Shown here: piece by piece, positions 1 through 64,000 of the stretch | Layout of the letters: the number at the start of each line of letters is the position of its first letter | Numbering within the stretch: position 1 is the first letter of the stretch | DNA from: an uncultured Methylomirabilota bacterium | GTDB lineage: Bacteria; Methylomirabilota; Methylomirabilia; Methylomirabilales; 2-02-FULL-66-22 | Length of the DNA: 64,000 nt | Assembly: GCA_963845565.1 (NCBI GenBank) | Contig: CAWJSJ010000005.1 | Coordinates: forward strand, 736,001-800,000 | Reading direction: 5' to 3' | Program-made: the position numbers and the translations under genes | Notes under the pieces: generated by a model | What the model was told of the DNA's origin: nothing | Seen by the model: only the letters and a program-made list of their open reading frames with translations | The model's database searches: none

Positions 1-1
1 G

Positions 2-172
2 ATGACCCTGCAGTTCTGGCCGGGCGCGGTCGTGATGATGCTGATCGCGACGATGACCGCCTCGCTGGTGACCAATAGCGGCCGATCGACGTGGTTCGTC
101 GGGGTGCTGGTGATCATGGTATACGCGATTTTCGCCATGACCCTTTACCTGTTACCGCCCCGCGTGCAGTGA
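2..172 (+). CDS. Ca2+/H+ antiporter (CaCA/ChaA family), C-terminal fragment (5' end outside window)
   Basis: Reads ..TLQFWPGAVVMMLIATMTASLVTNSGRSTWFVGVLVIMVYAIFAMTLYLLPPRVQ*, resembling the G-x-S-x-W-F-x-G terminal helices of Cax/ChaA. Confidence 0.7.
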   Translation: MTLQFWPGAVVMMLIATMTASLVTNSGRSTWFVGVLVIMVYAIFAMTLYLLPPRVQ

Positions 173-195
173 GAATGAAAATCCGGCGGCAAGGC

Positions 196-299
196 AAGCC
201 GTTGTTAAAGAATAAGTTGAGCGGAGATATCCCGAAACGGCATAAGGAGCCGTAACGAAATAGAATAAGATGGATGTGTTATTTCGTAACGGCTCCTAA
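196..299. repeat. 104-bp dispersed repeat (family B) containing an inner inverted-repeat mini-element flanked by TAA
   Basis: Near-identical to 25545-25648; inner IR taa-GGAGCCGTAACGAAATA...TATTTCGTAACGGCTCC-taa. Confidence 0.85.
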
Positions 300-492
300 G
301 CTCGTGCCTGAAGGGCAATTCGTCGCCCAAGTGGAAGCCGACCTCATCGAGACCGATTCTGGCTGGGCTCCGCACCTCCCCCTCGACGATGCGTGCACGC
401 TCGACGAGGTTCGCGAAGCCTTACGCCGTGGCGACATCCAGTCCGCATCCCGCAATGCCCAAGTCTTTCTCCTCACCCCCGTCGCCCTGTAA
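274..492 (+). pseudogene. Small hypothetical protein, N-terminus apparently replaced by the family B repeat
   Basis: KLVPEGQFVAQVEADLIETDSGWAPHLPLDDACTLDEVREALRRGDI looks protein-like; the annotated ATG lies inside the repeat. Confidence 0.5.
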
Positions 493-589
493 CAGTCCGC
501 CTGGGCGAGCTGCGGAAGTCTCCCAAGCGTCGCCGTGATCGGCGACGCTTGATCCGCCCCGTTTCGCCGCCCACAGGGGTTTCCATTAA

Positions 590-630
590 GCCCGCACTAT
601 TCGCGAACGCAGTTCACGAGTTGTGCGGGC
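590..630. repeat. Imperfect palindromic element (family C) next to the toxin stop codon
   Basis: CCCGCACTATTCGCGAAC-gca-GTTCACGAGTTGTGCGGG; related perfect palindrome at 5115-5152. Confidence 0.7.
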
Positions 631-944
631 TAGGGGGTAAAGAGAGACGTATCCAGCAGCCGTGCGCCGTGGATCACTCGCAGAATGACGACCCTGGAGC
701 CGGCGATGCGGAAGATGGTGCGATAGGAGGCGTGGATCAGATGACGGTAGGATGTGCCGAGGATTTCGTTTTCGGGGATACGGGAGCAGCGTTCGGGAAA
801 CTTCTCCAGCGAGGCGATCTGTTCTTCGAGCGCCAGAACAAAGGCTTCGGCATTGGTGGGGCTGTCCTGGGCGATGTAGTCCCAGATCTCCGCAATGTCG
901 GCCTCTGCGGACGGGGTGATCTCAACGATGAATTTTGCGGGCAC
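630..944 (-). CDS. Type II toxin, RelE/ParE family
   Basis: GTG start overlapping the antitoxin; IVEITPSAEADIAEIWDYIAQDSP...YRTIFRI...VVILRVIHGAR. Confidence 0.9.
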   Translation of the reverse strand: MPAKFIVEITPSAEADIAEIWDYIAQDSPTNAEAFVLALEEQIASLEKFPERCSRIPENEILGTSYRHLIHASYRTIFRIAGSRVVILRVIHGARLLDTSLFTP

Positions 945-1200
945 GTTTAAACTCGGCCAGGAACTCGCGGGCCGGTCGGGTCCGTTCCTCGGTCGCTTCG
1001 GTTTCAGCCGGGGCCAAGAGTCGGGCCAGATTCGCGGCTTGGAGATGCTTCTGATAGACGGCCGCATCCAGAATCACAGAGTCCGCCCGGCCATTCACGG
1101 TCAACACGACGGGGCGGCCGGTGGCGTGCACGTGGTCGAGAATCTCGCGCGTATGGCGCTTTAGATCGGTGACGGAGCGAATGTCTTCGGCAAAGTTCAT
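922..1200 (-). CDS. Type II antitoxin, Phd/YefM family
   Basis: DIRSVTDLKRHTREILDHVHATGRPVVLTVNGRADSVILD; AAGGAG RBS. Confidence 0.9.
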   Translation of the reverse strand: MNFAEDIRSVTDLKRHTREILDHVHATGRPVVLTVNGRADSVILDAAVYQKHLQAANLARLLAPAETEATEERTRPAREFLAEFKRARKIHR

Positions 1201-1234
1201 AGTGATGCTCCTTTAGGCACACGATTAGGTACGT

Positions 1235-1263
1235 AATATAGCTCCATCTCCCCAAGGCGTCAA
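1235..1263 (-). promoter_or_regulatory. Sigma70-type promoter of the TA operon
   Basis: TTGACG-N17-TATATT on the minus strand; nearby TTAGGYAC direct repeats could be the antitoxin operator. Confidence 0.7.
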
Positions 1264-1666
1264 GGGCGCCATTCCCCCCCAAATCTCCGGCTAACGCCAG
1301 GGCGGCCTTCGTGCGAGTGGACGCGGCCGGGGGCCGGCCCGGCCCCTCCGGCCGCCTGGCGCCTGCACCCACCCGGTTGGGTGGGTACCCGGAACCGCCC
1401 GGCCTTGCGCCGGGTCGCCCCGCCCGGGGGCGGGGCTCCGGACCGGCGCCGGCCGGGCCGCGGGCGCAGCGGCGTCGGGGCCGGCCCGGCCCCCGGCCTT
1501 CGCGGTGTCACCCCGTGGGTGCCCCCGCCCCGCGCTGGCGGCATCGCAGGGGGCCGCCCCGGCTGCGGTCGCGACGCGCTGTCCGTCCCCCCTGCGTGCG
1601 CTAGCCGGGGAACAGGGTCCCCGCACCAATCCGGACGGGCGGTCATCCCACTCAGATTTCCCTAAT

Positions 1667-1710
1667 TTCGAAGTTCGAACTTCGGACTTCGAATTTTCCT
1701 CAGCAGCCTG
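1667..1710 (-). repeat. Partial family A MITE end with TTCGAAN heptamer array
   Basis: Minus strand CAGGCTGCTGAGGAAAATTCGAAGTCCGAAGTTCGAACTTCGAAATT, similar to 12867-12972. Confidence 0.7.
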
Positions 1711-1732
1711 CTATAGGACCAAGGTCCGATAG
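1711..1732. promoter_or_regulatory. Palindromic candidate regulator-binding site
   Basis: CTATAGGACC-AA-GGTCCGATAG (10-bp arms, 1 mismatch) upstream of the receiver/decarboxylase operon. Confidence 0.5.
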
Positions 1733-1795
1733 ACGCCCCTCCTCGCCCCGCATAGACTCCTGCCGTTACCCGTTTCCCTTCCCCGGAGGCGGCCT

Positions 1796-2167
1796 GTGTC
1801 TCCACAGCTCGTGGCGGTTGTTGATGACGATGCCTCCGTGAGGCGGGCGCTGACGCGCCTCCTTCAGTCGGCAGGTCTCCGGGTCGTGTCGTATGCCTCG
1901 GCGAGCGAGTTTCTCGACACCGGGCTCTCGATCGCCCCGGACTGCCTAATTCTCGACATTCACCTGGGGGGTATGAGCGGACTGGAGCTGCTTTCGCGGC
2001 TTCGGGAACTGGGACATAACCTACCAGTCCTGATCATCACTGCGCACGACGACGCACAAGCGCGCGAGGCGGCCGCACGAGGGGGATGTGCGGTCTACCT
2101 CTGCAAGCCCCTTGAAGCGAAGGTGCTTCTGGAGGAGGTCGCCACGGCGATGACGCGTGCGGCGTGA
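1796..2167 (+). CDS. Single-domain response regulator receiver (FixJ-like)
   Basis: VAVVDDD, CLILDIHLGGMSG, IIITAHD, KP motifs; GGAGG RBS. Confidence 0.9.
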   Translation: MSPQLVAVVDDDASVRRALTRLLQSAGLRVVSYASASEFLDTGLSIAPDCLILDIHLGGMSGLELLSRLRELGHNLPVLIITAHDDAQAREAAARGGCAVYLCKPLEAKVLLEEVATAMTRAA

Positions 2168-2311
2168 GTATCCGCCGCGGCGCGTCTTGGCGTCGTGGCG
2201 GGTTGCGAATTTCGGAATGCGGTTTGCGGATTGTGGAAAGAGGAGAACAGGGAGGAGCCACTCCGTTCGGCGGCATCTTCGCCGCCTTTCACGAACAGAA
2301 AGGAGCGTCCG

Positions 2312-5098
2312 ATGAGCAAAGCAACAACGTCCGTTCCGAGAATCGACCATTTCTTTTCCGCCGTGGCGGCGCGCTTGGATCGCTGGCGCGATTTGAACAG
2401 GGCGGCGCAGACCTGGGCGGCAAGTCAGGCCGGTGGCGACACGGCGGGTCTGCAGGCGGCCTGCGCCGACGCGCTCGCCGAGCTGCTGCCGATGGAGGAC
2501 TTTCAGGCCTACCCGGGCGCCCGCCTGCTCAATGCCATCAAGGACCGGTTGGCCGGCGGCGACGCGCTGGGCACAGCGCGTCTTGTGCAGCGCGTCTCGT
2601 CGGCCCTCATGTCGCGGAGCTACCGGAGCGATGCCGGGGAGTGGGAAACGGAAGACGACGCGGCCGGCGCGGAACGCGTGATGCCCACCGCGCTCGGCGA
2701 AACGACGGCAAAGCCCTACTTCGAAGTGCTGTTCGTGACCCCCACGCCCCCATCGCGCTGGCCCATGCAGGTCCAGCAGGTCCGGAAGCTGCGGCGAGCC
2801 CAGGACGAATTCGTCTACGAGCCCGTGTTTGTCGGCACGTTCGAGGACGCGGCGCTGGGCGTGATTCTCAACACCAACCTCGAGGCGGTGGTGATCTATG
2901 ACGGGTTCCCCTACGCATCGGCGCACGACGTGCCGTTGCTCAAAAGCGTGCTCGCCTCCAAGCTGTCGGTCGGCGCGGACGATCGTGCGCCGAAAGACTA
3001 CGGCCTGAAACTGGCGGAGATCGTGAAACGCTATCGGCCGGAGCTCGACATCTATCTCCTCTCCGACAAGAAACCCGACGCGATCATCTCGGACCCCGCG
3101 GCCGTGGGCCTGCGCCGCGTCTTCTACGAGGTCGAGGAGCCGCTGGAGCTTCACCTCTCGATCCTGGCCGGCGTGGCGGAGCGGTACGAGACGCCGTTCT
3201 TCAACAACCTCAAGAAGTACGCCCAGAAGCCGGTGGGGACCTTCCACGCGCTGCCGGTGGCGCGCGGTAAATCCATCTTCAAGTCGAACTGGATCCGCGA
3301 CATGGGCGAGTTCTACGGGGCCAACCTGTTCCTGGCGGAATCGTCGGCGACCACGGGCGGGCTGGACAGCCTGCTGGAGCCCACGGGCAACATCAAGAAG
3401 GCCCAGGACGCCGCGGCGCGCGCATTTGGCGCCGACCGAGTGTTCTTCGTGACCAACGGGACCTCGACCTCCAACAAGATGGTCCACCAGGCGCTGCTCA
3501 CGCCGGGAGACATCGTGATCGCCGACCGCAACTGTCACAAGTCGCACCACTACGGGATGGTCCTGGCGGGCGCGCAGCCGTACTACGTCGAGGCCTTCCC
3601 CATGGTGGCATACTCGATGTACGGCGCTGTGCCGGTGCGGGCCGTCAAGAAGGCCCTGCTTGACCTCAAGGCGGCGGGTCGGCTGGACAAGGTGAAGATG
3701 GTCACGCTGACGAACTGCACCTTCGACGGCCACGTCTACGACACGCGCCGCGTGATGGAAGAGTGCCTGGCGATCAAGCCGGATCTGGTGTTCTTGTGGG
3801 ATGAGGCCTGGTTCGGCTTCGCCCGCTTCTCCCCGCTCTACCGCCCGCGCACGGCGATGGGCGCGCGCGCGGCGCTGAAAGAGGCCTTTGCCGATCCGGC
3901 CTACCTGGAGCGATACCTCGCGCAGGAGAAGCAATTCGGCAAGAATCTGGATCCCAAGGACAAGCGGTTGCTCGAGGCCCGGCTCATCCCCGACCCGCGC
4001 AAGGCGAAGCTCCGGGTCTACCAGACGAACTCGACGCACAAGTCCATGTCCGCGCTGCGGCAGGGCTCGATGGTGCTGGTGGGCGACGAGGACTACCTGC
4101 TGCACGAGCAAGCCTTCAAGGAGGCGGTGTTCACCCATGCCTCGACTTCTCCCAACCAGCAACTCATCGCGTCGCTGGACATCGCGCGCCGGCAGATGGA
4201 GCTGGAAGGCTACGAATTGGTGATGCAGGCGATCACGCTTGCCATCGAGATCCGCCGCGCGGTGAACACGCATCCCCTGGTGTCCAAGTATTTCAAGGTT
4301 TTGACGGTGGAGGAGATGGTGCCGGCCGAGTTCCGCCAGTCCGGCCTCAAGAGCTACATCGAGGACGGGATCACCTGGCTGGATGCGGCGCGGGCCTTCC
4401 GCGAGGACGAGTTCATCCTGGATCCGACCCGGCTCACCCTGGTGTGTGGGACCGCGGGCTACGACGGGACGCAGTTCAAGAACCTGCTGGCGGCCGAGTA
4501 CGAGATCCAGCTCAACAAGACCTCGCGCAATTCGGTCCTGCTGCAGACCAACATCAACAACACGCGGAGCGACGTGGCGAACCTGCTCAAGGTGCTGGTC
4601 GAGATCTCCAAGGAGATCGAGGAGCGCCTCAAGAGCGGCGGCGAAGCCGCGCAGAAGGCCTTCGCGGCGCGGGTGAAGTCGCTGATAGAGGACGTCCCTG
4701 ACCTCCCGAACTTCAGCTGCTTCCACGACCGGTTCCGCGACCAGCCGAAGGGTACGACGCTGGAAGGGGACATGCGCACCGCGTTCTACATGGCCTACGA
4801 CGAAGAAGGCTGCGAGCACGTCAGGCTCATGAGCCCCGAGATCGACAAGCGCCTCAAGTCCGGGCCGCCGCTGGTCTCGGCCCACTTCGTGATCCCGTAT
4901 CCGCCCGGCTTCCCCATCATGGTGCCCGGGCAGTTGATCAAGGCCGACACCATCGAGTTCATGCGCAAGTTGGACGTGAAGGAGATCCACGGCTACGACG
5001 CGACTCGGGGGCTCAAGCTGATCAGCCCCGCCAAGCTGGGCGGCAAGGCGGCGAAGGCGAAGCCGGCCGCCGCGAAGGCCGCGAGGAGGCGAAAGTAG
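2312..5098 (+). CDS. PLP-dependent Orn/Lys/Arg decarboxylase family protein
   Basis: FVTNGTSTSNK, DRNCHKSHH, WDEAW, STHK PLP-lysine motif, IPYPPGFP; AAGGAG RBS before ATG 2312. Confidence 0.9.
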   Translation: MSKATTSVPRIDHFFSAVAARLDRWRDLNRAAQTWAASQAGGDTAGLQAACADALAELLPMEDFQAYPGARLLNAIKDRLAGGDALGTARLVQRVSSALMSRSYRSDAGEWETEDDAAGAERVMPTALGETTAKPYFEVLFVTPTPPSRWPMQVQQVRKLRRAQDEFVYEPVFVGTFEDAALGVILNTNLEAVVIYDGFPYASAHDVPLLKSVLASKLSVGADDRAPKDYGLKLAEIVKRYRPELDIYLLSDKKPDAIISDPAAVGLRRVFYEVEEPLELHLSILAGVAERYETPFFNNLKKYAQKPVGTFHALPVARGKSIFKSNWIRDMGEFYGANLFLAESSATTGGLDSLLEPTGNIKKAQDAAARAFGADRVFFVTNGTSTSNKMVHQALLTPGDIVIADRNCHKSHHYGMVLAGAQPYYVEAFPMVAYSMYGAVPVRAVKKALLDLKAAGRLDKVKMVTLTNCTFDGHVYDTRRVMEECLAIKPDLVFLWDEAWFGFARFSPLYRPRTAMGARAALKEAFADPAYLERYLAQEKQFGKNLDPKDKRLLEARLIPDPRKAKLRVYQTNSTHKSMSALRQGSMVLVGDEDYLLHEQAFKEAVFTHASTSPNQQLIASLDIARRQMELEGYELVMQAITLAIEIRRAVNTHPLVSKYFKVLTVEEMVPAEFRQSGLKSYIEDGITWLDAARAFREDEFILDPTRLTLVCGTAGYDGTQFKNLLAAEYEIQLNKTSRNSVLLQTNINNTRSDVANLLKVLVEISKEIEERLKSGGEAAQKAFAARVKSLIEDVPDLPNFSCFHDRFRDQPKGTTLEGDMRTAFYMAYDEEGCEHVRLMSPEIDKRLKSGPPLVSAHFVIPYPPGFPIMVPGQLIKADTIEFMRKLDVKEIHGYDATRGLKLISPAKLGGKAAKAKPAAAKAARRRK

Positions 5099-5114
5099 CC
5101 GCCACACGAACTTG

Positions 5115-5152
5115 CCCGCATTATTCGCGAACGCGTTCGCGAATAATGCGGG
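5115..5152. repeat. Perfect 38-bp palindrome (family C)
   Basis: CCCGCATTATTCGCGAACGCGTTCGCGAATAATGCGGG is its own reverse complement. Confidence 0.85.
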
Positions 5153-5318
5153 AATGACCAAATCCCAATGACAAATGACCAAGTGTGGATGCGGTGTTAC
5201 GAAGGCACTTCGACGGCGCACGCATCCTGACGGACGGGTACCCGATGCACCCACCACCATTGGTCATTGGTAATCTGAGGACGAGCGTTTCAGCATCCCC
5301 TGTAAAGGAGGTAGGCCG

Positions 5319-7022
5319 ATGCAAGCGTTCTTTCAGTTCCTGCAGGCCAATCCGTTCCTGTTGTTGTTTTTCACCGTTGCCCTGGCTGTCTGGATTGGAC
5401 GGTTCTCGGTCAAGGGATACGGCCTCGGCATGGTCGCGGCGGCGATCGTCGTCGGGGTCGCGCTGGCCACCTGGGCCTCGGTCTACGGCGTCAAGCTGCA
5501 GCTCGACAACTTCGCCAAGTCGCTGATGTACTATCTGTTCATGTACGGCGTCGGATTGCGAGTCGGTCCCTCGTTCTTCAACAGTCTGAAGAAAGACGGC
5601 CTGACCTTCACGATTCTGGCCGTCATCTGCAGCGTGCTCGGTCTGGGCCTCGTCGTCATCTTCAGTCGGCTGTTCGGTTTGCCGGCGGGCGCCGCGGGCG
5701 GCATTCTGGCCGGGTCGCAGACCATGTCGGCGGCGATCGGGACCGCCGAGATGGCCATCACGCAGGGGGCGTACGCCGTGCCGGCGGGATCCACCGAAGG
5801 AGGCCGTGACGGCGATGATCGCCCTTGGCTACGGCATCAGCTACATCTGGGGAACGGTCGGGATCATCCTGATCTGCAAGTACCTGCCGAAGTGGTGGGG
5901 CGTGGATGCCAGGAAGGCCGCGAAGGAGTACGAGAAGAGCACGGAGTGCGCGAACCTCGACGACGCCGGCCTCACCGGCTACCGCGCCGGGCGGGCTCCG
6001 CGCCTACCGGCTGGAGAACAAGCAGACTGCCGGCAAGACGATCGCCCAGCTTCGGCAGACGTATCCGCAGTACCGGATCGTCAATGTGGTGCGCGGCGGT
6101 GAGCCGCTGGGCGCGAGCGCGGATCTCGTCATGCAGCTCGGCGACGTCGTGGCCCTGGGGGGCCGGCTCGAAGATCTAACCGCCAACATGGGTTTGCTGG
6201 GCACGGAAGTGCCAGACTCCAAGGCGCTGGCCGTCCCGCTCGACCAGGCCGAGATCCTGGTCACCAACAAGGGCGTCGAAGGCCGAGAGCTGAAGGAGTT
6301 TCGTCATGAGGAGTTCGCAGGCCAGCTCCAAGTCGTCAAGATGGAGCGCGGCGGCGTGCCGCTCCCCGCTGGGACCTGACACCACGCTGCAGCGGCTAGA
6401 TGTGCTCTACGTGGTGGGCCTGAAGAGTGCCGTGCAAAAAATTGGCGACGCGCTGGGCAAGGTGGCTCGTCCGAGCACGGGGACCGACCTGCTGACGTTG
6501 TCGGTGGGCATGATCCTCGGGCTCCTGATCGGCTTGATCAACGTTCCGGTGGGTAGCTTCTCGGTCGGGCTTGGGCAATGCCGGCGGCCTGCTGTTGTCG
6601 GGGATCTTCGTTTCGTCGGCGGTCTCGCGTCTGCGGTTCTTCGGCAGCACCCCAATGCGGCGCGCAACATCCTGGAGGATCTGGGCCTCGTCACCTTCGT
6701 CGCGATCGTGGGCATCAATGCCGGCGCCTCGCTTCTGGCGCAGCTCACCGGCGTGATCGCGCTCAAGATCTTCCTGGTCGGTTTCATCGCCTGCACGATC
6801 CCGCCGTTCGTCACCTGGGCGATCGGCTACCACCTGTTCAAGGTCAACCCGGCCGTGCTGATGGGCGGCGTGGCGGGTGCCCGCTCGCACTCCGGCCCCT
6901 GCCGCGAGGCGGCCAAGGAGATCGACAGCTCGGTGCCGTGGGTCGGTTTCCCGGTCGGCTACGCCGTCTCGGGCGTGCTCCTGACGGTGTTCGGCTACTT
7001 CGCGATGGTGTTGTCGCAGTAA
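5319..7022 (+). CDS. AspT/YidE/YbjL family amino-acid antiporter with TrkA-C domains (several frameshifts)
   Basis: FMYGVGLRVGPSFF, AGSQTMSAAIG and GYAVS motifs spread over several frames. Confidence 0.8.
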
Positions 7023-7115
7023 ATTCGCCGAGGGAATCCCCCGGCCCTGTCGGGGGAGTCCTAGAGTTCAGCCGGCAGGGCAATCATCGGCGGGAGGACA
7101 CGTGGACTTTCTCAT

Positions 7116-7732
7116 ATGGGCGCGGCGGCACGATCGTGCGTCGCCGTCTCCGGAACGGAGACGAGCGCGTCACGAAGCCGTCTTCGGCGTGGTGCGCGTG
7201 GGGGCGACCCGTCCATGGTCGCCCTGGCGCTTGCCGCGGCCGCCTGCGGGCCGGCGGCGGAGCCGCCGACGCCTCCGGCGGCCGCCGGCGAGTGGCGGGA
7301 GTTCGCGGGCTCCTGGAACGCCGCCGGCAGCCGCCGGACCATTCCCCTCGGCGCGGATCGCCGGGGCTCGATCATCGACCTGAGGGGCACGATGCTGCTC
7401 GCGGGCGCGGGGCGCCCCGGCGTCGGATTCCGCGCGGAGGTGATCGCGCTCGTCCGACAGCGACACGGGACTCGTCGGCCGCAGCGTCTGGACGGACGAG
7501 CGCGGCGACCAGGTCTTCAGCGAACTCAAGGGCGAAGGCACCGCGGCGCAAAACCGCATCGCCGGGACGATCCTGGGCGGCACCGGCCGGTATGCCGGCG
7601 CGACGGGCTCCTATGAGTTCTCCTGGCAGCTTCGTGATCGAGGCGGAGGACGGCTCGATCCAGGGGCGCGCCGTCGGGCTCAAGGGCCGCGTTCGGCCCG
7701 GCCAACCCGCCGCAGGAGGTGCGCGGCCATGA
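7116..7732 (+). CDS. Hypothetical lipoprotein (frameshifted; start uncertain)
   Basis: Lipobox-like ALAAAAC; stitched frames give ...GRSVWTDERGDQVFSEL...ILGGTGRYAGATGSYEF... Confidence 0.55.
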
Positions 7733-9134
7733 TCGCACCCGGATTGCTCCTGAAGCGCGCGGTGCCCTTCGCGATCGCGATCGGCATCTGGTTCGCCCCG
7801 GTTCCGGCCGGCCTCACGGCGCCGGCGTGGCACCTGTTCGCGGTCTTCGTCGCCGCCATCGCGTCGGTGCTCATCGGCGCGTTCCCGCTGCTCACGGCCT
7901 CGATGCTCGCCGTGGGAGCCGTCGTCCTCACCGGGACGATCACGCCGGCACAGGCGTTCTCGGGGTTCGCCAATGCGAGCGTGCTGCTCGTGGTGGTCGC
8001 GTTCATCGTCGCGCAGGCGGTGGTGAAGTCGGGGCTCGGCCGGCGGATCAGCCTCTTCATGGTGAGCCGCTTCGGCGGCTCCTCGCTCGGTCTCGCCTAC
8101 AGCATCGTGCTCACCGACGCGGCCATCGCGCCGGCGTTCCCCAGCAACACGGCGCGCGGCGGCGTGCTCTTCCCGATCGTGCTGTCCGTGGCCAAGGGGG
8201 CGGGCTCCAAGCCCGACGACCCCGAGGGGCGGCGGCTCGGCGGCTATCTCATGTTCTGCGCGATGGCGAGCCTCGCGGTCTCCTCCGCCCTCTGGATGAC
8301 GGCCACCTCCTGCAACCCGATCGGCGTGCAGATCGCGCAGAAAGCCGGGCTCGAGATCGGCTTCGGCAAGCTGGTTCCTCGCCTCCTCGGTGCCCTCGCT
8401 CCTCGCGATCGCGATGTTGCCCCTGCTCGTCGCGAAGCTCTTCCCGCCCCGCGTCGGCGCGACGCCCGACGCGCCCGCGGCGGCCCGCAAGGACCTCGCC
8501 GGCATGGGGCCGATGTCGCGCGACGAGTGGATCACGGCAGTGACCTTCGCGGTGATGGTCGCCGGCTGGGTGTTCGGCAGTGCGCTGAATCTCAACGGGA
8601 CCAGCGTCGCGTTCATGGGATTCGGCGTGCTGCTGGTGGCCGGCGTGCTCACGCTCGACGACATCTCCAAGCAGGGCGACACGCTGGCGACCTTCCTCTG
8701 GCTCGCGGTCCTGTTCGCCCTGAGCGGCGCAGCTGAACGAACTCGGCTTCATGGGCTACGTGGGCGAGCGCCTGGCCTCGCGCCTGGGCGGCCTGTCGTG
8801 GCCGGCCCTGTACGTGACCCTGATCGTCCTCTACGTCGGCATCCACTACCTGTTCGTGAGCCAGACCTCGCAGGTGCTGGCGCTGTTCGGCGTCTTCCTC
8901 GATGTCGGCATGCGCGGCGGGGTGCCCGTGCCGCTGATGGCCTTCGGCCTGCTCTTCGCGAGCAGCTACTTCTCGGTGATCACCCCGCAGGGCGGAAGCC
9001 AGAACATCATCTTCGTGGCGAGCGGCTATCTCACGCAGGGCGAGCTCTACAAGCTGGGGCTCTTCACCACCCTCGCCTTCCTGGCGGTGTACCTGCTGAT
9101 CGGGTCGCCGTGGGTGTACTTCGTCATGGGTTGA
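7729..9134 (+). CDS. DASS family divalent anion/Na+ symporter (frameshifted)
   Basis: AWHLFAVFV, KSGLGRRI, PSNTARGG, HYLFVSQT, GYLTQ motifs. Confidence 0.85.
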
Positions 9135-9231
9135 CGACTGCCGCCGCTTGAGCGCGCTGTCGAGAATGGCCGTGCTCGCCGAGACGGCAAGTGTTGCAGC
9201 CGGACAGTCTGATTCTCAGAGGAGGTGAACC

Positions 9232-10924
9232 GTGGATTTCTTCGTGCAGGCGCTGCGAGAGAATCCGGAACTCGCCGTCTTCCTGACCCTTGCCGTCGGG
9301 TTCTTCGTCGGCCGCCTCAAGATTGGGAGCTTCAGCCTCGGGAACGGTGGTCGGGACGCTGCTGGCGGGGGTCGTGATCGGGCAGTTGAACATCAAGGTT
9401 CCCTCCACCGTGAAGTCGGTCTTCTTCTTGCTCTTCCTCTTCACCACCGGATACAAGGTCGGGCCGCAGTTCTTCCGCGGACTCAAACGCGACGCCATTC
9501 CACAAGTGGCGCTCACCGTCGTCCTGTGCGTCACGTGTCTGCTCACGGCGTTCGGATTCGCGAAGCTCCTCGGATACGACATCGGAACGGCGGCGGGCCT
9601 GCTGGCGGGCGCGTTCTCGGAGTCCACGGTGATTGGAACTGCGGGCGACGCAATCCAGCGCCTGGGGATTTCGAGCGCCGAGAAGACGGCGCTCATGAAC
9701 AATATACCCGTGGCCTATGCGGTGACGTATCTCATCGGGGCCGCCGCCGTGGTCTGGTTTCTCCCCACGATCGGTCCAAAGCTGATGGGGATCAATCTGC
9801 GGGAAGAGGGGGCACGGCAGCAGGCCGAGATCGCGGGCTCGGCGGAGCTGGGGCTCGGCGTCATGTCGGCCGCCCGGCACTTCGATATCCGCGCCTACCG
9901 TGTGACCAATCCGAGTCTCGTGAACAAGACAGTGGGGGAACTAGAGGCGCTGCCCAAGGACACCCGGGTCTTCGTCGTCCGGATCCGTCGCGGAGGAGAA
10001 ATCGTCGAGGCCACGCCCACCTCGGCCATCCGCCAGGACGACGTGGTTGCGATAGCCGCCAAGCAAGAGATTCACGTGGAGCGCGGGACCAAGATCGGTC
10101 CCGAGGTGGACGACAAAGCCCTGCTCGACATTCCGGTCGAGACGCTGGACGTGGTGGAAACGCAACGCGCCTTCATCGGGAAGAGTCTCGCGGAGTTGGC
10201 GCAGCTCGAGTCCGCCCGTGGGGTGTTCCTGCGAAAGCTCATCCGGGGCGGGCAGGAGATTCCCGTGTCCGCAGGAACGCGCATCGATCGGGGGGACGTC
10301 CTGCGTTTGATCGGCCCGAAGCCCGAGGTCGAGCGGGCGGTGAAGGAGCTGGGGTATCCGGATCGCCCCACCACGGCGACGGACATGATCTTCGTCGGGA
10401 CCGGCATCGTGCTGGGAGGGCTCGTCGGCCTGCTCTCGGTCACCGTCGGCGGCATACCGTTGACCCTCACCGCCAGCGGCGGCGCCCTGATCATGGGGCT
10501 GGTCTTCGGCTGGCTGCGATCGGTGTATCCGTTCTTCGGCCGCATCCCCGAGCCGGCGATCTGGATCTTCGACACCGTCGGATTGTGCGTCTTCATCGGC
10601 GTGGTCGGCCTGAGCGCGGGTCCGAGCTTCATTTCCGGCCTGCAGACGACCGGCATCAGCCTGGTCTTCGTGGGTCTGGTGTCGGCCTTGCTGCCGCACT
10701 TTGTGGCGATCCTGTTTGGCCGCTATGTGCTGCGGATGAACCCGCTCATCCTCCTCGGCGCCTGCGCCGGGGCCGGGACGATGACGGCGGCCCTTCGCGC
10801 GGTCCAGGACGAGGCCCGGAGCAGCATTCCGGCGCTGGGCTACACCGTGCCCTATGCCGTCGGGAACATCCTGCTGACGGCGTGGGGGCCGGTTATCGTG
10901 GCGATGATGTCGATCGGGAAGTGA
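9232..10924 (+). CDS. aspT: Aspartate-alanine antiporter-like protein (frameshift near 9345)
   Basis: LRENPELAVFLTL start, GYKVGPQFF, AGAFSESTVIG, GYTVPYAVGNILLT; two TrkA-C domains. Confidence 0.8.
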
Positions 10925-10928
10925 GCCA

Positions 10929-11053
10929 CAGGCTGCTGAAAAAGGTCCATCTGCGGCGTTGGTTCGCTTGGTCGCTCGTTGCGGCGTACCTGGAGTACGC
11001 CTCACTCGGCCCTTCGCGAACCGCCTTGCATCTGGACCTTTTTGAGCAGCCTG
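10929..11053 (+). mobile_element. MITE-like element, family A (125 bp)
   Basis: Terminal IR CAGGCTGCTGAAAAAGG...CCTTTTTGAGCAGCCTG; several copies in the window. Confidence 0.85.
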
Positions 11054-11099
11054 AGTGAAGGGTGAGTCCCTTAACATCGTGCTGCTAAGGAGGTATGCC

Positions 11100-11474
11100 A
11101 TGCGAGTGTGGATGATGTTGGGTATCGGGGCGCTGTGGCTCATTTCCGCAGTGGTTCCGAGCGGCGCGTCGGGCGCGACCATTGACGACGTAAGGAAGGA
11201 AATGGCGGACAACCCCTCGCCTTATTGGGGGACACGGCTCTTGATGTTCGTCCCGATGGAGCCGAGTGGCGTGTCCGGTCATATGCTCATGCCCATGAAC
11301 GAACTCTGTGCGTCCGGCGGCAAGCTCCGCCCGATCAGTGACGGCGCGACGGGCGCCGACATGGGCCCGGTCCCGCCAGGCAACGAGTACACGGTTCAGA
11401 TCTTCATGCGCGACGGTGGGGGGTATGACATCTGGAAGTATTCGCGGAAGGTAACCGTGCCCGACTGCAAGTAG
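11100..11474 (+). CDS. Hypothetical secreted protein with a two-Cys domain
   Basis: AAGGAGG RBS, signal peptide, ELCASGGKLR...YTVQ...VPDCK. Confidence 0.65.
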   Translation: MRVWMMLGIGALWLISAVVPSGASGATIDDVRKEMADNPSPYWGTRLLMFVPMEPSGVSGHMLMPMNELCASGGKLRPISDGATGADMGPVPPGNEYTVQIFMRDGGGYDIWKYSRKVTVPDCK

Positions 11475-11503
11475 CGTGCGGATGTTCGGGCGATGCGCAC
11501 GGC

Positions 11504-11689
11504 ATGGACGTGTGTCGCAGTGGGGATCAACTGCGCGCTACAACCGGGGATGGGACGGCGCTGGAGACGCCCGCGGCTGGCCACGGGTCCACCTACACGA
11601 TCCAGGTCGGCAGGATCGTGGGCGACGCTGAGACCAGCAAGTTCCGAGCGCTCTTTGTCAAGTCGTTCGAGGTTCCTCCCTGCAGGTGA
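11504..11689 (+). pseudogene. Truncated paralog of the C-terminal domain of the preceding protein
   Basis: VCRSGDQLR...DG...YTIQ...VPPCR aligns with LCASGGKLR...DG...YTVQ...VPDCK. Confidence 0.55.
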
Positions 11690-11756
11690 ACATCCCAACG
11701 GGCGCGGTTCTCACACACACGAACTCGGACCGGACGGGCCCCAAGGAGGAGGTTAA

Positions 11757-12158
11757 ATGCACCCCAGGATTGCCGTGACCGGCAGCGTCGCGATCCTCCT
11801 GACGTCAATGGCGCTGGCCCTTCTGGTGTGTCTGCCCGACCCTGCCTGGGCCGATGAGATGTGCCAGGGAAGCCGCCCCATGGATCCCCGGAATTCGGAC
11901 CTGGACGTCCTGGAGATCAATGTCGGCCCGCAAGGGATCACCGGCAGGATCACGAACACGAGCGGCAGGACAGCGGTGGGGGTGATGGTCTGGGTAAATT
12001 ACTTCCGCAGTGCCCGTGGAGGTCTGTTCGATCGGCAGTGCATGCCGATAGGCGATATGGCGCCCGGCGAGGAGCGTTCCTTCCAGGGCCCGCCGTCGAC
12101 AGGGGCCGCCGACGCCGATTCATGGAAACACGCGGCGGAGGCCCTCGACTGGAGGTAG
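11757..12158 (+). CDS. Secreted protein with FxLYD-like Ig domain
   Basis: Signal peptide; ITGRITNTSG...VNYF...GDMAPGEERSF. Confidence 0.6.
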   Translation: MHPRIAVTGSVAILLTSMALALLVCLPDPAWADEMCQGSRPMDPRNSDLDVLEINVGPQGITGRITNTSGRTAVGVMVWVNYFRSARGGLFDRQCMPIGDMAPGEERSFQGPPSTGAADADSWKHAAEALDWR

Positions 12159-12264
12159 GGACCGGTGGTGGCGAACCGCTGAACGAGGGTGATAGACGAA
12201 ACCCAAAAGAGGCTGTCATTCTCACAAACGCCGCAGCTCGTCTTTCCCTTGAAAGGAGTGTGTC

Positions 12265-12862
12265 ATGAAGGGATTCGCAACGGTCGGCCTGGCGGTCCTC
12301 TCGATCGCGCTTGTGGTCTCAACACTCGCCTGGGCTGGCGAATCGAAGGAGGATAAGGAAAAGCAGGCGAAGGCGAACAAGGAGCGCCAGGAAATCCGCA
12401 AGACGGCGCAGGACATCCTCGCCCGGCTCTACAAGGCGCAGCCCAGCGCCAAGGCCGCCATCGGGAAGGCGGCGGGCTACGCGGTCTTCAGCAACTTCGG
12501 GATGAAGATCCTCGTGGCGGGCAGCGGGACGGGGAAGGGCGTTGCTGTGGACAACAAGACCAAGAAGGAAACGTTCATGAAGATGGTCGAGCTCCAGGCC
12601 GGCCTCGGGCTTCGGGGTCAAGAAGTTCAGCCTGGTCTGGGTCTTCGAGACGCCTGAGACACTCGCGACGTTCGTCAACTCCGGCTGGGAGCTGGGTGGC
12701 CAGACGAGCGTGGCCGCCAAGGCCGGCGAGACGGGTGCCGCGCTCCAGGGCGCCCTCCCCGTCTCGCCGGGTGTCTGGGTCTATCAGCTCACCGAAACCG
12801 GCTTGGCCCTGGAGCTCACGGCCAAAGGGACGAAGTACTATAAGAACGACGATCTGAACTGA
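12265..12862 (+). CDS. Ysc84/SYLF-related periplasmic protein (frameshift near 12610)
   Basis: KAAGYAVFSNFG...GSGTGKG; second frame VWVYQLTETGLALELTAKGTKYYKNDDLN*. Confidence 0.75.
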
Positions 12863-12866
12863 TCGC

Positions 12867-12972
12867 CAGGCTGCTGAAAAAGGCCCGTCGATTGACAAAT
12901 TCGAATATTCGAATTTCGAAGTTCGAAATTGAGGGACGACCGCCTTGCATTCGGACCTATTTGAGCCGCCTG
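12867..12972 (+). mobile_element. Family A MITE variant with internal TTCGAAW heptamer array
   Basis: Same terminal IRs; interior AAATTCGAATATTCGAATTTCGAAGTTCGAAATT. Confidence 0.75.
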
Positions 12973-12991
12973 CGAAAGGGAGGCTTGCTGA

Positions 12992-14519
12992 ATGTCGCTG
13001 CCTGACCACAAAACGAAGATCGTCGCCACCATCGGCCCGGCCTCGGAATCCCCGGAGATGCTGGAGCGCCTGATCCGCGCGGGGATGAACGTGGCACGAC
13101 TCAATTTCTCCCACGGCGACTTTAGCGGGCACGGCGAGCGGATCGGGCGCATTCGCGCCGCCGCCCGGGCTACCGGGCAGCGCGTGGCCATCATGGCGGA
13201 CCTTCCCGGCCCCAAGATGCGCATCGGGAAGCTCGAGCCGGAGCCCATCGCGCTTCTCCCTGGCGACCGGTATCGCCTTGACCACAGAGGAGATCGTCGG
13301 CACCGCACGGCGGGTCTCCATGAGCTTCGACCGCCTCCCCCAGGTCGTGAAGCCGGGGGACCGGCTGTTCCTGAACGACGGATTGGTGCAGTTGACGGTC
13401 GAGCGGGTGACGGGGACCGATGTGGAGTGCGTCGTGGCGGTGGGCGGCGAGCTCCGGTCGCGGAAAGGCCTCAATATCCCGGGCATCGACCTGGGCATCA
13501 GCGCCTTCACCGAGCACGACCGCGCCTGTCTCGAGTTCGCGCTGCAGCAGGGCGTTGACGCCGTGAGCCAGTCGTTCGTCGAGAGGGCGGCGGACATCGA
13601 GGCGGTGCGGGCCGCCGCCGTCAGGTGCGGCAGGCAGCCATTCCTCATCGCCAAGATCGAGCGCGCCGGAGCATTGCAGCACCTCGATGAGATCCTGAAG
13701 GCGTCCGATGGCATCATGGTGGCGCGCGGCGATCTCGGTGTGGAGGTGCCGATCCAGGAAATGGCCCTGATTCAGAAAGATCTCATCGCGCGGGCCAATC
13801 TGGCAGGCAAGCCCGTCATCACCGCGACGCAGATGCTCGAATCCATGGTCGCCAGCCGGCTGCCGACACGGGCCGAGTCGACCGATGTCGCCAACGCCAT
13901 CCTCGACGGCACCGACTGCATCATGCTGTCCGGCGAGTCGGCCATGGGGCAGTACCCCGAAGAGGCCGTGGCCATGCTGGCCAGCATCGCGGCGGCCACC
14001 GAGGCCCGCCGCCCGCCGGCCCGTCTGCACGACCTGCGGGCACTCTGTCTCGACCGGGCACCCACAACGGCGGCCGAGGCGATTGCCTCGGTCGTAGAGC
14101 ACGCGCTGGATACCGTGCCCTGCGCGGCGCTGTTCGTGCCGACCCGCACCGGGACCACCGCACGGATGATTTCGCGCTTCAAACCCGGGGTGTGGGTCAC
14201 ATCTGTCAGCCGAGATCCCGCCGTCGGGCAGGGCTTGGCATTCTCTTACGGGGTGCTCCCCGTGGATATGGCGGATGAGCCGGACGATTGGCGGGGCTTT
14301 GCCCGGGGTTGGATGCGCGAGCAGCAGATCTCCGGCAATATCGCCATGCTCGTGGCCGGCCCGTCCACGCGCAACCCGGACGCGAACCACCGCATCGAAT
14401 TCATGCGCATTGGAGGACAGTCGGAGAGGAAGATGACGCCGGACCCAGCACATGACGCAGCGACCTGGAGCGCGGCCATAGCTTTCCGCTGGGCGCTACC
14501 CTCTGTCGCGGCGGCGTGA
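12992..14519 (+). CDS. pyk: Pyruvate kinase (frameshift near 13270)
   Basis: KTKIVATIGPAS, ARLNFSHG, IAKIE, MVARGDLG, ATQMLESM, MLSGES. Confidence 0.93.
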
Positions 14520-14601
14520 ACTTCAGCCTGTTCTCCCGCTCCGCGTCGCGCGTGGAGCTGACCGTTTGTGAAGCCGTAAACGATTCGCGCAGGGGGGCCC
14601 T

Positions 14602-15708
14602 ATGAGTACCGATATCAAACGCATTGCCATCAACACCGGGGGCGGAGACGCTCCAGGGCTGAACGCCGTGATCCACGCCGCCGTCTATGCCGCGCGGGCG
14701 ATCGGCTGGGAGGTCTTCGGAATCCGCGAGGGATATGACGGCCTCCTGGATCCCCAGAATTATCCTGAGGGCGGGCTCGTCCCGCTCACGCGCGCGACGG
14801 TCCGTAACATCGCCCACCTCGGCGGGACCATCCTCGGCACGACGAACCGGGGGAACCCCTTCAAGCACGTCGTCACGCAGCCCGACGGCACGCGTCGCGA
14901 GGTGGACCGGTCCACCGCCGTTCTGGAGGCTTTCCGAACACACCAACTCGACGCGCTCATCGCCGTGGGCGGCGACGGGTCGCTCACCATCGCGAACCAG
15001 TTGTTCGAACAGGGTCTGCGCGTGGTGGGTGTCCCCAAGACCATCGATAACGACCTGGAATCCACGCTCGTTACCTTCGGACTCGACAGCGCCGTCTCGT
15101 TCGCCACGGAGTGTATCGACCGTCTGCATGCGACGGCGCAGGCGCACCGCCGGGTTATCGTGGTAGAGGTGATGGGTCGATACGCCGGCTGGATTGCCCT
15201 CAATTGCGGCATTGCCGGGCGATCGGACGCGATCCTGATCCCGGAGATCCCTTACGACATCGGGAAAGTGGCGGCTCACCTCAAGCGGAAGACGGAAGGA
15301 CGGCGGTCCTACGCCATCGTCGTGGTGGCAGAAGGCGCGAAGCCGATCGGCGGGGACGTCACCGTGAAGGCGCGCGAGGCGGGGCGCGCTGAACGCCTGG
15401 GCGGCATCGGCGAGCGGGTCGCCGAGCAATTGCAGGAACTGACCGGGATGGAGAGCCGCGCCGTGGTGCTGGGCCACCTGCTCCGTGGCGGCTCGCCCAC
15501 GTCCATGGACCGAAACCTGGGCCTCATGTTCGGCGCCGCCGCGGTGCGGGCGCTGGCGGAGGGCCAGAGCGGCGTGATGGTCGCGCTGAATCCACCGCGC
15601 ATCGACTATGTGCCGCTGAAGCAGGCGGTGGCGAAGATGAAGACCGTGCCACTTAATTCGAACGGCATCATTACCGCGCGGGCGCTGGAGATCTCATTCG
15701 GCGATTGA
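14602..15708 (+). CDS. pfkA: 6-phosphofructokinase (PfkA family)
   Basis: TGGGDAPGLNAVI, GGTILGT, GGDGS, PKTIDND, EVMGR. Confidence 0.93.
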   Translation: MSTDIKRIAINTGGGDAPGLNAVIHAAVYAARAIGWEVFGIREGYDGLLDPQNYPEGGLVPLTRATVRNIAHLGGTILGTTNRGNPFKHVVTQPDGTRREVDRSTAVLEAFRTHQLDALIAVGGDGSLTIANQLFEQGLRVVGVPKTIDNDLESTLVTFGLDSAVSFATECIDRLHATAQAHRRVIVVEVMGRYAGWIALNCGIAGRSDAILIPEIPYDIGKVAAHLKRKTEGRRSYAIVVVAEGAKPIGGDVTVKAREAGRAERLGGIGERVAEQLQELTGMESRAVVLGHLLRGGSPTSMDRNLGLMFGAAAVRALAEGQSGVMVALNPPRIDYVPLKQAVAKMKTVPLNSNGIITARALEISFGD

Positions 15709-15833
15709 CAGGCTGCTGAAAAAGGCTCATCTGCTGCGTTGTCGCGCTTTGCCACTCGCTGCAGCGTACCTCCAGTACGCTTCGCTCGGGCTTCAGCGCG
15801 CCGCCTTGCATCTGAACCTTTTTGAGCAGCCTG
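15709..15833 (+). mobile_element. Family A MITE starting immediately after the pfkA stop
   Basis: Same IRs and internal GCGTAC..GTACGC hairpin as 10929-11053. Confidence 0.85.
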
Positions 15834-15940
15834 GGTAAATGTGAATATTTCGGTATCTGTCCCTGCCGAAACAGGGAGACGTGATCGAACTGTAGCGTTA
15901 TCCGTCAATTGGACACGATGCCAAGAATGCGTTCTTAACC

Positions 15941-16066
15941 CAGGCTGATCAAGAAGGTCCAAATGCAAGGCGGCGAGCGATCCGAGGCGCGAGGCGTACT
16001 TGGTCCGTACGCCGCAGCGTCGCGGGAGTGAGCCAACGCCGCAGATGGGCCTTTTTCAGCAGCCTG
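15941..16066 (-). mobile_element. Family A MITE, inverted copy abutting the ppk2 RBS
   Basis: CAGGCTGATCAAGAAGG...CCTTTTTCAGCAGCCTG. Confidence 0.85.
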
Positions 16067-16079
16067 AAGGAGGACTGCC

Positions 16080-16985
16080 ATGGACCTCGACATGTTCGTC
16101 AAGAAGGCGCGGGAGTTCTCGAAGCCGTTCCGCGTGACCAAAGGCGAACCGTTCCGACTCAAGGCCGTGGACCCAGGTGATACCCTCGGCTTGAAGTCGG
16201 AGGACAAGCCGCGCGCGAAGGAAGCCCTCGCCACCGGGGTCGAGGCGCTGGCCCACCTGCAGGACATGCTGTACGCCCAGGACCACTGGGCGGTCCTGTT
16301 GATCTTCCAGGCGATGGACGCCGCGGGAAAAGACGGCGCCATCAAACACGTCATGTCGGGCATCAACCCGCAGGGCTGCCAGGTCTTCTCGTTCAAGGCG
16401 CCCACCAGCGAGGATCTCGACCACGACTTTCTCTGGCGCTGCATGAAGTGCCTTCCCGAGCGCGGCCGCATCGGGATCTTCAACCGCAGCTACTACGAGG
16501 AGACGCTGGTGGTCCGGGTCCACCCGGAGTTCCTGGAGAAGCAGCACCTGCCGCCCGCCCTGGTTACCAAAGGCATCTGGAAAGAACGCTTCCAGGACAT
16601 TCGCAGCTTCGAACGGTACCTGTCGCGCAACGGTGTGGCCATCCGCAAGTTCTTCCTCCACGTCTCGAAGAAGGAGCAGAAGCGGCGATTCCTGGAGCGC
16701 CTCGACACCCCGGAGAAAAACTGGAAGTTCTCGGGGAGCGACATCCAGGAGCGTGGCCACTGGGATGCGTACATGGCGGCCTACGAGGACATGATCCGGA
16801 ACACCGCCACAAAGGAGGCGCCCTGGTACGTCGTGCCCGCCGACAACAAGTGGTTCACGCGTGTCGTTGTTGCCGCCGCAATCATCGACGCGCTGGCCTC
16901 GCTGGACGTCAAGTATCCCAAGGTCGGCCCGGAGAAGCTCAAGGAGTTGGCCGCCGCCAAGCGGGCGTTGATGCACGAGAGGTAG
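16080..16985 (+). CDS. ppk2: Polyphosphate kinase 2 family (class III-like)
   Basis: MDAAGKDG Walker A, FNRSYYE, KNWKFS, PADNKW. Confidence 0.92.
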   Translation: MDLDMFVKKAREFSKPFRVTKGEPFRLKAVDPGDTLGLKSEDKPRAKEALATGVEALAHLQDMLYAQDHWAVLLIFQAMDAAGKDGAIKHVMSGINPQGCQVFSFKAPTSEDLDHDFLWRCMKCLPERGRIGIFNRSYYEETLVVRVHPEFLEKQHLPPALVTKGIWKERFQDIRSFERYLSRNGVAIRKFFLHVSKKEQKRRFLERLDTPEKNWKFSGSDIQERGHWDAYMAAYEDMIRNTATKEAPWYVVPADNKWFTRVVVAAAIIDALASLDVKYPKVGPEKLKELAAAKRALMHER

Positions 16986-17007
16986 GTTCACCCAGGGAGA
17001 ATGACGA

Positions 17008-17379
17008 ATGGGAAGTCGTCGTACCGCGTGCCGCTGGAAAGTGAGTTCCGCCTGGGTAGGCGGAAAGAGTTGGCGGGGGACCTTGGCGGTGTTCCTGGGA
17101 CTCTCCATGGCCGGGTGCGTGCAATTGGTGGTCGAGCAACCCTGGGACCCGCAGGGGCGCTACGTGTGTGAGGACGGGAAGGCGTTCACCGTCGAGCTCT
17201 CGCAGGATGGCGCATCCGCAATCGTGACGCATGAGAACCGGCGGGTCACGCTGCCTGTGACCGGCGGGGCGACGGATGGCAAGTACAGCGACGGGCGGAC
17301 CACCCTGTACCTCGATGGTCCCCGGGGGTTGCTGGATGTCGGTGGGCAGATCCTGGGGCGTGGCTGCGTGAAGAGGTAG
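17008..17379 (+). CDS. MliC-family lipoprotein (start uncertain)
   Basis: Lipobox-like MAGC; YVCEDGKAF...GKYSDG...GC. Confidence 0.65.
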   Translation: MGSRRTACRWKVSSAWVGGKSWRGTLAVFLGLSMAGCVQLVVEQPWDPQGRYVCEDGKAFTVELSQDGASAIVTHENRRVTLPVTGGATDGKYSDGRTTLYLDGPRGLLDVGGQILGRGCVKR

Positions 17380-17401
17380 GCCGGAGGCGGCCCGCCTCGG
17401 G

Positions 17402-17439
17402 GCGCGCCGCCTTATATCTGGACCTTCTTGAGCCGCCTG
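17402..17439 (+). repeat. Right half of a family A MITE
   Basis: GCGCGCCGCCTTATATCTGGACCTTCTTGAGCCGCCTG. Confidence 0.7.
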
Positions 17440-17544
17440 GGACGAAGCGAGTGCTAGGCGGCGGGATCTTGTCGGGTTATAATCCGAGGGTTTAGGTCTT
17501 CTGGAGTGCCGTACTCATGGGAAGTGTCCCAGGAGGAGAGTGAG

Positions 17545-18943
17545 ATGGCCGTGTTTCAATGGTTTCTGAATGGCCGATCGTGGCCCAAGGTCGTGACAGC
17601 GCTCGGTGTCGGTGTGGCTGGCCATTTCGCTGACTGGCTGCGAGCGGGGCAAGGAAGGCCGAGAAAGCCAAGCAGGCCGCGCCCGCCCCGCCGCCCCGGC
17701 CGTGGTGGTCGCGGAGGTCATCCAGAAGACGGTGCCGATCTACAGCGAGTTCGTCGCGCAGCACCGACGCCAAGGAGACGGTGGAGATCCGCGCCCGGGT
17801 GCAGGCGTTCTGGAGGCGCAGCACTTCACCGAGGGCACCGTGGTGAAGAAAGACCAGCTCCTCTTCACGCTCGACAAGCGCGAGTACGAGGCGCAGCTCC
17901 AGCAGGCCAAGGCGCAACTCGCCAAGGCACAGGCGGATCTGGCCTTCGCCAAGGACAACGCCCTGGTCGAGAGCGCCAAGGCCAACCTCGACGTGGCACT
18001 GGCGCGCCTCGGCAAGGCCGAAACGGACGAGCGGCGGCTGAAGCCGTTGGCCGAGCGGCGGGCCGTACCCCAGCAGGACTACGACAACGCGGCCGCGAAC
18101 CTGGATGGCGCCCGGGCCGACGTCGCAGTCCCGCCGAGCCGCGCGTGAACACGGCGCAGGTCAACCAGAAGAGCAGCATCGAGCAGGCCGAGGCCGCGAT
18201 CGCCGTCCGCCAACGCCGCCATCGTCCAGGCGGAGCTGAACGTGAGCTACTGCACGATCCGGTCGCCCATCGAGGGCCTGATCGGCAAGCGGGAGGTGTC
18301 CCCCGGGAACCTCGTGGGGAAGGGCGAGGCCACCCTCCTGGACACCGTGTCGAGCATCGACCCGATCCGCGTCGATGTCAGCATCAGCGATGCGGAATAC
18401 CTCCGATTCATGGCGCATCGGAAGAAGGGGCAGGCGAGGGGCGGCGCGGCGCTGGAACTGATGCTGGCCGACGGCAGCGTCTATCCCGCACAAGGGGCGC
18501 GATCGTCATCGCCGACCGGGCCGTGGACGTGAAGACCGGCACCCTCTCGCTCTTGCCGAGTTCCCGAACCCCGAGGGGCTCCTGCGCCCCGGCCAGTTCG
18601 GCCGCGTGCGGGTCGCCGCCGAGGTGGCCGAGAATGCCATCCTGGTGCCCCAGCGGGCCGTCCAGGAGATCCAGGGCACCAAGAGCGTGCTGGTGGTCGG
18701 CGCCGACAACGTGGTGACGCTGCGCACGATCCGCCCGGGGAGAGCGTCGGCGACCTCCTCATCGTGCGTGATGGGGTGAAGCCGGGCGAGCGGGTGATCG
18801 TGGATGGGATCCAGAAGGCCCGTCCGGGGTCCCCGGTCAACCCGTCGGCCGCCGGCAGCGGTCCGCCGGGCGCGAAGGCGGAGGCCAAGGCCCCGGAGAA
18901 GCCGGCCGAGGCGAAGCCTGCCAAGAAGGCGGGGGGGAAATAG
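17545..18943 (+). CDS. RND efflux periplasmic adaptor (MFP), frameshifted
   Basis: VEIRARV, EGTVVKKDQLLF, IRSPIEG, GERVIVDGIQK across frames. Confidence 0.85.
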
Positions 18944-18946
18944 CCC

Positions 18947-21900
18947 ATGGGACAGTTCTTCATCCGGCGACCGATCGTCGCCATCGTCATCTCGATCCTG
19001 ATCGTCATGCTCGGGGTGGTCACCCTCAAGGGCCTCTCCATCGAGCAGTACCCGTTCCTGGCCCCGCCGAACATCCGCGTCACCGCCACCTACCCCGGCG
19101 CCTCCGCGGAAGCCGTGGAGCAGTCGGTGGCGACCCCCATCGAGCAGGAGGTCAACGGCGTCGACCGCCTGATCTACATGAAGTCCTCGAACACCAGCGA
19201 CGGCCGGATGCTCCTGGACGTCAACTTCGAGGTCGGGACGGACCAGGACATGGCGAACGTCCTCACCCAGAACCGGGTCTCGGCGGCGCAGGCGCGCCTG
19301 CCGCAGGAGGTCGTCCAGCAGGGGGTCACCGTCAAGAAGCAGAGCCCCAGCATCCTGATGCTGATCTCGGTCTACTCGCCCAAGGACGCCTACGACGCCA
19401 ACTTCCTGATCAACTACTGCGGCATCAACCTGCGGGACCAGCTGCTCCGGATCCCCGGGATCGCCCAGGTGGACCTCTTCGGCGGGACGGACTACGGGAT
19501 GCGGATCTGGTTCCAGCCCGACAAGCTGGCCAAGCTGGGCCTGACCCCGGCGGACGTCATCTCGGCCATCAAGGAGCAGAACCTCCAGGCGCCCACCGGC
19601 AAGGTCGGCGGCGCCCCCACGCCGCCGGACCAGGAGTTCACCAACACGGTCAGCGCGCCGGGCCGCCTGGTCACGGTCGAGGAGTTCGAGAACATCATCG
19701 TCCGCCAGAGCGCCACCGGCGCCGTGGTCCGGATCAAGGACGTCGCGCGCGCCGAGCTGGGCTCGCAGGACTACAACTCCTTCGGGCGGCTGAACGGCAA
19801 GCCGGCCGGCGCGATGGCGGTCTACCTCTTGCCCGGCGCCAACCAGCTCAAGGCCGCCGAGACGATCTACGCGACCATGGAGCGGGCCAAGGCGCTCTTC
19901 CCGCCCGGCATGGACTACAAGATCGTCTACGACACCACGCCGGCGGTCCAGGCCTCGATCCACGAGATCCTGAAGACGTTCGTCGAGGCGCTGATCCTGG
20001 TGACGCTGGTGGTCTTCATCTTCCTCCAGAACATCCGCGCGACGATCATCCCGCTGATCACCATCCCGGTCTCCCTCATCGGGACGTTCATCTTCTTCCC
20101 CCTGCTGGGTTTCTCGCGTCAACACCCTCTCGATGTTCGGCCTGGTGCTCGCCATCGGCATCGTGGTGGACGACGCCATCGTCGTGGTTGAAGCCGTCAT
20201 CCACCACCTGGAACAAGGGAAGAGTCCCCGGGAGGCGACCGTCAAGGCCATGGAGGAGGTCACGGCCCCGGTCATCGGGATCGCCCTCATCCTCTCCGCC
20301 GTGTTCGTCCCCGTGGCCCTCCTGGGCGGACTGGTCGGCAGCATGTACAAGCAGTTCGCCCTGACCATCGCCATCTCGGTGTTGCTCTCGGCGTTCAACG
20401 CGCTGTCGCTGACGCCGGCGCTCTGCGCCATGCTCCTCAAGGCGCCGCGCCCCATGCGGGGGCCGCTGGGCGTCTTCTTCCGCGGCTTCAACAAGGTGTT
20501 CGACGTCACCACGACCGGCTACGTGAGCGTGTCGCGCATCCTCGTGCGGCAGGGGAATCCTGACGATCGGGATCGTCGCCGTGGTGGCGGTGGGGGCCGG
20601 CCTCTTCGCGCCGCGTCATCCCGGCCGGGTTCATCCCGGACGAGGACCAGGGGATCTTCGGCGTCGCCGTCCAGCTTCCGCCCGGGGCCTCGCTGGAGCG
20701 GACCAGCGCGGTGCTCAAGAAGGTGGAGGAGATCCTGGCGAAGACCGACGGGATCGAATCTTTCCAGACCATCGGCGGCTACGGGGCGGTCACCAACACG
20801 TACCAGCCGAACTACGGCACGATCTTCGCGCGCCTGCACCCGTGGGAAGAGCGGAAGGGCGAGGCGCTGCACGTGAAGGGCATCATGGCGAAGCTGCAGC
20901 GGCAGTTCGCGGCCATCCCGGAGGCGGTCATCTTCCCGTTCAACATCCCGACGCTGGCGGGATTCGGCGCCGCCTCGGGGTTCAACTTCCTCCTCCAGGA
21001 CCGCAGCGGCTCCATGACGGTCGAGGAGCTCGGCGAGCAGACGCGGAAGTTCCTCGCGGCGGGACGGCAACGGCCGGAGCTGGGGAACCTCTTCACCTCC
21101 TTCGACCCGAACTACCCCCAGGTCAGGGTGGAGCTGGACCGCGAGAAGGCGCGCACGCTGGGCGTCCCGGTGAACGAGGTCGTTCCAGGCGATGTCCGCC
21201 GCCCTGGGAGGGGCCTACGTCAACGACTTCAACCGCTTCGGGCGGCTGTACCGGGTCTACGTGCAGGCCGACGCGGCGGCCCGCCTGAAGGCGGAGGATA
21301 TCGGGAAGGTCTACGTCCGGTCGAAGACGACCAACGAGATGATTCCCCTCTCCACGCTGGTCACCATCAAGAACATCGCCGGGACCGAGCTGACGACCCG
21401 GTTCAACCTGCTGCGCTCCGTGGAGATCCAGGGGGCGCCCGCCCGCGGCTACACCTCCGGGCAGGCCCTCGCCGCGCTGGAGCAGGTCTTCGCGGAGACG
21501 ATGCCGAAGGAGATGGGCTTCGCCTACTCCTCGATGTCCTACCAGGAAAAGATCGCCCCGCCCGCCGCGCCGACCTTCATCATGGCCATCGTGTGCGTGT
21601 TCCTGCTGCTGGCCGCGATGTACGAGAGCTGGCGGCTGCCCTGGGCGGTCCTCCTGGGTTCGCCGCTGGTGGCCCTGGGGGCCTTCTTCGGCGTCTGGCT
21701 GATGGGCTACGACAACAACGTGTACGTGCAGATCGGTCTGGTCATGCTGATCGGCCTGGCGGCCAAGAACGCCATCCTGATCGTGGAGTTCGCCAAGGCG
21801 AAGCACGAGGAGGGCCTCTCCCTGGAGGAGGCGGCCCTGACGTCGGCCCGCCTGCGCTTCCGGCCGATCCTGATGACGGCCTTCGCCTTCATCCTGGGCG

Positions 21901-22109
21901 TCGTGCCGCTGATGAAAGCGAGCGGCGCGGGCGCGGGGGCCCAGAACGTGATGGGCACCGGCGTCTTCTGGGGCATGCTGGTCGCCACCGCGCTGGGCGT
22001 GTTCATCATTCCCGGGCAACTTCACCTTCGTCGAGGGACTCGGCCGCGGCGGCAAGCCGCCAAGCAGGCGCCGGCCGCGCCGTCGCCCAGAAGGAGCGCA
22101 CTGAGATGA
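18947..22109 (+). CDS. RND efflux permease (HAE1/AcrB family), frameshifted
   Basis: FFIRRPI, YPGASAE, GIVVDDAIVVVE, AAKNAILIVEFA, RFRPILMT. Confidence 0.92.
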
Positions 22110-23577
22110 CCCGCCGACAAATTCTCCTACTCTGCGTTGTTGTGTTCTTTGCCGCCGGTTGCACCGTCGGTCCCGACTACAAGCGGCCGGAGGTCTCGGT
22201 CCCGGCGGTCTATCGTGCGGCTGAGCACGAGTACCGCCGGTCGCCAGTGCCGCATCCTTCGGTGATCTCTGTTGGTGGAATGTCTTTCAGGATCCGGAGC
22301 TGCAGGAGCTGATCCGGACGGCCCTGGTCGAAAACTACGATCTCCGCGTGGCGGTGTCGCGCATCCTCCAGGCCCAGAGCTCAGGTGACGGTTGCGCGGT
22401 CGTATCAGTACCCGACGGCGGACGTCGGCGCCAACGCTCCCTACAGTGCGGTCGTAGGCGGCGAACGTCCCCCAACGACTCCCCGCGAACGCGTTCCAAC
22501 CCCAGGGCGGACTCACCGTCGCGTGGGAGCTGGACCTCTGGGGGAAATTCCGGCGAAACACCGAGTCGGCCTGGGCCAACCTGCTCGCCACCGAGGAGTC
22601 GCGGTACGCGGTCATGACCAGCCTGGTCGCCCAGGTCGCCCAGGCCTACCTGACCTCCGGACCCTGGACCTCACGCTGGAAATCTCCAAGCGTACCGTGA
22701 CCTCGCGGGAGCAGTCCCGCGACCTGGTGCAAGCCCGGCTGGACGGCGGTGTGGCCGGGATCCTCGACCTGCGCCAGGCCGAGACGCTGCTCTACGGCGC
22801 GACGAAGACGATCCCGGAGATCCAGCGTCAGATCGAGCAGACCGAGAATTTCATCAACATCTTGCTCGGAAGGAATCCCGGGCCCATCAGGCGCGGTCGC
22901 CCCCTTGACCAGCAGGTCGCGGCCCCGACGGTGCCAGCGGGGCTTCCGTCGGAACTCCTTGCGCGGCGGCCGGACATCCGCGGGGCGGAACAGCGTGCTG
23001 GTGTCCGCGAATGCGCAGATCGGCGTCGCGAAGGCGTTGCTCTTTCCGCAGGTCACGATCTCCGGCTTCGCCGGCGCGGGCGGTGCGGTGATCAGCGGCT
23101 CCACCTTCGGACCGTACGGGGTGTTTAACGTCCTGCCGGTCGTCACCTTGCCCATCTTCAACATGGGTCGGCTGGAGGCGGGCGTGGACCTTCAACGAGG
23201 CTGTCGCCCAGGAAGCGGTACTGCGGTACCAGCAAACGATCCAGCAAGCGCTGCGCGAAGTGTCGGACTCGCTGATCGAGATCCAGAAGCGGCGGGAATT
23301 CCGGGAGCAGCAGGAACTGCTCACCAACACCCTGTCGGACGCCAGCCAGGTCGCCAAGTTGCGGTACGAGGGCGGGGTGTCCAGCTACCTGGAAGTCCTG
23401 GACACCGAGCGCCAATACTTCGAGGCCGAACTCCAGCTGGCGATAGCGCAGCGGGACGAGTATGCGGCCGTGGTCCAGCTCTACAAGGCCCTCGGTGGCG
23501 GGTGGCAGACCGAGACGCCCACCGCGCCGACCCCGGCGGGCGGGCGGACAGCCGCTGCCGCGGTCGAAAAACCCTAG
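22106..23577 (+). CDS. Efflux outer membrane lipoprotein (NodT/OprM family), frameshifted
   Basis: AGCTVGPDYKRP lipobox, GLPSELLARRPDI, LYKALGGGW. Confidence 0.9.
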
Positions 23578-23624
23578 CGGCGTGACGGGTTGCAGACAAT
23601 TTCCTGCGCTGGGGTGACGACTCG

Positions 23625-24341
23625 ATGACACGTGCTCGTTCCGCGATTGTGAGATCACGGAGGCCAGCGGGACGCCTTAAGGAGCTCTGGGTTTCGGAGG
23701 TCGGGCTGAGCATCTTCACCGGCCTTCTGGCGCTGGAGATTTTCGTCGTCTCGCCGCTCGCAAGTCTGGGTGTCCTGGGCACGGGCCTGATCGACGCGGT
23801 CTTTTCGCTTCTCTTGATCTGGGGCGCCCTCGCGCTCCATCCGGGGCGGATTCTGCAGGTTCTCGTCGTGATCTTGGTCGGGATCGCCATTGCCCTTCGC
23901 TGGATGGCGGCCTGGCAGCCCACCCCGTGGATCGTTGGGGCGGGATCGCTCCTGCTTGTGGTCACACTTGGGTGCTTTGTCGCCATCGTCTTGAAGCGGG
24001 TATTCGGAGCCGGCCCCGTGACGCGGCATCGGATTCACGGGGCGGTGTGCGCGTATCTCCTCTTCGGGTTGATGTGGGCCGCGGCATATGCGTTCGTCGG
24101 AGAGACTTTCCCACAGGCGTTCAACGTGGCCGGCGGAACGGCGCTCGCAGGAAATCCCCTAGGTCGATATGTATATTTCAGCTTTGTCACACTCACGACG
24201 GTGGGGTACGGCGACATCACGGCCATGCACCCGCTGGCGCGAACACTGGTCATCGCGGAAGCCTTGACCGGGCAGCTCTTTCCCGCGATCATCATCGGCG
24301 GCCTGGTTTCCTTGGCTCTCGCCGATCGGCCGAAGGGCTGA
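23625..24341 (+). CDS. Potassium channel family protein (Ion_trans_2)
   Basis: YFSFVTLTTVGYGDI selectivity filter. Confidence 0.88.
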   Translation: MTRARSAIVRSRRPAGRLKELWVSEVGLSIFTGLLALEIFVVSPLASLGVLGTGLIDAVFSLLLIWGALALHPGRILQVLVVILVGIAIALRWMAAWQPTPWIVGAGSLLLVVTLGCFVAIVLKRVFGAGPVTRHRIHGAVCAYLLFGLMWAAAYAFVGETFPQAFNVAGGTALAGNPLGRYVYFSFVTLTTVGYGDITAMHPLARTLVIAEALTGQLFPAIIIGGLVSLALADRPKG

Positions 24342-24563
24342 GGAGATCGAAGCCATCCTCCGCGCGAATGAATCGCGGAAGCGTGAGGAAGTCTCTCGCC
24401 AGTTTTTTCGGTGGTGCCCACAGGCCACGCGCGATATCCTTTCGAGATAATTAGGGAAGCGTTTTGGGTCGCTCCGCAGACGAGGAATCGTGGGGAGCCT
24501 AGAGATGGGGCATTCAGGAAAGCGGTTACCGCATAACGAACATAGGCAGAGGAGGACAGTATC

Positions 24564-25043
24564 ATGCGTGGAGGTCTTCTGAAGGGCGTGGCGGTCGTGA
24601 TCCTCGTCGCCTTGGTGACGACCGGGTGCGCGACGATGGAGGCGAACCCGAAGACGACAGTCGGGGCGGCCGGGGGCGGCCTGGTGGGCGGCCTGATCGC
24701 TGCCGCCGCGGGCGGGAATCCCGCGGCCATCGCCGCCAGTGTGATTGGTGGCATGCTCATCGGGGGTGTGGTCGGGAACATGCTGGACCAGCGCGACAAA
24801 CAAATGGCGGCCGAGGCGGCGCACCGGGCCATGGAGTCGGCGCCGACCGGCAAACCGGTGGCGTGGCAAAACCCGGACAGCGGCCACTCGGGGACGGTGA
24901 CCCCAACGCGGACCTACCAGACCGCAGACGGGAATTACTGCCGCGATTACCAGACGACCGTCGTCATCGATGGCAAGAAGGAACGGGCCACTGGCACCGC
25001 CTGCCGGCAACCGGACGGAAGCTGGCGAACCGTGAACTCGTAG
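24564..25043 (+). CDS. Glycine-zipper 17-kDa surface antigen-like lipoprotein
   Basis: TGC lipobox, Gly zipper, WQNPDSG, YCRDYQ...GTACRQPDGSW. Confidence 0.85.
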   Translation: MRGGLLKGVAVVILVALVTTGCATMEANPKTTVGAAGGGLVGGLIAAAAGGNPAAIAASVIGGMLIGGVVGNMLDQRDKQMAAEAAHRAMESAPTGKPVAWQNPDSGHSGTVTPTRTYQTADGNYCRDYQTTVVIDGKKERATGTACRQPDGSWRTVNS

Positions 25044-25071
25044 GTTTTTGCGCTGGGCGCGCAAAAACCTA
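25041..25071. terminator. Stem-loop at the gene stop
   Basis: TAGGTTTTTGCGC-tgggc-GCGCAAAAACCTA, 13-bp stem. Confidence 0.5.
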
Positions 25072-25144
25072 AACTGAACGGCTTGGGAGAGCTATTTCGT
25101 TTCGTTTGTGCGCGTGAAGCGCGCGAAAACGAGGAGGAGAACAC

Positions 25145-25546
25145 ATGGGACGGTTTCTTGTGACGGCGCTGATCGTCGCGGCGGCGGTCGCCTGCGTGGT
25201 GAGCCCCGCGCTCGCTCAGATTCCACCACCTGACTGGAAAGAGGGCTTCCGGGCCCACGACAAGAACGGTGACGGACTGATTGACCGTGCCGAGTTCCAG
25301 AACTGGATCGTGGAAGGGTTTTACTTCCGAGACAAGGGGCACAAGGGCTATCTGGTCCAGGCAGACCTTCAAGGGGCGGCGTCACCCGAGGTATTCAAGG
25401 CGATCAACCGCAAGGGGGATGGCAAGCTGACCATGAACGAATACCTCAACGCGCTGTTCCAGGACTTCGCGGCGATTGATGCCAACCAGAACGGCGCGAT
25501 CACCATGCAGGAGGTCGAGGTGTATATCAAGCAAGTCCGAAAGTAA
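25145..25546 (+). CDS. Secreted EF-hand calcium-binding protein
   Basis: DKNGDGLIDRAEF, RKGDGKLTMNEY, DANQNGAITMQE. Confidence 0.85.
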   Translation: MGRFLVTALIVAAAVACVVSPALAQIPPPDWKEGFRAHDKNGDGLIDRAEFQNWIVEGFYFRDKGHKGYLVQADLQGAASPEVFKAINRKGDGKLTMNEYLNALFQDFAAIDANQNGAITMQEVEVYIKQVRK

Positions 25547-25648
25547 GCCGTTGTCAAAGAATAAGTTGAGCGGAGACATTCCGAAACGGCATAAGGAGCC
25601 GTAACGAAATAGAAGGAGATGTATAGGTTATTTCGTAACGGCTCCTAA
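25545..25648. repeat. Family B repeat, copy 2, starting at the TAA stop of the EF-hand gene
   Basis: Matches 196-299. Confidence 0.85.
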
Positions 25649-25747
25649 CCCCGGCGCATTTCCCTGCGGGGCCGTTGTCCTGCGCCACGGGGACGACTGG
25701 CTGGTCTTTAATCCATGGCGACACCTTACAACAAGGAGGAGATCTCG

Positions 25748-26224
25748 ATGCGTTTCGTGAAAGCTTCGTTTTTGGCGCTGGCGGCGTGCATGCTGGTTGT
25801 TCCGTGTGTTGTGCAAGCGCAGACCGCATCGGACATGGAGATTCTGCGGCAGAAACTGAAGGCCGACAAGAAGCTCGTGGTTGCGGAAGTGATGCAGTTG
25901 TCGGCCGCCGAGGCGACAGGGTTCTGGCCGGTGTACGACGCCTACCAGACCGATCTGGGACAACTCAACGCGCGGCTCGTCCAGCTCATCAAGAGCTATG
26001 CGGAGGCGTACCGTACCGATACGCTTACCAACGACAAGGCGCAGGCACTCACGGATGAAGCACTGAAGATCGAGCAGGCGGAAGTGGACATGAAGCGCGC
26101 GTACCTGCCCAAGCTCTCGGCCGTGGTGTCTCCGGTGAAGGCGGCGCGATATCTGCAAGTCGAGACCAAGATCCGGGCTGTGCTGAAGTTCGATCTGGCA
26201 ACGGAGATTCCGCTCGCCAAATAA
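25748..26224 (+). CDS. Hypothetical secreted helical protein
   Basis: AAGGAGG RBS, signal peptide, MQLSAAEATGFWPVYDAY. Confidence 0.75.
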   Translation: MRFVKASFLALAACMLVVPCVVQAQTASDMEILRQKLKADKKLVVAEVMQLSAAEATGFWPVYDAYQTDLGQLNARLVQLIKSYAEAYRTDTLTNDKAQALTDEALKIEQAEVDMKRAYLPKLSAVVSPVKAARYLQVETKIRAVLKFDLATEIPLAK

Positions 26225-26310
26225 GACGACGGTGTGTTGCCGCGTCCGCCGACGAACAGAACGTCGGCGGACGTCGGTGGCCCCGGATGTGAGAAGCCAG
26301 GAGCACGCGC

Positions 26311-27945
26311 ATGCCACCAGCCATCGTTCCCCTTTCCGCCCGTCCCGCCTGGCAGGCGCTGGCTGCGCACTATCACCAGGTGCGGACCCGGCATCTCCGC
26401 GACCTCTTTGCGGCCGATCCCACGCGCGGCGAACGGCTCGTCGCCGAGGCGGGGGGCCTCTACCTGGACTACTCGAAGAACCGGATCACCGACGACACCC
26501 TCACCCTCCTCCTGCGACTGGCGGACGAGTCCGGCCTGCGCGCACGGATCGACGCCATGTTCCGGGGCGACAAGATCAATGTCACGGAGCAGCGGGCCGT
26601 CCTCCACGTGGCCCTGCGGGCGCCGCGGGGGGCCTCCATCTGTGTGGATGGGGAGAACGTCGTGCCGCAGGTGCAGGCCGTGCTCGACCAGATGGCGGCC
26701 TTTGCCGTCCGGGTGCGGAGCGGGGCCTGGACCGGCCATACCGGCAAGCGCATCACGACCGTCATCAACATCGGCATCGGGGGCTCAGACCTCGGGCCGG
26801 TGATGGCCTACGAGGCGCTCAAGCACTACAGCGACCGCGCCGTGAGTTTCCGGTTCGTCTCCAACGTGGATGGCACCGATCTGGTGGAAGCTACCCGCGA
26901 CCTCGACCCGGCGGAGACGCTCTTCATCGTCTCGTCCAAGACCTTCACGACGCTGGAGACGATGACCAACGCCCAGAGTGCGCGCGCCTGGCTGCTCCAG
27001 GGGTTCGGCGGCGATGCCAAGGCCGTGGCCAAGCACTTCGTCGCGGTCTCGACGAATGGCGCCCAGGTGGCCGCCTTCGGGATCGACACCGCCAACATGT
27101 TCGGGTTCTGGGACTGGGTCGGCGGGCGGTACTCCATGGACTCGGCGATCGGCCTCTCGACGATGCTGGCGATCGGTCCCGAGCACTTTCGCGCCCTGCT
27201 CGCCGGCTTTCATCGGATGGACGAGCATTTCCGCACCGCGCCCTTCGAGCGGAATCTACCCGTGCTGATGGGTCTGCTGGGGATCTGGTATACCGAGTTT
27301 TTCGGCGCCCAGACGGTGGCGGTCCTGCCGTACGATCAGTACTTGAAGCGGTTTCCGGCCTATCTGCAACAGTTGACGATGGAGAGCAACGGCAAGTCCG
27401 TGACCCTTGACGGGACACCGGTCGCGTACCAGACCGGCCCCGTCTACTGGGGCGAGCCGGGCACCAACGGCCAGCACTCCTTCTACCAACTGATCCACCA
27501 GGGGACCCGACTCATCCCCTGCGACTTCATCGCGTTCGGCCAGCCCCTCAATCCGCTCGGGCGACACCACGACATGCTGCTGGCGAACGTCCTGGCCCAG
27601 AGCGAGGCGCTTGCCTTCGGCAAGACCCCCGAGGAGGTCAAGGCCGAGGGCACGCCGGATTGGCTCGTGCCGCATCGGGTCTTCGAAGGCAATCGGCCGT
27701 CGAACACGATTCTTGCCGAGCGGCTCACGCCGGACACGCTCGGCCAGCTCGTCGCCCTGTACGAGCACGCGGTCTTCACCCAGGGGGCCATCTGGCAGAT
27801 TGACTCGTTCGACCAGTGGGGCGTCGAGCTGGGCAAGGTCCTCGCGCAACGCATCATCCCGGAACTCGAGAGCCCGGCGGAACCCCCGCTCACGCATGAC
27901 AGCTCGACGAATCACCTGATCCGTCGGTACCGGGCGCTCAGATAA
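26311..27945 (+). CDS. pgi: Glucose-6-phosphate isomerase
   Basis: [42 protein letters not shown]. Confidence 0.97.
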
Positions 27946-27948
27946 AAT

Positions 27949-27978
27949 TCTCGGCGCAGCGTGGGCGCTGCGCCGAGA
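27949..27978. terminator. Hairpin between convergent pgi and wecA-like genes
   Basis: TCTCGGCGCAGCG-tggg-CGCTGCGCCGAGA. Confidence 0.65.
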
Positions 27979-28028
27979 CGATTGGAACGTGTCGTTGCCT
28001 GCCGATCCGTCCCGCTTTTGACAACGGC

Positions 28029-29207
28029 TTACCGATTTCCCGCGTGCTCCAGAACCGAAAAGATGGCGGCGATCAGGACTGCTTGCAGGATCAACAGCGC
28101 CGCCTCGAAGCCCCGCGCGTGCACCAGGGCGACGGCGGCCAGGCCCATGCAGACGGAGAAGCCGAAGACCAGCAGGACGGCCTTCCGCTTGCTTCCAAGC
28201 AAGGCGGCGAGCCGGTGGTGGAGGTGGTCTCTCCCCACGTACGCGATCCAGTCGTGGAAACTCCGAACCTTCCCCGTCAGGATCCGCGCCGCGGTGATGT
28301 AGGTCATGTCGTAGATGAAGACCCAGAAGATCAGCACCGGGGCCGCGATATCCACGAGATTGCTCTCGGCCCATTCCCCCTTGATCGCCAGCGCCGCCAG
28401 GACGAATCCCAGAAAGGTGCTGCCGGCGTCCCCCAGGAAGATCGCGGCGGGCGCCCTCGGACGGAAGTTGAAGGGAAGGAAGCCCAGGCAGCTCCCGACC
28501 ATGGCGGCGGCGAACCAGCCGAGGAACGGCTGGAAGCTCAGGAATGCGAACAGCCCCAGAAAGCTCGCCGTGATGATGCTGAGGCCGGTGGCCAGGCCAT
28601 CCATGCCGTCGAAGAAGTTCATGGCGTTGGTGATGCCGAGCAGCCAAAGGATCGTCAGGAGAGCATCGAGCAGATTCCCCAGCCACAGCCGGGGGAACAG
28701 GGTGAGGGCCACGCCGGAGCCGATCACGATGCCCACGGCCACGAGCTGCGCGAGCAGCTTGACGGCGGCGGGCATCTGGTAGACGTCGTCCAGGATGCCG
28801 ACCAGCACCAGCAGCGTGCCGCCGACGAGGATCGCGATGACCTGACGATCCAGGATGGAATTGGCCAGGATGGCCACGGTGAACGCCAGGTAAATGGCGA
28901 GCCCGCCAAGGAGCGGGGTCGGGGCCGCGTGCACCTTTCGGGAGGCGGGCATGTCCAGGACGCCGGTCCGATGCGCCAGGCGCGCGATTCCGGGCGTCAG
29001 GCCGAGGGAGATGAGCGCGGAGACGACCAGGATGTACGCCCAGCGGGCGCCGTACACCGACAACCAGGTGGTCCGGACTGGGGGGAGCAGCAGCGCGGCA
29101 GCCACGCCCAGCACCGCCAGGCTGAGCCACGCCGAGCCACATCGGGGCGCCGGGGTGCCGGCTGAAGGACGCGCGTTGTCCGGGAACTCGGATGCGGTGG
29201 TGCTCAT
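28029..29207 (-). CDS. WecA/MraY-family undecaprenyl-phosphate sugar-1-phosphate transferase
   Basis: RKVH..PTPLLGG, GILDD, NAMNFFDGMDGLA, IFLGDAGS, HLHHRL. Confidence 0.9.
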   Translation of the reverse strand: MSTTASEFPDNARPSAGTPAPRCGSAWLSLAVLGVAAALLLPPVRTTWLSVYGARWAYILVVSALISLGLTPGIARLAHRTGVLDMPASRKVHAAPTPLLGGLAIYLAFTVAILANSILDRQVIAILVGGTLLVLVGILDDVYQMPAAVKLLAQLVAVGIVIGSGVALTLFPRLWLGNLLDALLTILWLLGITNAMNFFDGMDGLATGLSIITASFLGLFAFLSFQPFLGWFAAAMVGSCLGFLPFNFRPRAPAAIFLGDAGSTFLGFVLAALAIKGEWAESNLVDIAAPVLIFWVFIYDMTYITAARILTGKVRSFHDWIAYVGRDHLHHRLAALLGSKRKAVLLVFGFSVCMGLAAVALVHARGFEAALLILQAVLIAAIFSVLEHAGNR

Positions 29208-30241
29208 GCGAACACCGCCTGGAGGGCACCGACCACGACCGCAGCCTCCGCGCGAGTGAGTGTGGGATAGATCGGCACCGACAGCGCGTGCCGGTAGGCG
29301 TGCTCTGACCCCGGGAACCCGGTCAGGCCCAGCGTCCGGTGGATGGGCCGGAAGACGGGCGGTCGGGCGACGACCCCGTGCGCAGCGAGCCGCGCGGCGG
29401 TCCTGGTCGCGGGCCCTGCGCACGACACGACGAAGCGGTGGTACGCGTGGGTCCGGATTTCATCGGGGACCGGCAGGCGCACGGGCAACGCCGCCCAGCT
29501 GCGCCGGTACCGGGCGGCCAGCGCGCGCCGTCTCGACAGCATCGTCGGCAAGCGCTGCAACTGGCTGCGGCCGAGCGCCGCCTGGAAGTCGGTGAGCTTG
29601 TAGTTGAAGCGGGGCGCGTGGCGGCGGCGCTCGTCGTAGTCGCGGCGGTCTCGCACGCGGTCGAGCAGGCGCCGATCACGGCTGAGGAGCATGCCGCCCT
29701 CGCCGGTGGTCAGAAGTTTCGTCGCGTAAAAGGACAGGATACTGATGGCGCCGAACGACCCGACGGGGCGGTCCCGATAGGTTGCGCCGACGGCCTGGGC
29801 GCAGTCCTCGATGACCGGTACCCCCAACCGGAGCAGGGCGTCCAGGTCGGCAGGGAGTCCGAAGAGGTGCGGGACGATGATCGCCCGCGTCCGTCGCGTG
29901 CACCGACGCCGGACGTCGTCGGGGTCGAGGTTGTAGGTGTTCGGATCGATGTCCGCCAGTCGCGGGACGGCGCCCACGTACTCCACCGCGTGGAGGGGCG
30001 CGATGCACACGTAGCTGGGCACGATAATCTCGTCCCCAGGCCCGACCCCGAGCGCCAGGAGGGCCAGGTGCAGGGCGGCCGTCCCGGAATTCACCGCCAC
30101 GCCGGGCGGCAGACCAACACGGACCCCCACCTCGGCCTCCAGCGCGCCGACCTCCACGCCCTGCGCCAGGCTGCCCCGCCGGAGCACACCGCAGACCGCC
30201 TGCACGTCCGCCGGGGTGATCCAGGGGCGGGAATGGGGCAC
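29204..30241 (-). CDS. DegT/DnrJ/EryC1/StrS sugar aminotransferase (start uncertain; open frame extends to 30382)
   Basis: NSGTAALHLAL, EDCAQA, SFYATKLLTTGEGG. Confidence 0.9.
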   Translation of the reverse strand: MPHSRPWITPADVQAVCGVLRRGSLAQGVEVGALEAEVGVRVGLPPGVAVNSGTAALHLALLALGVGPGDEIIVPSYVCIAPLHAVEYVGAVPRLADIDPNTYNLDPDDVRRRCTRRTRAIIVPHLFGLPADLDALLRLGVPVIEDCAQAVGATYRDRPVGSFGAISILSFYATKLLTTGEGGMLLSRDRRLLDRVRDRRDYDERRRHAPRFNYKLTDFQAALGRSQLQRLPTMLSRRRALAARYRRSWAALPVRLPVPDEIRTHAYHRFVVSCAGPATRTAARLAAHGVVARPPVFRPIHRTLGLTGFPGSEHAYRHALSVPIYPTLTRAEAAVVVGALQAVFA

Positions 30242-30522
30242 CGGTCTTGGCAATTGGGCAACTTGGCGATTCGGCAAATGGGACCCCCGGCAATTGGACG
30301 CTTCGCGGATCACAGAACAGGAACCAGTTGTCTTCCTACCGTCTGACGCGCGAATGGACTCCAGGTCGGTACCTCCGTCCACACTTCGTCCGCCAGCGCC
30401 TCGGCGAGTCGATAGATGCGTAACCCTTCAAGTCCCTCCGCCATCACGTCGCCTCGGCCCACCCATCCAGGCGGCCCCTACCCGAATTGCTCGAATTGCC
30501 AGATCGCCCAATTGCCATCGCC

Positions 30523-31143
30523 TCAAGACGAGATGTTGATAAACAGACGCAAGGGCACGAACGCCTCGGCGTTGCGGACGCGGCCCTGGATACCGCGAAA
30601 ATGGGCGGAGGCCCGCGCGATATCCGCGATGGTCAACCCCTCGATGTTGGTCTTGGTCACCTGGGACGCGTGCGCCTGCAAGGCGGCGATCTTGTCCTCC
30701 AGGATGCCGTCCACATCCACGAAGACGCTGGGCGAGAAGTTCTGGCTGGTCGGGCCCTCGAAGAAGAGCACGTTCCGCGTGTAGCGGGTCGCGGTGATGG
30801 TGGCGACCGAGAGATGACGGTGATCCTGATGGGTGTCGTCGTGGTGGTGGACGAAGATGAAGTCGGGGCCGATCTGCCGGATGACGCTCTCCACGCGCTG
30901 GATGCTCTCGCGATCCAGCGGGATGGCGGTGTCGGGATAGTCGCCCCAGAACAGCTTGGCGATCCGAAGGATCCGCCCGGCCCGCTCCTGCTCGGTCCGG
31001 CGGGTCGGACCCTCTCCGCCCCCCCCGCCATCGGTCATCACCAGCAGGAACACCTCGTGTCCCTGCCGCGCGTATTTGAGCAGCGTGCCGCCGCAGCCGA
31101 ATTCGATGTCGTCGGGGTGTGCGCCGATCGCCAGGATGCGCAT
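30523..31143 (-). CDS. PIG-L/LmbE family deacetylase
   Basis: AHPDDIE and HQDH motifs. Confidence 0.9.
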   Translation of the reverse strand: MRILAIGAHPDDIEFGCGGTLLKYARQGHEVFLLVMTDGGGGGEGPTRRTEQERAGRILRIAKLFWGDYPDTAIPLDRESIQRVESVIRQIGPDFIFVHHHDDTHQDHRHLSVATITATRYTRNVLFFEGPTSQNFSPSVFVDVDGILEDKIAALQAHASQVTKTNIEGLTIADIARASAHFRGIQGRVRNAEAFVPLRLFINISS

Positions 31144-31198
31144 GGGGGACCCCTCCGCGCGCGTCTCGCGCCAACCGGGACCTCGTGGGGCCGTTTTG

Positions 31199-31900
31199 CT
31201 ACGACACGGCCGGCTGCCACCGGCGGCCCGACCGGAGGACGGTCAGGCTCTCCGGGCCGCAATTGAAAAGCAAATCTATCACCGACAGATGGGAAACGAA
31301 AGGCGTATATCGCTGTGGATACTCGGGATGCCGATAGTCCTGGGCCGATACCGCGATGTCCGCCTGGGTGAATCGCGCGAGGTCCATGTAACCCGCACCG
31401 CCCTGCCCGGCGAGGTATGTCGTGCCGCCGACGGCGCGACAGAGGTCGATCAAACGGTCCGTCGGCTCCTCCCGGGCGGACAGGGTGGAGGCGAGCCTCC
31501 GGGGCGTGGCGATCCCGAGTTGTTCGCAGAGCAGGTCCAGCACGGCCACGTTCAGGTCGCACAGCCGCGGCCATGGTCGCTCGAGAAGGGCGACGAGTGC
31601 CGGGCCGGCCGGTTCCCAGTGCGGGGCCTTCCCGTACTGCAGGGACAGGGCGTGGCGGTGCTTGCGCGACCAGTCCACGCCGGGATTGACCTCCACTCGA
31701 TCGATGCGTTCAGGGAAGCGGTCGATGATCGGGACGGTCAACCACTGCCAGCCCTCCTTGGTCCGGATCCGGTTGCGATTCTGCCACTCGTGCTTCTTGA
31801 ACTGAACGGTATCCAGGATGATGAACACGTCCGCCGAGTCGAGCTTGTCGAGGTATCCCAGCCAGGGAAGGTATTGCGGCTGATGGATGGCGACCTTCAC
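31199..31900 (-). CDS. WbqC family protein
   Basis: AIHQPQYLPWLGY, WQNRNRI, YPQ...HLSVIDLLFN. Confidence 0.9.
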   Translation of the reverse strand: MKVAIHQPQYLPWLGYLDKLDSADVFIILDTVQFKKHEWQNRNRIRTKEGWQWLTVPIIDRFPERIDRVEVNPGVDWSRKHRHALSLQYGKAPHWEPAGPALVALLERPWPRLCDLNVAVLDLLCEQLGIATPRRLASTLSAREEPTDRLIDLCRAVGGTTYLAGQGGAGYMDLARFTQADIAVSAQDYRHPEYPQRYTPFVSHLSVIDLLFNCGPESLTVLRSGRRWQPAVS

Positions 31901-33477
31901 GGGCGGCCCTCCCGGGAGGCGTCCAGGAAAATGGGGTTGCTCAGGAGTCGATGGCCGCCCGCCGCCCGGATGTCCAGGCGGAAAAAGCTCTTCGAACCCA
32001 TCGTCAGCGGGGCGTCGGTCCAGCGCAGCGCAAGCGGCGTGTCGCCGCGGAACGTCTGGACCAGCGAGCCGGACCGGATGAGGCGCACCTCCACTGGGAG
32101 CCGTTTCCCGCCGGCCGTGCCGACGACGGCATGGATTTCGGGGCGGGCGCCCGCCCGGAGCACGAGGAGGCTGCCCGCCTCCGCCGGTGGGGCGTCCGAG
32201 GAGATCGCCTGGAATCGGTCGAGCGTCAGCCCCTCCTCGGGGGTCCGCAGCAACGCATAGGCGCGTCCCGCCCGGAGGCTCTCCAGTATCGCGGCGGCGT
32301 CTTTCCGCGCCGCCAAGATCACGGTTTGGACGTCGCCGAAGCGCTTGCCCGCCTGGCCTTCGAAGTGAAACGCCGCTTCCCCGACGGCCCAGGCTGGGGC
32401 GGCCCGACGGGCGTGCAGATACTCCAGGAGGAGCTGGTCCCACCCCTGGCCTGGCTCGGTGAACGTCGTGGTGTCCTCGTAGATCCCGCCGAAGGCGGCG
32501 AACCGGTCGGTCCGCAGGAGATCTTCAGGGTAGGGATCGGTCCGGATGGTGGCCCGCAAACCCGCCACGGTCACCACCTGATGGTCCCGCGCCTCCGGCA
32601 GCGACCAGACCGAGACGCCACCCTTCGCGCCGACGAAGTCGATGACATTCTGGTGCGGCGTCAGGCCCGCGGCGTCGTCGTACGGGGAGACGCCGGACGG
32701 GCGAAAGGGGTAGTTGTTCGCCAGCAACAGGATGCCCACCACCAGGCAGAGCACGCCGGGGGCGATCAGGCGCCGCTCCTCGGCGACGCGGAAATGCCGG
32801 AGCCGAATCACCCGGCGGCGCTTGACCCGCAGGAGCCAGATACCACCGATTGTCAGCAACAGGGGAGACAGCAGCCACAGGCTCCCCAGGCCCCAGCGGC
32901 CCGATCCGTCGTTTCCCACGACGGGGAGTGCCTGGTAGTCCTCCGCACGGTAGAGGCCGAGCGCCAGGACATTCTTCTGGGCGTTGTGCATGGTCAGCGT
33001 GCCGCCGAGCAGGTTGCCGGTCCAGAAATAGTGCGGGATGGTCTCCACCCCGGGGATGATCAGGACGTCCCGCTGTTTCTCGTTGGCGGCTTGGACGGCC
33101 CGGAGAAACGCGTCGGGGCCCTTGGGGAGAACCGACGGATACTCGACGCGGTGGCGCAGTAGTGTGCGCAACGGCGGCAGGCCGTATTCGAACCGCTGGA
33201 GATGGTTCTCGGCCAGGAAGACTGCCTCCACGTTGCGGCTGCGGGCTTGCGCGATGAGATCCTCCAGCGACAGCGCGCCGCTGCTCCAGGTCGAGTGGGC
33301 GTGCAGCACGGTGGCGATCGGGCGGAGAACCGGCGCGGACTGCGCGGCTGACGTGCCGGAGAACGAACCGACCAGGTGCGCGAACGCCCAGAGCGTTGCG
33401 ACGATCCGATGGACGCGTCCGCCGGATTTTCGACGGACCCCGGCGAGCTCAGCGGCGTCGGTCGTTCGCCATAACAT
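31897..33477 (-). CDS. PHP-like domain membrane protein of unknown function
   Basis: HAHSTWSSG, LAENH, IPGVE motifs; two central TM helices; C-terminal LSNPI. Confidence 0.6.
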   Translation of the reverse strand: MLWRTTDAAELAGVRRKSGGRVHRIVATLWAFAHLVGSFSGTSAAQSAPVLRPIATVLHAHSTWSSGALSLEDLIAQARSRNVEAVFLAENHLQRFEYGLPPLRTLLRHRVEYPSVLPKGPDAFLRAVQAANEKQRDVLIIPGVETIPHYFWTGNLLGGTLTMHNAQKNVLALGLYRAEDYQALPVVGNDGSGRWGLGSLWLLSPLLLTIGGIWLLRVKRRRVIRLRHFRVAEERRLIAPGVLCLVVGILLLANNYPFRPSGVSPYDDAAGLTPHQNVIDFVGAKGGVSVWSLPEARDHQVVTVAGLRATIRTDPYPEDLLRTDRFAAFGGIYEDTTTFTEPGQGWDQLLLEYLHARRAAPAWAVGEAAFHFEGQAGKRFGDVQTVILAARKDAAAILESLRAGRAYALLRTPEEGLTLDRFQAISSDAPPAEAGSLLVLRAGARPEIHAVVGTAGGKRLPVEVRLIRSGSLVQTFRGDTPLALRWTDAPLTMGSKSFFRLDIRAAGGHRLLSNPIFLDASREGRP

Positions 33478-34585
33478 CGCGATACACCCGTGCAAGGGAT
33501 TCCACCATAGCCGGTGCGCCGTATCGGCCGGCACGGCGTCGGCCCGCTTCCCCCAGCGCTGTGGCCTGGTCGGGGTCTCGGAGCAGGCCGCAGACGGCGT
33601 CCGCCAGGGCCGCCGCGTCACCCGGCGGCACCAGTCGGCCGGCGGCGCCGTCGGCCAGGAGCTCGGGCACCCCGCCGACACGGGTGGCGACGATCGGTTT
33701 CCCGAGCGCCATGGCCATCACCAGGACGCGACCCATCCCCTCGTTCAGGGAGGGGAGGACGACCACGTCCATCCCGGCGAGCAGTGAGGGGACGTCATCG
33801 CGAAACCCTGTAAAGAGCACGCGATCGCCCACGCCGAGGCGTCGTGCCTGGGCCTCGAGGACCGACCGCGTCTCGCCGTCGCCGACGAAGACGAAACGGG
33901 CCGCCGGACACCGCCGGAGAATTGCGGGCGCGGCATCCAGGAGATGGGCGTGGCCCTTGATCGGGACCAGGCGCGCCACGGTGCCGATCGCCTGCCCATC
34001 CGGCACGAGACGCGCCGGCGTCGCGGCCACGACCGCGTCCAGATCGATTCCGCTGGGGATGGTGACGAACTGGCCTGCGCGGCCGATGCCGAGCGCAAGG
34101 TGCTGGTCGGCTTCGACATCGGTGAGCGTGATGATCCGATCCGTCCAGCGGGCGGCCAGCCGCTCCAGGACAACGAAACTGCGGGTGACCGGTGCCGAGA
34201 AATACCCCTGGAAGATATGGCCGTGCGGCGTGTACAGAATGTGCGGGGATCCCGCCAGCTTCGCCGCCATGCGCCCGATGAACCCGGCCTTGGAGGAATG
34301 CGTATGGACAATGTCCGGTCGAATTCTGCGGATCAGGCGCCACACCTGCCAGAGCGCCCGGCAGTCGTTGGCCACGCCGACCGGCCGACGGAGGTGGGGC
34401 ACCTCGAAGAAGGGGACCCCGGCGTCGCGCAGGGTCTCGGCAAGGCGCGGCGGCGGATCCACCGTCTGACCGGAGATCAGGCTGGAGGCAAACTCCGCCT
34501 TCGGCATCCGCATGGCCGAGATGACCGTGTTCTCGGCGGAACCGCCCACGTCCAGCCGGGTGATGATATGCAGGACCCGGATCAC
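33449..34585 (-). CDS. Glycosyltransferase family 4
   Basis: VLHIITRLDVGG, HTHSSKAG, PSLNEGMG. Confidence 0.9.
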   Translation of the reverse strand: MIRVLHIITRLDVGGSAENTVISAMRMPKAEFASSLISGQTVDPPPRLAETLRDAGVPFFEVPHLRRPVGVANDCRALWQVWRLIRRIRPDIVHTHSSKAGFIGRMAAKLAGSPHILYTPHGHIFQGYFSAPVTRSFVVLERLAARWTDRIITLTDVEADQHLALGIGRAGQFVTIPSGIDLDAVVAATPARLVPDGQAIGTVARLVPIKGHAHLLDAAPAILRRCPAARFVFVGDGETRSVLEAQARRLGVGDRVLFTGFRDDVPSLLAGMDVVVLPSLNEGMGRVLVMAMALGKPIVATRVGGVPELLADGAAGRLVPPGDAAALADAVCGLLRDPDQATALGEAGRRRAGRYGAPAMVESLARVYRDVMANDRRR

Positions 34586-36720
34586 GGCAGCCCTCCGGAC
34601 TCTGCGCGGGGTCGTTCCGCGTACAATTCGATGGACGGTCCGGTCAGGAGCCGTCCACGCGACAGGGTCTCCACGATGCCGGCTTGCGCGGCGATCAATC
34701 GGAACATGCCATGCAGGATGCGTGCCCGCGGACCCTGTCTATGCTCGTCCGGGTGTTCCGCTGCCAGCACGGAATTGCGAACCAGCGTGATGCGAAAGCC
34801 GGCGCGCTGGACGATCCGGCGCAGACCGTCAGGGGAAAAGGCGAACACGTGGAGCACCGGATAACGATCCCAACCGCGCCACCGGACGAGCGGGCCGAGC
34901 GCGGTCAGGACGCGGACCCAGGGGCGATGGAAGGCGGCGTTCGGAACGCGGATGATCACACGGCCGCCGGGGACCAGCACCCGAAAGGCTTCTTGCAGCG
35001 TGGTCACCGGATCGGGGGTGTGATCCAGAATATTGACGAGACACACGGCATCCGCACACGCGTCGCGAAAGGGCAGCGCGGCGGCATCCGCCTGCGCGGC
35101 GGGGCACCCCAACGTCCCGGCGGTCACGCAGGCCCCATGGGAGACGTCGGTGCCGGCAGCGCGCCACCCGCGGCGGCACGCCGATGCCAGCAAATGTCCG
35201 CCCCCGCAGCCGATGTCCAGTAGCCGGGTTTCTCCCGCGGGGGAGGCAAGGCAGTCCAGGATGGAGGAAAACATTTCCGCCCGGGGTGCGACGATCTGCT
35301 GGGGCGGGAAGCGCTCCGGATACTCGACCCCGTAGCGAGTCCGGAGGACCGTCTTGGCCGGGACGGTAGCGATCCTGCCGGTGCGGCACCGGGGGCACTG
35401 AAGATAGGCGGACCCCCCATACGCGAGGCCGGTTCTCGCGAAGGTGTCACCGCAGGCGGGGCAGGGTGCTGCGGGTGCGGACGCAGAAGGGCGAGGGTCG
35501 ACGAGTTCCGAGAGCGTGTCCTCCAGGTGACTGACCGATCGGTCCCAGCCGTACTCGGCCTCGGCATACAGACGGCAGGCCGTCCGCCGGGTGTCGGCGG
35601 CGCTCCGGTCCCGGGTCAAGGTCTCGAGAAACTCCTGGAGCCGTTCGGCCATGGCCTCGGGTGAGGCGGCGCGGAACAAGAGGGAGGAATCCAGCGGACG
35701 CAAGATCTCCGGGGTTGCCCCGATGGCGGTCGCCAGAACCGGCGTCCCGGACGCCAGCGCCTCGACGGTGATCAGGCCGAAGCCTTCGAGTTCCCGGGTG
35801 GGCAGGACAAACGCATCCGCCGCCTGATAGTAGCGAGGAAGATCCGCATCCGGGATGTATCCCACGAACCGCACCTGCTCCTGGAGCTGCAAGGACGCTG
35901 CGCGCGACTCCAGCGCGGTTCGCAGGGACCCGGTGCCGCCAACCAGAAGCACCGCGCTGGGCACGGCCCGGCGCAGGATCGCCATCGCCTCGATCAGCGT
36001 ATCCAGCCCCATCCGCGCCTCGAGGTTCCGAACGGTCAGGAGCAGGGGAATGCCTTCGGGGAGCCCCAGTTCTCGCCGGACCGCATCCCGGTCGGGCACC
36101 GGCACGAAGCGGTCGATGTCGGCGCCGCCCGGGATCCTGACGATCCGGCCAGAGGGGATCCGGTAGAGTCGCCAGAGTTGATCCGCCGAGAAGTCGCTCA
36201 GGACGTGGATGCGGGTCGCGCGGCGCAGACAGGATCGTTCGATCGCCCACAAGAGCGTCTGGGCGGCCCGGGCCGCGAACCCGGGATGGTGGTGAGCCGT
36301 CATCCCCTGGCGCGAACGGTATTCCAGCGGGGCCGGCGAGAGGAAGGTGTAGAGCCGGGGGAGGCCGCGCACGCCGCGGGCCCCGAGGGCCCCGTAGGCG
36401 GAGAATGGCTGGTGCAGGTGGATGACGTCGGCGGGCGCCGCCTCGAGGGCCGCGGCGACGGCGCGGCGGGCCCCCCGGATGGAGCTCATGAAAAACTGCA
36501 GAGAGGAGGATCCGTGCCGGCACGGGTAGCCGGCGATCGAGACACCCTGCCGTTCCGTGGAGCCCGTCTCGGCATCGGACGCCGCCCGGCTGATGATGCG
36601 CACCCGGTGCCCGCGCCCGGCCAGACGCCAGGCCTGCTCCCACAAGACCCGCTCGGCCCCACCCCGGATGGTGAGCGGGGAGACATCGGACACCGCCAGG
36701 ACGCCAAGGGGGCGGCTCAT
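34582..36720 (-). CDS. GT4 glycosyltransferase fused to a Zn-ribbon and class I SAM methyltransferase
   Basis: EGFGLITVEA in the N-half; CPACG..CPRC then LLDIGCGGG in one continuous frame. Confidence 0.85.
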   Translation of the reverse strand: MSRPLGVLAVSDVSPLTIRGGAERVLWEQAWRLAGRGHRVRIISRAASDAETGSTERQGVSIAGYPCRHGSSSLQFFMSSIRGARRAVAAALEAAPADVIHLHQPFSAYGALGARGVRGLPRLYTFLSPAPLEYRSRQGMTAHHHPGFAARAAQTLLWAIERSCLRRATRIHVLSDFSADQLWRLYRIPSGRIVRIPGGADIDRFVPVPDRDAVRRELGLPEGIPLLLTVRNLEARMGLDTLIEAMAILRRAVPSAVLLVGGTGSLRTALESRAASLQLQEQVRFVGYIPDADLPRYYQAADAFVLPTRELEGFGLITVEALASGTPVLATAIGATPEILRPLDSSLLFRAASPEAMAERLQEFLETLTRDRSAADTRRTACRLYAEAEYGWDRSVSHLEDTLSELVDPRPSASAPAAPCPACGDTFARTGLAYGGSAYLQCPRCRTGRIATVPAKTVLRTRYGVEYPERFPPQQIVAPRAEMFSSILDCLASPAGETRLLDIGCGGGHLLASACRRGWRAAGTDVSHGACVTAGTLGCPAAQADAAALPFRDACADAVCLVNILDHTPDPVTTLQEAFRVLVPGGRVIIRVPNAAFHRPWVRVLTALGPLVRWRGWDRYPVLHVFAFSPDGLRRIVQRAGFRITLVRNSVLAAEHPDEHRQGPRARILHGMFRLIAAQAGIVETLSRGRLLTGPSIELYAERPRAESGGLP

Positions 36721-38621
36721 GGTCGCCCCAGGGTGAAGAGGCCGCCGGAATCCAGGCGCTGCCGCATCCACATCTCGGCCATCATGATAGCCCACAGCCG
36801 ATCGCTGTGGGAACGGGCCCCGCTCAGGTGCTCTCGCTTGAGGCGCTCCACCGTCTCCGGCACGAACAGGCCGCGGCGTCGTACCCGCTCTGCAGACAGG
36901 AGATCCTCCAGGAGACCCCGCAGATCGGTGCGGAGCCATCGGCCCAGCGGGACCATGAAGCCCTGCTTGCGGTGTGAGAGGACCTCCGGGGGCAGCACGT
37001 CCGCGAAGGCGGCCTTGAGCAAGCCCTTGAGGCGCGTGCCTGGGATCTTCGTCCGGGACGGGATGTGTAGGCTCTCCTCGACGAGCCGGTGGTCGCAGAA
37101 AGGCGCCCGGAGCTCCAGAGAGTTGGCCATGCTCATCCGGTCGGCCAAGACGAGCAGGTCGTCGGGAAGGTAGGTGTCGAGGTCGATCCGGAAGGCGCCG
37201 TCCATCCCGTCCCCCGGAACCCGGTGGGCAAAGGCGGCCCGCTGCCGGGAGTCGACGGGTGCGCTCCAGGCGGACTGCAGGGCGGGCGTCGCCAGGCGCG
37301 CCAGCTCCTCGTCGTTGAAAAAGCGCGTCCAGCCGATGTAGCGGTCCGGCATGGGTCGCTCGGCACCGGTCACAAAGCGGCGGAACCAGTCGGCCCAGTT
37401 GCGGCTCTTCTCGCTTTCCGCCACCGAGCCAACCAGCACCTTCCCCGCGATCGCGCGGAGAGGAGACGGCAGGCGGCGGTAGAGTTCGGAGAACCGGACG
37501 CCCAGGTAGCGCGGATACCCGCCGAATGTCTCGTCGCCACCGATCCCGGAGAGCGCCACCTTGACGTGGCGGGCGGTGGCCTGGGCCACCGCAAAGGTGG
37601 GGATGGCCGACGAATCCGCGAACGGCTCGTCGAAGTGATCGACCAGCACGGGGAGGAGATCGGCCACGTTGGGCTCCAGGATCTCCTCGGTGTGATCGGT
37701 CCCGAAGCGCTGGGCCACCAAGCGGGCGTACGGGCGCTCGTCGAAGGAGGCGGCTGAAGCGCCGAACCCGATGGAGAAGGTGGCGATGCGTTGACTGGTG
37801 GCCTCCCGCATGCAGGCGACGACCGCGCTGGAATCCACACCGCCGCTCAGGAAGACGCCCAAGGGCACGTCGCTTTCCAGGCGGTCCGCCACGGCCTCCT
37901 GGAGCGTGTGGCGGACACGGGCGGCCGTCTCCGCTTCGGGAGGGGGCGCCACGTCCCGCCCGGCGGGCAGGCGCCAATAGCCGCGCACCGTCAGGTTGCC
38001 TTGGTGGAGCCGTGCGGTATGGGCGGGCGGAAGCTTGGCGATTCCTGCGAAGATGGAGTCCTCGGCGGGCGTGTACCCGAACGCAAGATAGTGATGGAAG
38101 GCGTCCAGGTTTACCTGGCGGGATACCGCCGGGTGGCACAGCAGGGCCTTGATCTCGGACGCGAAGAGGAAGAGTCCGTTCTGATGCCGGTAGTAGAGCG
38201 GCTTTTTCCCCAGCCGGTCGCGCGCCAGGAAGAGCGTCGCGCGGGCCGCATCCCAGATGGCGAAGGCGAACATGCCGCGCAGTCGTTCCACACACCGCTC
38301 GCCTTCGTCCTCGTACAGGTGGAGAATCGCCTCGGTGTCGCTCCGGGTCCGAAATCGGTGTCCCCGAGCCTCCAGGTCGCGCTGCAGTTCCCGGTGGTTG
38401 TAGATCTCCCCGTTGAAGACGATCCAGAGGGAGCCGTCCTCGTTGGTCATCGGCTGCCGCCCGCCCGCCACATCGATGATGGCGAGGCGGGTCATCCCGA
38501 TCCCCACGGAGGGCTCTTCATGGAGGCCGGTGTCGTCCGGGCCGCGGTGGCGCAGTGTCCGGAGCATGTCAGGGAGCACTCCCGGCGCCGCCGTCCCCTG
38601 GTACCCTGCAATTCCGCACAT
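36717..38621 (-). CDS. asnB: Asparagine synthase (glutamine-hydrolysing) / polysaccharide amidotransferase
   Basis: MCGIAG, HRGPD, NGEIYN, LSGGVDSS, SGIGGDE. Confidence 0.92.
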   Translation of the reverse strand: MCGIAGYQGTAAPGVLPDMLRTLRHRGPDDTGLHEEPSVGIGMTRLAIIDVAGGRQPMTNEDGSLWIVFNGEIYNHRELQRDLEARGHRFRTRSDTEAILHLYEDEGERCVERLRGMFAFAIWDAARATLFLARDRLGKKPLYYRHQNGLFLFASEIKALLCHPAVSRQVNLDAFHHYLAFGYTPAEDSIFAGIAKLPPAHTARLHQGNLTVRGYWRLPAGRDVAPPPEAETAARVRHTLQEAVADRLESDVPLGVFLSGGVDSSAVVACMREATSQRIATFSIGFGASAASFDERPYARLVAQRFGTDHTEEILEPNVADLLPVLVDHFDEPFADSSAIPTFAVAQATARHVKVALSGIGGDETFGGYPRYLGVRFSELYRRLPSPLRAIAGKVLVGSVAESEKSRNWADWFRRFVTGAERPMPDRYIGWTRFFNDEELARLATPALQSAWSAPVDSRQRAAFAHRVPGDGMDGAFRIDLDTYLPDDLLVLADRMSMANSLELRAPFCDHRLVEESLHIPSRTKIPGTRLKGLLKAAFADVLPPEVLSHRKQGFMVPLGRWLRTDLRGLLEDLLSAERVRRRGLFVPETVERLKREHLSGARSHSDRLWAIMMAEMWMRQRLDSGGLFTLGRP

Positions 38622-38624
38622 GGG

Positions 38625-39755
38625 TCAGGACGCTCCGCTTTCCGTGGCGAGGGTCTCCAGGAGATCCACCAGGCGGGCGGTTGTCTTTCGGGGGTCGAAG
38701 TCGCGCGCGCGCGACAACCCCTGCGCGCGCAGGGTGCACCGGAGGGTTTCATCGGCCGCGATGCGACGAAGGGCTGCGGCCATGTCGCCGACACTCGTGG
38801 GGTCAAAGTAGAGCGCCGCGTCGCCGGCGACCTCGGGCAACGCGCCCGCACGGGCGCACACCACGGGGGTGCCGCATGCCATGGCCTCCAGGACGGGCAA
38901 GCCGAATCCTTCCGCCAGGGAAGGGCATACGAGCGCGGTGGCGCCCGCGTAGAGCCGAGGGAGATCCTCCGGCGCGATGAAGCCCGGCATGATTATCCCG
39001 TCGTGCGCGAGTGTCCGCGGGTCCAGCGCACGCGCCGGTCCGTGCCCTGTGGGGGAACCGGCCAGGACCAACGCCACGCGCTCCCGCTCGGCGGTCGGCA
39101 GCACGGTGTGGGCCTCGGCCAAACGCGCAAGGTTCTTGTGCGGGAGGAAGTTTCCGACCGCGAGGAGATACGGGCCCCCAATGCCGTATCGGGACATGGT
39201 GTCCCGAATGTCCTCGGGTTGATGGCCGGGATGGAACTCGCGTCCGACGCCGATGGGTATTACATGGATTCGGGCGGCGGGAATTCCGAGCCGACCAGCG
39301 ATCTCCCGCTTGCTGTATTCCGAATCGGTAATGACGGCGGTGGCTCGCCGGCTGAGGAGGGTTGCCCAGAGGCGGAACGCGATGGCGAAGCCTCTCCGCC
39401 AGCCTCGCGTGTACGCCGGAAAGGTGACTGGGATCAGGTCGTGGATGGTCACGACCGTGGGACACGGCGCCCTTCGGGGCGCCTTGTAGTACGGCGAGAA
39501 GAACAGCGTGGCCGAGATCTCGCGCAGCGCGCGCGGGAGGAGCACCTGATCGAAATAGAGGCCCGGTCGCCACGGGAGGCGGCGCACGGACAGGTGCGGG
39601 GCGGCGACGGGGATCCGCGTGGTCCGGCCTGCCATGGCAACGGTCGTGAGGTGAGGGCGGCTCTGGGCGATCTCCTCCAGGATCCCCCCAAGGAAGCGCC
39701 CGATGCCGGTGACCCGGCCCGGTACCAATTCTCGGCAGTCGATGGCCAGAACCAT
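38625..39755 (-). CDS. Glycosyltransferase family 4 (MtfB-like)
   Basis: VVTIHDL, PHKNL, EGFGLPVLEAMACG. Confidence 0.9.
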   Translation of the reverse strand: MVLAIDCRELVPGRVTGIGRFLGGILEEIAQSRPHLTTVAMAGRTTRIPVAAPHLSVRRLPWRPGLYFDQVLLPRALREISATLFFSPYYKAPRRAPCPTVVTIHDLIPVTFPAYTRGWRRGFAIAFRLWATLLSRRATAVITDSEYSKREIAGRLGIPAARIHVIPIGVGREFHPGHQPEDIRDTMSRYGIGGPYLLAVGNFLPHKNLARLAEAHTVLPTAERERVALVLAGSPTGHGPARALDPRTLAHDGIIMPGFIAPEDLPRLYAGATALVCPSLAEGFGLPVLEAMACGTPVVCARAGALPEVAGDAALYFDPTSVGDMAAALRRIAADETLRCTLRAQGLSRARDFDPRKTTARLVDLLETLATESGAS

Positions 39756-39817
39756 ACAGGACGCCTCTTTCGTCCGGCGACGGGACGGCGGTCCGGTCGC
39801 CGGCGCGTGCCCGGCGC

Positions 39818-40546
39818 TCACTTCAATCTGCCATACCTCGCCCGTATGCGGAGCAGGTCCGGGACGACCCTGAGCGCCATCGCGGCGACTCTGGAGCGCT
39901 TTCCGGGGACGTCCCGCCATTGCCGGAGCGGACACTCCACGATGGTCGCCTCGCGGAGCCGGAACATCAATTCGACGTCGAAAAGCCACCGCGACACGAA
40001 GGGAGCGGCAAACGCGGCGGCGACGACCTCGCGCCGGAACAGCTTCGCCCCGCATTGGGAGTCGTAGCTTCCGATGTTCAGCATCAGGGCCGCCATCGTC
40101 GCAAAACATCGGCCCGCCAGATGGCGAAAGAAACTCCGTTCGATGACGCTGCCGAGCCGATACACCCGGCTTCCCCAGATGGAATCCGCCGGGTCGTCGA
40201 GTTGCCGCGAGAATCGCAGGAATGACCGGACCTCCGACAGCGGCGTCGCCAGGTCCGCATCCCAGTACCCGAACCAGGCGGCCTCGCTCAGGGGCGGCGT
40301 GCGCACGGCGTGCAACATGCCGGCCCTGACCGCCTCGGCTTTGCCCCGGTTATGCGGCAGGTCCAGCAGATGAATCCGCACGCCTAGGTGCTTCCGTACC
40401 ACGTCGGCGGTGCGATCGGTGGAGCCGTCATTGACGAACAGCAGCAGGGAGGACTCGGGGCCGGCAAGGAACCGGTCCATGTCGAGCCGTGCCGCCTCGT
40501 TGTGGCAGGGAATCACGAGACAGGTTTTTTCCTGGCCGTTAGACAT
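39818..40546 (-). CDS. GT2, polyprenol-phosphate glycosyltransferase-like
   Basis: VIPCHNE, NDGSTD, NRGKAEAVRAG, DADLATP, DSQCGAKLF. Confidence 0.88.
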   Translation of the reverse strand: MSNGQEKTCLVIPCHNEAARLDMDRFLAGPESSLLLFVNDGSTDRTADVVRKHLGVRIHLLDLPHNRGKAEAVRAGMLHAVRTPPLSEAAWFGYWDADLATPLSEVRSFLRFSRQLDDPADSIWGSRVYRLGSVIERSFFRHLAGRCFATMAALMLNIGSYDSQCGAKLFRREVVAAAFAAPFVSRWLFDVELMFRLREATIVECPLRQWRDVPGKRSRVAAMALRVVPDLLRIRARYGRLK

Positions 40547-41244
40547 ATCGACAGCCCGGGAAGGTGCAGGCCGCGTGACGCCAGCCATCGGTTGAGAGTG
40601 AAATCGGTTCTCAGGATTGCAACCAGGCACCTGGTCGTGGGGTGTGTTTCCGAGAGCCGCCACGCGCCGATTCCTCCTACCATGCCATGGAGGCGGAACC
40701 TCGCCAGGAGCACCTGGGCGCATCTTATCAGGAAAAGCGAGCTGAAGAAATGGAATGACTGCGCGGAATCGACCCTCAGGCCCCGCAGCAACTCATGCAG
40801 TTGCGCGCGGCCGTATCTCCTCAGGTGTTTCAGGCGGACGTCGTGGGCCGAGAACAGAAAGCCGTAGGCGGGGACGGTGACCAGAAGGCGTCCCCCGGGT
40901 CGCAGTTTTTCCACGGTTTCGGCGACAAGGCGCCCGTCATCTCGCTCGTGCTCCAGGACATCCATGAGAAACGCGAGGTCGAGACTTGCGTCGGGAATGG
41001 CAGCCAGGTTCCGGCGCAGGAGGATTCCGTCGATCTCGGCGGACGCGGTATACCCTGTGTCCACCGCAAAGACCTCCGCGCGCGCGTGCCCCCGCAGGCG
41101 GCGCGCGAAAAACAGATCACCTGCGCCGACATCGCCGATCCGGGTAACATCGCTCATCTCGATCAGGCGCAGCAAACAGTCGGCCCTGGCCAGCTCCCAG
41201 GGGTGACGCGCCATGTGACCCGCCGGAATTTCTCTCAGATCCAT
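40513..41244 (-). CDS. Class I SAM-dependent methyltransferase
   Basis: HPWE, DVGAG, MDVLEH, VTVPA...HD...HLRRY. Confidence 0.85.
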   Translation of the reverse strand: MDLREIPAGHMARHPWELARADCLLRLIEMSDVTRIGDVGAGDLFFARRLRGHARAEVFAVDTGYTASAEIDGILLRRNLAAIPDASLDLAFLMDVLEHERDDGRLVAETVEKLRPGGRLLVTVPAYGFLFSAHDVRLKHLRRYGRAQLHELLRGLRVDSAQSFHFFSSLFLIRCAQVLLARFRLHGMVGGIGAWRLSETHPTTRCLVAILRTDFTLNRWLASRGLHLPGLSICLTARKKPVS

Positions 41245-41254
41245 TATCCGCCGC

Positions 41255-42349
41255 TCAGTGATCCAGGACTTCCGCGTACACCCCCTCGACGCCGTCCACA
41301 TGCCGGCGGATGGTGAAGCGTGCCAGGGCGTGGGTGTGCGCCGCCTGGCCCATGGCGCGCCGGCGATCGGGGTCGCCCAAGAGCGTGGTCACGGCGTGGG
41401 CCAGGGCGGCGGGGTCGTCCGGAGGGACGAGGAGACCGGTCTGACCGTCGACTACGACTTCCGGGATCCCGCCCACGCGGCTGGCGACGGCCGGGATCGC
41501 CAGGAAGGCGGCCTCCACCAGAACACGGCCAAACCCCTCCGATCGCGAAGGCAGCGCGATGAGGTCCGCCTCCCCGAACGCCGGCCGCGGATCCGGCATC
41601 CAGGGTCGAAACTCCACGGCGTCTCCCACCCCGAGTCTCTCGGCAAGGCCGCGGAGGCGTTCAGCTTCGCCCGCCACGTCGGCTCCGACGAAGAGGACGC
41701 GGACCGACGGAACCCGGCGTCGGACCAGGGGTATCGCCTGGAGGAGCGTGGCCTGCCCCTTCTCCGGGGACAGCCGGCCGACACAGAGGACCGTGGGGAG
41801 CGCATCCGTCCGCGCGCGAGACTCCGAGGGCGCCCAGTACGCCGGGTCCACGCCGTTGTAGACGACGCGGACCTTCTCCGTCTGGCGTCGGCCGTCGAAC
41901 CGGGATGTCACCGCCGTGGAGATGGTGATGACGCGGGTCGACAGCCGCAGAAGGAGCCCGTCCAGCCACGGGTCCCGCTCGGCGATCCGGACATGCCAGA
42001 TCACCGGCACGCGAGAACGGCGGGCCGCCAGGCCGGCGTAGAGCGTCCCGCGGCTGCCGTGCGTGTGCACGAGGCGCACGCCGGTCGCGATCAGAAGGGA
42101 TCGGAGGGTTCGGAGGGAGCGCGAGGCGGCGCGCAGGCTCCACGGACGGAGCGGCGGCAGCGCGAGTATGGTGACCGGGATCCCCAGGGCGCGGAGGGCG
42201 TCGGCGACCTCCCCGTCGGCAGGGACGACAGCGTGCGGGAGGAAGCGGTCCCGGTTCAGGCCGCGGGCGAGCGCCAGGAAGCTTTCCTCGCCGCCGCCCA
42301 CGCGGTCGGCGAAATTGGCGACCAGGAGCATGCGGACCGGGTCAGGCAT
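41255..42349 (-). CDS. Glycosyltransferase family 4
   Basis: GGGEES, VGRLSPEKG, EGFGRVLVEA. Confidence 0.9.
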   Translation of the reverse strand: MPDPVRMLLVANFADRVGGGEESFLALARGLNRDRFLPHAVVPADGEVADALRALGIPVTILALPPLRPWSLRAASRSLRTLRSLLIATGVRLVHTHGSRGTLYAGLAARRSRVPVIWHVRIAERDPWLDGLLLRLSTRVITISTAVTSRFDGRRQTEKVRVVYNGVDPAYWAPSESRARTDALPTVLCVGRLSPEKGQATLLQAIPLVRRRVPSVRVLFVGADVAGEAERLRGLAERLGVGDAVEFRPWMPDPRPAFGEADLIALPSRSEGFGRVLVEAAFLAIPAVASRVGGIPEVVVDGQTGLLVPPDDPAALAHAVTTLLGDPDRRRAMGQAAHTHALARFTIRRHVDGVEGVYAEVLDH

Positions 42350-43850
42350 TCGGGATGACCTCCAGCAACCGAAGCCGCCGTATTCCAAGCCCGTCAAAGT
42401 CCCGCAGGATGCGGAAACCGGCCGGAGGCGGGGCGTACACCAACGGCCAGAGCTTGGGGCGATCCGCCAGCCACCGGTCGTCGAGAACGACGATGGTCGC
42501 CCCGTTGCGGCGCGCCAACGCCAGCAGCTCGGCGGGCGGGATATCCGGAAGGGGAACAACCCGGCGGCCGCCATAGAAGCCCACGAAGGGCTTGCGGTCG
42601 AGGAGCGGAGCATCCGTGGAGGCTTTGCCGGCGAGCCACGCGGCCGCGTGGCGATAGACGGCAAGATCCGGATCCGGCCGCAGGAGCGGACGCAGGGTGA
42701 AGGGCAGTGTGGCCAGGACCACGACGGTCAGTATGGTCGCCAGCCAGCGGGTGGTGTCCCGTTCCCGGCCCGCCCAATGCGCAGTGGCACGTATCCCCCC
42801 AGCGACGAGGGGCAGGAGAAAGGGCAGCACGGGGAGAAACACGCGCGTTTCCACGTGGAACGCCAGGGTGGCCAGCGGCGGCACGCTGGCCAGAAGCAGG
42901 AAGCCCTCGCGATCCCACCATCCGGACCGCCTCGCGGCCGCCAGGACCCCCGGGAGCAACAACAGGACCAGCACGCCGGGAAAGAGCTCCGGGAGGACGT
43001 ACTTCGCCAGAAGAATCGTGTTCTCCACGAAGCGCCAGGCGATGGGGACCGCATGATCCGCCAGATACCCAAGGTCGGTGTGGTCCGATGCGGGCAAGCG
43101 GCCGGTGTCCTGGACCAGGTTGTGGAGTACCTTGCCGGTGAGCGTCCAGCGCCCGAGCGTGTGACGCAGGTACACCCAGTACGGACCGGCACACGCGAGG
43201 AATCCCAGACCGGCGAGTATCAGGGGACCTAGAACCCCCCGTTCCTTTGGCGCGCGACTCCCGCGGTAGACCGCCCATCCGAGGAGTCCGAGGAGGTACA
43301 GGAACGCCTCGGGGCGAACGAGGTAGGCCAGTCCCAGCGCAATCCCGGCGGCCGGGAGCGTCCACGGACGCCCGGCGGTGCAGGCTCGATGACCGATCCA
43401 GACCGCCAGGATGAGCCAGAAGGTGTAGATCGCCTCGGAGAGAACCGACGCCCCGCTGAGGACGAGGGCGGGGTGGATGGAAAGGAGTCCAGCCGTGACC
43501 AGCGCGGAGGCGGGCCCCAGGATGACCCTCGCCAGCGCGTAGGCGGGAAGGATCAGTGCCGTGCCGAAGAGTGCGGACACGAGTCGGCCGGCCGCCTCCA
43601 GATCGACGGCGAGCGGTGCCGTCAGCGCGATCGCCACCGAATACAGGGGATGGAACAGGGGGTCCCAGGGGATGCCGGACGCGCGAAACTGCTCGGCGAT
43701 GCGGACGTACTGAACCCCGTCGGTCTCGATGACGGGAATGGCCGCGGCCACCCATCGGCGCAGGGCGAACGCGAGCAAGAGGAGCGTGGCGAGCACCCCC
43801 GCCTCCATCCCGCTCCAGGGACGTTCCCCGCTCTCAGGAAGCTCCCCCAT
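42342..43850 (-). CDS. GT-C (ArnT/GT39-like) multi-TM glycosyltransferase
   Basis: TDGVQY loop, HPLY, LSE, LVRPE, many TM helices. Confidence 0.8.
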   Translation of the reverse strand: MGELPESGERPWSGMEAGVLATLLLLAFALRRWVAAAIPVIETDGVQYVRIAEQFRASGIPWDPLFHPLYSVAIALTAPLAVDLEAAGRLVSALFGTALILPAYALARVILGPASALVTAGLLSIHPALVLSGASVLSEAIYTFWLILAVWIGHRACTAGRPWTLPAAGIALGLAYLVRPEAFLYLLGLLGWAVYRGSRAPKERGVLGPLILAGLGFLACAGPYWVYLRHTLGRWTLTGKVLHNLVQDTGRLPASDHTDLGYLADHAVPIAWRFVENTILLAKYVLPELFPGVLVLLLLPGVLAAARRSGWWDREGFLLLASVPPLATLAFHVETRVFLPVLPFLLPLVAGGIRATAHWAGRERDTTRWLATILTVVVLATLPFTLRPLLRPDPDLAVYRHAAAWLAGKASTDAPLLDRKPFVGFYGGRRVVPLPDIPPAELLALARRNGATIVVLDDRWLADRPKLWPLVYAPPPAGFRILRDFDGLGIRRLRLLEVIPNA

Positions 43851-44676
43851 TGGATCCTTCCTCTATCGGACCGCGCTCTGCGTCGCCGTCCGGAGCGGCC
43901 ACGGCCCCCGGACGAGTCAACTCCCAGAGTTTGGCGTAGTTGCAGAAGGTCACGATTGCCGCCATGGCGGACAGGACCAGACCGTGCCTTCCTTCTCGAA
44001 ACCCCATCTGCAGGATGTACTTCCGGAGGAAGACGGTCAACGGTTTGGCGACGAAATACCAGGGGGTCCGCCAGGCCGTCAGGCGAACGCCTCGCCGAGC
44101 CAACATCCGCGCATCGAAGGCCGTATACAGGTTCATCTTTCGGATGTGTTCGGCGAGAGAGTCGTAGCTGTAGTGGAGGAGGTCGCCGGCCAGGTCGCCG
44201 ACCGAGCCGTCCACCACCACCTCTTCATGCACGAAGGCGTCGGTGAATCGTCCGGCCCCAGCGCGGAACAACCGCAGGACCGGGTTGGGGTACCAGCCGC
44301 AGTGCCGGATAAAACGGCCGAGGTAGTTGGTGAGGCGAGGCATGCGGTATCCCGCGTGGACCGAGGGCCCGGCCACAGCGCGGACGATGGAGTCGTGCAG
44401 GTCCGGGGTCACCACCTCGTCGGCATCGAGGCTCAGGATCCACGGCCGGGAGGCATGGCGGATGGCGAAGTTCTTCTGGTCTCCGAATCCGCAGGTCATC
44501 GTCCGCGAGATCACCGCGGCGCCGTATTCGCGGCAGACAGCCGGAGTGCCATCCGTGCTGTGCTGGTCCACGACGATGATCTCCTCGGCCCAGCGGACGC
44601 TCTCCAGGCATCGCCGAATCCGGCGCGCCTCATTCCGGGTGATGATGATCACGGAGATGCCGTCGGGCTCAGGCAT
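43834..44676 (-). CDS. GT2 (WaaE/KdtX-like)
   Basis: ITRNE, STDGT, LDADE, VHE. Confidence 0.88.
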   Translation of the reverse strand: MPEPDGISVIIITRNEARRIRRCLESVRWAEEIIVVDQHSTDGTPAVCREYGAAVISRTMTCGFGDQKNFAIRHASRPWILSLDADEVVTPDLHDSIVRAVAGPSVHAGYRMPRLTNYLGRFIRHCGWYPNPVLRLFRAGAGRFTDAFVHEEVVVDGSVGDLAGDLLHYSYDSLAEHIRKMNLYTAFDARMLARRGVRLTAWRTPWYFVAKPLTVFLRKYILQMGFREGRHGLVLSAMAAIVTFCNYAKLWELTRPGAVAAPDGDAERGPIEEGSNGGAS

Positions 44677-45448
44677 GTTCACCGTCCTCGCGAGATGGTC
44701 GGACTCCTCGAACGATGAGGTCCTCCCCAAACAGGAGTGCCGGCGACAGCAGTTGGCCGGCCACCTGGTCCGTTCGTCGTGTGAGTCGGGTTATCAGGCC
44801 CGCTACCGACGCGACCACGGTCAGTGCCGGCCGAGCCCATGGTGCCCACCCTGTCGTGTCGCGCAGCGCCACCCGAATGTCCCGATTGGTGGCCACGTCC
44901 GTGATCCGGAGACCGGCGCGTGCAAAAAGATACCGGAGTTCGGGGTATCCCACGGGGTTGATGTGCCCCTTGGCGCCATGGAATGCCGTCTCGCGGCTGC
45001 CCGACAGGGTGTCGAAGAAGTCGCACGTCCCCAGCAGCAGGAAGTGGAGGCGAGAGTAGACGTTGAGGATGTTCGGGGTGGTCACGACGAACGCCCCGCC
45101 GGGCCGCAGGATGCGGGCAAACTCACGCGCGAGGTGATGGGGGTTCTCGAGGTGTTCGAGCACCTCGGAGGACACGACACCGTCAAAGGAGGCGTCGACA
45201 AACGGGAGGCGCGCGGCGAGGTCCGCCCGGATGCACGGCACGCCGGAAGCACGGAAGCGCGACGGGCTGACATCGCACGCCACGACCCGGTACCCCCGGC
45301 GGCGCAAGGCATCGCTCAGCGCCCCCTCTCCCGCTCCGGCATCCAGGATCCGAGCGGTCCCACCGGAAGGAAACCAGGCGAGGATGGTCTCGTGGACGTT
45401 GGGTTGGGTGTCCGGGCGGGGCGACCCGGCCGTCGGGAGGTCACTCAT
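44669..45448 (-). CDS. Class I SAM-dependent methyltransferase
   Basis: ILDAGAGEG, EVLEHL, TTPN. Confidence 0.88.
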   Translation of the reverse strand: MSDLPTAGSPRPDTQPNVHETILAWFPSGGTARILDAGAGEGALSDALRRRGYRVVACDVSPSRFRASGVPCIRADLAARLPFVDASFDGVVSSEVLEHLENPHHLAREFARILRPGGAFVVTTPNILNVYSRLHFLLLGTCDFFDTLSGSRETAFHGAKGHINPVGYPELRYLFARAGLRITDVATNRDIRVALRDTTGWAPWARPALTVVASVAGLITRLTRRTDQVAGQLLSPALLFGEDLIVRGVRPSREDGEHA

Positions 45449-46560
45449 CGGTTTCTCGCGATCGTTTCATACAATGCGATCGTCTGGAGCGCACTGTCCT
45501 GCCACGACCATTTCGAGGCGGACAGCGCGCGCGCAGCCTGGGCCATGCGTACGGCCGCGGCCCGGTTCTCCAGGAGGTCGCACACCGCCGCCGCCATCGC
45601 TTCAGGCGCATGGGCGGGGACCAGGCGAGCAGTGATCCCGTCGCGGAGGAACTCGCTGAAGGCGCCCACTGCCGTGGCCACCACTGGGGTTCCCAGGCTG
45701 CACGCGAGGCGCAGCGACGCGCTGTCGGTGATGTCGGAATAATTAAAGACGGCCAGGTCCGTGGCGGCGAAGTACAGAGCCACCTCCGCGTGGGGGACAT
45801 ACCGGGGCCGGAACTCCACGGCGTCCGAGACCCCCGCCCGGGAAATGGCCTCGTGATACTCGGCCTCCGTCCCCACCAGCAGCGGGCCGGCGACCACCAG
45901 GCGCGCATCGGGGTGACGTTCGCGGACCAGGGCGAGAACCCGGAAGAGTTCGGTGAGTCCTTTGTAGGGGCGTATGGCACCGAATGCCAGCAGGAGCGGA
46001 CCGGAAGAGGGAAGCCGTAAACGGCCGCGCGCGGCGGAGGGTGAGGGGAGCGGTGCGGGCGCGAAGAATCCGAACTCGCCAAGATGGATCAAGGCGACCA
46101 CGGGGCGCACGCCCAGTCGCCGGGTCGCAATCCGGACACTCTCGGCGGTATGCGCCACCAGGGCGTCCGCCGCACGAAAGCTGCGCCAGGTCGTCCACGC
46201 TTCCCACGGGCTGCTCTCGTGGCTGCGGATGTTGTGGGCGGTCATGACCAGCGGGGCCCGGCGTCGGGCGGCCGGCCACAGGAAAGCGTCGAAACGGGAC
46301 GACAGCAGGCTCTGGACGTGGATGATGTCCGGAGCGAGTCGGTCGAGGGTGTCCAGGAGGAGTCGAGCGCTCTTCAGGTAGCGCCGTCCGGCGGTGAAGC
46401 AGGGTTCGACCTGGAAACGCCGGGGAAGGCTCGCCAGTTCGAACGCCGAATTGGTCAAGAGGTGGACGTCAACCCCCGCCGCCGCGAGGGCTTCGCACAG
46501 GTTCCAGGCGTAGTGCCCGATACCGCCCCATCCCCCGGTTTCGACCATGGCGACTCTCAC
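45445..46560 (-). CDS. Glycosyltransferase family 4
   Basis: GGIGHY, FGAIRPYKG. Confidence 0.88.
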   Translation of the reverse strand: MRVAMVETGGWGGIGHYAWNLCEALAAAGVDVHLLTNSAFELASLPRRFQVEPCFTAGRRYLKSARLLLDTLDRLAPDIIHVQSLLSSRFDAFLWPAARRRAPLVMTAHNIRSHESSPWEAWTTWRSFRAADALVAHTAESVRIATRRLGVRPVVALIHLGEFGFFAPAPLPSPSAARGRLRLPSSGPLLLAFGAIRPYKGLTELFRVLALVRERHPDARLVVAGPLLVGTEAEYHEAISRAGVSDAVEFRPRYVPHAEVALYFAATDLAVFNYSDITDSASLRLACSLGTPVVATAVGAFSEFLRDGITARLVPAHAPEAMAAAVCDLLENRAAAVRMAQAARALSASKWSWQDSALQTIALYETIARNR

Positions 46561-47567
46561 GGCCGACCCTCCCCCGAGCCGGGGTCGGCGACGGCGCCCG
46601 GCAACTGCCTCAGCAAACGAAAGCAGGCGGCGAGCTTGGGGCCGAGGAGGTGCGCGCGCCGGTGGGAGACCGGCAGATATTTCAGCGCGAGCGCGGGCAT
46701 GCGCGCGAGCGTGTACAGGCCGACGGCTGTTGCGAGAATTCCCGCCGGGACGATTCCCCGGTGCTTCCGGAAATACCGAATATAGCCCAGAAAGTACTCG
46801 ACCTCTCGGACGGAGGTCTGGAGCGTGCTGGCGCCGTGCCAGTGGGCCGCCGCGGCGGTGGGGCAGAAGGCGACGCCATACCCCGCGTCCTGGAGCCGAC
46901 GACAGAGGTCGGTCTCTTCAAAGTACATCCGGAACTCGTCGTCGAATCCGCCGATGCGTCGGAAGGCCTCCCCGCGGATGAGCATGGCGGCCCCGGACAC
47001 CGCCTGGACGGCGGCGGGTTGCGCGACGTCCAATTCACTGTAGTAAAACCGCCGGACCCAGCGGTTTCCAGGAAACAGGGCATGGAACGCAGACAATTCG
47101 CCGAGCGCGAATCCGAGTGTAGGGAACCGCTTGCAGGACGGTTGCGGCTTCCCGTCGCGGCCCGTGAGGCGGGGGCCAACCGCGCCGCACTGCGGGTGGT
47201 CGTCCAGGAAACGACGGAGGGCGATCAGGCTGTCCGGATCGAGCAGGACATCCCCGTTGAGCGCACACAGGTAGCCCGCCGGGAAAACTTGAAAGGCCCG
47301 GTTCAGCGCCACTCCGTATCCCGGGTTGTCCGGATAGCTCACGACCGGCACCTCGGGGTGCGCCGCGCGCAACGCCTCGCAGGTACCGTCGCGGGACCCG
47401 TTGTCCACCACGACAACCTGGGCCAAGAGGCCCGCGGACGCCCGTCGGGCCGCCGTCACGGCTTGCAGGGTCAGGTCTTGCGTATTGTAGCTGACGATGA
47501 TGACAGCCGTGTCCCTCATTGCCGTGCCGGGATTCTCCGCGGCTCGCTGCCCGTGCGCAGCGTTCAT
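46557..47567 (-). CDS. GT2 (WbbL-like)
   Basis: IIVSYN, DNGSRDG, SGAAML, FDDEFRMYFEETD. Confidence 0.88.
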   Translation of the reverse strand: MNAAHGQRAAENPGTAMRDTAVIIVSYNTQDLTLQAVTAARRASAGLLAQVVVVDNGSRDGTCEALRAAHPEVPVVSYPDNPGYGVALNRAFQVFPAGYLCALNGDVLLDPDSLIALRRFLDDHPQCGAVGPRLTGRDGKPQPSCKRFPTLGFALGELSAFHALFPGNRWVRRFYYSELDVAQPAAVQAVSGAAMLIRGEAFRRIGGFDDEFRMYFEETDLCRRLQDAGYGVAFCPTAAAAHWHGASTLQTSVREVEYFLGYIRYFRKHRGIVPAGILATAVGLYTLARMPALALKYLPVSHRRAHLLGPKLAACFRLLRQLPGAVADPGSGEGRP

Positions 47568-48283
47568 GCCTCGACCCGCCGCGCCTTGGCGATCAGCGAC
47601 AGATTCCGCATCGGACAGCAGCGCATGCTGAGCTCCCCGACGGCCCGCAACACGCGGCTGGTGGACGTCGGCAGATCTCCGACGGAGAACAGGGCCTCCA
47701 CGTGGAACCCGGCCTCTCCCAGCGCGGCGCGCAGCGTGCGCGGCGCGAAGTACCGGACATGGCCGTTCTCCCCGGCGCGGTGATCCACGAAAAAGAACTG
47801 CTGCTGCCGGGCCCATTGCAGGAGGTTTCGCCAGTACGCGAGGTTGGGCGTGGTGAGCAGCAAGACGCCGCGCGGACGGAGGATACGCCGACACTCCCCG
47901 AGGAAGCCGAGCGTGTCGAGCAGGTGCTCGACGACTTCCCCGGCGAACACCACGTCGAACTCCCCGTCCGCGAAGGGGACGCCGTGTGCGATGTCGTATT
48001 GCCGATATTCGAAATCCGGCGACACCGCCGCGGGATCGAGGCAGTCGATTCCGCAGCGGCGGATTGCCGCGGGAATCCGCCCGAGGAGTTCTCCCCGACT
48101 GCACCCGATATCCAGGACGGCAGCCGGATGCTCAGCCAACGCCAATGGGAGCACCGACGCGGCGCGACGGTCGAAGGTGACATCGCGGGGTTGCGCGGCA
48201 AAGATCGCCGCATTCTCGGCGTGGGTCGTCATGGGTTCCATCGGCGTCGCGTCGGCCGGCGGCGTCCGGGGTTGACGAGGCAT
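47564..48283 (-). CDS. Class I SAM-dependent methyltransferase
   Basis: VLDIGCSRG, GEVVEHL, TTPN. Confidence 0.85.
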   Translation of the reverse strand: MPRQPRTPPADATPMEPMTTHAENAAIFAAQPRDVTFDRRAASVLPLALAEHPAAVLDIGCSRGELLGRIPAAIRRCGIDCLDPAAVSPDFEYRQYDIAHGVPFADGEFDVVFAGEVVEHLLDTLGFLGECRRILRPRGVLLLTTPNLAYWRNLLQWARQQQFFFVDHRAGENGHVRYFAPRTLRAALGEAGFHVEALFSVGDLPTSTSRVLRAVGELSMRCCPMRNLSLIAKARRVEA

Positions 48284-48287
48284 GCCC

Positions 48288-49256
48288 TCACTCTCCCTCG
48301 GGGCGTGCGGGGACGGCGGCGAGGCGGGCAGCAAGACACTGGAACAGCATCCACCAGGCCGTCCGCTGCGCCGGCCACACGCGCACCGAGTTCCAGAGGC
48401 GCCGGGACGCCTCCGACCACCTGCGCTGGCGGGCGAGTTGGTATCCGTGCCAGTTATGGGTGTCGGCGACCAGGCGACGGCCGGCCGGGCCGAGCGCGCG
48501 GATCTGCTCGGCGAAACGCACCCTGGCCCGGTCGAGCAGCGCGAACCGGCGCCGGTCCCTGGCGGCGGGGTCGGCCGAGAGGCTTCCGGCGTGCACCAGG
48601 CACCCCCCGAGGACATCGGGCGCGTAGGACGCCTCGAATCGGTCCGCGAGACGCAACAGGAACTCCCAATCCTCCAGTCCGACCATCTCAGGGTCTTCGT
48701 CGAACGCCCCCACCGCGTCCAGGCAGGTCCGCCGAAACAAGGGGGCGTGCACGGGAATGAAGTTCCCGTGGATCAGCTGCGGGAAGAGCCACCCCCCGAG
48801 CCGGGGGCGCGCGGCGTACCCGAAGCGTGCCGAGGCCAAGCCGACGGGTCCGCCCTTCTCGTCCACATATTCGATGTCGCAATACGTCCAGGGCGCAGCG
48901 GCGTGCTCCCACACGAGGGGCAGTTGCCGCTCCAGCTTGTGCGGGAGAATCCAGTCGTCCGCGTCGAGGAACATCACCACCTCGCCGCGGGCATGCGCCA
49001 GACCAAGGTTCCGCGCAGCCGCGGGCCCGCGATTGGCCTGCGCGAACCAGCGCACCCGATCCCCAAAGCCCCGGAGCGCCTCCGCGGTGCCGTCGGTCGA
49101 GCCATCGTCCACCACGATGAGGTCCAGGGCACGATGGGTCTGCGACAGGACGCTCTTCACCGCCCGGCCGACAAATGGCGCGGCGTTGAACGCCGGAATG
49201 ACGACGGACACGATCGGTGTGTTCATCGTTCGATGGCCGTTCCCCTTCACCGGCAC
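48288..49256 (-). CDS. Glycosyltransferase family 2
   Basis: VSVVIPAFN, DDGSTD, ARNLG, FLDADD, EDW. Confidence 0.9.
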   Translation of the reverse strand: MPVKGNGHRTMNTPIVSVVIPAFNAAPFVGRAVKSVLSQTHRALDLIVVDDGSTDGTAEALRGFGDRVRWFAQANRGPAAARNLGLAHARGEVVMFLDADDWILPHKLERQLPLVWEHAAAPWTYCDIEYVDEKGGPVGLASARFGYAARPRLGGWLFPQLIHGNFIPVHAPLFRRTCLDAVGAFDEDPEMVGLEDWEFLLRLADRFEASYAPDVLGGCLVHAGSLSADPAARDRRRFALLDRARVRFAEQIRALGPAGRRLVADTHNWHGYQLARQRRWSEASRRLWNSVRVWPAQRTAWWMLFQCLAARLAAVPARPEGE

Positions 49257-49296
49257 GCCGCAGACGGCCGCGCCGCGCCCTGCCCGCTATGCGGCC

Positions 49297-50748
49297 TCAC
49301 GACCACGCTCGCCTGCAATCCTCGAGGACCTCGTATCTCCAGGCCGATCCGCTGAGATACCCAAGCAGCGCCGCGTACGCCACGCAGGCCCCGGCCAGGC
49401 CAAGCCCGAGATTGGCGGAGGTGTCTGCCCACCACTGCGACCCCACGAAGAAGACCAGGGCGCTCAGGCTCGCTGCTGCGAGCGGCGCCCGAATCGCGGA
49501 CACCAGCTTGAGCTGCCAGGGGCGCAACACAACACACGCCGCTCCGGCCATGATGATCGATGCGAGGAAGCTGGCGGCAGCAAACCCCACGAACCCGACC
49601 AGGGCGACCAGGGCGGTGGCGAGCGCCCACACCGCGGTGGCCCACAGGAGATTCAAATAGAGCACGGTCTTCGCCTGCCCCAAGCCGTAGAGGCCCTGCA
49701 GCAGGAGGTTCACGGGTCCGCCGACGACCGCGGTGAGGCAAAACAAGCGGACGGCAGGAACGGAGGGAAGCCAGGCGCTGCCATAGAGGGCCGGAATCAC
49801 GCGGTCCGCGCTCACCAGCAGCAGCAAGGCTGCCGGAAAGAGGATCGCAGCCACGCGATTGAGCGCGCGCTCCAGCGCGCGCGCGAATGCCTCCGGATTC
49901 TGTTGCAGGGCCGAGAGCGCCGGAAACAGCACCCGACCGGCCACCGCGATCACCTGAAGCGGCATGAACGCCACGCTGGCCGCCCAATTCAGGAACCCCG
50001 CGGCCGCCACACCGCTCCAGGACACGACCAGCGTCGGGACGACGGAATCTCGGGCGGCAATGACCAGCGCGCTTCCCTGAAACGACGCGCCGAACCGCAG
50101 GAGGGGCGCGAGGTCGCGCCATCTCCACCGCAGCGCGGGCCGCCACCGGGTTGCGAGGAGCAAGGCGCTCAGCCCAAGGCAGCGACCCGCCACCGCCCCG
50201 ACCACGAAGCTCCACACGCCGGCGCCTGCCACGGCAAGCGCGACCGCGACCGCGAAATAGGTCACGGTCTCGATGGTCTCCGACGCCATGAGAGGCAGAT
50301 ACGACAACTCGCGCTCCAGCATCACGGCGGAGGGAGTGCGGAGTGCCGCCAAAGGCAGCACGAGGCTGAGTGTGCGGAGCGGGCCAATGGCGTCGGCAGG
50401 GAGATGCAGCCAGCGGGTGAGCGTCGGCGCCAACGCAACCAAGGCCGCCCCCAGCACCACGGCCAGGGCCAGCTGGGCCGTAAAAGCAACCTGCAGCGGC
50501 ATCGCGGTTGCCGATGCCGGGCGCTGAACCAGGGCCGCCCCCACACCGAGGTCCCCGCACGTCGAGGCCAGGGCAACGACAAACCCGACGACGGCATACA
50601 CGCCAAACGTTTCGGGCGTCAGATAACGCGCCAGGAGGATGCCGCCCCCGGCGGTGATCAACAGGCTGCAGGCCCGCTGACCGGCGACCAGCAGGAACCC
50701 TCGCAGGGTTCGGGCGCGAATGTCTTGATGAACAGCGATGGCCAGCAA
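49297..50748 (-). CDS. wzx: Oligosaccharide flippase
   Basis: LARYLTPETFG, DLG..AALVQ, polytopic membrane protein. Confidence 0.88.
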   Translation of the reverse strand: MLAIAVHQDIRARTLRGFLLVAGQRACSLLITAGGGILLARYLTPETFGVYAVVGFVVALASTCGDLGVGAALVQRPASATAMPLQVAFTAQLALAVVLGAALVALAPTLTRWLHLPADAIGPLRTLSLVLPLAALRTPSAVMLERELSYLPLMASETIETVTYFAVAVALAVAGAGVWSFVVGAVAGRCLGLSALLLATRWRPALRWRWRDLAPLLRFGASFQGSALVIAARDSVVPTLVVSWSGVAAAGFLNWAASVAFMPLQVIAVAGRVLFPALSALQQNPEAFARALERALNRVAAILFPAALLLLVSADRVIPALYGSAWLPSVPAVRLFCLTAVVGGPVNLLLQGLYGLGQAKTVLYLNLLWATAVWALATALVALVGFVGFAAASFLASIIMAGAACVVLRPWQLKLVSAIRAPLAAASLSALVFFVGSQWWADTSANLGLGLAGACVAYAALLGYLSGSAWRYEVLEDCRRAWS

Positions 50749-50751
50749 CTC

Positions 50752-52155
50752 CTATGCGGGGCGACCCGCCGACCGCGGTGTCTCCTGCAAGAGCGGCAGG
50801 GTGGCGATGATCCCGGTCAGGAACCAGAACGGCTCCATGATGCGTACGATGATGAAGGTGTTGGCCCCGATCCCGTGCGCCAGTAGCGCGACGACGCCGG
50901 CGAGGTACCCCAGCGTCAGCGCGTGAAACCGGGTGCCGCGGGACTGACGGTAGGCATCCCACCCCATCCGAAGAATCCGCCACAACAGCCACAGAAACGC
51001 GGCGAGTCCCGCCAGGCCCGTCTCGACGAGCACACGAACGTACTGGGCATCCATGAAGGCGAAGCCCGCGGCGCCGTACCCGAAGACCGGGCGCCGGCTC
51101 CATCCCTCGACTCCCTGCTTCCAGCTGTCCAGGCGCGCGCTGGTGGAGGTGTCCAGCCGGGTGTCCCCGACCCGATACTCGCCGCGATCCGCCTTGTCGT
51201 GCAGGGTGTAGTTATATCGCTCCACGACCTGTTTCGGAAAGACGAGCGGGCCGGCCAGGACCACCACCCCCACGCCGACGAGGAGGATCAGGCGTCGCGG
51301 GCTCAGCAGGATGAGGGTGGCCAGCATGGGGAGGGTGGCCAGCCAGGACGTGCGGGACAGGGTGTACAGCAGCGGAACCGCCGCCAGACCGGCAAACGCG
51401 AACCAGAGGAGCTGACCCGGAAGCGACCGGGCCGCGAGCGCGTGCGCGAGGACGAGGGCCAGCATCAGCACCAGGTAGCCGCCGAAGGTGTTGGGCTCGC
51501 CGAATTTTCCTTCGAAGGGGGCCGCCACCCGTTCGCCGGAGGGGATCTGGGCGATGCCCATGGCGGCGGAGACGGCGCAGGTGACCAGGGCGGTGGCCAG
51601 CAATCGGCGCAGCGCCCGCTCATCCCGGGTGTAGTTCACGGCCATGAAGTACACGACAAAGTATTCCAGGTACTTGAGGACGAAGAAGAACCCCCGCGCC
51701 GGGCGCACGTTGCCGACGAAGACGCCCAGGAGCGTGGCCACGACCAGCGCGACGCTGTAGGCGAGGATGGGAGCGTTGAGCGGCGTGCGGCGAACCAGTC
51801 CCAGTTCTTTGAAGAGGGCCGTCCTGGCGACCCACGCCAGGGCGACGGTGGTGAGGATCAGGTCCTCCACCCGGAGGACCAGCACGTCCCCCTTGGCCTC
51901 CGGTTTCCCGATGGAGATTCCGCCCACGCTCCCCAGGACGATTTCCGGGGACAGCAGCATGGACAGCAGGATGATGTGCAGGGCGAGTTCGGTGTGCAGA
52001 ACGCTGACGAACAGCAGAACCACCAGGAGGCTGGCGCCCAGGCTGAGGCCCGGCCCCGTCTGGGCGATGATCAGACCCCCGCCGGCAGCCAAGAGCAGCA
52101 CGAACAGCGCCAGGGGGAGCGGGCCTGCCGACGTGTCGCGCGGGTGTGCCGCCAT
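50752..52155 (-). CDS. O-antigen ligase / Wzy polymerase family protein
   Basis: EPNTFGGY, TLSR, R..SW...PVFGYG; many TM helices. Confidence 0.85.
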   Translation of the reverse strand: MAAHPRDTSAGPLPLALFVLLLAAGGGLIIAQTGPGLSLGASLLVVLLFVSVLHTELALHIILLSMLLSPEIVLGSVGGISIGKPEAKGDVLVLRVEDLILTTVALAWVARTALFKELGLVRRTPLNAPILAYSVALVVATLLGVFVGNVRPARGFFFVLKYLEYFVVYFMAVNYTRDERALRRLLATALVTCAVSAAMGIAQIPSGERVAAPFEGKFGEPNTFGGYLVLMLALVLAHALAARSLPGQLLWFAFAGLAAVPLLYTLSRTSWLATLPMLATLILLSPRRLILLVGVGVVVLAGPLVFPKQVVERYNYTLHDKADRGEYRVGDTRLDTSTSARLDSWKQGVEGWSRRPVFGYGAAGFAFMDAQYVRVLVETGLAGLAAFLWLLWRILRMGWDAYRQSRGTRFHALTLGYLAGVVALLAHGIGANTFIIVRIMEPFWFLTGIIATLPLLQETPRSAGRPA

Positions 52156-52292
52156 GCTGGTCCTCGCCTACCTGCGGCTATCCCGGTACCGGCGGACGGG
52201 GCGGAGATGGACGCGGCCACGCTGTGAGGCCCGAGGAGAGGCCTCCATCGCCGGCGTGGTCGGCGCCGCCCGCCGCACGACGAGGCCCGGCG

Positions 52293-54551
52293 TCACGAAA
52301 AGAGCCCTCGAATCCTTCCACGCAGGGACGCGGGACGGGACGGCGGCTCGGCCCGCTCGGCTCGCCCGGGTTCGTGGCCGTAGGCATACCGGTAGTACTG
52401 CAGCTCTTCGTAGTCCGGACTGGTCTCGGCCTTGAGACCCGTCAGGACGACACCCAGGACCCGACCGCGCACGTTTTCAAGCAGCACCTTGGCGCGCTTC
52501 AGCGCCGACCGCGCAATCTTCCCCACCCGATACACCATCAGGGTCCCGTCCGTTTTCGAGGCCAGGATCGCCGCGTCGGTGACCGGGAGGATGGGGGGGC
52601 AGTCGAAGATGACAAAGTCGAACTGCTCCCGGAACTGGGCAATCAGATCCTGCATGCGCTGGGAGTTGAGGAACTCGGAGGGATTGGGCGGCGGCGTGCC
52701 GCTCGACAGCAAGAAGAGTTTGTCCACGTTGGGCATCGTCATCAGTTTCTCGACCCCCAGCGGCCCCAGCATGAGATCGGTCGCGGTCCGCAGGCACTCC
52801 CGCCAGTCCTTGTTCCCGACGATGACCTCGGTGAGTCCGGGATCTCGCGGGATCCCGAAGGCGTGATGCAGGAACGGCTTGCGCAGGTCGGCCTCGACCA
52901 GGAGCGTGCGCTTGCCCATCTGTGCGATGGTGATCGCCAGGTTGATGGCGGTCGTCGTCTTGCCTTCCATGAGGGACGCGCTTGTCACGCAGAGCGTCTT
53001 GACGCTCTTCTCGAGGGAGAGAAACTCCACGTTGGTTCGGAGCGAGCGATAGGCCTCGGCCACCGTGGACCGCGGGCTGAGGAGGGACACCAGAAACGGA
53101 CGCATGGTGCCGAGAGGCCCGCCTTCCTCCTCGTCCTCCGGCGGGGCGAGCAAGGGGTCCCGGACCGGGTCGATCAGCGGGATCAGGCCGAGCACCGGGG
53201 TCTCCAGATAGCTCTCGACGTCCTGGATGGTTCCGATGGAGGTATCCAGCGATTCCAGAACAAAGGCCAAGACCAGCCCCACCGTGAGGCCGATCAGCAG
53301 ACCGGCGAATACCTTCCCGGCGGTCTGCGCGGGATTCATGGGACTCCCCGGGACCGTGGCCGGCCGGACCAGGCTCACCTCCTCCACCTGCTCTCGCTCC
53401 TTGATCTGCACCTCTTGGAGCTTCGACCGCAAGGTCGAGAGGAGATTCTCATTCTGGGTGAGCTCGCGCTGGAGTTGCGCATACTGTCGGGTCAAATCCG
53501 GCAGGGCGCGCTGTTCCTGCCGGACGCGCTGGATCTGCCGCTGCACATCGCCGGCGCGTTCCTCAAGAATCTGGTTCTTGATCCGGAGCTCACGGAGGAG
53601 GGCCTCCCGCGCGGTCCGGACGCGCGCCTCCAGGCTCTCCCGGATGCTGGCCATGCGCGCATCCAGGTCGCGGATCTGGGGGTGTTGCGGTGTGAGGGTG
53701 ACCAGGAGATTCTCCCGCTCCAGGCTCAAGTCCACCAGTGCGCCGCTCAGCTTGCCGATGCCGGGGTCCCCAGCCTCGGCGAGCAGACGCGCGGGGAGGG
53801 CGCCTGCCGCAGCCGCTTGCTGCACGGTCTGGATCTGGCCGGCGATCTCGTCCTGCTCTCGTCGGATCTTTTCGGCCTCGCCTTCCAGGACGCCGAGGCG
53901 CGCCACGGAGGCGGTGGTCTCTTCGGTGAGGGAGACGAAGCCGCGGGTCTCCTTCAGCGTCCGAATGCTATCCTCCGCCTGCCGGACGCGAACGCCCACC
54001 TCGCGGGTTTGCTCCTCGATGAAGCGCCGAGCCTCCAGGATCTTCCGGTTGCGGAGCGCCGCGTTCTCCGCTTGGTAGGCCTGCGCCACGGCGTTGGCGA
54101 CCCGGGCGGCCTGCGCCGGCTCCCGCGAGGCGACCGTGACGTTGATCAGCGTGGTGTTCTCTTCCGGGGTCGCCGTGACCTGGTTGCGCAGTTCGCCGAG
54201 GAGCTGCACGTGCACGGGATCCTGTTTGATGGCCTCGGAATCGAGCGTCGCCGGGATCAGGCGCAGCGCCTTGGCCGCCCGCTCGAGGACGGGGAAGCTC
54301 CGAATCACGGCTGCCTGGGTGGCCGGCGCATCGCCCTGGGAGAGCGAGATCGTCTCCACCAGCAGACCGACGAGCGTCGTGGTCCGCTCGAACTTGACCA
54401 CCGCGGTCGCCTGGTAGAGCGGATCGGGTCGCTGCACCTCGGCGAACAGCAGGGCCAGCAGCCCGAAGGCGGCGGTGACCAGCGCCACGCTCCACAGCCG
54501 CTTTCGCAGGATCCGCCAGTAGTCGCGAAGATTCAGATCGTACTGTGGCAT
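52293..54551 (-). CDS. wzc: Polysaccharide co-polymerase / tyrosine autokinase
   Basis: LRDYWRIL, EAYRSLRTN, EGKTT Walker A, DCPP, Tyr-rich tail. Confidence 0.92.
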   Translation of the reverse strand: MPQYDLNLRDYWRILRKRLWSVALVTAAFGLLALLFAEVQRPDPLYQATAVVKFERTTTLVGLLVETISLSQGDAPATQAAVIRSFPVLERAAKALRLIPATLDSEAIKQDPVHVQLLGELRNQVTATPEENTTLINVTVASREPAQAARVANAVAQAYQAENAALRNRKILEARRFIEEQTREVGVRVRQAEDSIRTLKETRGFVSLTEETTASVARLGVLEGEAEKIRREQDEIAGQIQTVQQAAAAGALPARLLAEAGDPGIGKLSGALVDLSLERENLLVTLTPQHPQIRDLDARMASIRESLEARVRTAREALLRELRIKNQILEERAGDVQRQIQRVRQEQRALPDLTRQYAQLQRELTQNENLLSTLRSKLQEVQIKEREQVEEVSLVRPATVPGSPMNPAQTAGKVFAGLLIGLTVGLVLAFVLESLDTSIGTIQDVESYLETPVLGLIPLIDPVRDPLLAPPEDEEEGGPLGTMRPFLVSLLSPRSTVAEAYRSLRTNVEFLSLEKSVKTLCVTSASLMEGKTTTAINLAITIAQMGKRTLLVEADLRKPFLHHAFGIPRDPGLTEVIVGNKDWRECLRTATDLMLGPLGVEKLMTMPNVDKLFLLSSGTPPPNPSEFLNSQRMQDLIAQFREQFDFVIFDCPPILPVTDAAILASKTDGTLMVYRVGKIARSALKRAKVLLENVRGRVLGVVLTGLKAETSPDYEELQYYRYAYGHEPGRAERAEPPSRPASLRGRIRGLFS

Positions 54552-54568
54552 GCGATCGCCTCGCCTCT

Positions 54569-55666
54569 CTAGAAGCTCGCGATAGCCTTGATCGAGAGGA
54601 CCGTGTACAGCGGTTGGTTGATGAGATCGAACGTCGGACGGATCTGGGCGACGAAGGCGTTCCAATTCGCAATCGGCGTCCGCGGGACAAAGACCACGTC
54701 GTTCGGCTTTAGATACTGGTCGATGCGCTTCTCGCCCTCGAGAAGCAGACGACGCAGATCCACCGTGAGGATCTCGGTGACCCCGTCTGCCGAACGGATG
54801 ATCGCCGCCTGATCGAAGAGCGCCGCATCCGTCCAACCGCCGACCTGCGCGACAAGGTGAGCCAGCGTGAGATTGGGGACATAGGGCGCGGGGCCGGGTG
54901 TCTTGACTTCTCCCAGCAGGAAGACCCGCCGCTCTTCGCCCTTGACCTGCTCCGGGACGAAGATGGCGTCGCCGGCGTCCAGGACGAACTCCTGGGACAC
55001 GTCGCCGTCCTGGAGGAAGCGAAACACGTTGACCGTGTACGTCTTGCCGGAGGCCCGGCTGATCCGCACGCGGTCCAGGCTGGCGTTCTGCTGAAAGCCG
55101 CCGGCCTTGGCAATGGCTTCCATCAGGGTCACGCGCCCGGTCAGGGGGATGGTGCTGGCCGAGGCCTTGGCCTGGGTGCCCACCGCGCCGAACACCGTCA
55201 CCTTCTTGCTATGGTACTCCTTGACCAGGACGTCGACCGTTGGCGCGCGAAAGAAAACGGACAGATCCTCGGCGATGGCTCGGCCGGCTTCGTCCGTCGT
55301 CAAGCCGTCCACCTTGGTCTCGGCCAGAATGACCCTGACCGTTCCGCCGGCGCGGACCGCGGTCTGAATCTTCTCCTGCGTCGGGCCGCGGCTGACGGTG
55401 ATCTCCAGGACGTCGCCGGGCCCGAGGCGGTACTGCGGCACACCTGCGCTGGTGACGAAGGCCCGGTTCTCCGTGACGGGCGGCGGGAGTTCCGTGGATG
55501 CGTCGGTAGGGGCCGGGGCGGCCGCCACCCGGGGCTGGGGGAACGTCGGCGCGTTCACGGAAGTTGACCGCGACGGTTTCTCCAGGCCCCCGCAGCCGGC
55601 CAGTGCCAGAGACAGGAGGACTGCGCTGGCAACATACGATGTTGGTTTCACCGGTCTACCTCCCAC
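54569..55666 (-). CDS. wza: Polysaccharide export lipoprotein with SLBB domains
   Basis: LAGC lipobox, YRLGPGDVL, EAIAKAGG, DVVFVP. Confidence 0.88.
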   Translation of the reverse strand: MGGRPVKPTSYVASAVLLSLALAGCGGLEKPSRSTSVNAPTFPQPRVAAAPAPTDASTELPPPVTENRAFVTSAGVPQYRLGPGDVLEITVSRGPTQEKIQTAVRAGGTVRVILAETKVDGLTTDEAGRAIAEDLSVFFRAPTVDVLVKEYHSKKVTVFGAVGTQAKASASTIPLTGRVTLMEAIAKAGGFQQNASLDRVRISRASGKTYTVNVFRFLQDGDVSQEFVLDAGDAIFVPEQVKGEERRVFLLGEVKTPGPAPYVPNLTLAHLVAQVGGWTDAALFDQAAIIRSADGVTEILTVDLRRLLLEGEKRIDQYLKPNDVVFVPRTPIANWNAFVAQIRPTFDLINQPLYTVLSIKAIASF

Positions 55667-55686
55667 GCTGCCTGCTCTGGCGGCGG

Positions 55687-55715
55687 ATGGTATAGAACGC
55701 CCTCATCCGCGTCAA
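55687..55715 (-). promoter_or_regulatory. Sigma70-type promoter of the polysaccharide operon
   Basis: TTGACG-N17-TACCAT on the minus strand just upstream of wza. Confidence 0.65.
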
Positions 55716-55764
55716 GCATTTGCTGTCCCTCGGACCCACGACGGTTCTTTTCGGGGCCGCGCGC

Positions 55765-56895
55765 TCATCCGGCATCTTCTTTGTCTGCCGCCCGTGTTGG
55801 TTCTGTATGCCCCAAGGCGAGTCGCGCCATCTGTCGCCAGTGGGTCATCCATGCGTGACGAGCGGGGCATCCCCCGTCCGAAAACCCCGTGGCGAACACC
55901 CTGCCCGCTGGGAAAAGGAGTTGCCGCGCGAACGCGGCCCTGGCCGGCCATCCGGGGAGACAGGCGAACGTCAGGCCGTAGCGAAGATGTCCGGCTCCCT
56001 CTCCGCGTCCGGTCTGCGCCAGGATGCGGCGCTCCCCGGGGAAGAGGTACTGCGGCCGGAGCGCCGCGCGAGTCTCCGGCACCGGATCCACTCCCAGAAC
56101 TGCGAGGCGGTCGAGGCAATACCACACGCTCCGGCGCACCCCGGCCGGACTGCGGAGGCACGCCGGGGGCGACGGCGGCCACGCCTGCAGGGCCGCCAGG
56201 AAATCGGCCATCCACCGGACTCCCTGCATGCCGTGGTGGTGCACCGCATGAACCGCGAGATACTGGAGATAGTCCTGGGGACCCAGCGTCCAGGCTGGGG
56301 CCCCTGCCAGCGTCAGGGGCTGTCGGCGTCGCCAGATTGTTTCGAAGGCTTGAGGCCACAGGGCGCCGCGTGCGGGCAGCCGCGTGGTGTTGAGGAGGCC
56401 GGTGTGGAGATCGATGCTGTGGGTGAGGTCGGGGGCGAAGAAGTCCTCTTCTCCTCGGAGGTCGTTCCGATACCCCAAGCGGCGCAGCACGTCCCCGAAT
56501 CGCGGGCCGTCGGCCGGGGCGACCAGAAGGTCCACATCGTCCAGCGGGCGAGGGATCCCCGCCGGGTAGACCAGGCGTTGCAGTGCCGGACCCTTGAGCA
56601 GCAGAATCGGGATCCCCTCGCCGGAGGCGGCCTCAATCGCCAAGGCGGCGGCCCGCTCCAGGCGCACGGATCGCGCCCCGCTCGCCAGGGTCGCCCGGCG
56701 CAGCGCCTCCAACACGGCGGGCGGGACCGCACGGGCCGCCGCGGTTTGCAGCCCGGCATAGAGGAGCGGTGCGACGCGCCAGCGACGCGACGCCGTCAGG
56801 ACCTCCGGCCACACCACGGGTGAGCGGAGGCGCTCCGCCAGCCTGCCCGCGAACTCTGTGCGACGCAGGCCGACCAGCGTTCCGTACCAGAGCAC
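55765..56895 (-). CDS. Nucleotidyltransferase family protein (NTP_transf_5-like); start uncertain
   Basis: LLKGPAL...RPLDDVDLLV, IDLH, HAVHH. Confidence 0.8.
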   Translation of the reverse strand: MLWYGTLVGLRRTEFAGRLAERLRSPVVWPEVLTASRRWRVAPLLYAGLQTAAARAVPPAVLEALRRATLASGARSVRLERAAALAIEAASGEGIPILLLKGPALQRLVYPAGIPRPLDDVDLLVAPADGPRFGDVLRRLGYRNDLRGEEDFFAPDLTHSIDLHTGLLNTTRLPARGALWPQAFETIWRRRQPLTLAGAPAWTLGPQDYLQYLAVHAVHHHGMQGVRWMADFLAALQAWPPSPPACLRSPAGVRRSVWYCLDRLAVLGVDPVPETRAALRPQYLFPGERRILAQTGRGEGAGHLRYGLTFACLPGWPARAAFARQLLFPAGRVFATGFSDGGCPARHAWMTHWRQMARLALGHTEPTRAADKEDAG

Positions 56896-56913
56896 CGATC
56901 CGCCAGTTTGGTT

Positions 56914-56942
56914 TTGACTTCCCCACAGGCGCGGGCTATGTT
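56914..56942 (+). promoter_or_regulatory. Sigma70-type promoter for the PqqD gene (probably leaderless transcript)
   Basis: TTGACT-N17-TATGTT ends 8 nt before ATG 56951; no RBS. Confidence 0.6.
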
Positions 56943-56950
56943 GACTGGCC

Positions 56951-57286
56951 ATGGCACACGCGTCCGACAGCAACCGCTATCAACGTACCGACGAGTTCGT
57001 CGCCAGGACCATTGCCGGCGAGACGGTGCTGGTTCCGATCCACCGGCAGATCGGGGACCTTGAATCCATCTACACACTGAACGAGGTGGCCACGTTCATC
57101 TGGGAGCGACTGGCGGCCGCCGCCACGCCGGCCGCCCTCGCCCTCGCTGTCGAGGACACCTTTGCCGGCAGCCCGGCGGAGATACGTGCGGACCTCGAAG
57201 AATTTCTGGGCCACCTGCTCGACCTCCGTGCAATCCGATCCGTTGCGGATACGTCCGATGGTTTGGACGTCACCCCTCCGCGCTGA
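56951..57286 (+). CDS. PqqD family protein / RiPP recognition element
   Basis: VARTIAGETVLVP...IYTLNEVATFIWERL...DLEEFL. Confidence 0.88.
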   Translation: MAHASDSNRYQRTDEFVARTIAGETVLVPIHRQIGDLESIYTLNEVATFIWERLAAAATPAALALAVEDTFAGSPAEIRADLEEFLGHLLDLRAIRSVADTSDGLDVTPPR

Positions 57287-57295
57287 TCCCCGCCC

Positions 57296-58171
57296 TCACG
57301 CCTTTCCAAGTTGAGCCTGGACCCAGTCCACCTCACGGCCGTCGGCCGGAACGGTGAGCCATCCGCACGGCACCTCGCGGCAGATCCGCCCAAGCGTCTC
57401 CAGGGTGTTTCCCATCCGTTCCGCATCCCATACCGCAGGGAACGATTTGGCGAACACGAGCGCGGTCGCCGTTGCCGGGCGAAGCGGTTCGAACGCCACG
57501 TCGGTTCCCTGGCGCAGTAGGTAGACTGCCCGGACCGGCGCCGCGTCTCCGCCGACCTCCGGATTCTCGCCGAACCACGGGGTCGGGTGCATGCGAAGGC
57601 CCTCCGGGCTCGCCTCCAAGACGACCCGGTCGTCATTCAGGATCGTGGCGCCCGCGGCGCGCCAGAGGCGAGCCGCCGTGCTCTTGCCCGCCCCGGACGA
57701 TCCGACAAACAGGACGCCGGCGCCGTGCCAGTGCACGCCGCAGGCGTGGACCAGGAGTGCGTCATGCTCGGCCAAGAGGTGGCGGAAGAGCAAGTCCTCC
57801 AGGGGGTACTCCAGCGGGTATCTGGACGACGGATCGGGGACGCGCTTTGGGTCCATCACGAGGCACCCCGTGGTGCCGGATGCGTCCAGTCGGAGTGCCC
57901 GGTCCGCGCGGCCGGTCGTCGCATCCTCTCCGACGCGGATCGTCCATCGGCCATCGTCCCGATAAAAGCTCGCCACACCGCCGGCTCGGAACACCGGCGG
58001 CGCCGAGCGGCGTCCGGTGGAGTCCCACACCATCTGCAGGGTCAGATCGGAATCCGCTGCTGGCGCGAAGAATTTCGGGTGTCCGGCGTCGAGCTGCCAC
58101 CGCCCAGGATCCATCTCCCCATGGAGCGAAACGCACACGGGGCCGATCCGGAGGGTGAATCGATTAGGCAT
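57296..58171 (-). CDS. HprK-related P-loop kinase
   Basis: LVHACGV, GSSGAGKST Walker A, LNDDR, TPW. Confidence 0.78.
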   Translation of the reverse strand: MPNRFTLRIGPVCVSLHGEMDPGRWQLDAGHPKFFAPAADSDLTLQMVWDSTGRRSAPPVFRAGGVASFYRDDGRWTIRVGEDATTGRADRALRLDASGTTGCLVMDPKRVPDPSSRYPLEYPLEDLLFRHLLAEHDALLVHACGVHWHGAGVLFVGSSGAGKSTAARLWRAAGATILNDDRVVLEASPEGLRMHPTPWFGENPEVGGDAAPVRAVYLLRQGTDVAFEPLRPATATALVFAKSFPAVWDAERMGNTLETLGRICREVPCGWLTVPADGREVDWVQAQLGKA

Positions 58172-58319
58172 GGTTTGTCCGGGAGCCGGGAAAGCAGAGC
58201 ATGCGCGCACTGGCGGGTAGCACGCGGTCGACGGTCGGGTTGCCGGAGACATGCCTCGCCGCGCCAGCATTCACCAGCAACCTACTTTCGTCCGGCCGCT
58301 GCCGCCGAAGGTTGTTCGC

Positions 58320-58505
58320 TCAGGAGCCCCTGTTGTCCCTGCATTTTGCAACGCTCCGGATATCGCACGGGTTTGGGAACGTCAGGTTCTTTCCGCCTCC
58401 ATTGCTTCGCTTGCAATTGGGGACCGCGGCCGTTTCCTCGCCGGCGAGGTCGATTCGTTCGAGGGAGGGTTTCACATAGTCGCGTTTCGTCGAGTCCACG
58501 GTCAT
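58320..58505 (-). CDS. Putative RiPP precursor peptide 1 (61 aa)
   Basis: MTVDSTKRDYVKPSLERIDLAGEETAAVPNCKRSNGGGKNLTFPNPCDIRSVAKCRDNRGS; YxxPxL leader motif; paralog of peptide 2. Confidence 0.85.
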   Translation of the reverse strand: MTVDSTKRDYVKPSLERIDLAGEETAAVPNCKRSNGGGKNLTFPNPCDIRSVAKCRDNRGS

Positions 58506-58562
58506 AGCCCACCACCTATCCAAGAATGGGGAAACAGGTCATCGGGGAGTTCTTTGAGGCCG

Positions 58563-58650
58563 TCACGACCCCAGCGATTCCCTGGAAAGTACGCCAAGCA
58601 CGCTCCAGAATAATGCATCGCGGCCAACTCGATCTCTGCCCAGGCTGCGG
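58563..58650 (-). pseudogene. Decayed third precursor copy
   Basis: RDALFWSVLGVLSRESLGS* aligns without gaps to RIEWWWDIFGVRCRESRGS*. Confidence 0.55.
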
Positions 58651-58672
58651 TGCGGGGCTAAAGGCGCCGACC

Positions 58673-58873
58673 TTAAGATCCCCTTGACTCGCGGCACCGG
58701 ACGCCGAAGATATCCCACCACCACTCGATCCGACACGGGTTGGGATAGGTCTGGCTTCTTCCCCCGCCGGTGTCCCGCTTGCAGTTGGGGACGGCGGCGG
58801 TCTCCTCGCCGACCAGTGTGATCCGCTCGATCGTCGGCTTTCGGTAGGGGAGTCTGGGCTGCGTTGGGTTCAT
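58673..58873 (-). CDS. Putative RiPP precursor peptide 2 (66 aa)
   Basis: MNPTQPRLPYRKPTIERITLVGEETAAVPNCKRDTGGGRSQTYPNPCRIEWWWDIFGVRCRESRGS; ATGA overlap with the rSAM stop. Confidence 0.85.
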   Translation of the reverse strand: MNPTQPRLPYRKPTIERITLVGEETAAVPNCKRDTGGGRSQTYPNPCRIEWWWDIFGVRCRESRGS

Positions 58874-60005
58874 CGAGCTGCCGCCTTCCCTGTCCAATCC
58901 CGGGGCTCGCGCGGGGGGCCGAACGCCCCAGCGCGGAGTTTGGCGAGGTCACACAGGAACGGCACTCGGGTTTCGGGGTCTCCAGACTCCAGCACGGCCC
59001 ATCCCGCGCACTGGTCGCAGGCGGAGTGCAGATCGCAGGTGTCGCAAGGCATGGTCTTGGTCCGCGCCTGCCGACGCATGGCGGGGAAATGCTCGTCCCA
59101 CCCCTCCCGGAACGTCCCCTGGCGCAAGTCGTACGCCGGCTCACGAAGCAGCATGCAGGGGACGAGGCGCCCGTACGGATCGATGTGGAACGAGTGAAGG
59201 TACGCACCGCAGGTGATCAGGTCGGCCCGTGCCTCGACCCGGGAGGCTTTCGCGAACTCCAACCGATACGCGGCCGCCCGCTTCTCCTCGGCGCGCTTCC
59301 AGGGCCAGCACTTGCTGAGGCGAAAGCCGCACGCCTGCCGGCCCGGCCGCGCCGTCCAGGCGGCAGTTCACCAGCGGGTCCCACTGGAACTCCAACCCGT
59401 ATCCGGCCGCCAGGGCGCGCAGGCCGTCCAGGTCGTCATGGTTCAGTGTGGTCGGCACGGTCTTCAGTCGCAGACGGACCCGGCGGTCGAGGAGCAACTC
59501 GATGCCGCGGAGACACCGCCGGAATGAACCGGGGACACCCGTCACACGCTCGTACACTTCGGGGGTGCTCCCGTAGATCGATACCTCGACCACCAGGGGC
59601 GGCCATTCCGCCAAGAGGTCGGCGAGACGAGGGGTGACGGCGGTGCCATTGGTGAAGAGCGTGACCAGTAGTCCGCGCCGCTTCATGTGGAGATAGATCT
59701 CGCGGATGTCGGACCGGAGCAGCGGTTCGCCGCCCGTGAGAAGCATCCAGAGACATCCGCGATCCACCACCTCGTCCGTGAGCCGGCGAATCTCGGCGGC
59801 GGTGAGCTCGTGCCGTTGCAGCGCCGCGATCGCCGCCGGATTCGTTCACGAAACAGTGGGCGCAGCGGAGGTTACAGCGGAACGTGACCTCGAGGCTGCC
59901 GTCCAGAGGGATCCGATCCGCCGAGACGCGGGCGCCGATCCGACCGGCGAACGCCGAGTAGGAGAGGTGCGGGACGGATTGACAGGCGGTCTCTGTGGCA
60001 TGCAC
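58870..60005 (-). CDS. Radical SAM/SPASM domain peptide maturase (two frameshifts, near 59820 and 59295)
   Basis: CNLRCAHC, LTGGEPLL, FTNG; SPASM CGA..IDPYG.LVPC..CDTCDLHSACDQC..C. Confidence 0.88.
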
Positions 60006-60062
60006 TGCCTCGGGGGCGACCTCCGAACGGCGCCCCCCGGACCCGGAACGACTTCGTCGTCC

Positions 60063-60125
60063 GCCGCTGTCAAAGAATAACTTGGCGGAGATTTCGGTAA
60101 CGGCGTTAAGAGCCGTACAAAATTA
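60063..60125. repeat. Diverged family B repeat upstream of the rSAM gene
   Basis: GCCGCTGTCAAAGAATAACTTGGCGGAGATTTCGGTAACGGC-gt-TAAGAGCCGTA. Confidence 0.65.
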
Positions 60126-60151
60126 CAAAAATGGACAAGTCATCGTACGCC

Positions 60152-61174
60152 CTAGCTCGGATTCCTCCCCGAGAACGCCTCTGTAATGTAGAGCAGCGTG
60201 TTGGCGGACAGATCCACCCGACGGCGTGGCTCGAGGGCTTCGCCTTTCGGCCCGATGGCGATCTCGACCACCGGCCGAAGGGGAAAGGTCGGGTTGGTGG
60301 CCACGATCCGCGCGATCTCGGTGGAGTTGAGGCGCACGTAGCTGCCCACCGGGAAGGCGGACAGACCGCGGATGAGCCCTTTGAGCGCGCGGTCGGGGAA
60401 CTTCGCCCGCCCGGATGTCATGAGCTCCTTGATCACCTCGAAGGGTCCCCGGCGGCTGCGATAGGGGCGGGTGTGTGTGAGGGCCTCGTAGGCGTCTGCC
60501 AAACCGATGATCTTCGCGTACTCGTGAATCTCCTGCCCCATCAGGCCGCGAGGGTAGCCGCTGCCGTCTTCGCGTTCGTGCTCCTGCAGGACGACGTTGG
60601 CCAGCCACTCGAACTCCGCGCCCAGGCCGTGCAGGATCCGAAACCCTTTCTCGGGATGCCGACGCACCAGGGCGGTCTCTTCCTCGGTGAGCGCCTCCGG
60701 TTTGTCGAGGATCCGATTCGGGACGATGACCATGCCGACATCGTGCAGGCAGGCGGCAAGACCCAGCCACGGCAATTCCTCGGGGCGACAGCCCGCCCCC
60801 TGCCCGATCTTGATGGCGAAGACGCCGGTGTTGACCATGTGACGCGCCAGATCGTAGCGCCCCTCACCATCTTCCAGGGCCTGGACGAGCAGCGCGTCAT
60901 CGGTCGCGATGGCCTCCACCATCCCGGCCGCCACGCGCTGGAGTGTGCCGATCCGGAAGGGAGTCCCTGCGGCCGCAGCCTCCATGGCACGCGCCACCTC
61001 TTGCAGCGCCAGCGGGTAGTGGAGCGGATCGGGTTGGGCGGCGGGTTGGGGCGCAGGCGGAATAGCCGGCGCCGCCTGGGCGGACCCCGCCGCGGCGACA
61101 GAAAACGACGCCTCGGGAGTGGGGTCGCGATGGTCCGATGCCGATTTGCGGACGAGATCGCTTAAGCGAACGAT
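60152..61174 (-). CDS. HD-GYP domain protein (probable start ATC at 61174; first canonical start 60997)
   Basis: LHDVG, HPEKG, HEREDGSGYP, DAYEAL...RPYR; AGAAGGAGG RBS before an in-frame ATC. Confidence 0.85.
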   Translation of the reverse strand: MVRLSDLVRKSASDHRDPTPEASFSVAAAGSAQAAPAIPPAPQPAAQPDPLHYPLALQEVARAMEAAAAGTPFRIGTLQRVAAGMVEAIATDDALLVQALEDGEGRYDLARHMVNTGVFAIKIGQGAGCRPEELPWLGLAACLHDVGMVIVPNRILDKPEALTEEETALVRRHPEKGFRILHGLGAEFEWLANVVLQEHEREDGSGYPRGLMGQEIHEYAKIIGLADAYEALTHTRPYRSRRGPFEVIKELMTSGRAKFPDRALKGLIRGLSAFPVGSYVRLNSTEIARIVATNPTFPLRPVVEIAIGPKGEALEPRRRVDLSANTLLYITEAFSGRNPS

Positions 61175-61286
61175 GGCGCGCCCTCCTTCTCCGGTTATGC
61201 AGCCATCCGAATCGATCTCTGTGCCGGCAACACCGTGTGCGTCGCTGTCGCTGCGCCCCGGCCGGCGCGGCGTGTCCGGGTGCGGT

Positions 61287-62093
61287 CTATCGAGTCTCCC
61301 CGAGGCCGTTGAGGACCCGCTTCACCAACGGGGCATCCACGATTTTAGCGGCGTGGACGGACCCTTCGAGGAGGCACAGATCGCATAGTGTGTTGAGGCG
61401 GCGCGGCACGCCGCCGGCGTGCTCCCAGACGAGGCGGATCGCCTCGTCGTCAAACAGGGACTGGGCGGCGCCCGCCCGCTCCATGCGGAAGGCGACGTAG
61501 GCGGCCGCCTCGGCCTGGCTGAGCGGCTTCAAATGGTGGCGAAGGGCGATCCGCTGATCCAAGGGCTTGATCCGGCCGATCATGTCGGTGATCTCCGGCT
61601 GGGCCATGAGGATCAGCGTGAGCAGGAACCGATCGTTCAACTGGAAGTTCAGCAGCATCCGGAGTTCTTCGAAGACGTCCGGGTCCCGGATGCAATGGGC
61701 CTCGTCCACCACGAGGACGGTCTCTTTCCCCTCGCGCAGATTGGCCACCAATCGGTCGTTCAGGGACCGCAGGAGCGCAACCTTGGTGGTTCCGGATGGG
61801 GTGATGCCGAATTGAAGATCGATCTCCTCGAGAAAATCGAGGCTGGGAAGCGACGGGTTCGTCACGAGGCCGACGTCATACTTTTCCTGGGCCAACTGGA
61901 GAATGAAGGTCCGACTCAGGGTCGTCTTGCCGCACCCGACATCGCCGACCAACAAGGCGGCGCCCTTGTTGTGCTGCACCGCGTACATCAGTCGGGCCAA
62001 GCCTTCGCGGTGCTGCGCCGACAGGAAGAAGAAGTTGGGATCAGGGACGTTCTGAAACGGCGCGGTGGCCAGTCTCCAGTATCCCTCGTACAT
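61287..62093 (-). CDS. ExeA/GspA-like AAA ATPase
   Basis: MYEGYW..PFQNVPDP, GDVGCGKT, VVDEAH, GGVPRRLNTLCD. Confidence 0.88.
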   Translation of the reverse strand: MYEGYWRLATAPFQNVPDPNFFFLSAQHREGLARLMYAVQHNKGAALLVGDVGCGKTTLSRTFILQLAQEKYDVGLVTNPSLPSLDFLEEIDLQFGITPSGTTKVALLRSLNDRLVANLREGKETVLVVDEAHCIRDPDVFEELRMLLNFQLNDRFLLTLILMAQPEITDMIGRIKPLDQRIALRHHLKPLSQAEAAAYVAFRMERAGAAQSLFDDEAIRLVWEHAGGVPRRLNTLCDLCLLEGSVHAAKIVDAPLVKRVLNGLGETR

Positions 62094-62390
62094 CCCACGG
62101 TCCTCGCTTGGCTCGATGCCGCCGATTGCCGGGAATTCACCCATTATGAAAACGGGCACACCACAACGCCGCCTCCCCTGGAGGCCCGTGGCTGCCCCGA
62201 CTCGGAGGGCACCCTATCATACGGCCCAAAGGAATCAAGCGAAAATTTTCGCGTGGGAGCAACGTGATACCGTCCCGCACCGGCCGAATGGCCCCCGGAC
62301 CGAACGCCACGACGTGCCTGGGGCCGGAAGTCTCTTCGGGGCGCCGCCGGCCCGCCAGGAGGAAAAATCCGCTCGGCGTCCATTTTTTTC

Positions 62391-62418
62391 TTGCAATCGC
62401 GTCAAAATGCACTATAAG
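62391..62418 (+). promoter_or_regulatory. Possible promoter for speD-speE
   Basis: TTGCAA-N16-TATAAG with an AT-rich upstream tract. Confidence 0.45.
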
Positions 62419-62487
62419 CAACTACGAAAAATTTCCGGTGCCGCGAACGACTCACGGAGCGGCGATCGGGGGAAAGGGGGGAGGGCA

Positions 62488-62931
62488 TTGCACGCTTTGG
62501 GCAGACACCTGCTGGTCGAACTCCACGGTTGTCACCCAGACACGCTGAAGAAAGTGGACGTCGTCAAGGATATCTTGGTCGGCGCCGCGCGCGCATGTGG
62601 GGCCACCATCGTTGACGTCGCGTTTCATGAGTTCAATCCCTTCGGCGTCAGCGGGGTCGTGGTCATCGCGGAATCTCACCTCTCGATCCATACCTGGCCG
62701 GAATATCGGTACGCCGCCGTGGATATTTTCACCTGCGGCGACGTCATCAAGCCCGAACGGGCCGTCTCGTATGTCGCCTCCCGCTTCCGATGCAAGACGC
62801 CGTCCGTTGTCGAGATGAAGCGGGGACTCATCCCGGGCACGACGGGAAAACTGCCTCACAAGGTTGCCATCGACGAGAAACTCGGCGAGGCCGTCGCCGA
62901 TGCCGCGCAGGAACTTTCGCTGGTCCATTGA
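62488..62931 (+). CDS. speD: S-adenosylmethionine decarboxylase proenzyme
   Basis: TTG start after a G-rich RBS; LGRHLLVE, IAESHLSIHTWPE, DIFTCG. Confidence 0.92.
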   Translation: MHALGRHLLVELHGCHPDTLKKVDVVKDILVGAARACGATIVDVAFHEFNPFGVSGVVVIAESHLSIHTWPEYRYAAVDIFTCGDVIKPERAVSYVASRFRCKTPSVVEMKRGLIPGTTGKLPHKVAIDEKLGEAVADAAQELSLVH

Positions 62932-63266
62932 GTGTGTCCGCGCGAAGGAGGGACACCGCCGCAGACCGGTGGCGGGGCTCTTCCTTCGCGCTGCGTTGTC
63001 TTCCGGCCTTCCGGTTCTTCGGAATCCTAACGCCGCGATAGATTCTTTTCCGGCCCATCTCCCTCCCGTTGTGCGGCAGTCGTGGCTCCAACCGCGGCGC
63101 CGGGGGTGATGGGCTTTGGCACATACGCCGCGGGTGGCGCCACTCCGCGCCCCGACCGCCAGGGGACTGGTCGCACCGGCGGTCGGTCGCGGTCGCGGGG
63201 GTGTGTGGCGCGCGCTCTTTCTGGTCCGCGTGGGTCGCGCGAGGAATGCGCGCTGGAGGAGGCGAC

Positions 63267-64000
63267 ATGCCGATTCAGGATCATCAGTTGCTGATCGAGT
63301 CATTCAGCCCGCACGAGGGGCACGTGCACGGGGTGACCGGCGTGATCGCCACCAGCCGGTCCCCCTATCAGGCGATCGAGATTGTCGAGTTGGGGAGCTA
63401 TGGCAAGGCGCTCATCCTGGACGGAAAGGTGCAATCGACCACCGTGGACGAATTCATTTACCACGAGAGCATCATCCATCCCGCCATGCTGTGCCATCCG
63501 AATCCGAGGCGCGTCTTCGTGGTAGGAGGCGGCGAGGGGGCGCCCGTGCGCGAGATCCTCAAACACCGGAGCGTCGAGAGCGTCCTGATGGTGGACATCG
63601 ACAGCGCGGTGGTGGAGTTCTGCCGACGTCACCTCCCCGAGATGAGCGCCGGCGCCTTTGAGGACCCGCGCGTCCGGGTCGAGTTCATGGACGCGCGAGC
63701 GTTCTTGGAGTCCTCGGATCAGACCTTCGATATTCTCATCATCGATATTTCGGAGCCTATCGAGGAAGGGCCCGCTTATCTGTTGTTTACCCAGGAGTTT
63801 TACAAGGTCGTCTTCGACCGCCTGACGGCACAGGGCGCGTTGGCGGTCCAGGCCGGGACCGTCAGCCTGACCGGTCTGGACTGTTTTGCCACCGTGCATG
63901 CCACGCTGCGGAGCGTCTTTCCCGTGGTGGCCCCGTACTTCGCGGATATCCCCTCGTTCGGACGGCCCTGGGGATTCCTGTACGCGGGCAAGGGGGAGCA
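63267..64000 (+). CDS. speE: Polyamine aminopropyltransferase (spermidine synthase family), runs off the window
   Basis: GGAGG RBS; YGKALILDGKVQS, DEFIYHE, VGGGEG, VDID. Confidence 0.92.
   Translation, partial: MPIQDHQLLIESFSPHEGHVHGVTGVIATSRSPYQAIEIVELGSYGKALILDGKVQSTTVDEFIYHESIIHPAMLCHPNPRRVFVVGGGEGAPVREILKHRSVESVLMVDIDSAVVEFCRRHLPEMSAGAFEDPRVRVEFMDARAFLESSDQTFDILIIDISEPIEEGPAYLLFTQEFYKVVFDRLTAQGALAVQAGTVSLTGLDCFATVHATLRSVFPVVAPYFADIPSFGRPWGFLYAGKGE

Follow-up and report, generated by a model that had tools for sequence, protein, structure and literature searches.

A recurring non-lasso radical SAM peptide cassette that may phosphorylate and cap a C-terminal serine in an uncultured Methylomirabilota bacterium and its relatives

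We identified a peptide cassette in an uncultured Methylomirabilota bacterium which recurs in related genomes and in which a radical SAM (rSAM)/SPASM maturase is combined with a P-loop kinase and a nucleotidyltransferase-fold protein. The sequence evidence somewhat favors a non-lasso pathway in which the kinase phosphorylates the C-terminal Ser of the precursor peptide and the nucleotidyltransferase-fold enzyme subsequently caps the phosphate with a nucleotide or a sugar. The computed evidence comprises gene content and co-occurrence, the conserved terminal residue, motifs, folds and trees, and from it we infer every chemical step. In the proposed order of events, the PqqD protein would bind the YxxPxL leader, the rSAM/SPASM enzyme would act on the core with its Cys residues, thioether cross-links being the most likely outcome, the kinase would place a phosphate on the terminal Ser or Thr, the nucleotidyltransferase-fold (PF14907) enzyme would act on this phosphate, and an S24/S26 peptidase encoded elsewhere in the genome would cut off the leader near the first Cys. 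To our knowledge, phosphorylation of a C-terminal Ser and the step assigned to PsmN are known only from lasso peptides. The tailoring logic itself has precedent, and the cassette combines both types of lasso-tailoring enzyme with a scaffold of another kind, based on rSAM modification.

In the window (the whole stretch of 64,000 nucleotides that was analysed) the cassette lies on the minus strand, except for the PqqD gene. The rSAM/SPASM maturase gene (58870..60005) was recognized by Pfam Radical_SAM and SPASM pieces and by three tblastn segments. It is followed by the gene for precursor P1 (58673..58873; 66 aa, YxxPxI leader, three Cys), the 3' end left from another P1-type precursor gene (about 58563..58620), the gene for precursor P2 (58320..58505; 61 aa, YxxPxL leader, three Cys), the gene for the kinase with an HPrK/PEPCK fold (57296..58270, with a likelier start at 58171) and the gene for the NTP_transf_5 (PF14907) nucleotidyltransferase-fold protein (55765..56952, E 1.4e-39, with an upstream TTG start at 56973). 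The PqqD or RiPP recognition element gene (56951..57286, plus strand; PF05402, E 1.6e-13) is inverted relative to the operon between the kinase and nucleotidyltransferase genes, and its ATG overlaps that of the nucleotidyltransferase gene; the inversion is also found in the related genomes G009, G004, G010, G018 and G005. A Wza-Wzc-Wzy-Wzx exopolysaccharide cluster (49297..55666, minus strand) starts directly downstream, and upstream lie genes for an ExeA/XrtA-type ATPase and an HD-GYP protein (60152..62159, minus strand).

The initial annotation had noticed that both precursors and the remnant end in Gly-Ser, and this is true: P1 ends in RESRGS, P2 in RDNRGS and the remnant in SRESLGS, each followed by a stop codon. 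P1 is 82% identical to its copy in G009, and P2 gave 39 database matches, P2 itself counted. The remnant DNA is, by eye, close to the 3' end of the P1 gene in G009. Because it has neither a leader nor an in-frame Met, and because its last Cys is now a Ser, it is a decayed copy, and its ending is no evidence of selection. That evidence has to come from homologues, where a lack of conservation would have counted against the proposal. The terminal Gly and Ser are invariant in all 40 aligned close homologues (P1 and P2 among them), in which Ser or Thr is also kept at one internal position. Precursors were additionally chosen by their leader alone from 85 related loci. The 59 of them, from 57 loci, that lie beside kinases of the same clade as the window kinase all end in Ser (55) or Thr (4), counts that overstate independence because the genomes compared are related members of one phylum. 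None of nine leader-selected peptides beside kinases of another clade ends in Ser or Thr, and the background among other small YxxP ORFs is 61 of 428. The terminal codons of the leader-selected set are diverse (TCC 24, TCG 22, TCA 5, TCT 2, AGT 2, ACC 3 and ACG 1). When the cores were clustered at 50% identity, the terminal hydroxyl residue was kept in all 23 clusters (20 Ser, 3 Thr), and across the clusters only the leader, Cys and this residue are conserved. The leader-based selection yielded no precursor for 23 kinase loci; five further precursors from loci that it had missed all end in Ser. Among the distant precursor matches, which are similar in the N-terminal part only, 3 of 18 end in Gln, Arg or Val and are probably frameshifted. 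A scan of the genome collection with P2 gave one weak match in Actinomycetota, which was rejected; none of the cassette genes is present there.

The window kinase gives weak matches to the Hpr_kinase_C and HprK-related profiles, PF27840 covers nearly all of its homologues, and its model (pLDDT 89) resembles PEPCK and HPrK structures. His142, Lys163, Asp180 and Asp181 (numbered from start 58171) are intact and represent the motif required in lasso peptide kinases (PMC9266682, PMC10368454). It does not score as a true HPr kinase (21 bits against a TIGR00679 cut-off of 240); a separate HprK-like gene on contig C1 of the same genome scores 235 bits. The tailoring had been called lasso-type, and a kinase phylogeny was computed with a kinase from a Priestia cluster of the paeninodin family in place of PadeK. 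In a careful tree of 27 hand-picked rows, from which four long-branch rows were left out, the 15 cassette kinases come together in a single branch (100/99) and six of seven lasso-cluster kinases in another (88/88), so the cassette kinases group apart from the lasso-cluster kinases and not within them. For most members of the two groups, the matching region is confined to a short segment around the P-loop. The term lasso-type is thus apt as an analogy, given the His-Lys-Asp-Asp motif and the terminal Ser, but does not describe descent. In a quick tree (61 of 94 rows) a Butyrivibrio kinase falls inside the cassette clade on a long branch, and the peptide adjoining it ends in Trp; locus L099 possibly provides another example. 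A predicted complex of kinase and precursor scored 0.02, which carries no weight either way. Taken from sequence and context, phosphorylation of the precursor's terminal Ser by this kinase is likely.

The terminal residue could instead be kept for the rSAM enzyme, for oxidative decarboxylation or a C-terminal cross-link, with the kinase acting on an internal Ser or Thr or on a small molecule. MftC, which acts in this way on the terminal Tyr of its peptide, provides a model; both MftC and AhbD are decarboxylating enzymes, and they are the top NCBIfam scores of the intact rSAM protein of G004. These scores (103 and 101 bits) are far under the cut-offs of 265 and 500. The cores are rich in Ser and Thr, a distant relative of the kinase is agnE1 of the small-molecule agrocin 84 pathway, and BsfK offers a precedent for internal phosphorylation (PMC10368454). 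Against this, the 23 core clusters share no internal Ser or Thr position, and the number and subtype of rSAM enzymes vary among loci (one to four) while the kinase and the terminal Ser or Thr are constant. We consider this alternative quite improbable.

The nucleotidyltransferase resembles PsmN in family, motif and fold. The protein belongs to PF14907 and keeps a KG...DxD motif (D139/D141); PsmN requires D134/D136 (PMC6993621). Among structures it best matches ANT(2'')-Ia (4xje; Z 12.8, rmsd 3.6, 160 residues aligned), one of two ANT(2'') entries (4xje and 5cfs) reported for PsmN (PMC6993621). It is 25-28% identical to four lasso-cluster nucleotidyltransferases (PsmN not among them), and in a quick tree lasso-cluster and cassette enzymes are intermixed, one sister pair having an SH-aLRT of 99. 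A PDB sequence search with its profile gave no matches, Foldseek returned nothing at E ≤ 0.001, and a plasmid search with the window protein found nothing. The role of PsmN itself as a sugar transferase is putative (PMC6993621, PMC9266682). Capping of the phosphoserine with a sugar or nucleotide is plausible, with roughly even prospects, and is a weaker prediction than the kinase step. The cassettes offer many soluble substrate-enzyme pairs with which it could be settled whether PF14907 proteins act as nucleotidyl-, glycosyl- or phosphodiester-transferases.

The nucleotidyltransferase might, on the other hand, serve the exopolysaccharide or another substrate and be a mere frequent neighbour, in which case the product would be phosphorylated and unglycosylated. 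In the window its gene abuts wza, and in G013 and G018 it remains between HD-GYP and Wza, with ExeA and Wzc, while the cassette is found at another place. Loci without the nucleotidyltransferase retain the terminal Ser, PF14907 proteins are encoded by 91 of the 189 genomes that gave no strong hit to the cassette kinase, and there is a weak fold match (Z 8.3, rmsd 3.6, 140 residues aligned) to FKRP, a glycan phosphotransferase. Other observations tie the enzyme to the peptide. Of the 62 genomes that gave a strong kinase hit, 61 encode a PF14907 protein, and the nucleotidyltransferase lies within 45 of 57 cassette loci (many of the other 12 are truncated), as compared to Wzc, which is found within the fetched stretch of only 8 of the 57. 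In G012 and G014 it is located beside the cassette and the polysaccharide loci have none. Its divergence moreover tracks that of the kinase within the genus, where Wzc is 60-80% identical and kinase and nucleotidyltransferase together go down to 21-30% between cassette subtypes. A role restricted to the neighbouring locus is therefore rather unlikely, and phosphorylation followed by capping is retained as the preferred reading.

The rSAM gene in the window is split over three frames, with breaks near 59822-59825 and 59290-59293, and differs by one base at 59997, close to its start. The three segments are 70-73% identical (tblastn) to the intact gene of G004. Because contigs from three independent short-read runs (X1, X3 and X4) differ by one-base indels at these places, the frameshifts are probably consensus errors of the assembly. 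RNA runs contained just 5-8% of the words. The CxxxCxxC motif and the cysteines for auxiliary clusters are present in the alignment, and no curated rSAM maturase family reached its cut-off. All 59 leader-selected precursors have two to four Cys. No core residue other than Cys is constant, which makes thioether cross-links the likeliest rSAM product, a prediction that may equally prove right or wrong. Aromatic cross-linking was rejected as general rSAM chemistry, as Trp, Tyr or Phe occurs in just 15 of the 59 cores.

The suggestion that the scaffold is a non-lasso rSAM peptide is supported. The B2 leader protease (PF13471) was absent from all five genomes searched, including the window's own (98.7% complete), in a search whose control was positive in 2 of 14; an AsnB-like macrolactam cyclase gene was found in none of the 57 cassette loci; P2 has no Asp or Glu at core positions 7-9, and any Asp or Glu after the first Cys is present in only 12 of 59 cores. 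An unusual lasso cluster with its protease and cyclase elsewhere, or a locus decaying in this strain, might be suspected from the YxxPxL leader with PqqD, which is a lasso feature, from an asparagine-synthase-family gene 17 kb downstream, and from the frameshifted rSAM gene, inverted PqqD gene and precursor remnant. That downstream protein scores as an ordinary asparagine synthase (491 against a cut-off of 267) and below the lasso cyclase cut-off (263 against 525, NF033535), the frameshifts coincide with the short-read indels, and the rSAM genes of G004 and G010 are intact, leaving this explanation hardly tenable and largely refuted.

The cassette shares features with several named systems. 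Like the paeninodin (PadeA/PadeK), ThcoK and SyanK systems, it has a YxxPxL leader, a stand-alone PqqD protein and an HPrK-like kinase with the His-Lys-Asp-Asp motif, and phosphorylated lasso precursors likewise have little in common except the terminal Ser (PMC8498205, PMC9266682). It differs from them in lacking the B2 protease and cyclase, in having an rSAM/SPASM enzyme and an S24/S26 peptidase, in its Cys-rich cores mostly without Asp or Glu, in tolerating a terminal Thr and in its separate kinase clade. Precursors of several kinase-bearing lasso clusters that were fetched end in Cys, Arg or Gly. Pseudomycoidin, which is phosphoglycosylated, has a comparable pair, psmK and psmN, with the required DxD and an ANT(2'')-like structure (PMC6993621), on a lasso scaffold; the cassette locus has no ABC exporter and its nucleotidyltransferase may sit apart. 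In the BsfK/BsfN system of Bradymonas an HPrK-like kinase is helped by a PqqD-like protein and a nucleotidyltransferase is in the cluster, but the residue that BsfK phosphorylates is Ser3, in the interior of a lasso core ending in Asp (PMC10368454), whereas the constant residue of the cassette is terminal. SynChlorMet (ScmC, ScmE, ScmF; TIGR04249-04251) also joins an HPrK-like protein to rSAM/SPASM enzymes and also has a PqqD protein. The cassette proteins score far below its cut-offs (ScmC 32 against 125; ScmE 84 and ScmF 72 against 400), and SynChlorMet has two rSAM enzymes, as compared to one in the window, where a precursor was identified and a nucleotidyltransferase and S24/S26 peptidase accompany the cassette. 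The HPr-rel-A and HprK-related kinase B families (TIGR04352, TIGR04355) are HPrK-related as well, but the window kinase scores 20 and 37 against a cut-off of 200 and those kinases branch separately; three loci with related kinases (L035, L095 and L096) have PqqD and a PF14907 protein beside them, and no rSAM gene or precursor of the cassette type. Sactipeptides and ranthipeptides combine a Cys-containing precursor, an rSAM/SPASM maturase and an RRE, and the cassette has the corresponding Cys-rich core and rSAM/SPASM enzyme with cluster cysteines; we know of no sactipeptide or ranthipeptide with terminal kinase tailoring. A search of titles and beginnings of abstracts found no paper describing the cassette, although large supplements of RRE or rSAM genome mining could already list such clusters. 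The cassette suggests a RiPP class, as yet without a name, whose leader protease resembles signal peptidases.

Kinase and nucleotidyltransferase might also constitute a scaffold-independent anchoring module, in which the terminal Ser would be joined by a phosphodiester to a glycan, in a LicD/FKRP-like manner, and the rSAM-cross-linked peptide would covalently decorate exopolysaccharide, or else a giant surface protein, instead of being a free antibiotic. We regard this as unlikely. It is compatible with several observations: the cassette is repeatedly located within Wza/Wzc loci here, ORFs of 800-2400 aa lie beside it at 18 of the 57 loci, dedicated exporters are rare, nucleotidyltransferases have been exchanged among lasso and non-lasso clusters, and the phosphate of pseudomycoidin bears one or two hexoses.

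Strong kinase hits were found in 62 of 251 genomes, within one phylum. The 57 loci contain genes for rSAM enzymes (55), PqqD (51) and S24/S26 peptidases (43), the latter being absent from the window locus; the window's genome encodes an orphan S24/S26 protein at C2:385858-386358. A general link with exopolysaccharide loci was rejected, as it fails outside the genus. Among 101 of 139 picked neighbour ORFs (24 loci, E ≤ 1e-12) there were one GT2, two polysaccharide deacetylases and one ABC ATPase. The genes for the ExeA/XrtA-type ATPase and the HD-GYP protein accompany the polysaccharide locus and do not move with the peptide cassette.

Along the minus strand of the window, genes for an ExeA/XrtA-type ATPase and an HD-GYP protein precede a rSAM/SPASM gene (about 60005-58870), which is followed by precursor P1 (58873-58673), a precursor remnant (about 58620-58563), precursor P2 (58505-58320), a kinase (58270-57296) and a PF14907 nucleotidyltransferase (56952-55765); wza, wzc, wzy, wzx and glycosyltransferase genes come next on the same strand. 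The PqqD gene (56951-57286, plus strand) is inverted inside this operon between kinase and nucleotidyltransferase. Its ATG overlaps that of the nucleotidyltransferase (CATG; region 56914-57286), and a plus-strand promoter-like site (two sites found versus 0.4 expected) ends 9 nt upstream of it. The inversion is retained in five relatives, so that sense and antisense transcription would overlap. The rSAM gene is spread over three frames, each piece being 70-73% identical to the intact gene of genome G004. Because short-read contigs (three runs, three studies) differ by one base at both places, with one base missing near 59290-59293 and another near 59822-59825, the frame breaks probably reflect errors in the consensus. 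Between the HD-GYP gene and the rSAM start (60053-60143), 89 bases are missing from contigs of two runs, a strain difference within the presumptive promoter. Many other genes in window positions 1-50000 look split or frameshifted, consistent with an indel-prone long-read assembly.

Both P1 and P2 terminate in GS, and so does the remnant, as the initial annotation had stated; the remnant resembles the tail of the P1 gene of genome G009, has no leader and has lost the last Cys. The terminal Ser, proposed there as the site of phosphorylation, turned out to be conserved in homologous precursors: in an alignment of P1 and the 39 matches of a protein search with P2, the closing G-S pair is invariant in 40/40 and the residues ahead of it vary. 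A profile search gave 21 matches, of which 18 were examined after leaving out one already in the set and two proteins of >1,500 aa. Thirteen of these end in S, two in T and three in Q, R or V, the last three aligning over the first 39-50 positions only.

The kinase profile matches 100 of the 251 genomes of the phylum (E ≤ 1e-12). Among the small ORFs of 85 fetched loci, 75 of them genome regions and 10 from metagenomes, precursors were chosen by a 28-residue leader window alone, ignoring the C-terminus, which selected 68 out of 496 candidates. Fifty-nine of them belong to 57 loci where the kinase match is strong; 55 end in S and 4 in T, counts that are not independent draws because the genomes are kin; the background rate of S/T endings was 61/428. 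Each of the 59 contains 2-4 Cys, the first lying 18-21 residues past the leader Tyr in 59/59. At 50% identity the 59 cores form 23 clusters (20 with terminal S, 3 with T), and terminal Ser codons of both TCN and AGY type are in use. The remaining nine ORFs come from four loci with a different kinase, contain 0-1 Cys and end in S/T in 0/9; a B2-type protease is present in all three of these loci that were scanned. Leader selection gave no precursor in 23 kinase loci, five of which later yielded one, all S-ending.

Among the 57 loci, many of them cut by contig ends, rSAM was found in 55, PqqD in 51, the nucleotidyltransferase in 45, an S24/S26 peptidase in 43, Wzc in 8 and an AsnB-like gene in none. 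A search for a B2 protease in five genomes, the window's own included, found none, and an AsnB gene 17 kb downstream, considered as lasso cyclase, scores as an ordinary asparagine synthase. The locus is not a lasso cluster, in agreement with the non-lasso scaffold first proposed. The S24/S26 peptidase gene is absent from the window. An orphan soluble peptidase of the cassette type is encoded elsewhere in the same genome (C2:385858-386358, minus strand), with a counterpart in G004 (C33, about 35.4-35.9 kb); an outer-membrane beta-barrel-like gene adjoins it in both genomes. It is likely the leader protease, acting in trans. In G010 and G018 the peptidase gene has the kinase gene on one side and the inverted PqqD gene on the other. 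Neither the kinase nor the rSAM protein fits a curated NCBIfam family, and a description of the cassette was not found in the open literature searched. The cassette is real, widespread and uncharacterised, and represents known RiPP tailoring in a new variant.

Close homologues of the kinase bear names of the NC10/Methylomirabilota group. The kinase retains the His, P-loop Lys and Asp-Asp motif, which two reports describe as essential in lasso-peptide kinases (PMC9266682, PMC10368454), and its model (pLDDT 89) resembles PEPCK and HPrK structures. A careful tree built on 27 chosen rows places 15 cassette kinases on a single branch (100/99) and six of seven lasso-cluster kinases, including a paeninodin-family one of Priestia, on another (88/88); a quick tree of 61 rows concurs. 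The lasso-type assignment therefore held for motif and fold and failed for descent: the kinase likely works like PadeK without being a PadeK. Several observations count against a terminal-Ser role. BsfK is reported to modify an internal Ser (PMC10368454), precursors in some fetched lasso clusters end in C, R or G, and one internal S/T is also kept in the close precursor family. In the quick tree a long-branch Butyrivibrio kinase, whose adjoining peptide ends in Trp, falls inside the cassette clade. A distant member of the kinase superfamily with the same motif is agnE1 of the agrocin 84 plasmid (L126:4977-5900).

The nucleotidyltransferase carries a KG...DxD motif, and its model best matches ANT(2'')-Ia (Z 12.8), on a par with MenT1 (12.7) and 5uvd (12.2); FKRP also matches (Z 8.3). 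According to Zyubko et al. (PMC6993621), PsmN of the pseudomycoidin cluster resembles the ANT(2'') entries 4xje and 5cfs and requires its DxD; DxD and an ANT(2'')-like structure are common to both enzymes. The authors leave undecided which of the two, PsmN or an enzyme of the host, attaches the hexose (also PMC9266682). Genomes with a strong kinase match carry PF14907 in 61 of 62 cases, versus 91 of 189 for the others. Within the genus, kinase and nucleotidyltransferase diverge jointly and Wzc does not, and the same ExeA-HD-Wza-Wzc locus houses different cassette subtypes. In G012 and G014 the nucleotidyltransferase travels with the cassette and is absent from the polysaccharide locus, whereas in G013 and G018 it stays there with the cassette elsewhere; in G005 the peptidase, the inverted PqqD and a nucleotidyltransferase copy remain there. 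A quick tree of 38 rows mixes the nucleotidyltransferases of lasso clusters with non-lasso ones. We read the enzyme as a module serving the phosphopeptide, with some tie to glycans.

We observed which genes are present, how they are conserved, and their motifs, folds and trees, and from these infer every chemical step of a probable mechanism. PqqD would hold the precursor leader and the rSAM enzyme would most likely make Cys thioethers, because Cys alone is constant in the cores (aromatics occur in 15/59, Asp/Glu in 12/59). The kinase would then place a phosphate on the terminal Ser/Thr, the PF14907 enzyme may add a nucleotide or sugar cap to it, and the S24/S26 enzyme would cleave the leader.

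Beyond the genus, the cassette rarely adjoins polysaccharide genes. ORFs of 800-2400 aa lie ≤1.5 kb from it in 18 of the 57 loci (L026, L041, L047-L049, L060, L062, L066, L073, L074, L076, L079-L081, L084, L085, L097 and L098), and those with Pfam matches appear extracellular (C25, IPT/TIG, DUF7948). Kinase-bearing lasso clusters of an archaeon, Proteobacteria, a Firmicute and this phylum (L108, L110, L113, L115, L092) likewise lie among polysaccharide genes (flippase, O-antigen ligase, sugar transferases, Wzc). A different cassette occurs in the same order at loci L086-L089 and comprises PqqD, B2-type protease, HprK-related kinase and PF14907; two of the loci also have rSAM, a cyclase was not seen, and the precursors, as many as five, are short and Cys-poor and differ at their C-termini. 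At L028 and L029 a variant of the cassette carries four rSAM genes, of which one includes DUF512, together with a precursor that is Ser/Thr-rich, has 4 Cys and ends in S. On a plasmid of Bacillus thuringiensis (L114:1990-4509), three tandem lasso-like, Cys-ending precursors with three Cys adjoin genes for a kinase-like protein and a MauE/DoxX protein.

Follow-up and report, generated by a model that had tools for sequence, protein, structure and literature searches.

We find two adjacent genes for small, cysteine-bearing peptides in an uncultured Methylomirabilota bacterium, within a 64,000-nucleotide stretch of contig CAWJSJ010000005.1 that we call the window, in a cassette that joins a radical-SAM/SPASM enzyme to an HprK-like kinase, a stand-alone PqqD/RRE protein and a PF14907 nucleotidyltransferase. 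Taken as a whole, this arrangement is best explained, with a probability that we put at roughly 50%, as a radical-SAM variant of the phosphorylated lasso peptide and LPP pathways, an undescribed RiPP pathway. A lasso-type RRE would bind the YxxP leader; the radical-SAM enzyme would form at least one cysteine thioether; the kinase would phosphorylate the invariant C-terminal serine, to whose phosphate the PF14907 enzyme would add a nucleotide or sugar; and a SipW-like peptidase whose gene lies elsewhere in the genome would cut after Thr25, giving a cell-surface or matrix component made together with Wzy-type polysaccharide. The earlier note on this DNA, which read the peptides as substrates for sacti- or ranthipeptide-like crosslinking, left out the C-terminal serine, kinase, nucleotidyltransferase, RRE and SipW-like peptidase, all of which point to phospho-glycosylation. 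New here are the tandem of a Trp-type and a swappable second precursor, the unlinked peptidase, and the fixed distance from cysteine to terminal serine. No radical-SAM cassette with such a kinase, nucleotidyltransferase and peptidase was described in the literature searched, which covered few of the subscription papers that are home to radical-SAM RiPP atlases.

The cassette reads along the minus strand as an ExeA-like ATPase and an HD-GYP protein (60152..62159), the radical-SAM/SPASM enzyme, precursor 1, precursor 2, the kinase, the opposite-strand RRE and the nucleotidyltransferase, followed directly downstream by polysaccharide export genes for Wza, Wzc, a Wzy/O-antigen ligase-like protein and Wzx (49297..55666) and then by about 20 kb of glycosylation genes (28029..49256) encoding glycosyltransferases, methyltransferases, a sugar aminotransferase, a deacetylase, a GT4-family initiating transferase and a GATase-type asparagine synthase (36717-38621). 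The order from the radical-SAM gene through precursor(s), kinase, RRE and nucleotidyltransferase to wza is conserved in relatives. The HD-GYP and ExeA-like genes adjoin the cassette in close relatives and some distant ones, and, of 24 genome loci, were seen in two besides the six with Wza/Wzc in the fetched DNA. Divergently upstream of the ATPase, at about 62270-64000, lie a spermidine synthase and an ORF that we take to be S-adenosylmethionine decarboxylase-like; the same pair seems present upstream of the ATPase in genome G010.

Precursor 1 (58673..58873, minus strand) encodes 66 residues, with a predicted leader of residues 1-25 and a core of residues 26-66 that holds three cysteines, a Trp-rich 12-residue loop and a Gly-Ser end; precursor 2 (58320..58505, minus strand, ATG at 58505) encodes 61 residues with the same scaffold and a polar 7-residue loop. 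The shared motif is as the earlier note wrote it, loops included, and the 12-codon block common to both genes has five differences, all synonymous and at exactly the codons that it listed. Its count over that block is circular as a sign of purifying selection, because the block was chosen for amino-acid identity; purifying selection itself is nonetheless borne out by the unbiased comparison of all 45 alignable codons, loop excluded, which gives 25.25 synonymous differences over 33.3 sites (pS 0.76) and 18.75 non-synonymous differences over 101.7 sites (pN 0.18; Fisher p=4e-9). Synonymous sites are saturated between the two genes, inside the identical block too (pS 0.56), so the identity of the block is not the result of recent gene conversion; the duplication is therefore old, and the identity reflects selection. 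A codon alignment of 29 distinct homologous genes gave pN/pS below 1 in every region (junction 0.05, Cys1-Cys2 0.24, tail 0.36, leader 0.40, loop 0.56), the pairs being not independent and two divergent genes and a frameshifted one being left out.

Both genes are thus conserved peptide genes under selection. A protein search with the precursors returned 25 relatives among 25 candidates, and their own genome holds no third copy. The claim that they are real translated substrates holds for the selected genes, for the leader/core layout and for the tie to a radical-SAM/SPASM cassette in many genomes, with translation itself a prediction; the two peptides are almost certainly the substrate of the cassette. 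An exact contig of 200 nucleotides, with no mismatch, from one metatranscriptome library spans 58325-58524 and so takes in precursor 2 together with its ribosome-binding region. No other exact piece of the locus was listed for that run, and since contigs can neither show strand nor exclude DNA, the contig is a weak hint of expression.

Among close relatives, defined as the window, 4 genome loci and 26 metagenome loci (31 in all), 38 precursors were read in 29 loci, the two misses being cut by contig ends. All 38 end in Gly-Ser and 37 have exactly three cysteines, the exception being a frameshifted copy. The loop between Cys2 and Cys3, described earlier as variable, is the least conserved part, but it is still under purifying selection (pN/pS 0.45 for the Trp type, 0.60 for the Gly type and 0.31 for the DI type) and falls into discrete conserved classes rather than being hypervariable. 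Two copies occur in nine loci. The leading copy is of the 12-residue Trp-rich type in eight of these and a frameshifted Trp-type gene in the ninth; the one behind it has a short Gly-rich or DI-type loop. Single-copy loci hold the Gly-rich type in 19 of 20 cases, and the lone Trp-type gene among them stands at a contig end. The second slot, in which precursor 2 sits, is exchanged between strains. One locus (L026), which matches the window with 99% identity at the RRE and nucleotidyltransferase and 95% at precursor 1, has a Gly-type second gene that is 68% identical over 122 nucleotides; two others (L027 and L032), about 90% identical to the window elsewhere, have a DI-type second gene (87%). 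The loop classes are not monophyletic in a loop-free tree, itself weakly supported. The locus amounts to a natural experiment in which one enzyme set meets two substrates of the same scaffold and very different loops, with the leader peptidase intact on another contig.

Beyond this family, the radical-SAM enzyme had matches in 37 of 251 genomes of the phylum (E<=1e-45), and 20 of these 37 regions were fetched as a distant set. A precursor profile, built with 14 of the 20 precursors that these loci yielded, found them in 19 of the 20, the remaining locus being truncated by the end of its contig; the last residue is Ser in 17 and Thr in 3. The other six were new to the profile, and with seven from low-scoring loci (seven of eight newly fetched, the eighth, from G217, being left out) they make 13 precursors found only after profile building, all 13 of which end in Ser, against 6.2% of 2058 coding-like ORFs of this genome; the genomes are related, so these counts are not independent. 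At E<=0.001 the profile matched 37 of the 251 genomes, a tally that includes G217 and some weak matches. In an alignment of 37 precursors no position is invariant apart from the leader Pro and the first Cys of the core, and the leader Tyr/Trp stands 19-22 residues before Cys1, with one row mis-scored by an extra leader Cys. The C-terminal Ser is the most conserved feature besides the first Cys.

The RRE (56951..57286, plus strand, 111 residues) is inverted relative to the cassette, and its nearest solved structures are lasso and LPP RREs: the best PDB matches of its alignment are TbiB1, LppB and PbaB1, ahead of PqqD proper. It and the nucleotidyltransferase are each the sole copy of their family in the genome. 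A conserved sigma-70-like promoter (TTGACT, 17 nt, TATGTT; 56914..56942, plus strand) ends 8 nt before the RRE start codon and was matched in 19 of the 20 close loci that include the region; the transcript may be leaderless. The RRE ATG overlaps the probable nucleotidyltransferase ATG on the other strand (window 56914-56954), which places the promoter inside the 5' end of the nucleotidyltransferase gene and makes the RRE transcript antisense to the kinase.

The leader places Tyr at -16, Pro at -13, a hydrophobic Ile at -11, Glu at -2 and Thr at -1. LppA has the same register, and LppS cuts it after Thr-1 with the help of the RRE, as described in the available text of PMC13381572. Of the distant loci, 16 of 20 include a SipW-like gene of this kind; among close loci it is present in 3 of 31, and the 64-kb window lacks it. 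The genome encodes one, unlinked, on another contig (G000:C2:385858-386358; L072:1862-2359), 59% identical to the copy inside the cassette of G018 (L024) and with Ser, His and Asp kept. Its spot is syntenic with the region that holds the whole cassette in G018, and G004 has an unlinked copy beside the same neighbour. The orphan gene lies about 6 kb from genes for QueF, a response regulator and a sensor kinase, which flank the whole cassette in G018, and its site may mark a former position of the cassette. In another locus (L052) the peptidase is fused to the nucleotidyltransferase. Cleavage at Glu-Thr|Ala by the unlinked enzyme, which would act in trans, is reasonably probable; G009, a genome 76% complete, yielded no peptidase copy, which counts against the overall explanation.

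The radical-SAM/SPASM gene (58870..60005, minus strand) encodes about 376 residues in relatives, without an N-terminal RRE, and is read in three frames in this assembly. Together with the lack of a peptidase in the window, this could mean a decaying locus in which the enzyme is a pseudogene and the peptidase lost, a reading that is scarcely credible and already largely refuted. The indels are missing from contigs of all four DNA runs, which are one base shorter near 59290-59293, one base shorter again near 59822-59825 and one base longer at 59997; the gene is whole (376 residues) in G004, whose orthologue we used for protein work, and in most metagenome loci; other genes of the window look broken into frames too, as in an error-prone assembly; and the peptidase orthologue on contig C2 is intact. 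The frameshifts look like assembly errors. Transporter genes at 5319-9134 and 18947-23577 also seem to be split over several frames, which fits single-base assembly errors like those of the radical-SAM gene.

The kinase (57296..58171, minus strand, 291 residues) is HprK/ScmC-like with a His...GKST...Asp-Asp catalytic motif, and the nucleotidyltransferase (55765..56973, minus strand, true start probably about 56954) is of the PF14907 (NTP_transf_5), PsmN/LppN kind with DxD intact. Among loci with a match, the kinase motif (GKS/T) is present in 38 of 45 and the DxD in 29 of 34, the misses including truncated genes and divergent spacings. According to the available portions of PMC6993621 and PMC9266682, PadeK and PsmK phosphorylate the C-terminal Ser of the paeninodin and pseudomycoidin precursors, and attachment of one or two hexoses to the phosphate requires PsmN. 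LppK and BsfK, kinases of systems with this leader register or RRE type, act on Ser3 of the core instead, Thr being accepted by BsfK and not by LppK (PMC10368454 and PMC13381572, as far as the available text of each goes), and this speaks against the C-terminal site. The predicted cores, however, begin with eight positions free of Ser/Thr, and no Ser other than the last is invariant in the close family; the C-terminal site is favoured on these grounds, and phosphorylation of the terminal Ser is likely. The Thr ends of three of the 20 distant precursors weigh against the explanation as a whole. Addition of a nucleotidyl or sugar group to the terminal phosphate is only slightly favoured; activity of LppN was not detectable in a heterologous host, in the available text of PMC13381572, which is a further point against.

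In the radical-SAM enzyme seven SPASM cysteines are invariant in 72 sequences; a set of seven leaves one iron site open, which is the case in CteB and equally in MftC, and the pattern is not diagnostic of chemistry. No NCBIfam cut-off was passed, those of the sacti- and ranthipeptide families included. The best scores were for the mycofactocin maturase MftC (103 of 265 bits) and the heme b synthase AhbD (101 of 500), both decarboxylating enzymes, and the curated thioether-forming families also lay below cut-off (StsB 79/625, PapB 64/340 and AlbA 62/850 bits). A structure model (pLDDT 89.8) matched the folds of SuiB, BlsE, PqqE, MoaA, SkfB, CteB and anSME at 14-21% identity, the top Foldseek match being the C-C cross-linker SuiB (TM 0.66, 16% identity), ahead of the thioether enzymes SkfB and CteB. 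Low identity to any solved structure, SuiB as the best fold match and MftC and AhbD as the top family scores all count against the preferred explanation. The family comprises 1565 proteins at E<=1e-40 among 8000 scored, two homologues of 62-66% identity being labelled candidate division NC10; because it is large and without a close solved structure, its chemistry may be new.

Cys1, invariant at a fixed distance from the leader, favours a Cys-directed reaction. The reading put forward in the earlier note, a classical sacti- or ranthipeptide with each of the three cysteines converted to a thioether bridge by the radical-SAM enzyme, has in its favour the constant three cysteines of the close family, the invariant Asn and Gly that flank them there as possible acceptors, the seven-Cys SPASM domain, and SkfB and CteB among the fold matches. 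Across the 37 aligned precursors, however, the spacing is 9-18 from Cys1 to Cys2 and 3-13 from Cys2 to Cys3; 4 of the 37 have only two cysteines, a subfamily without the middle one; no fixed acceptor residue is conserved outside the close clade; the StsB, PapB and AlbA scores are low; and kinase, nucleotidyltransferase and terminal Ser are left unaccounted for. Because the inner spacing is variable and the middle Cys dispensable, three fixed thioethers are disfavoured, and we consider them unlikely: Cys-bearing precursors beside a radical-SAM/SPASM enzyme stand from that claim, and three thioethers are only one option. That the enzyme makes a Cys thioether at all is an even call. The layout is most likely one radical-made link and one disulfide that closes a loop, for which SkfA, with one thioether and one disulfide, is a precedent (PMC8326336, in its available text). 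Two-Cys members (L065, L069, L070, L071, L094-L101) have an acidic, aromatic leader and a short core with a Ser end, and several adjoin a methyltransferase.

In 28 of the 37 precursors the distance of the last Cys from the end is exactly 6 residues, and in 33 it is 5-7, the two-Cys subfamily included; this fixed distance to the terminal Ser leaves room for a C-terminal ring or decarboxylation. The enzyme could, then, act at the C-terminus or oxidise a residue: decarboxylating the terminal (phospho)serine, joining it to the last Cys, or making a formylglycine aldehyde from Cys or Ser, with the cysteines otherwise forming disulfides or metal ligands. The MftC and AhbD scores and the fold matches to BlsE and anSME agree with this, and anSME converts Ser or Cys to formylglycine (PMC8326336, again in its available text). 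But none of these matches comes near its cut-off and all are of a kind that SPASM enzymes give in general, the kinase could simply be using the fixed distance as a recognition element, and a role would still be needed for an invariant Cys1 19-22 residues from the leader Tyr; we judge such chemistry improbable. A carbon-carbon aromatic cross-link of the SuiB or cyclophane type, through the Lys that directly follows Cys1 in most precursors or through the Trp-rich loop (precursor 1 has three Trp), would suit the top Foldseek match. It is very unlikely: most precursors lack Trp, including nearly all single-copy ones and precursor 2, whose core has neither Trp nor Tyr, and SuiB is barely ahead of enzymes of unrelated chemistries.

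What the product does is suggested by gene position alone, which points to a probable cell-surface or matrix role. Of 24 genome loci, 6 have Wza/Wzc inside the DNA that was fetched, many being cut by contig ends, and several complete-looking cassettes have other neighbours; a count this low means that the link to polysaccharide is not obligatory. This tally and the lack of an ABC exporter among the 32 window ORFs scanned against Pfam both count against the proposed pathway. Other arrangements were also seen. In L052 (G022:C310) the RRE lies upstream in the same orientation, the precursors are two in tandem, and the cassette again comes directly before wza-wzc-wzy; large secreted-type proteins (beta-propeller/IPT or peptidase C25) lie inside the cassettes of L053, L056, L057 and L059, between peptidase and nucleotidyltransferase or precursor. 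The LPP authors speculate on a surface or matrix role (PMC13381572, in the available part), and the available texts of PMC13381572 and PMC6993621 leave open what phosphorylated lasso peptides and LPPs do, why capsule loci house them and which reaction PF14907 enzymes carry out. A more specific version, in which the phosphorylated last Ser of a radical-SAM-cyclised RiPP would be the attachment point for sugars or Wzy-type polysaccharide, the Trp-rich copy would serve as adhesin or as hydrophobic anchor, and the second, swappable copy as a surface label of the strain, is quite doubtful; if true, the capsule or matrix polymer would be primed by a peptide, and the presence of phospho-lasso and LPP clusters in capsule loci would be explained.

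How far does the proposed pathway coincide with known ones? LPP systems (LppA/B/K/S/N/D, Bacillota; Popov et al. 2026, PMC13381572, compared through its available text) likewise combine a stand-alone RRE, a kinase resembling HprK and an NTP transferase in one cluster with a SipW-like leader peptidase, a YxxP leader with Glu-2/Thr-1 in the same register and one to three precursors, and they too sit in capsular polysaccharide loci. The LPP product, however, is linear, without a ring-forming enzyme, whereas a radical-SAM/SPASM gene is a fixed part of the cassette here, which adds it together with three cysteines. The consensus YxxPxVLxHQxIxFETxxS with its phosphorylated Ser3 is matched only in part: Tyr-16, Pro-13, Glu-2 and Thr-1 agree, and the first five core residues lack Ser. 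The invariant C-terminal Ser, the peptidase unlinked in this genome and the other phylum set the cassette apart further. The 32 window ORFs scanned include no MsbA-like exporter of the kind found in LPP clusters. The main text of PMC13381572 makes no mention of radical SAM, and its supplements only hold a Radical_SAM column name in a domain matrix.

The phospho-lasso peptides (paeninodin with PadeK; pseudomycoidin with PsmK and PsmN; Bsf; PMC6993621, PMC9266682 and PMC10368454, all in their available text) share with the cassette the lasso-type RRE and leader motif, the conserved C-terminal Ser, the His-Lys-Asp-Asp kinase motif (PMC9266682) and a PsmN-like NTP transferase. Unlike them, the precursors here have no conserved ring-acceptor Asp/Glu. 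The genome, 98.7% complete, has no match to PF13471, the B2 transglutaminase-like leader peptidase, and no lasso macrolactam cyclase was found: the asparagine synthase 20 kb away, tried as one, was rejected, as it has a GATase domain and fails NF033535 (263/525) while passing TIGR01536 (491/267).

Sacti- and ranthipeptides (SkfA/SkfB, AlbA, CteB, PapB) have a Cys-bearing core, a radical-SAM enzyme with an auxiliary cluster domain and RRE dependence in common with the cassette, in which, by contrast, the RRE stands as a protein of its own, no family cut-off is reached by the enzyme and the Cys spacing is variable; to our knowledge, a kinase, nucleotidyltransferase and signal-peptidase-like partner are not part of such systems. 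SynChlorMet (ScmC, ScmD, ScmE, ScmF; TIGR04248-04251, PF27840) is a bioinformatic definition, by name in no paper found in the literature searched, and resembles the cassette in combining PqqD, a radical-SAM/SPASM enzyme and an ScmC-like kinase; PF27840 occurs in 16-51% of the members of the Atlas clusters nearest our kinase, and some relatives of the cassette also carry two or three radical-SAM genes. All scores for the window nevertheless lie far below cut-off (ScmC 33/125, ScmE 84/400, ScmF 72/400), and there is one radical-SAM gene here, not two. Related cassettes with two or three radical-SAM paralogues and a single precursor were seen in L060, L062, L063, L064 and L066, and those of L062 and L063 were below the SynChlorMet cut-offs when scored. 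The cassette therefore falls outside the LPP and paeninodin-type classes, though it may work like either, and membership of the sacti-/ranthipeptide or SynChlorMet classes is not established. It would combine the tailoring module of the LPP and phospho-lasso pathways with a scaffold enzyme of a third kind and so be a test of whether function lies in the terminal phosphoserine and not in the ring.
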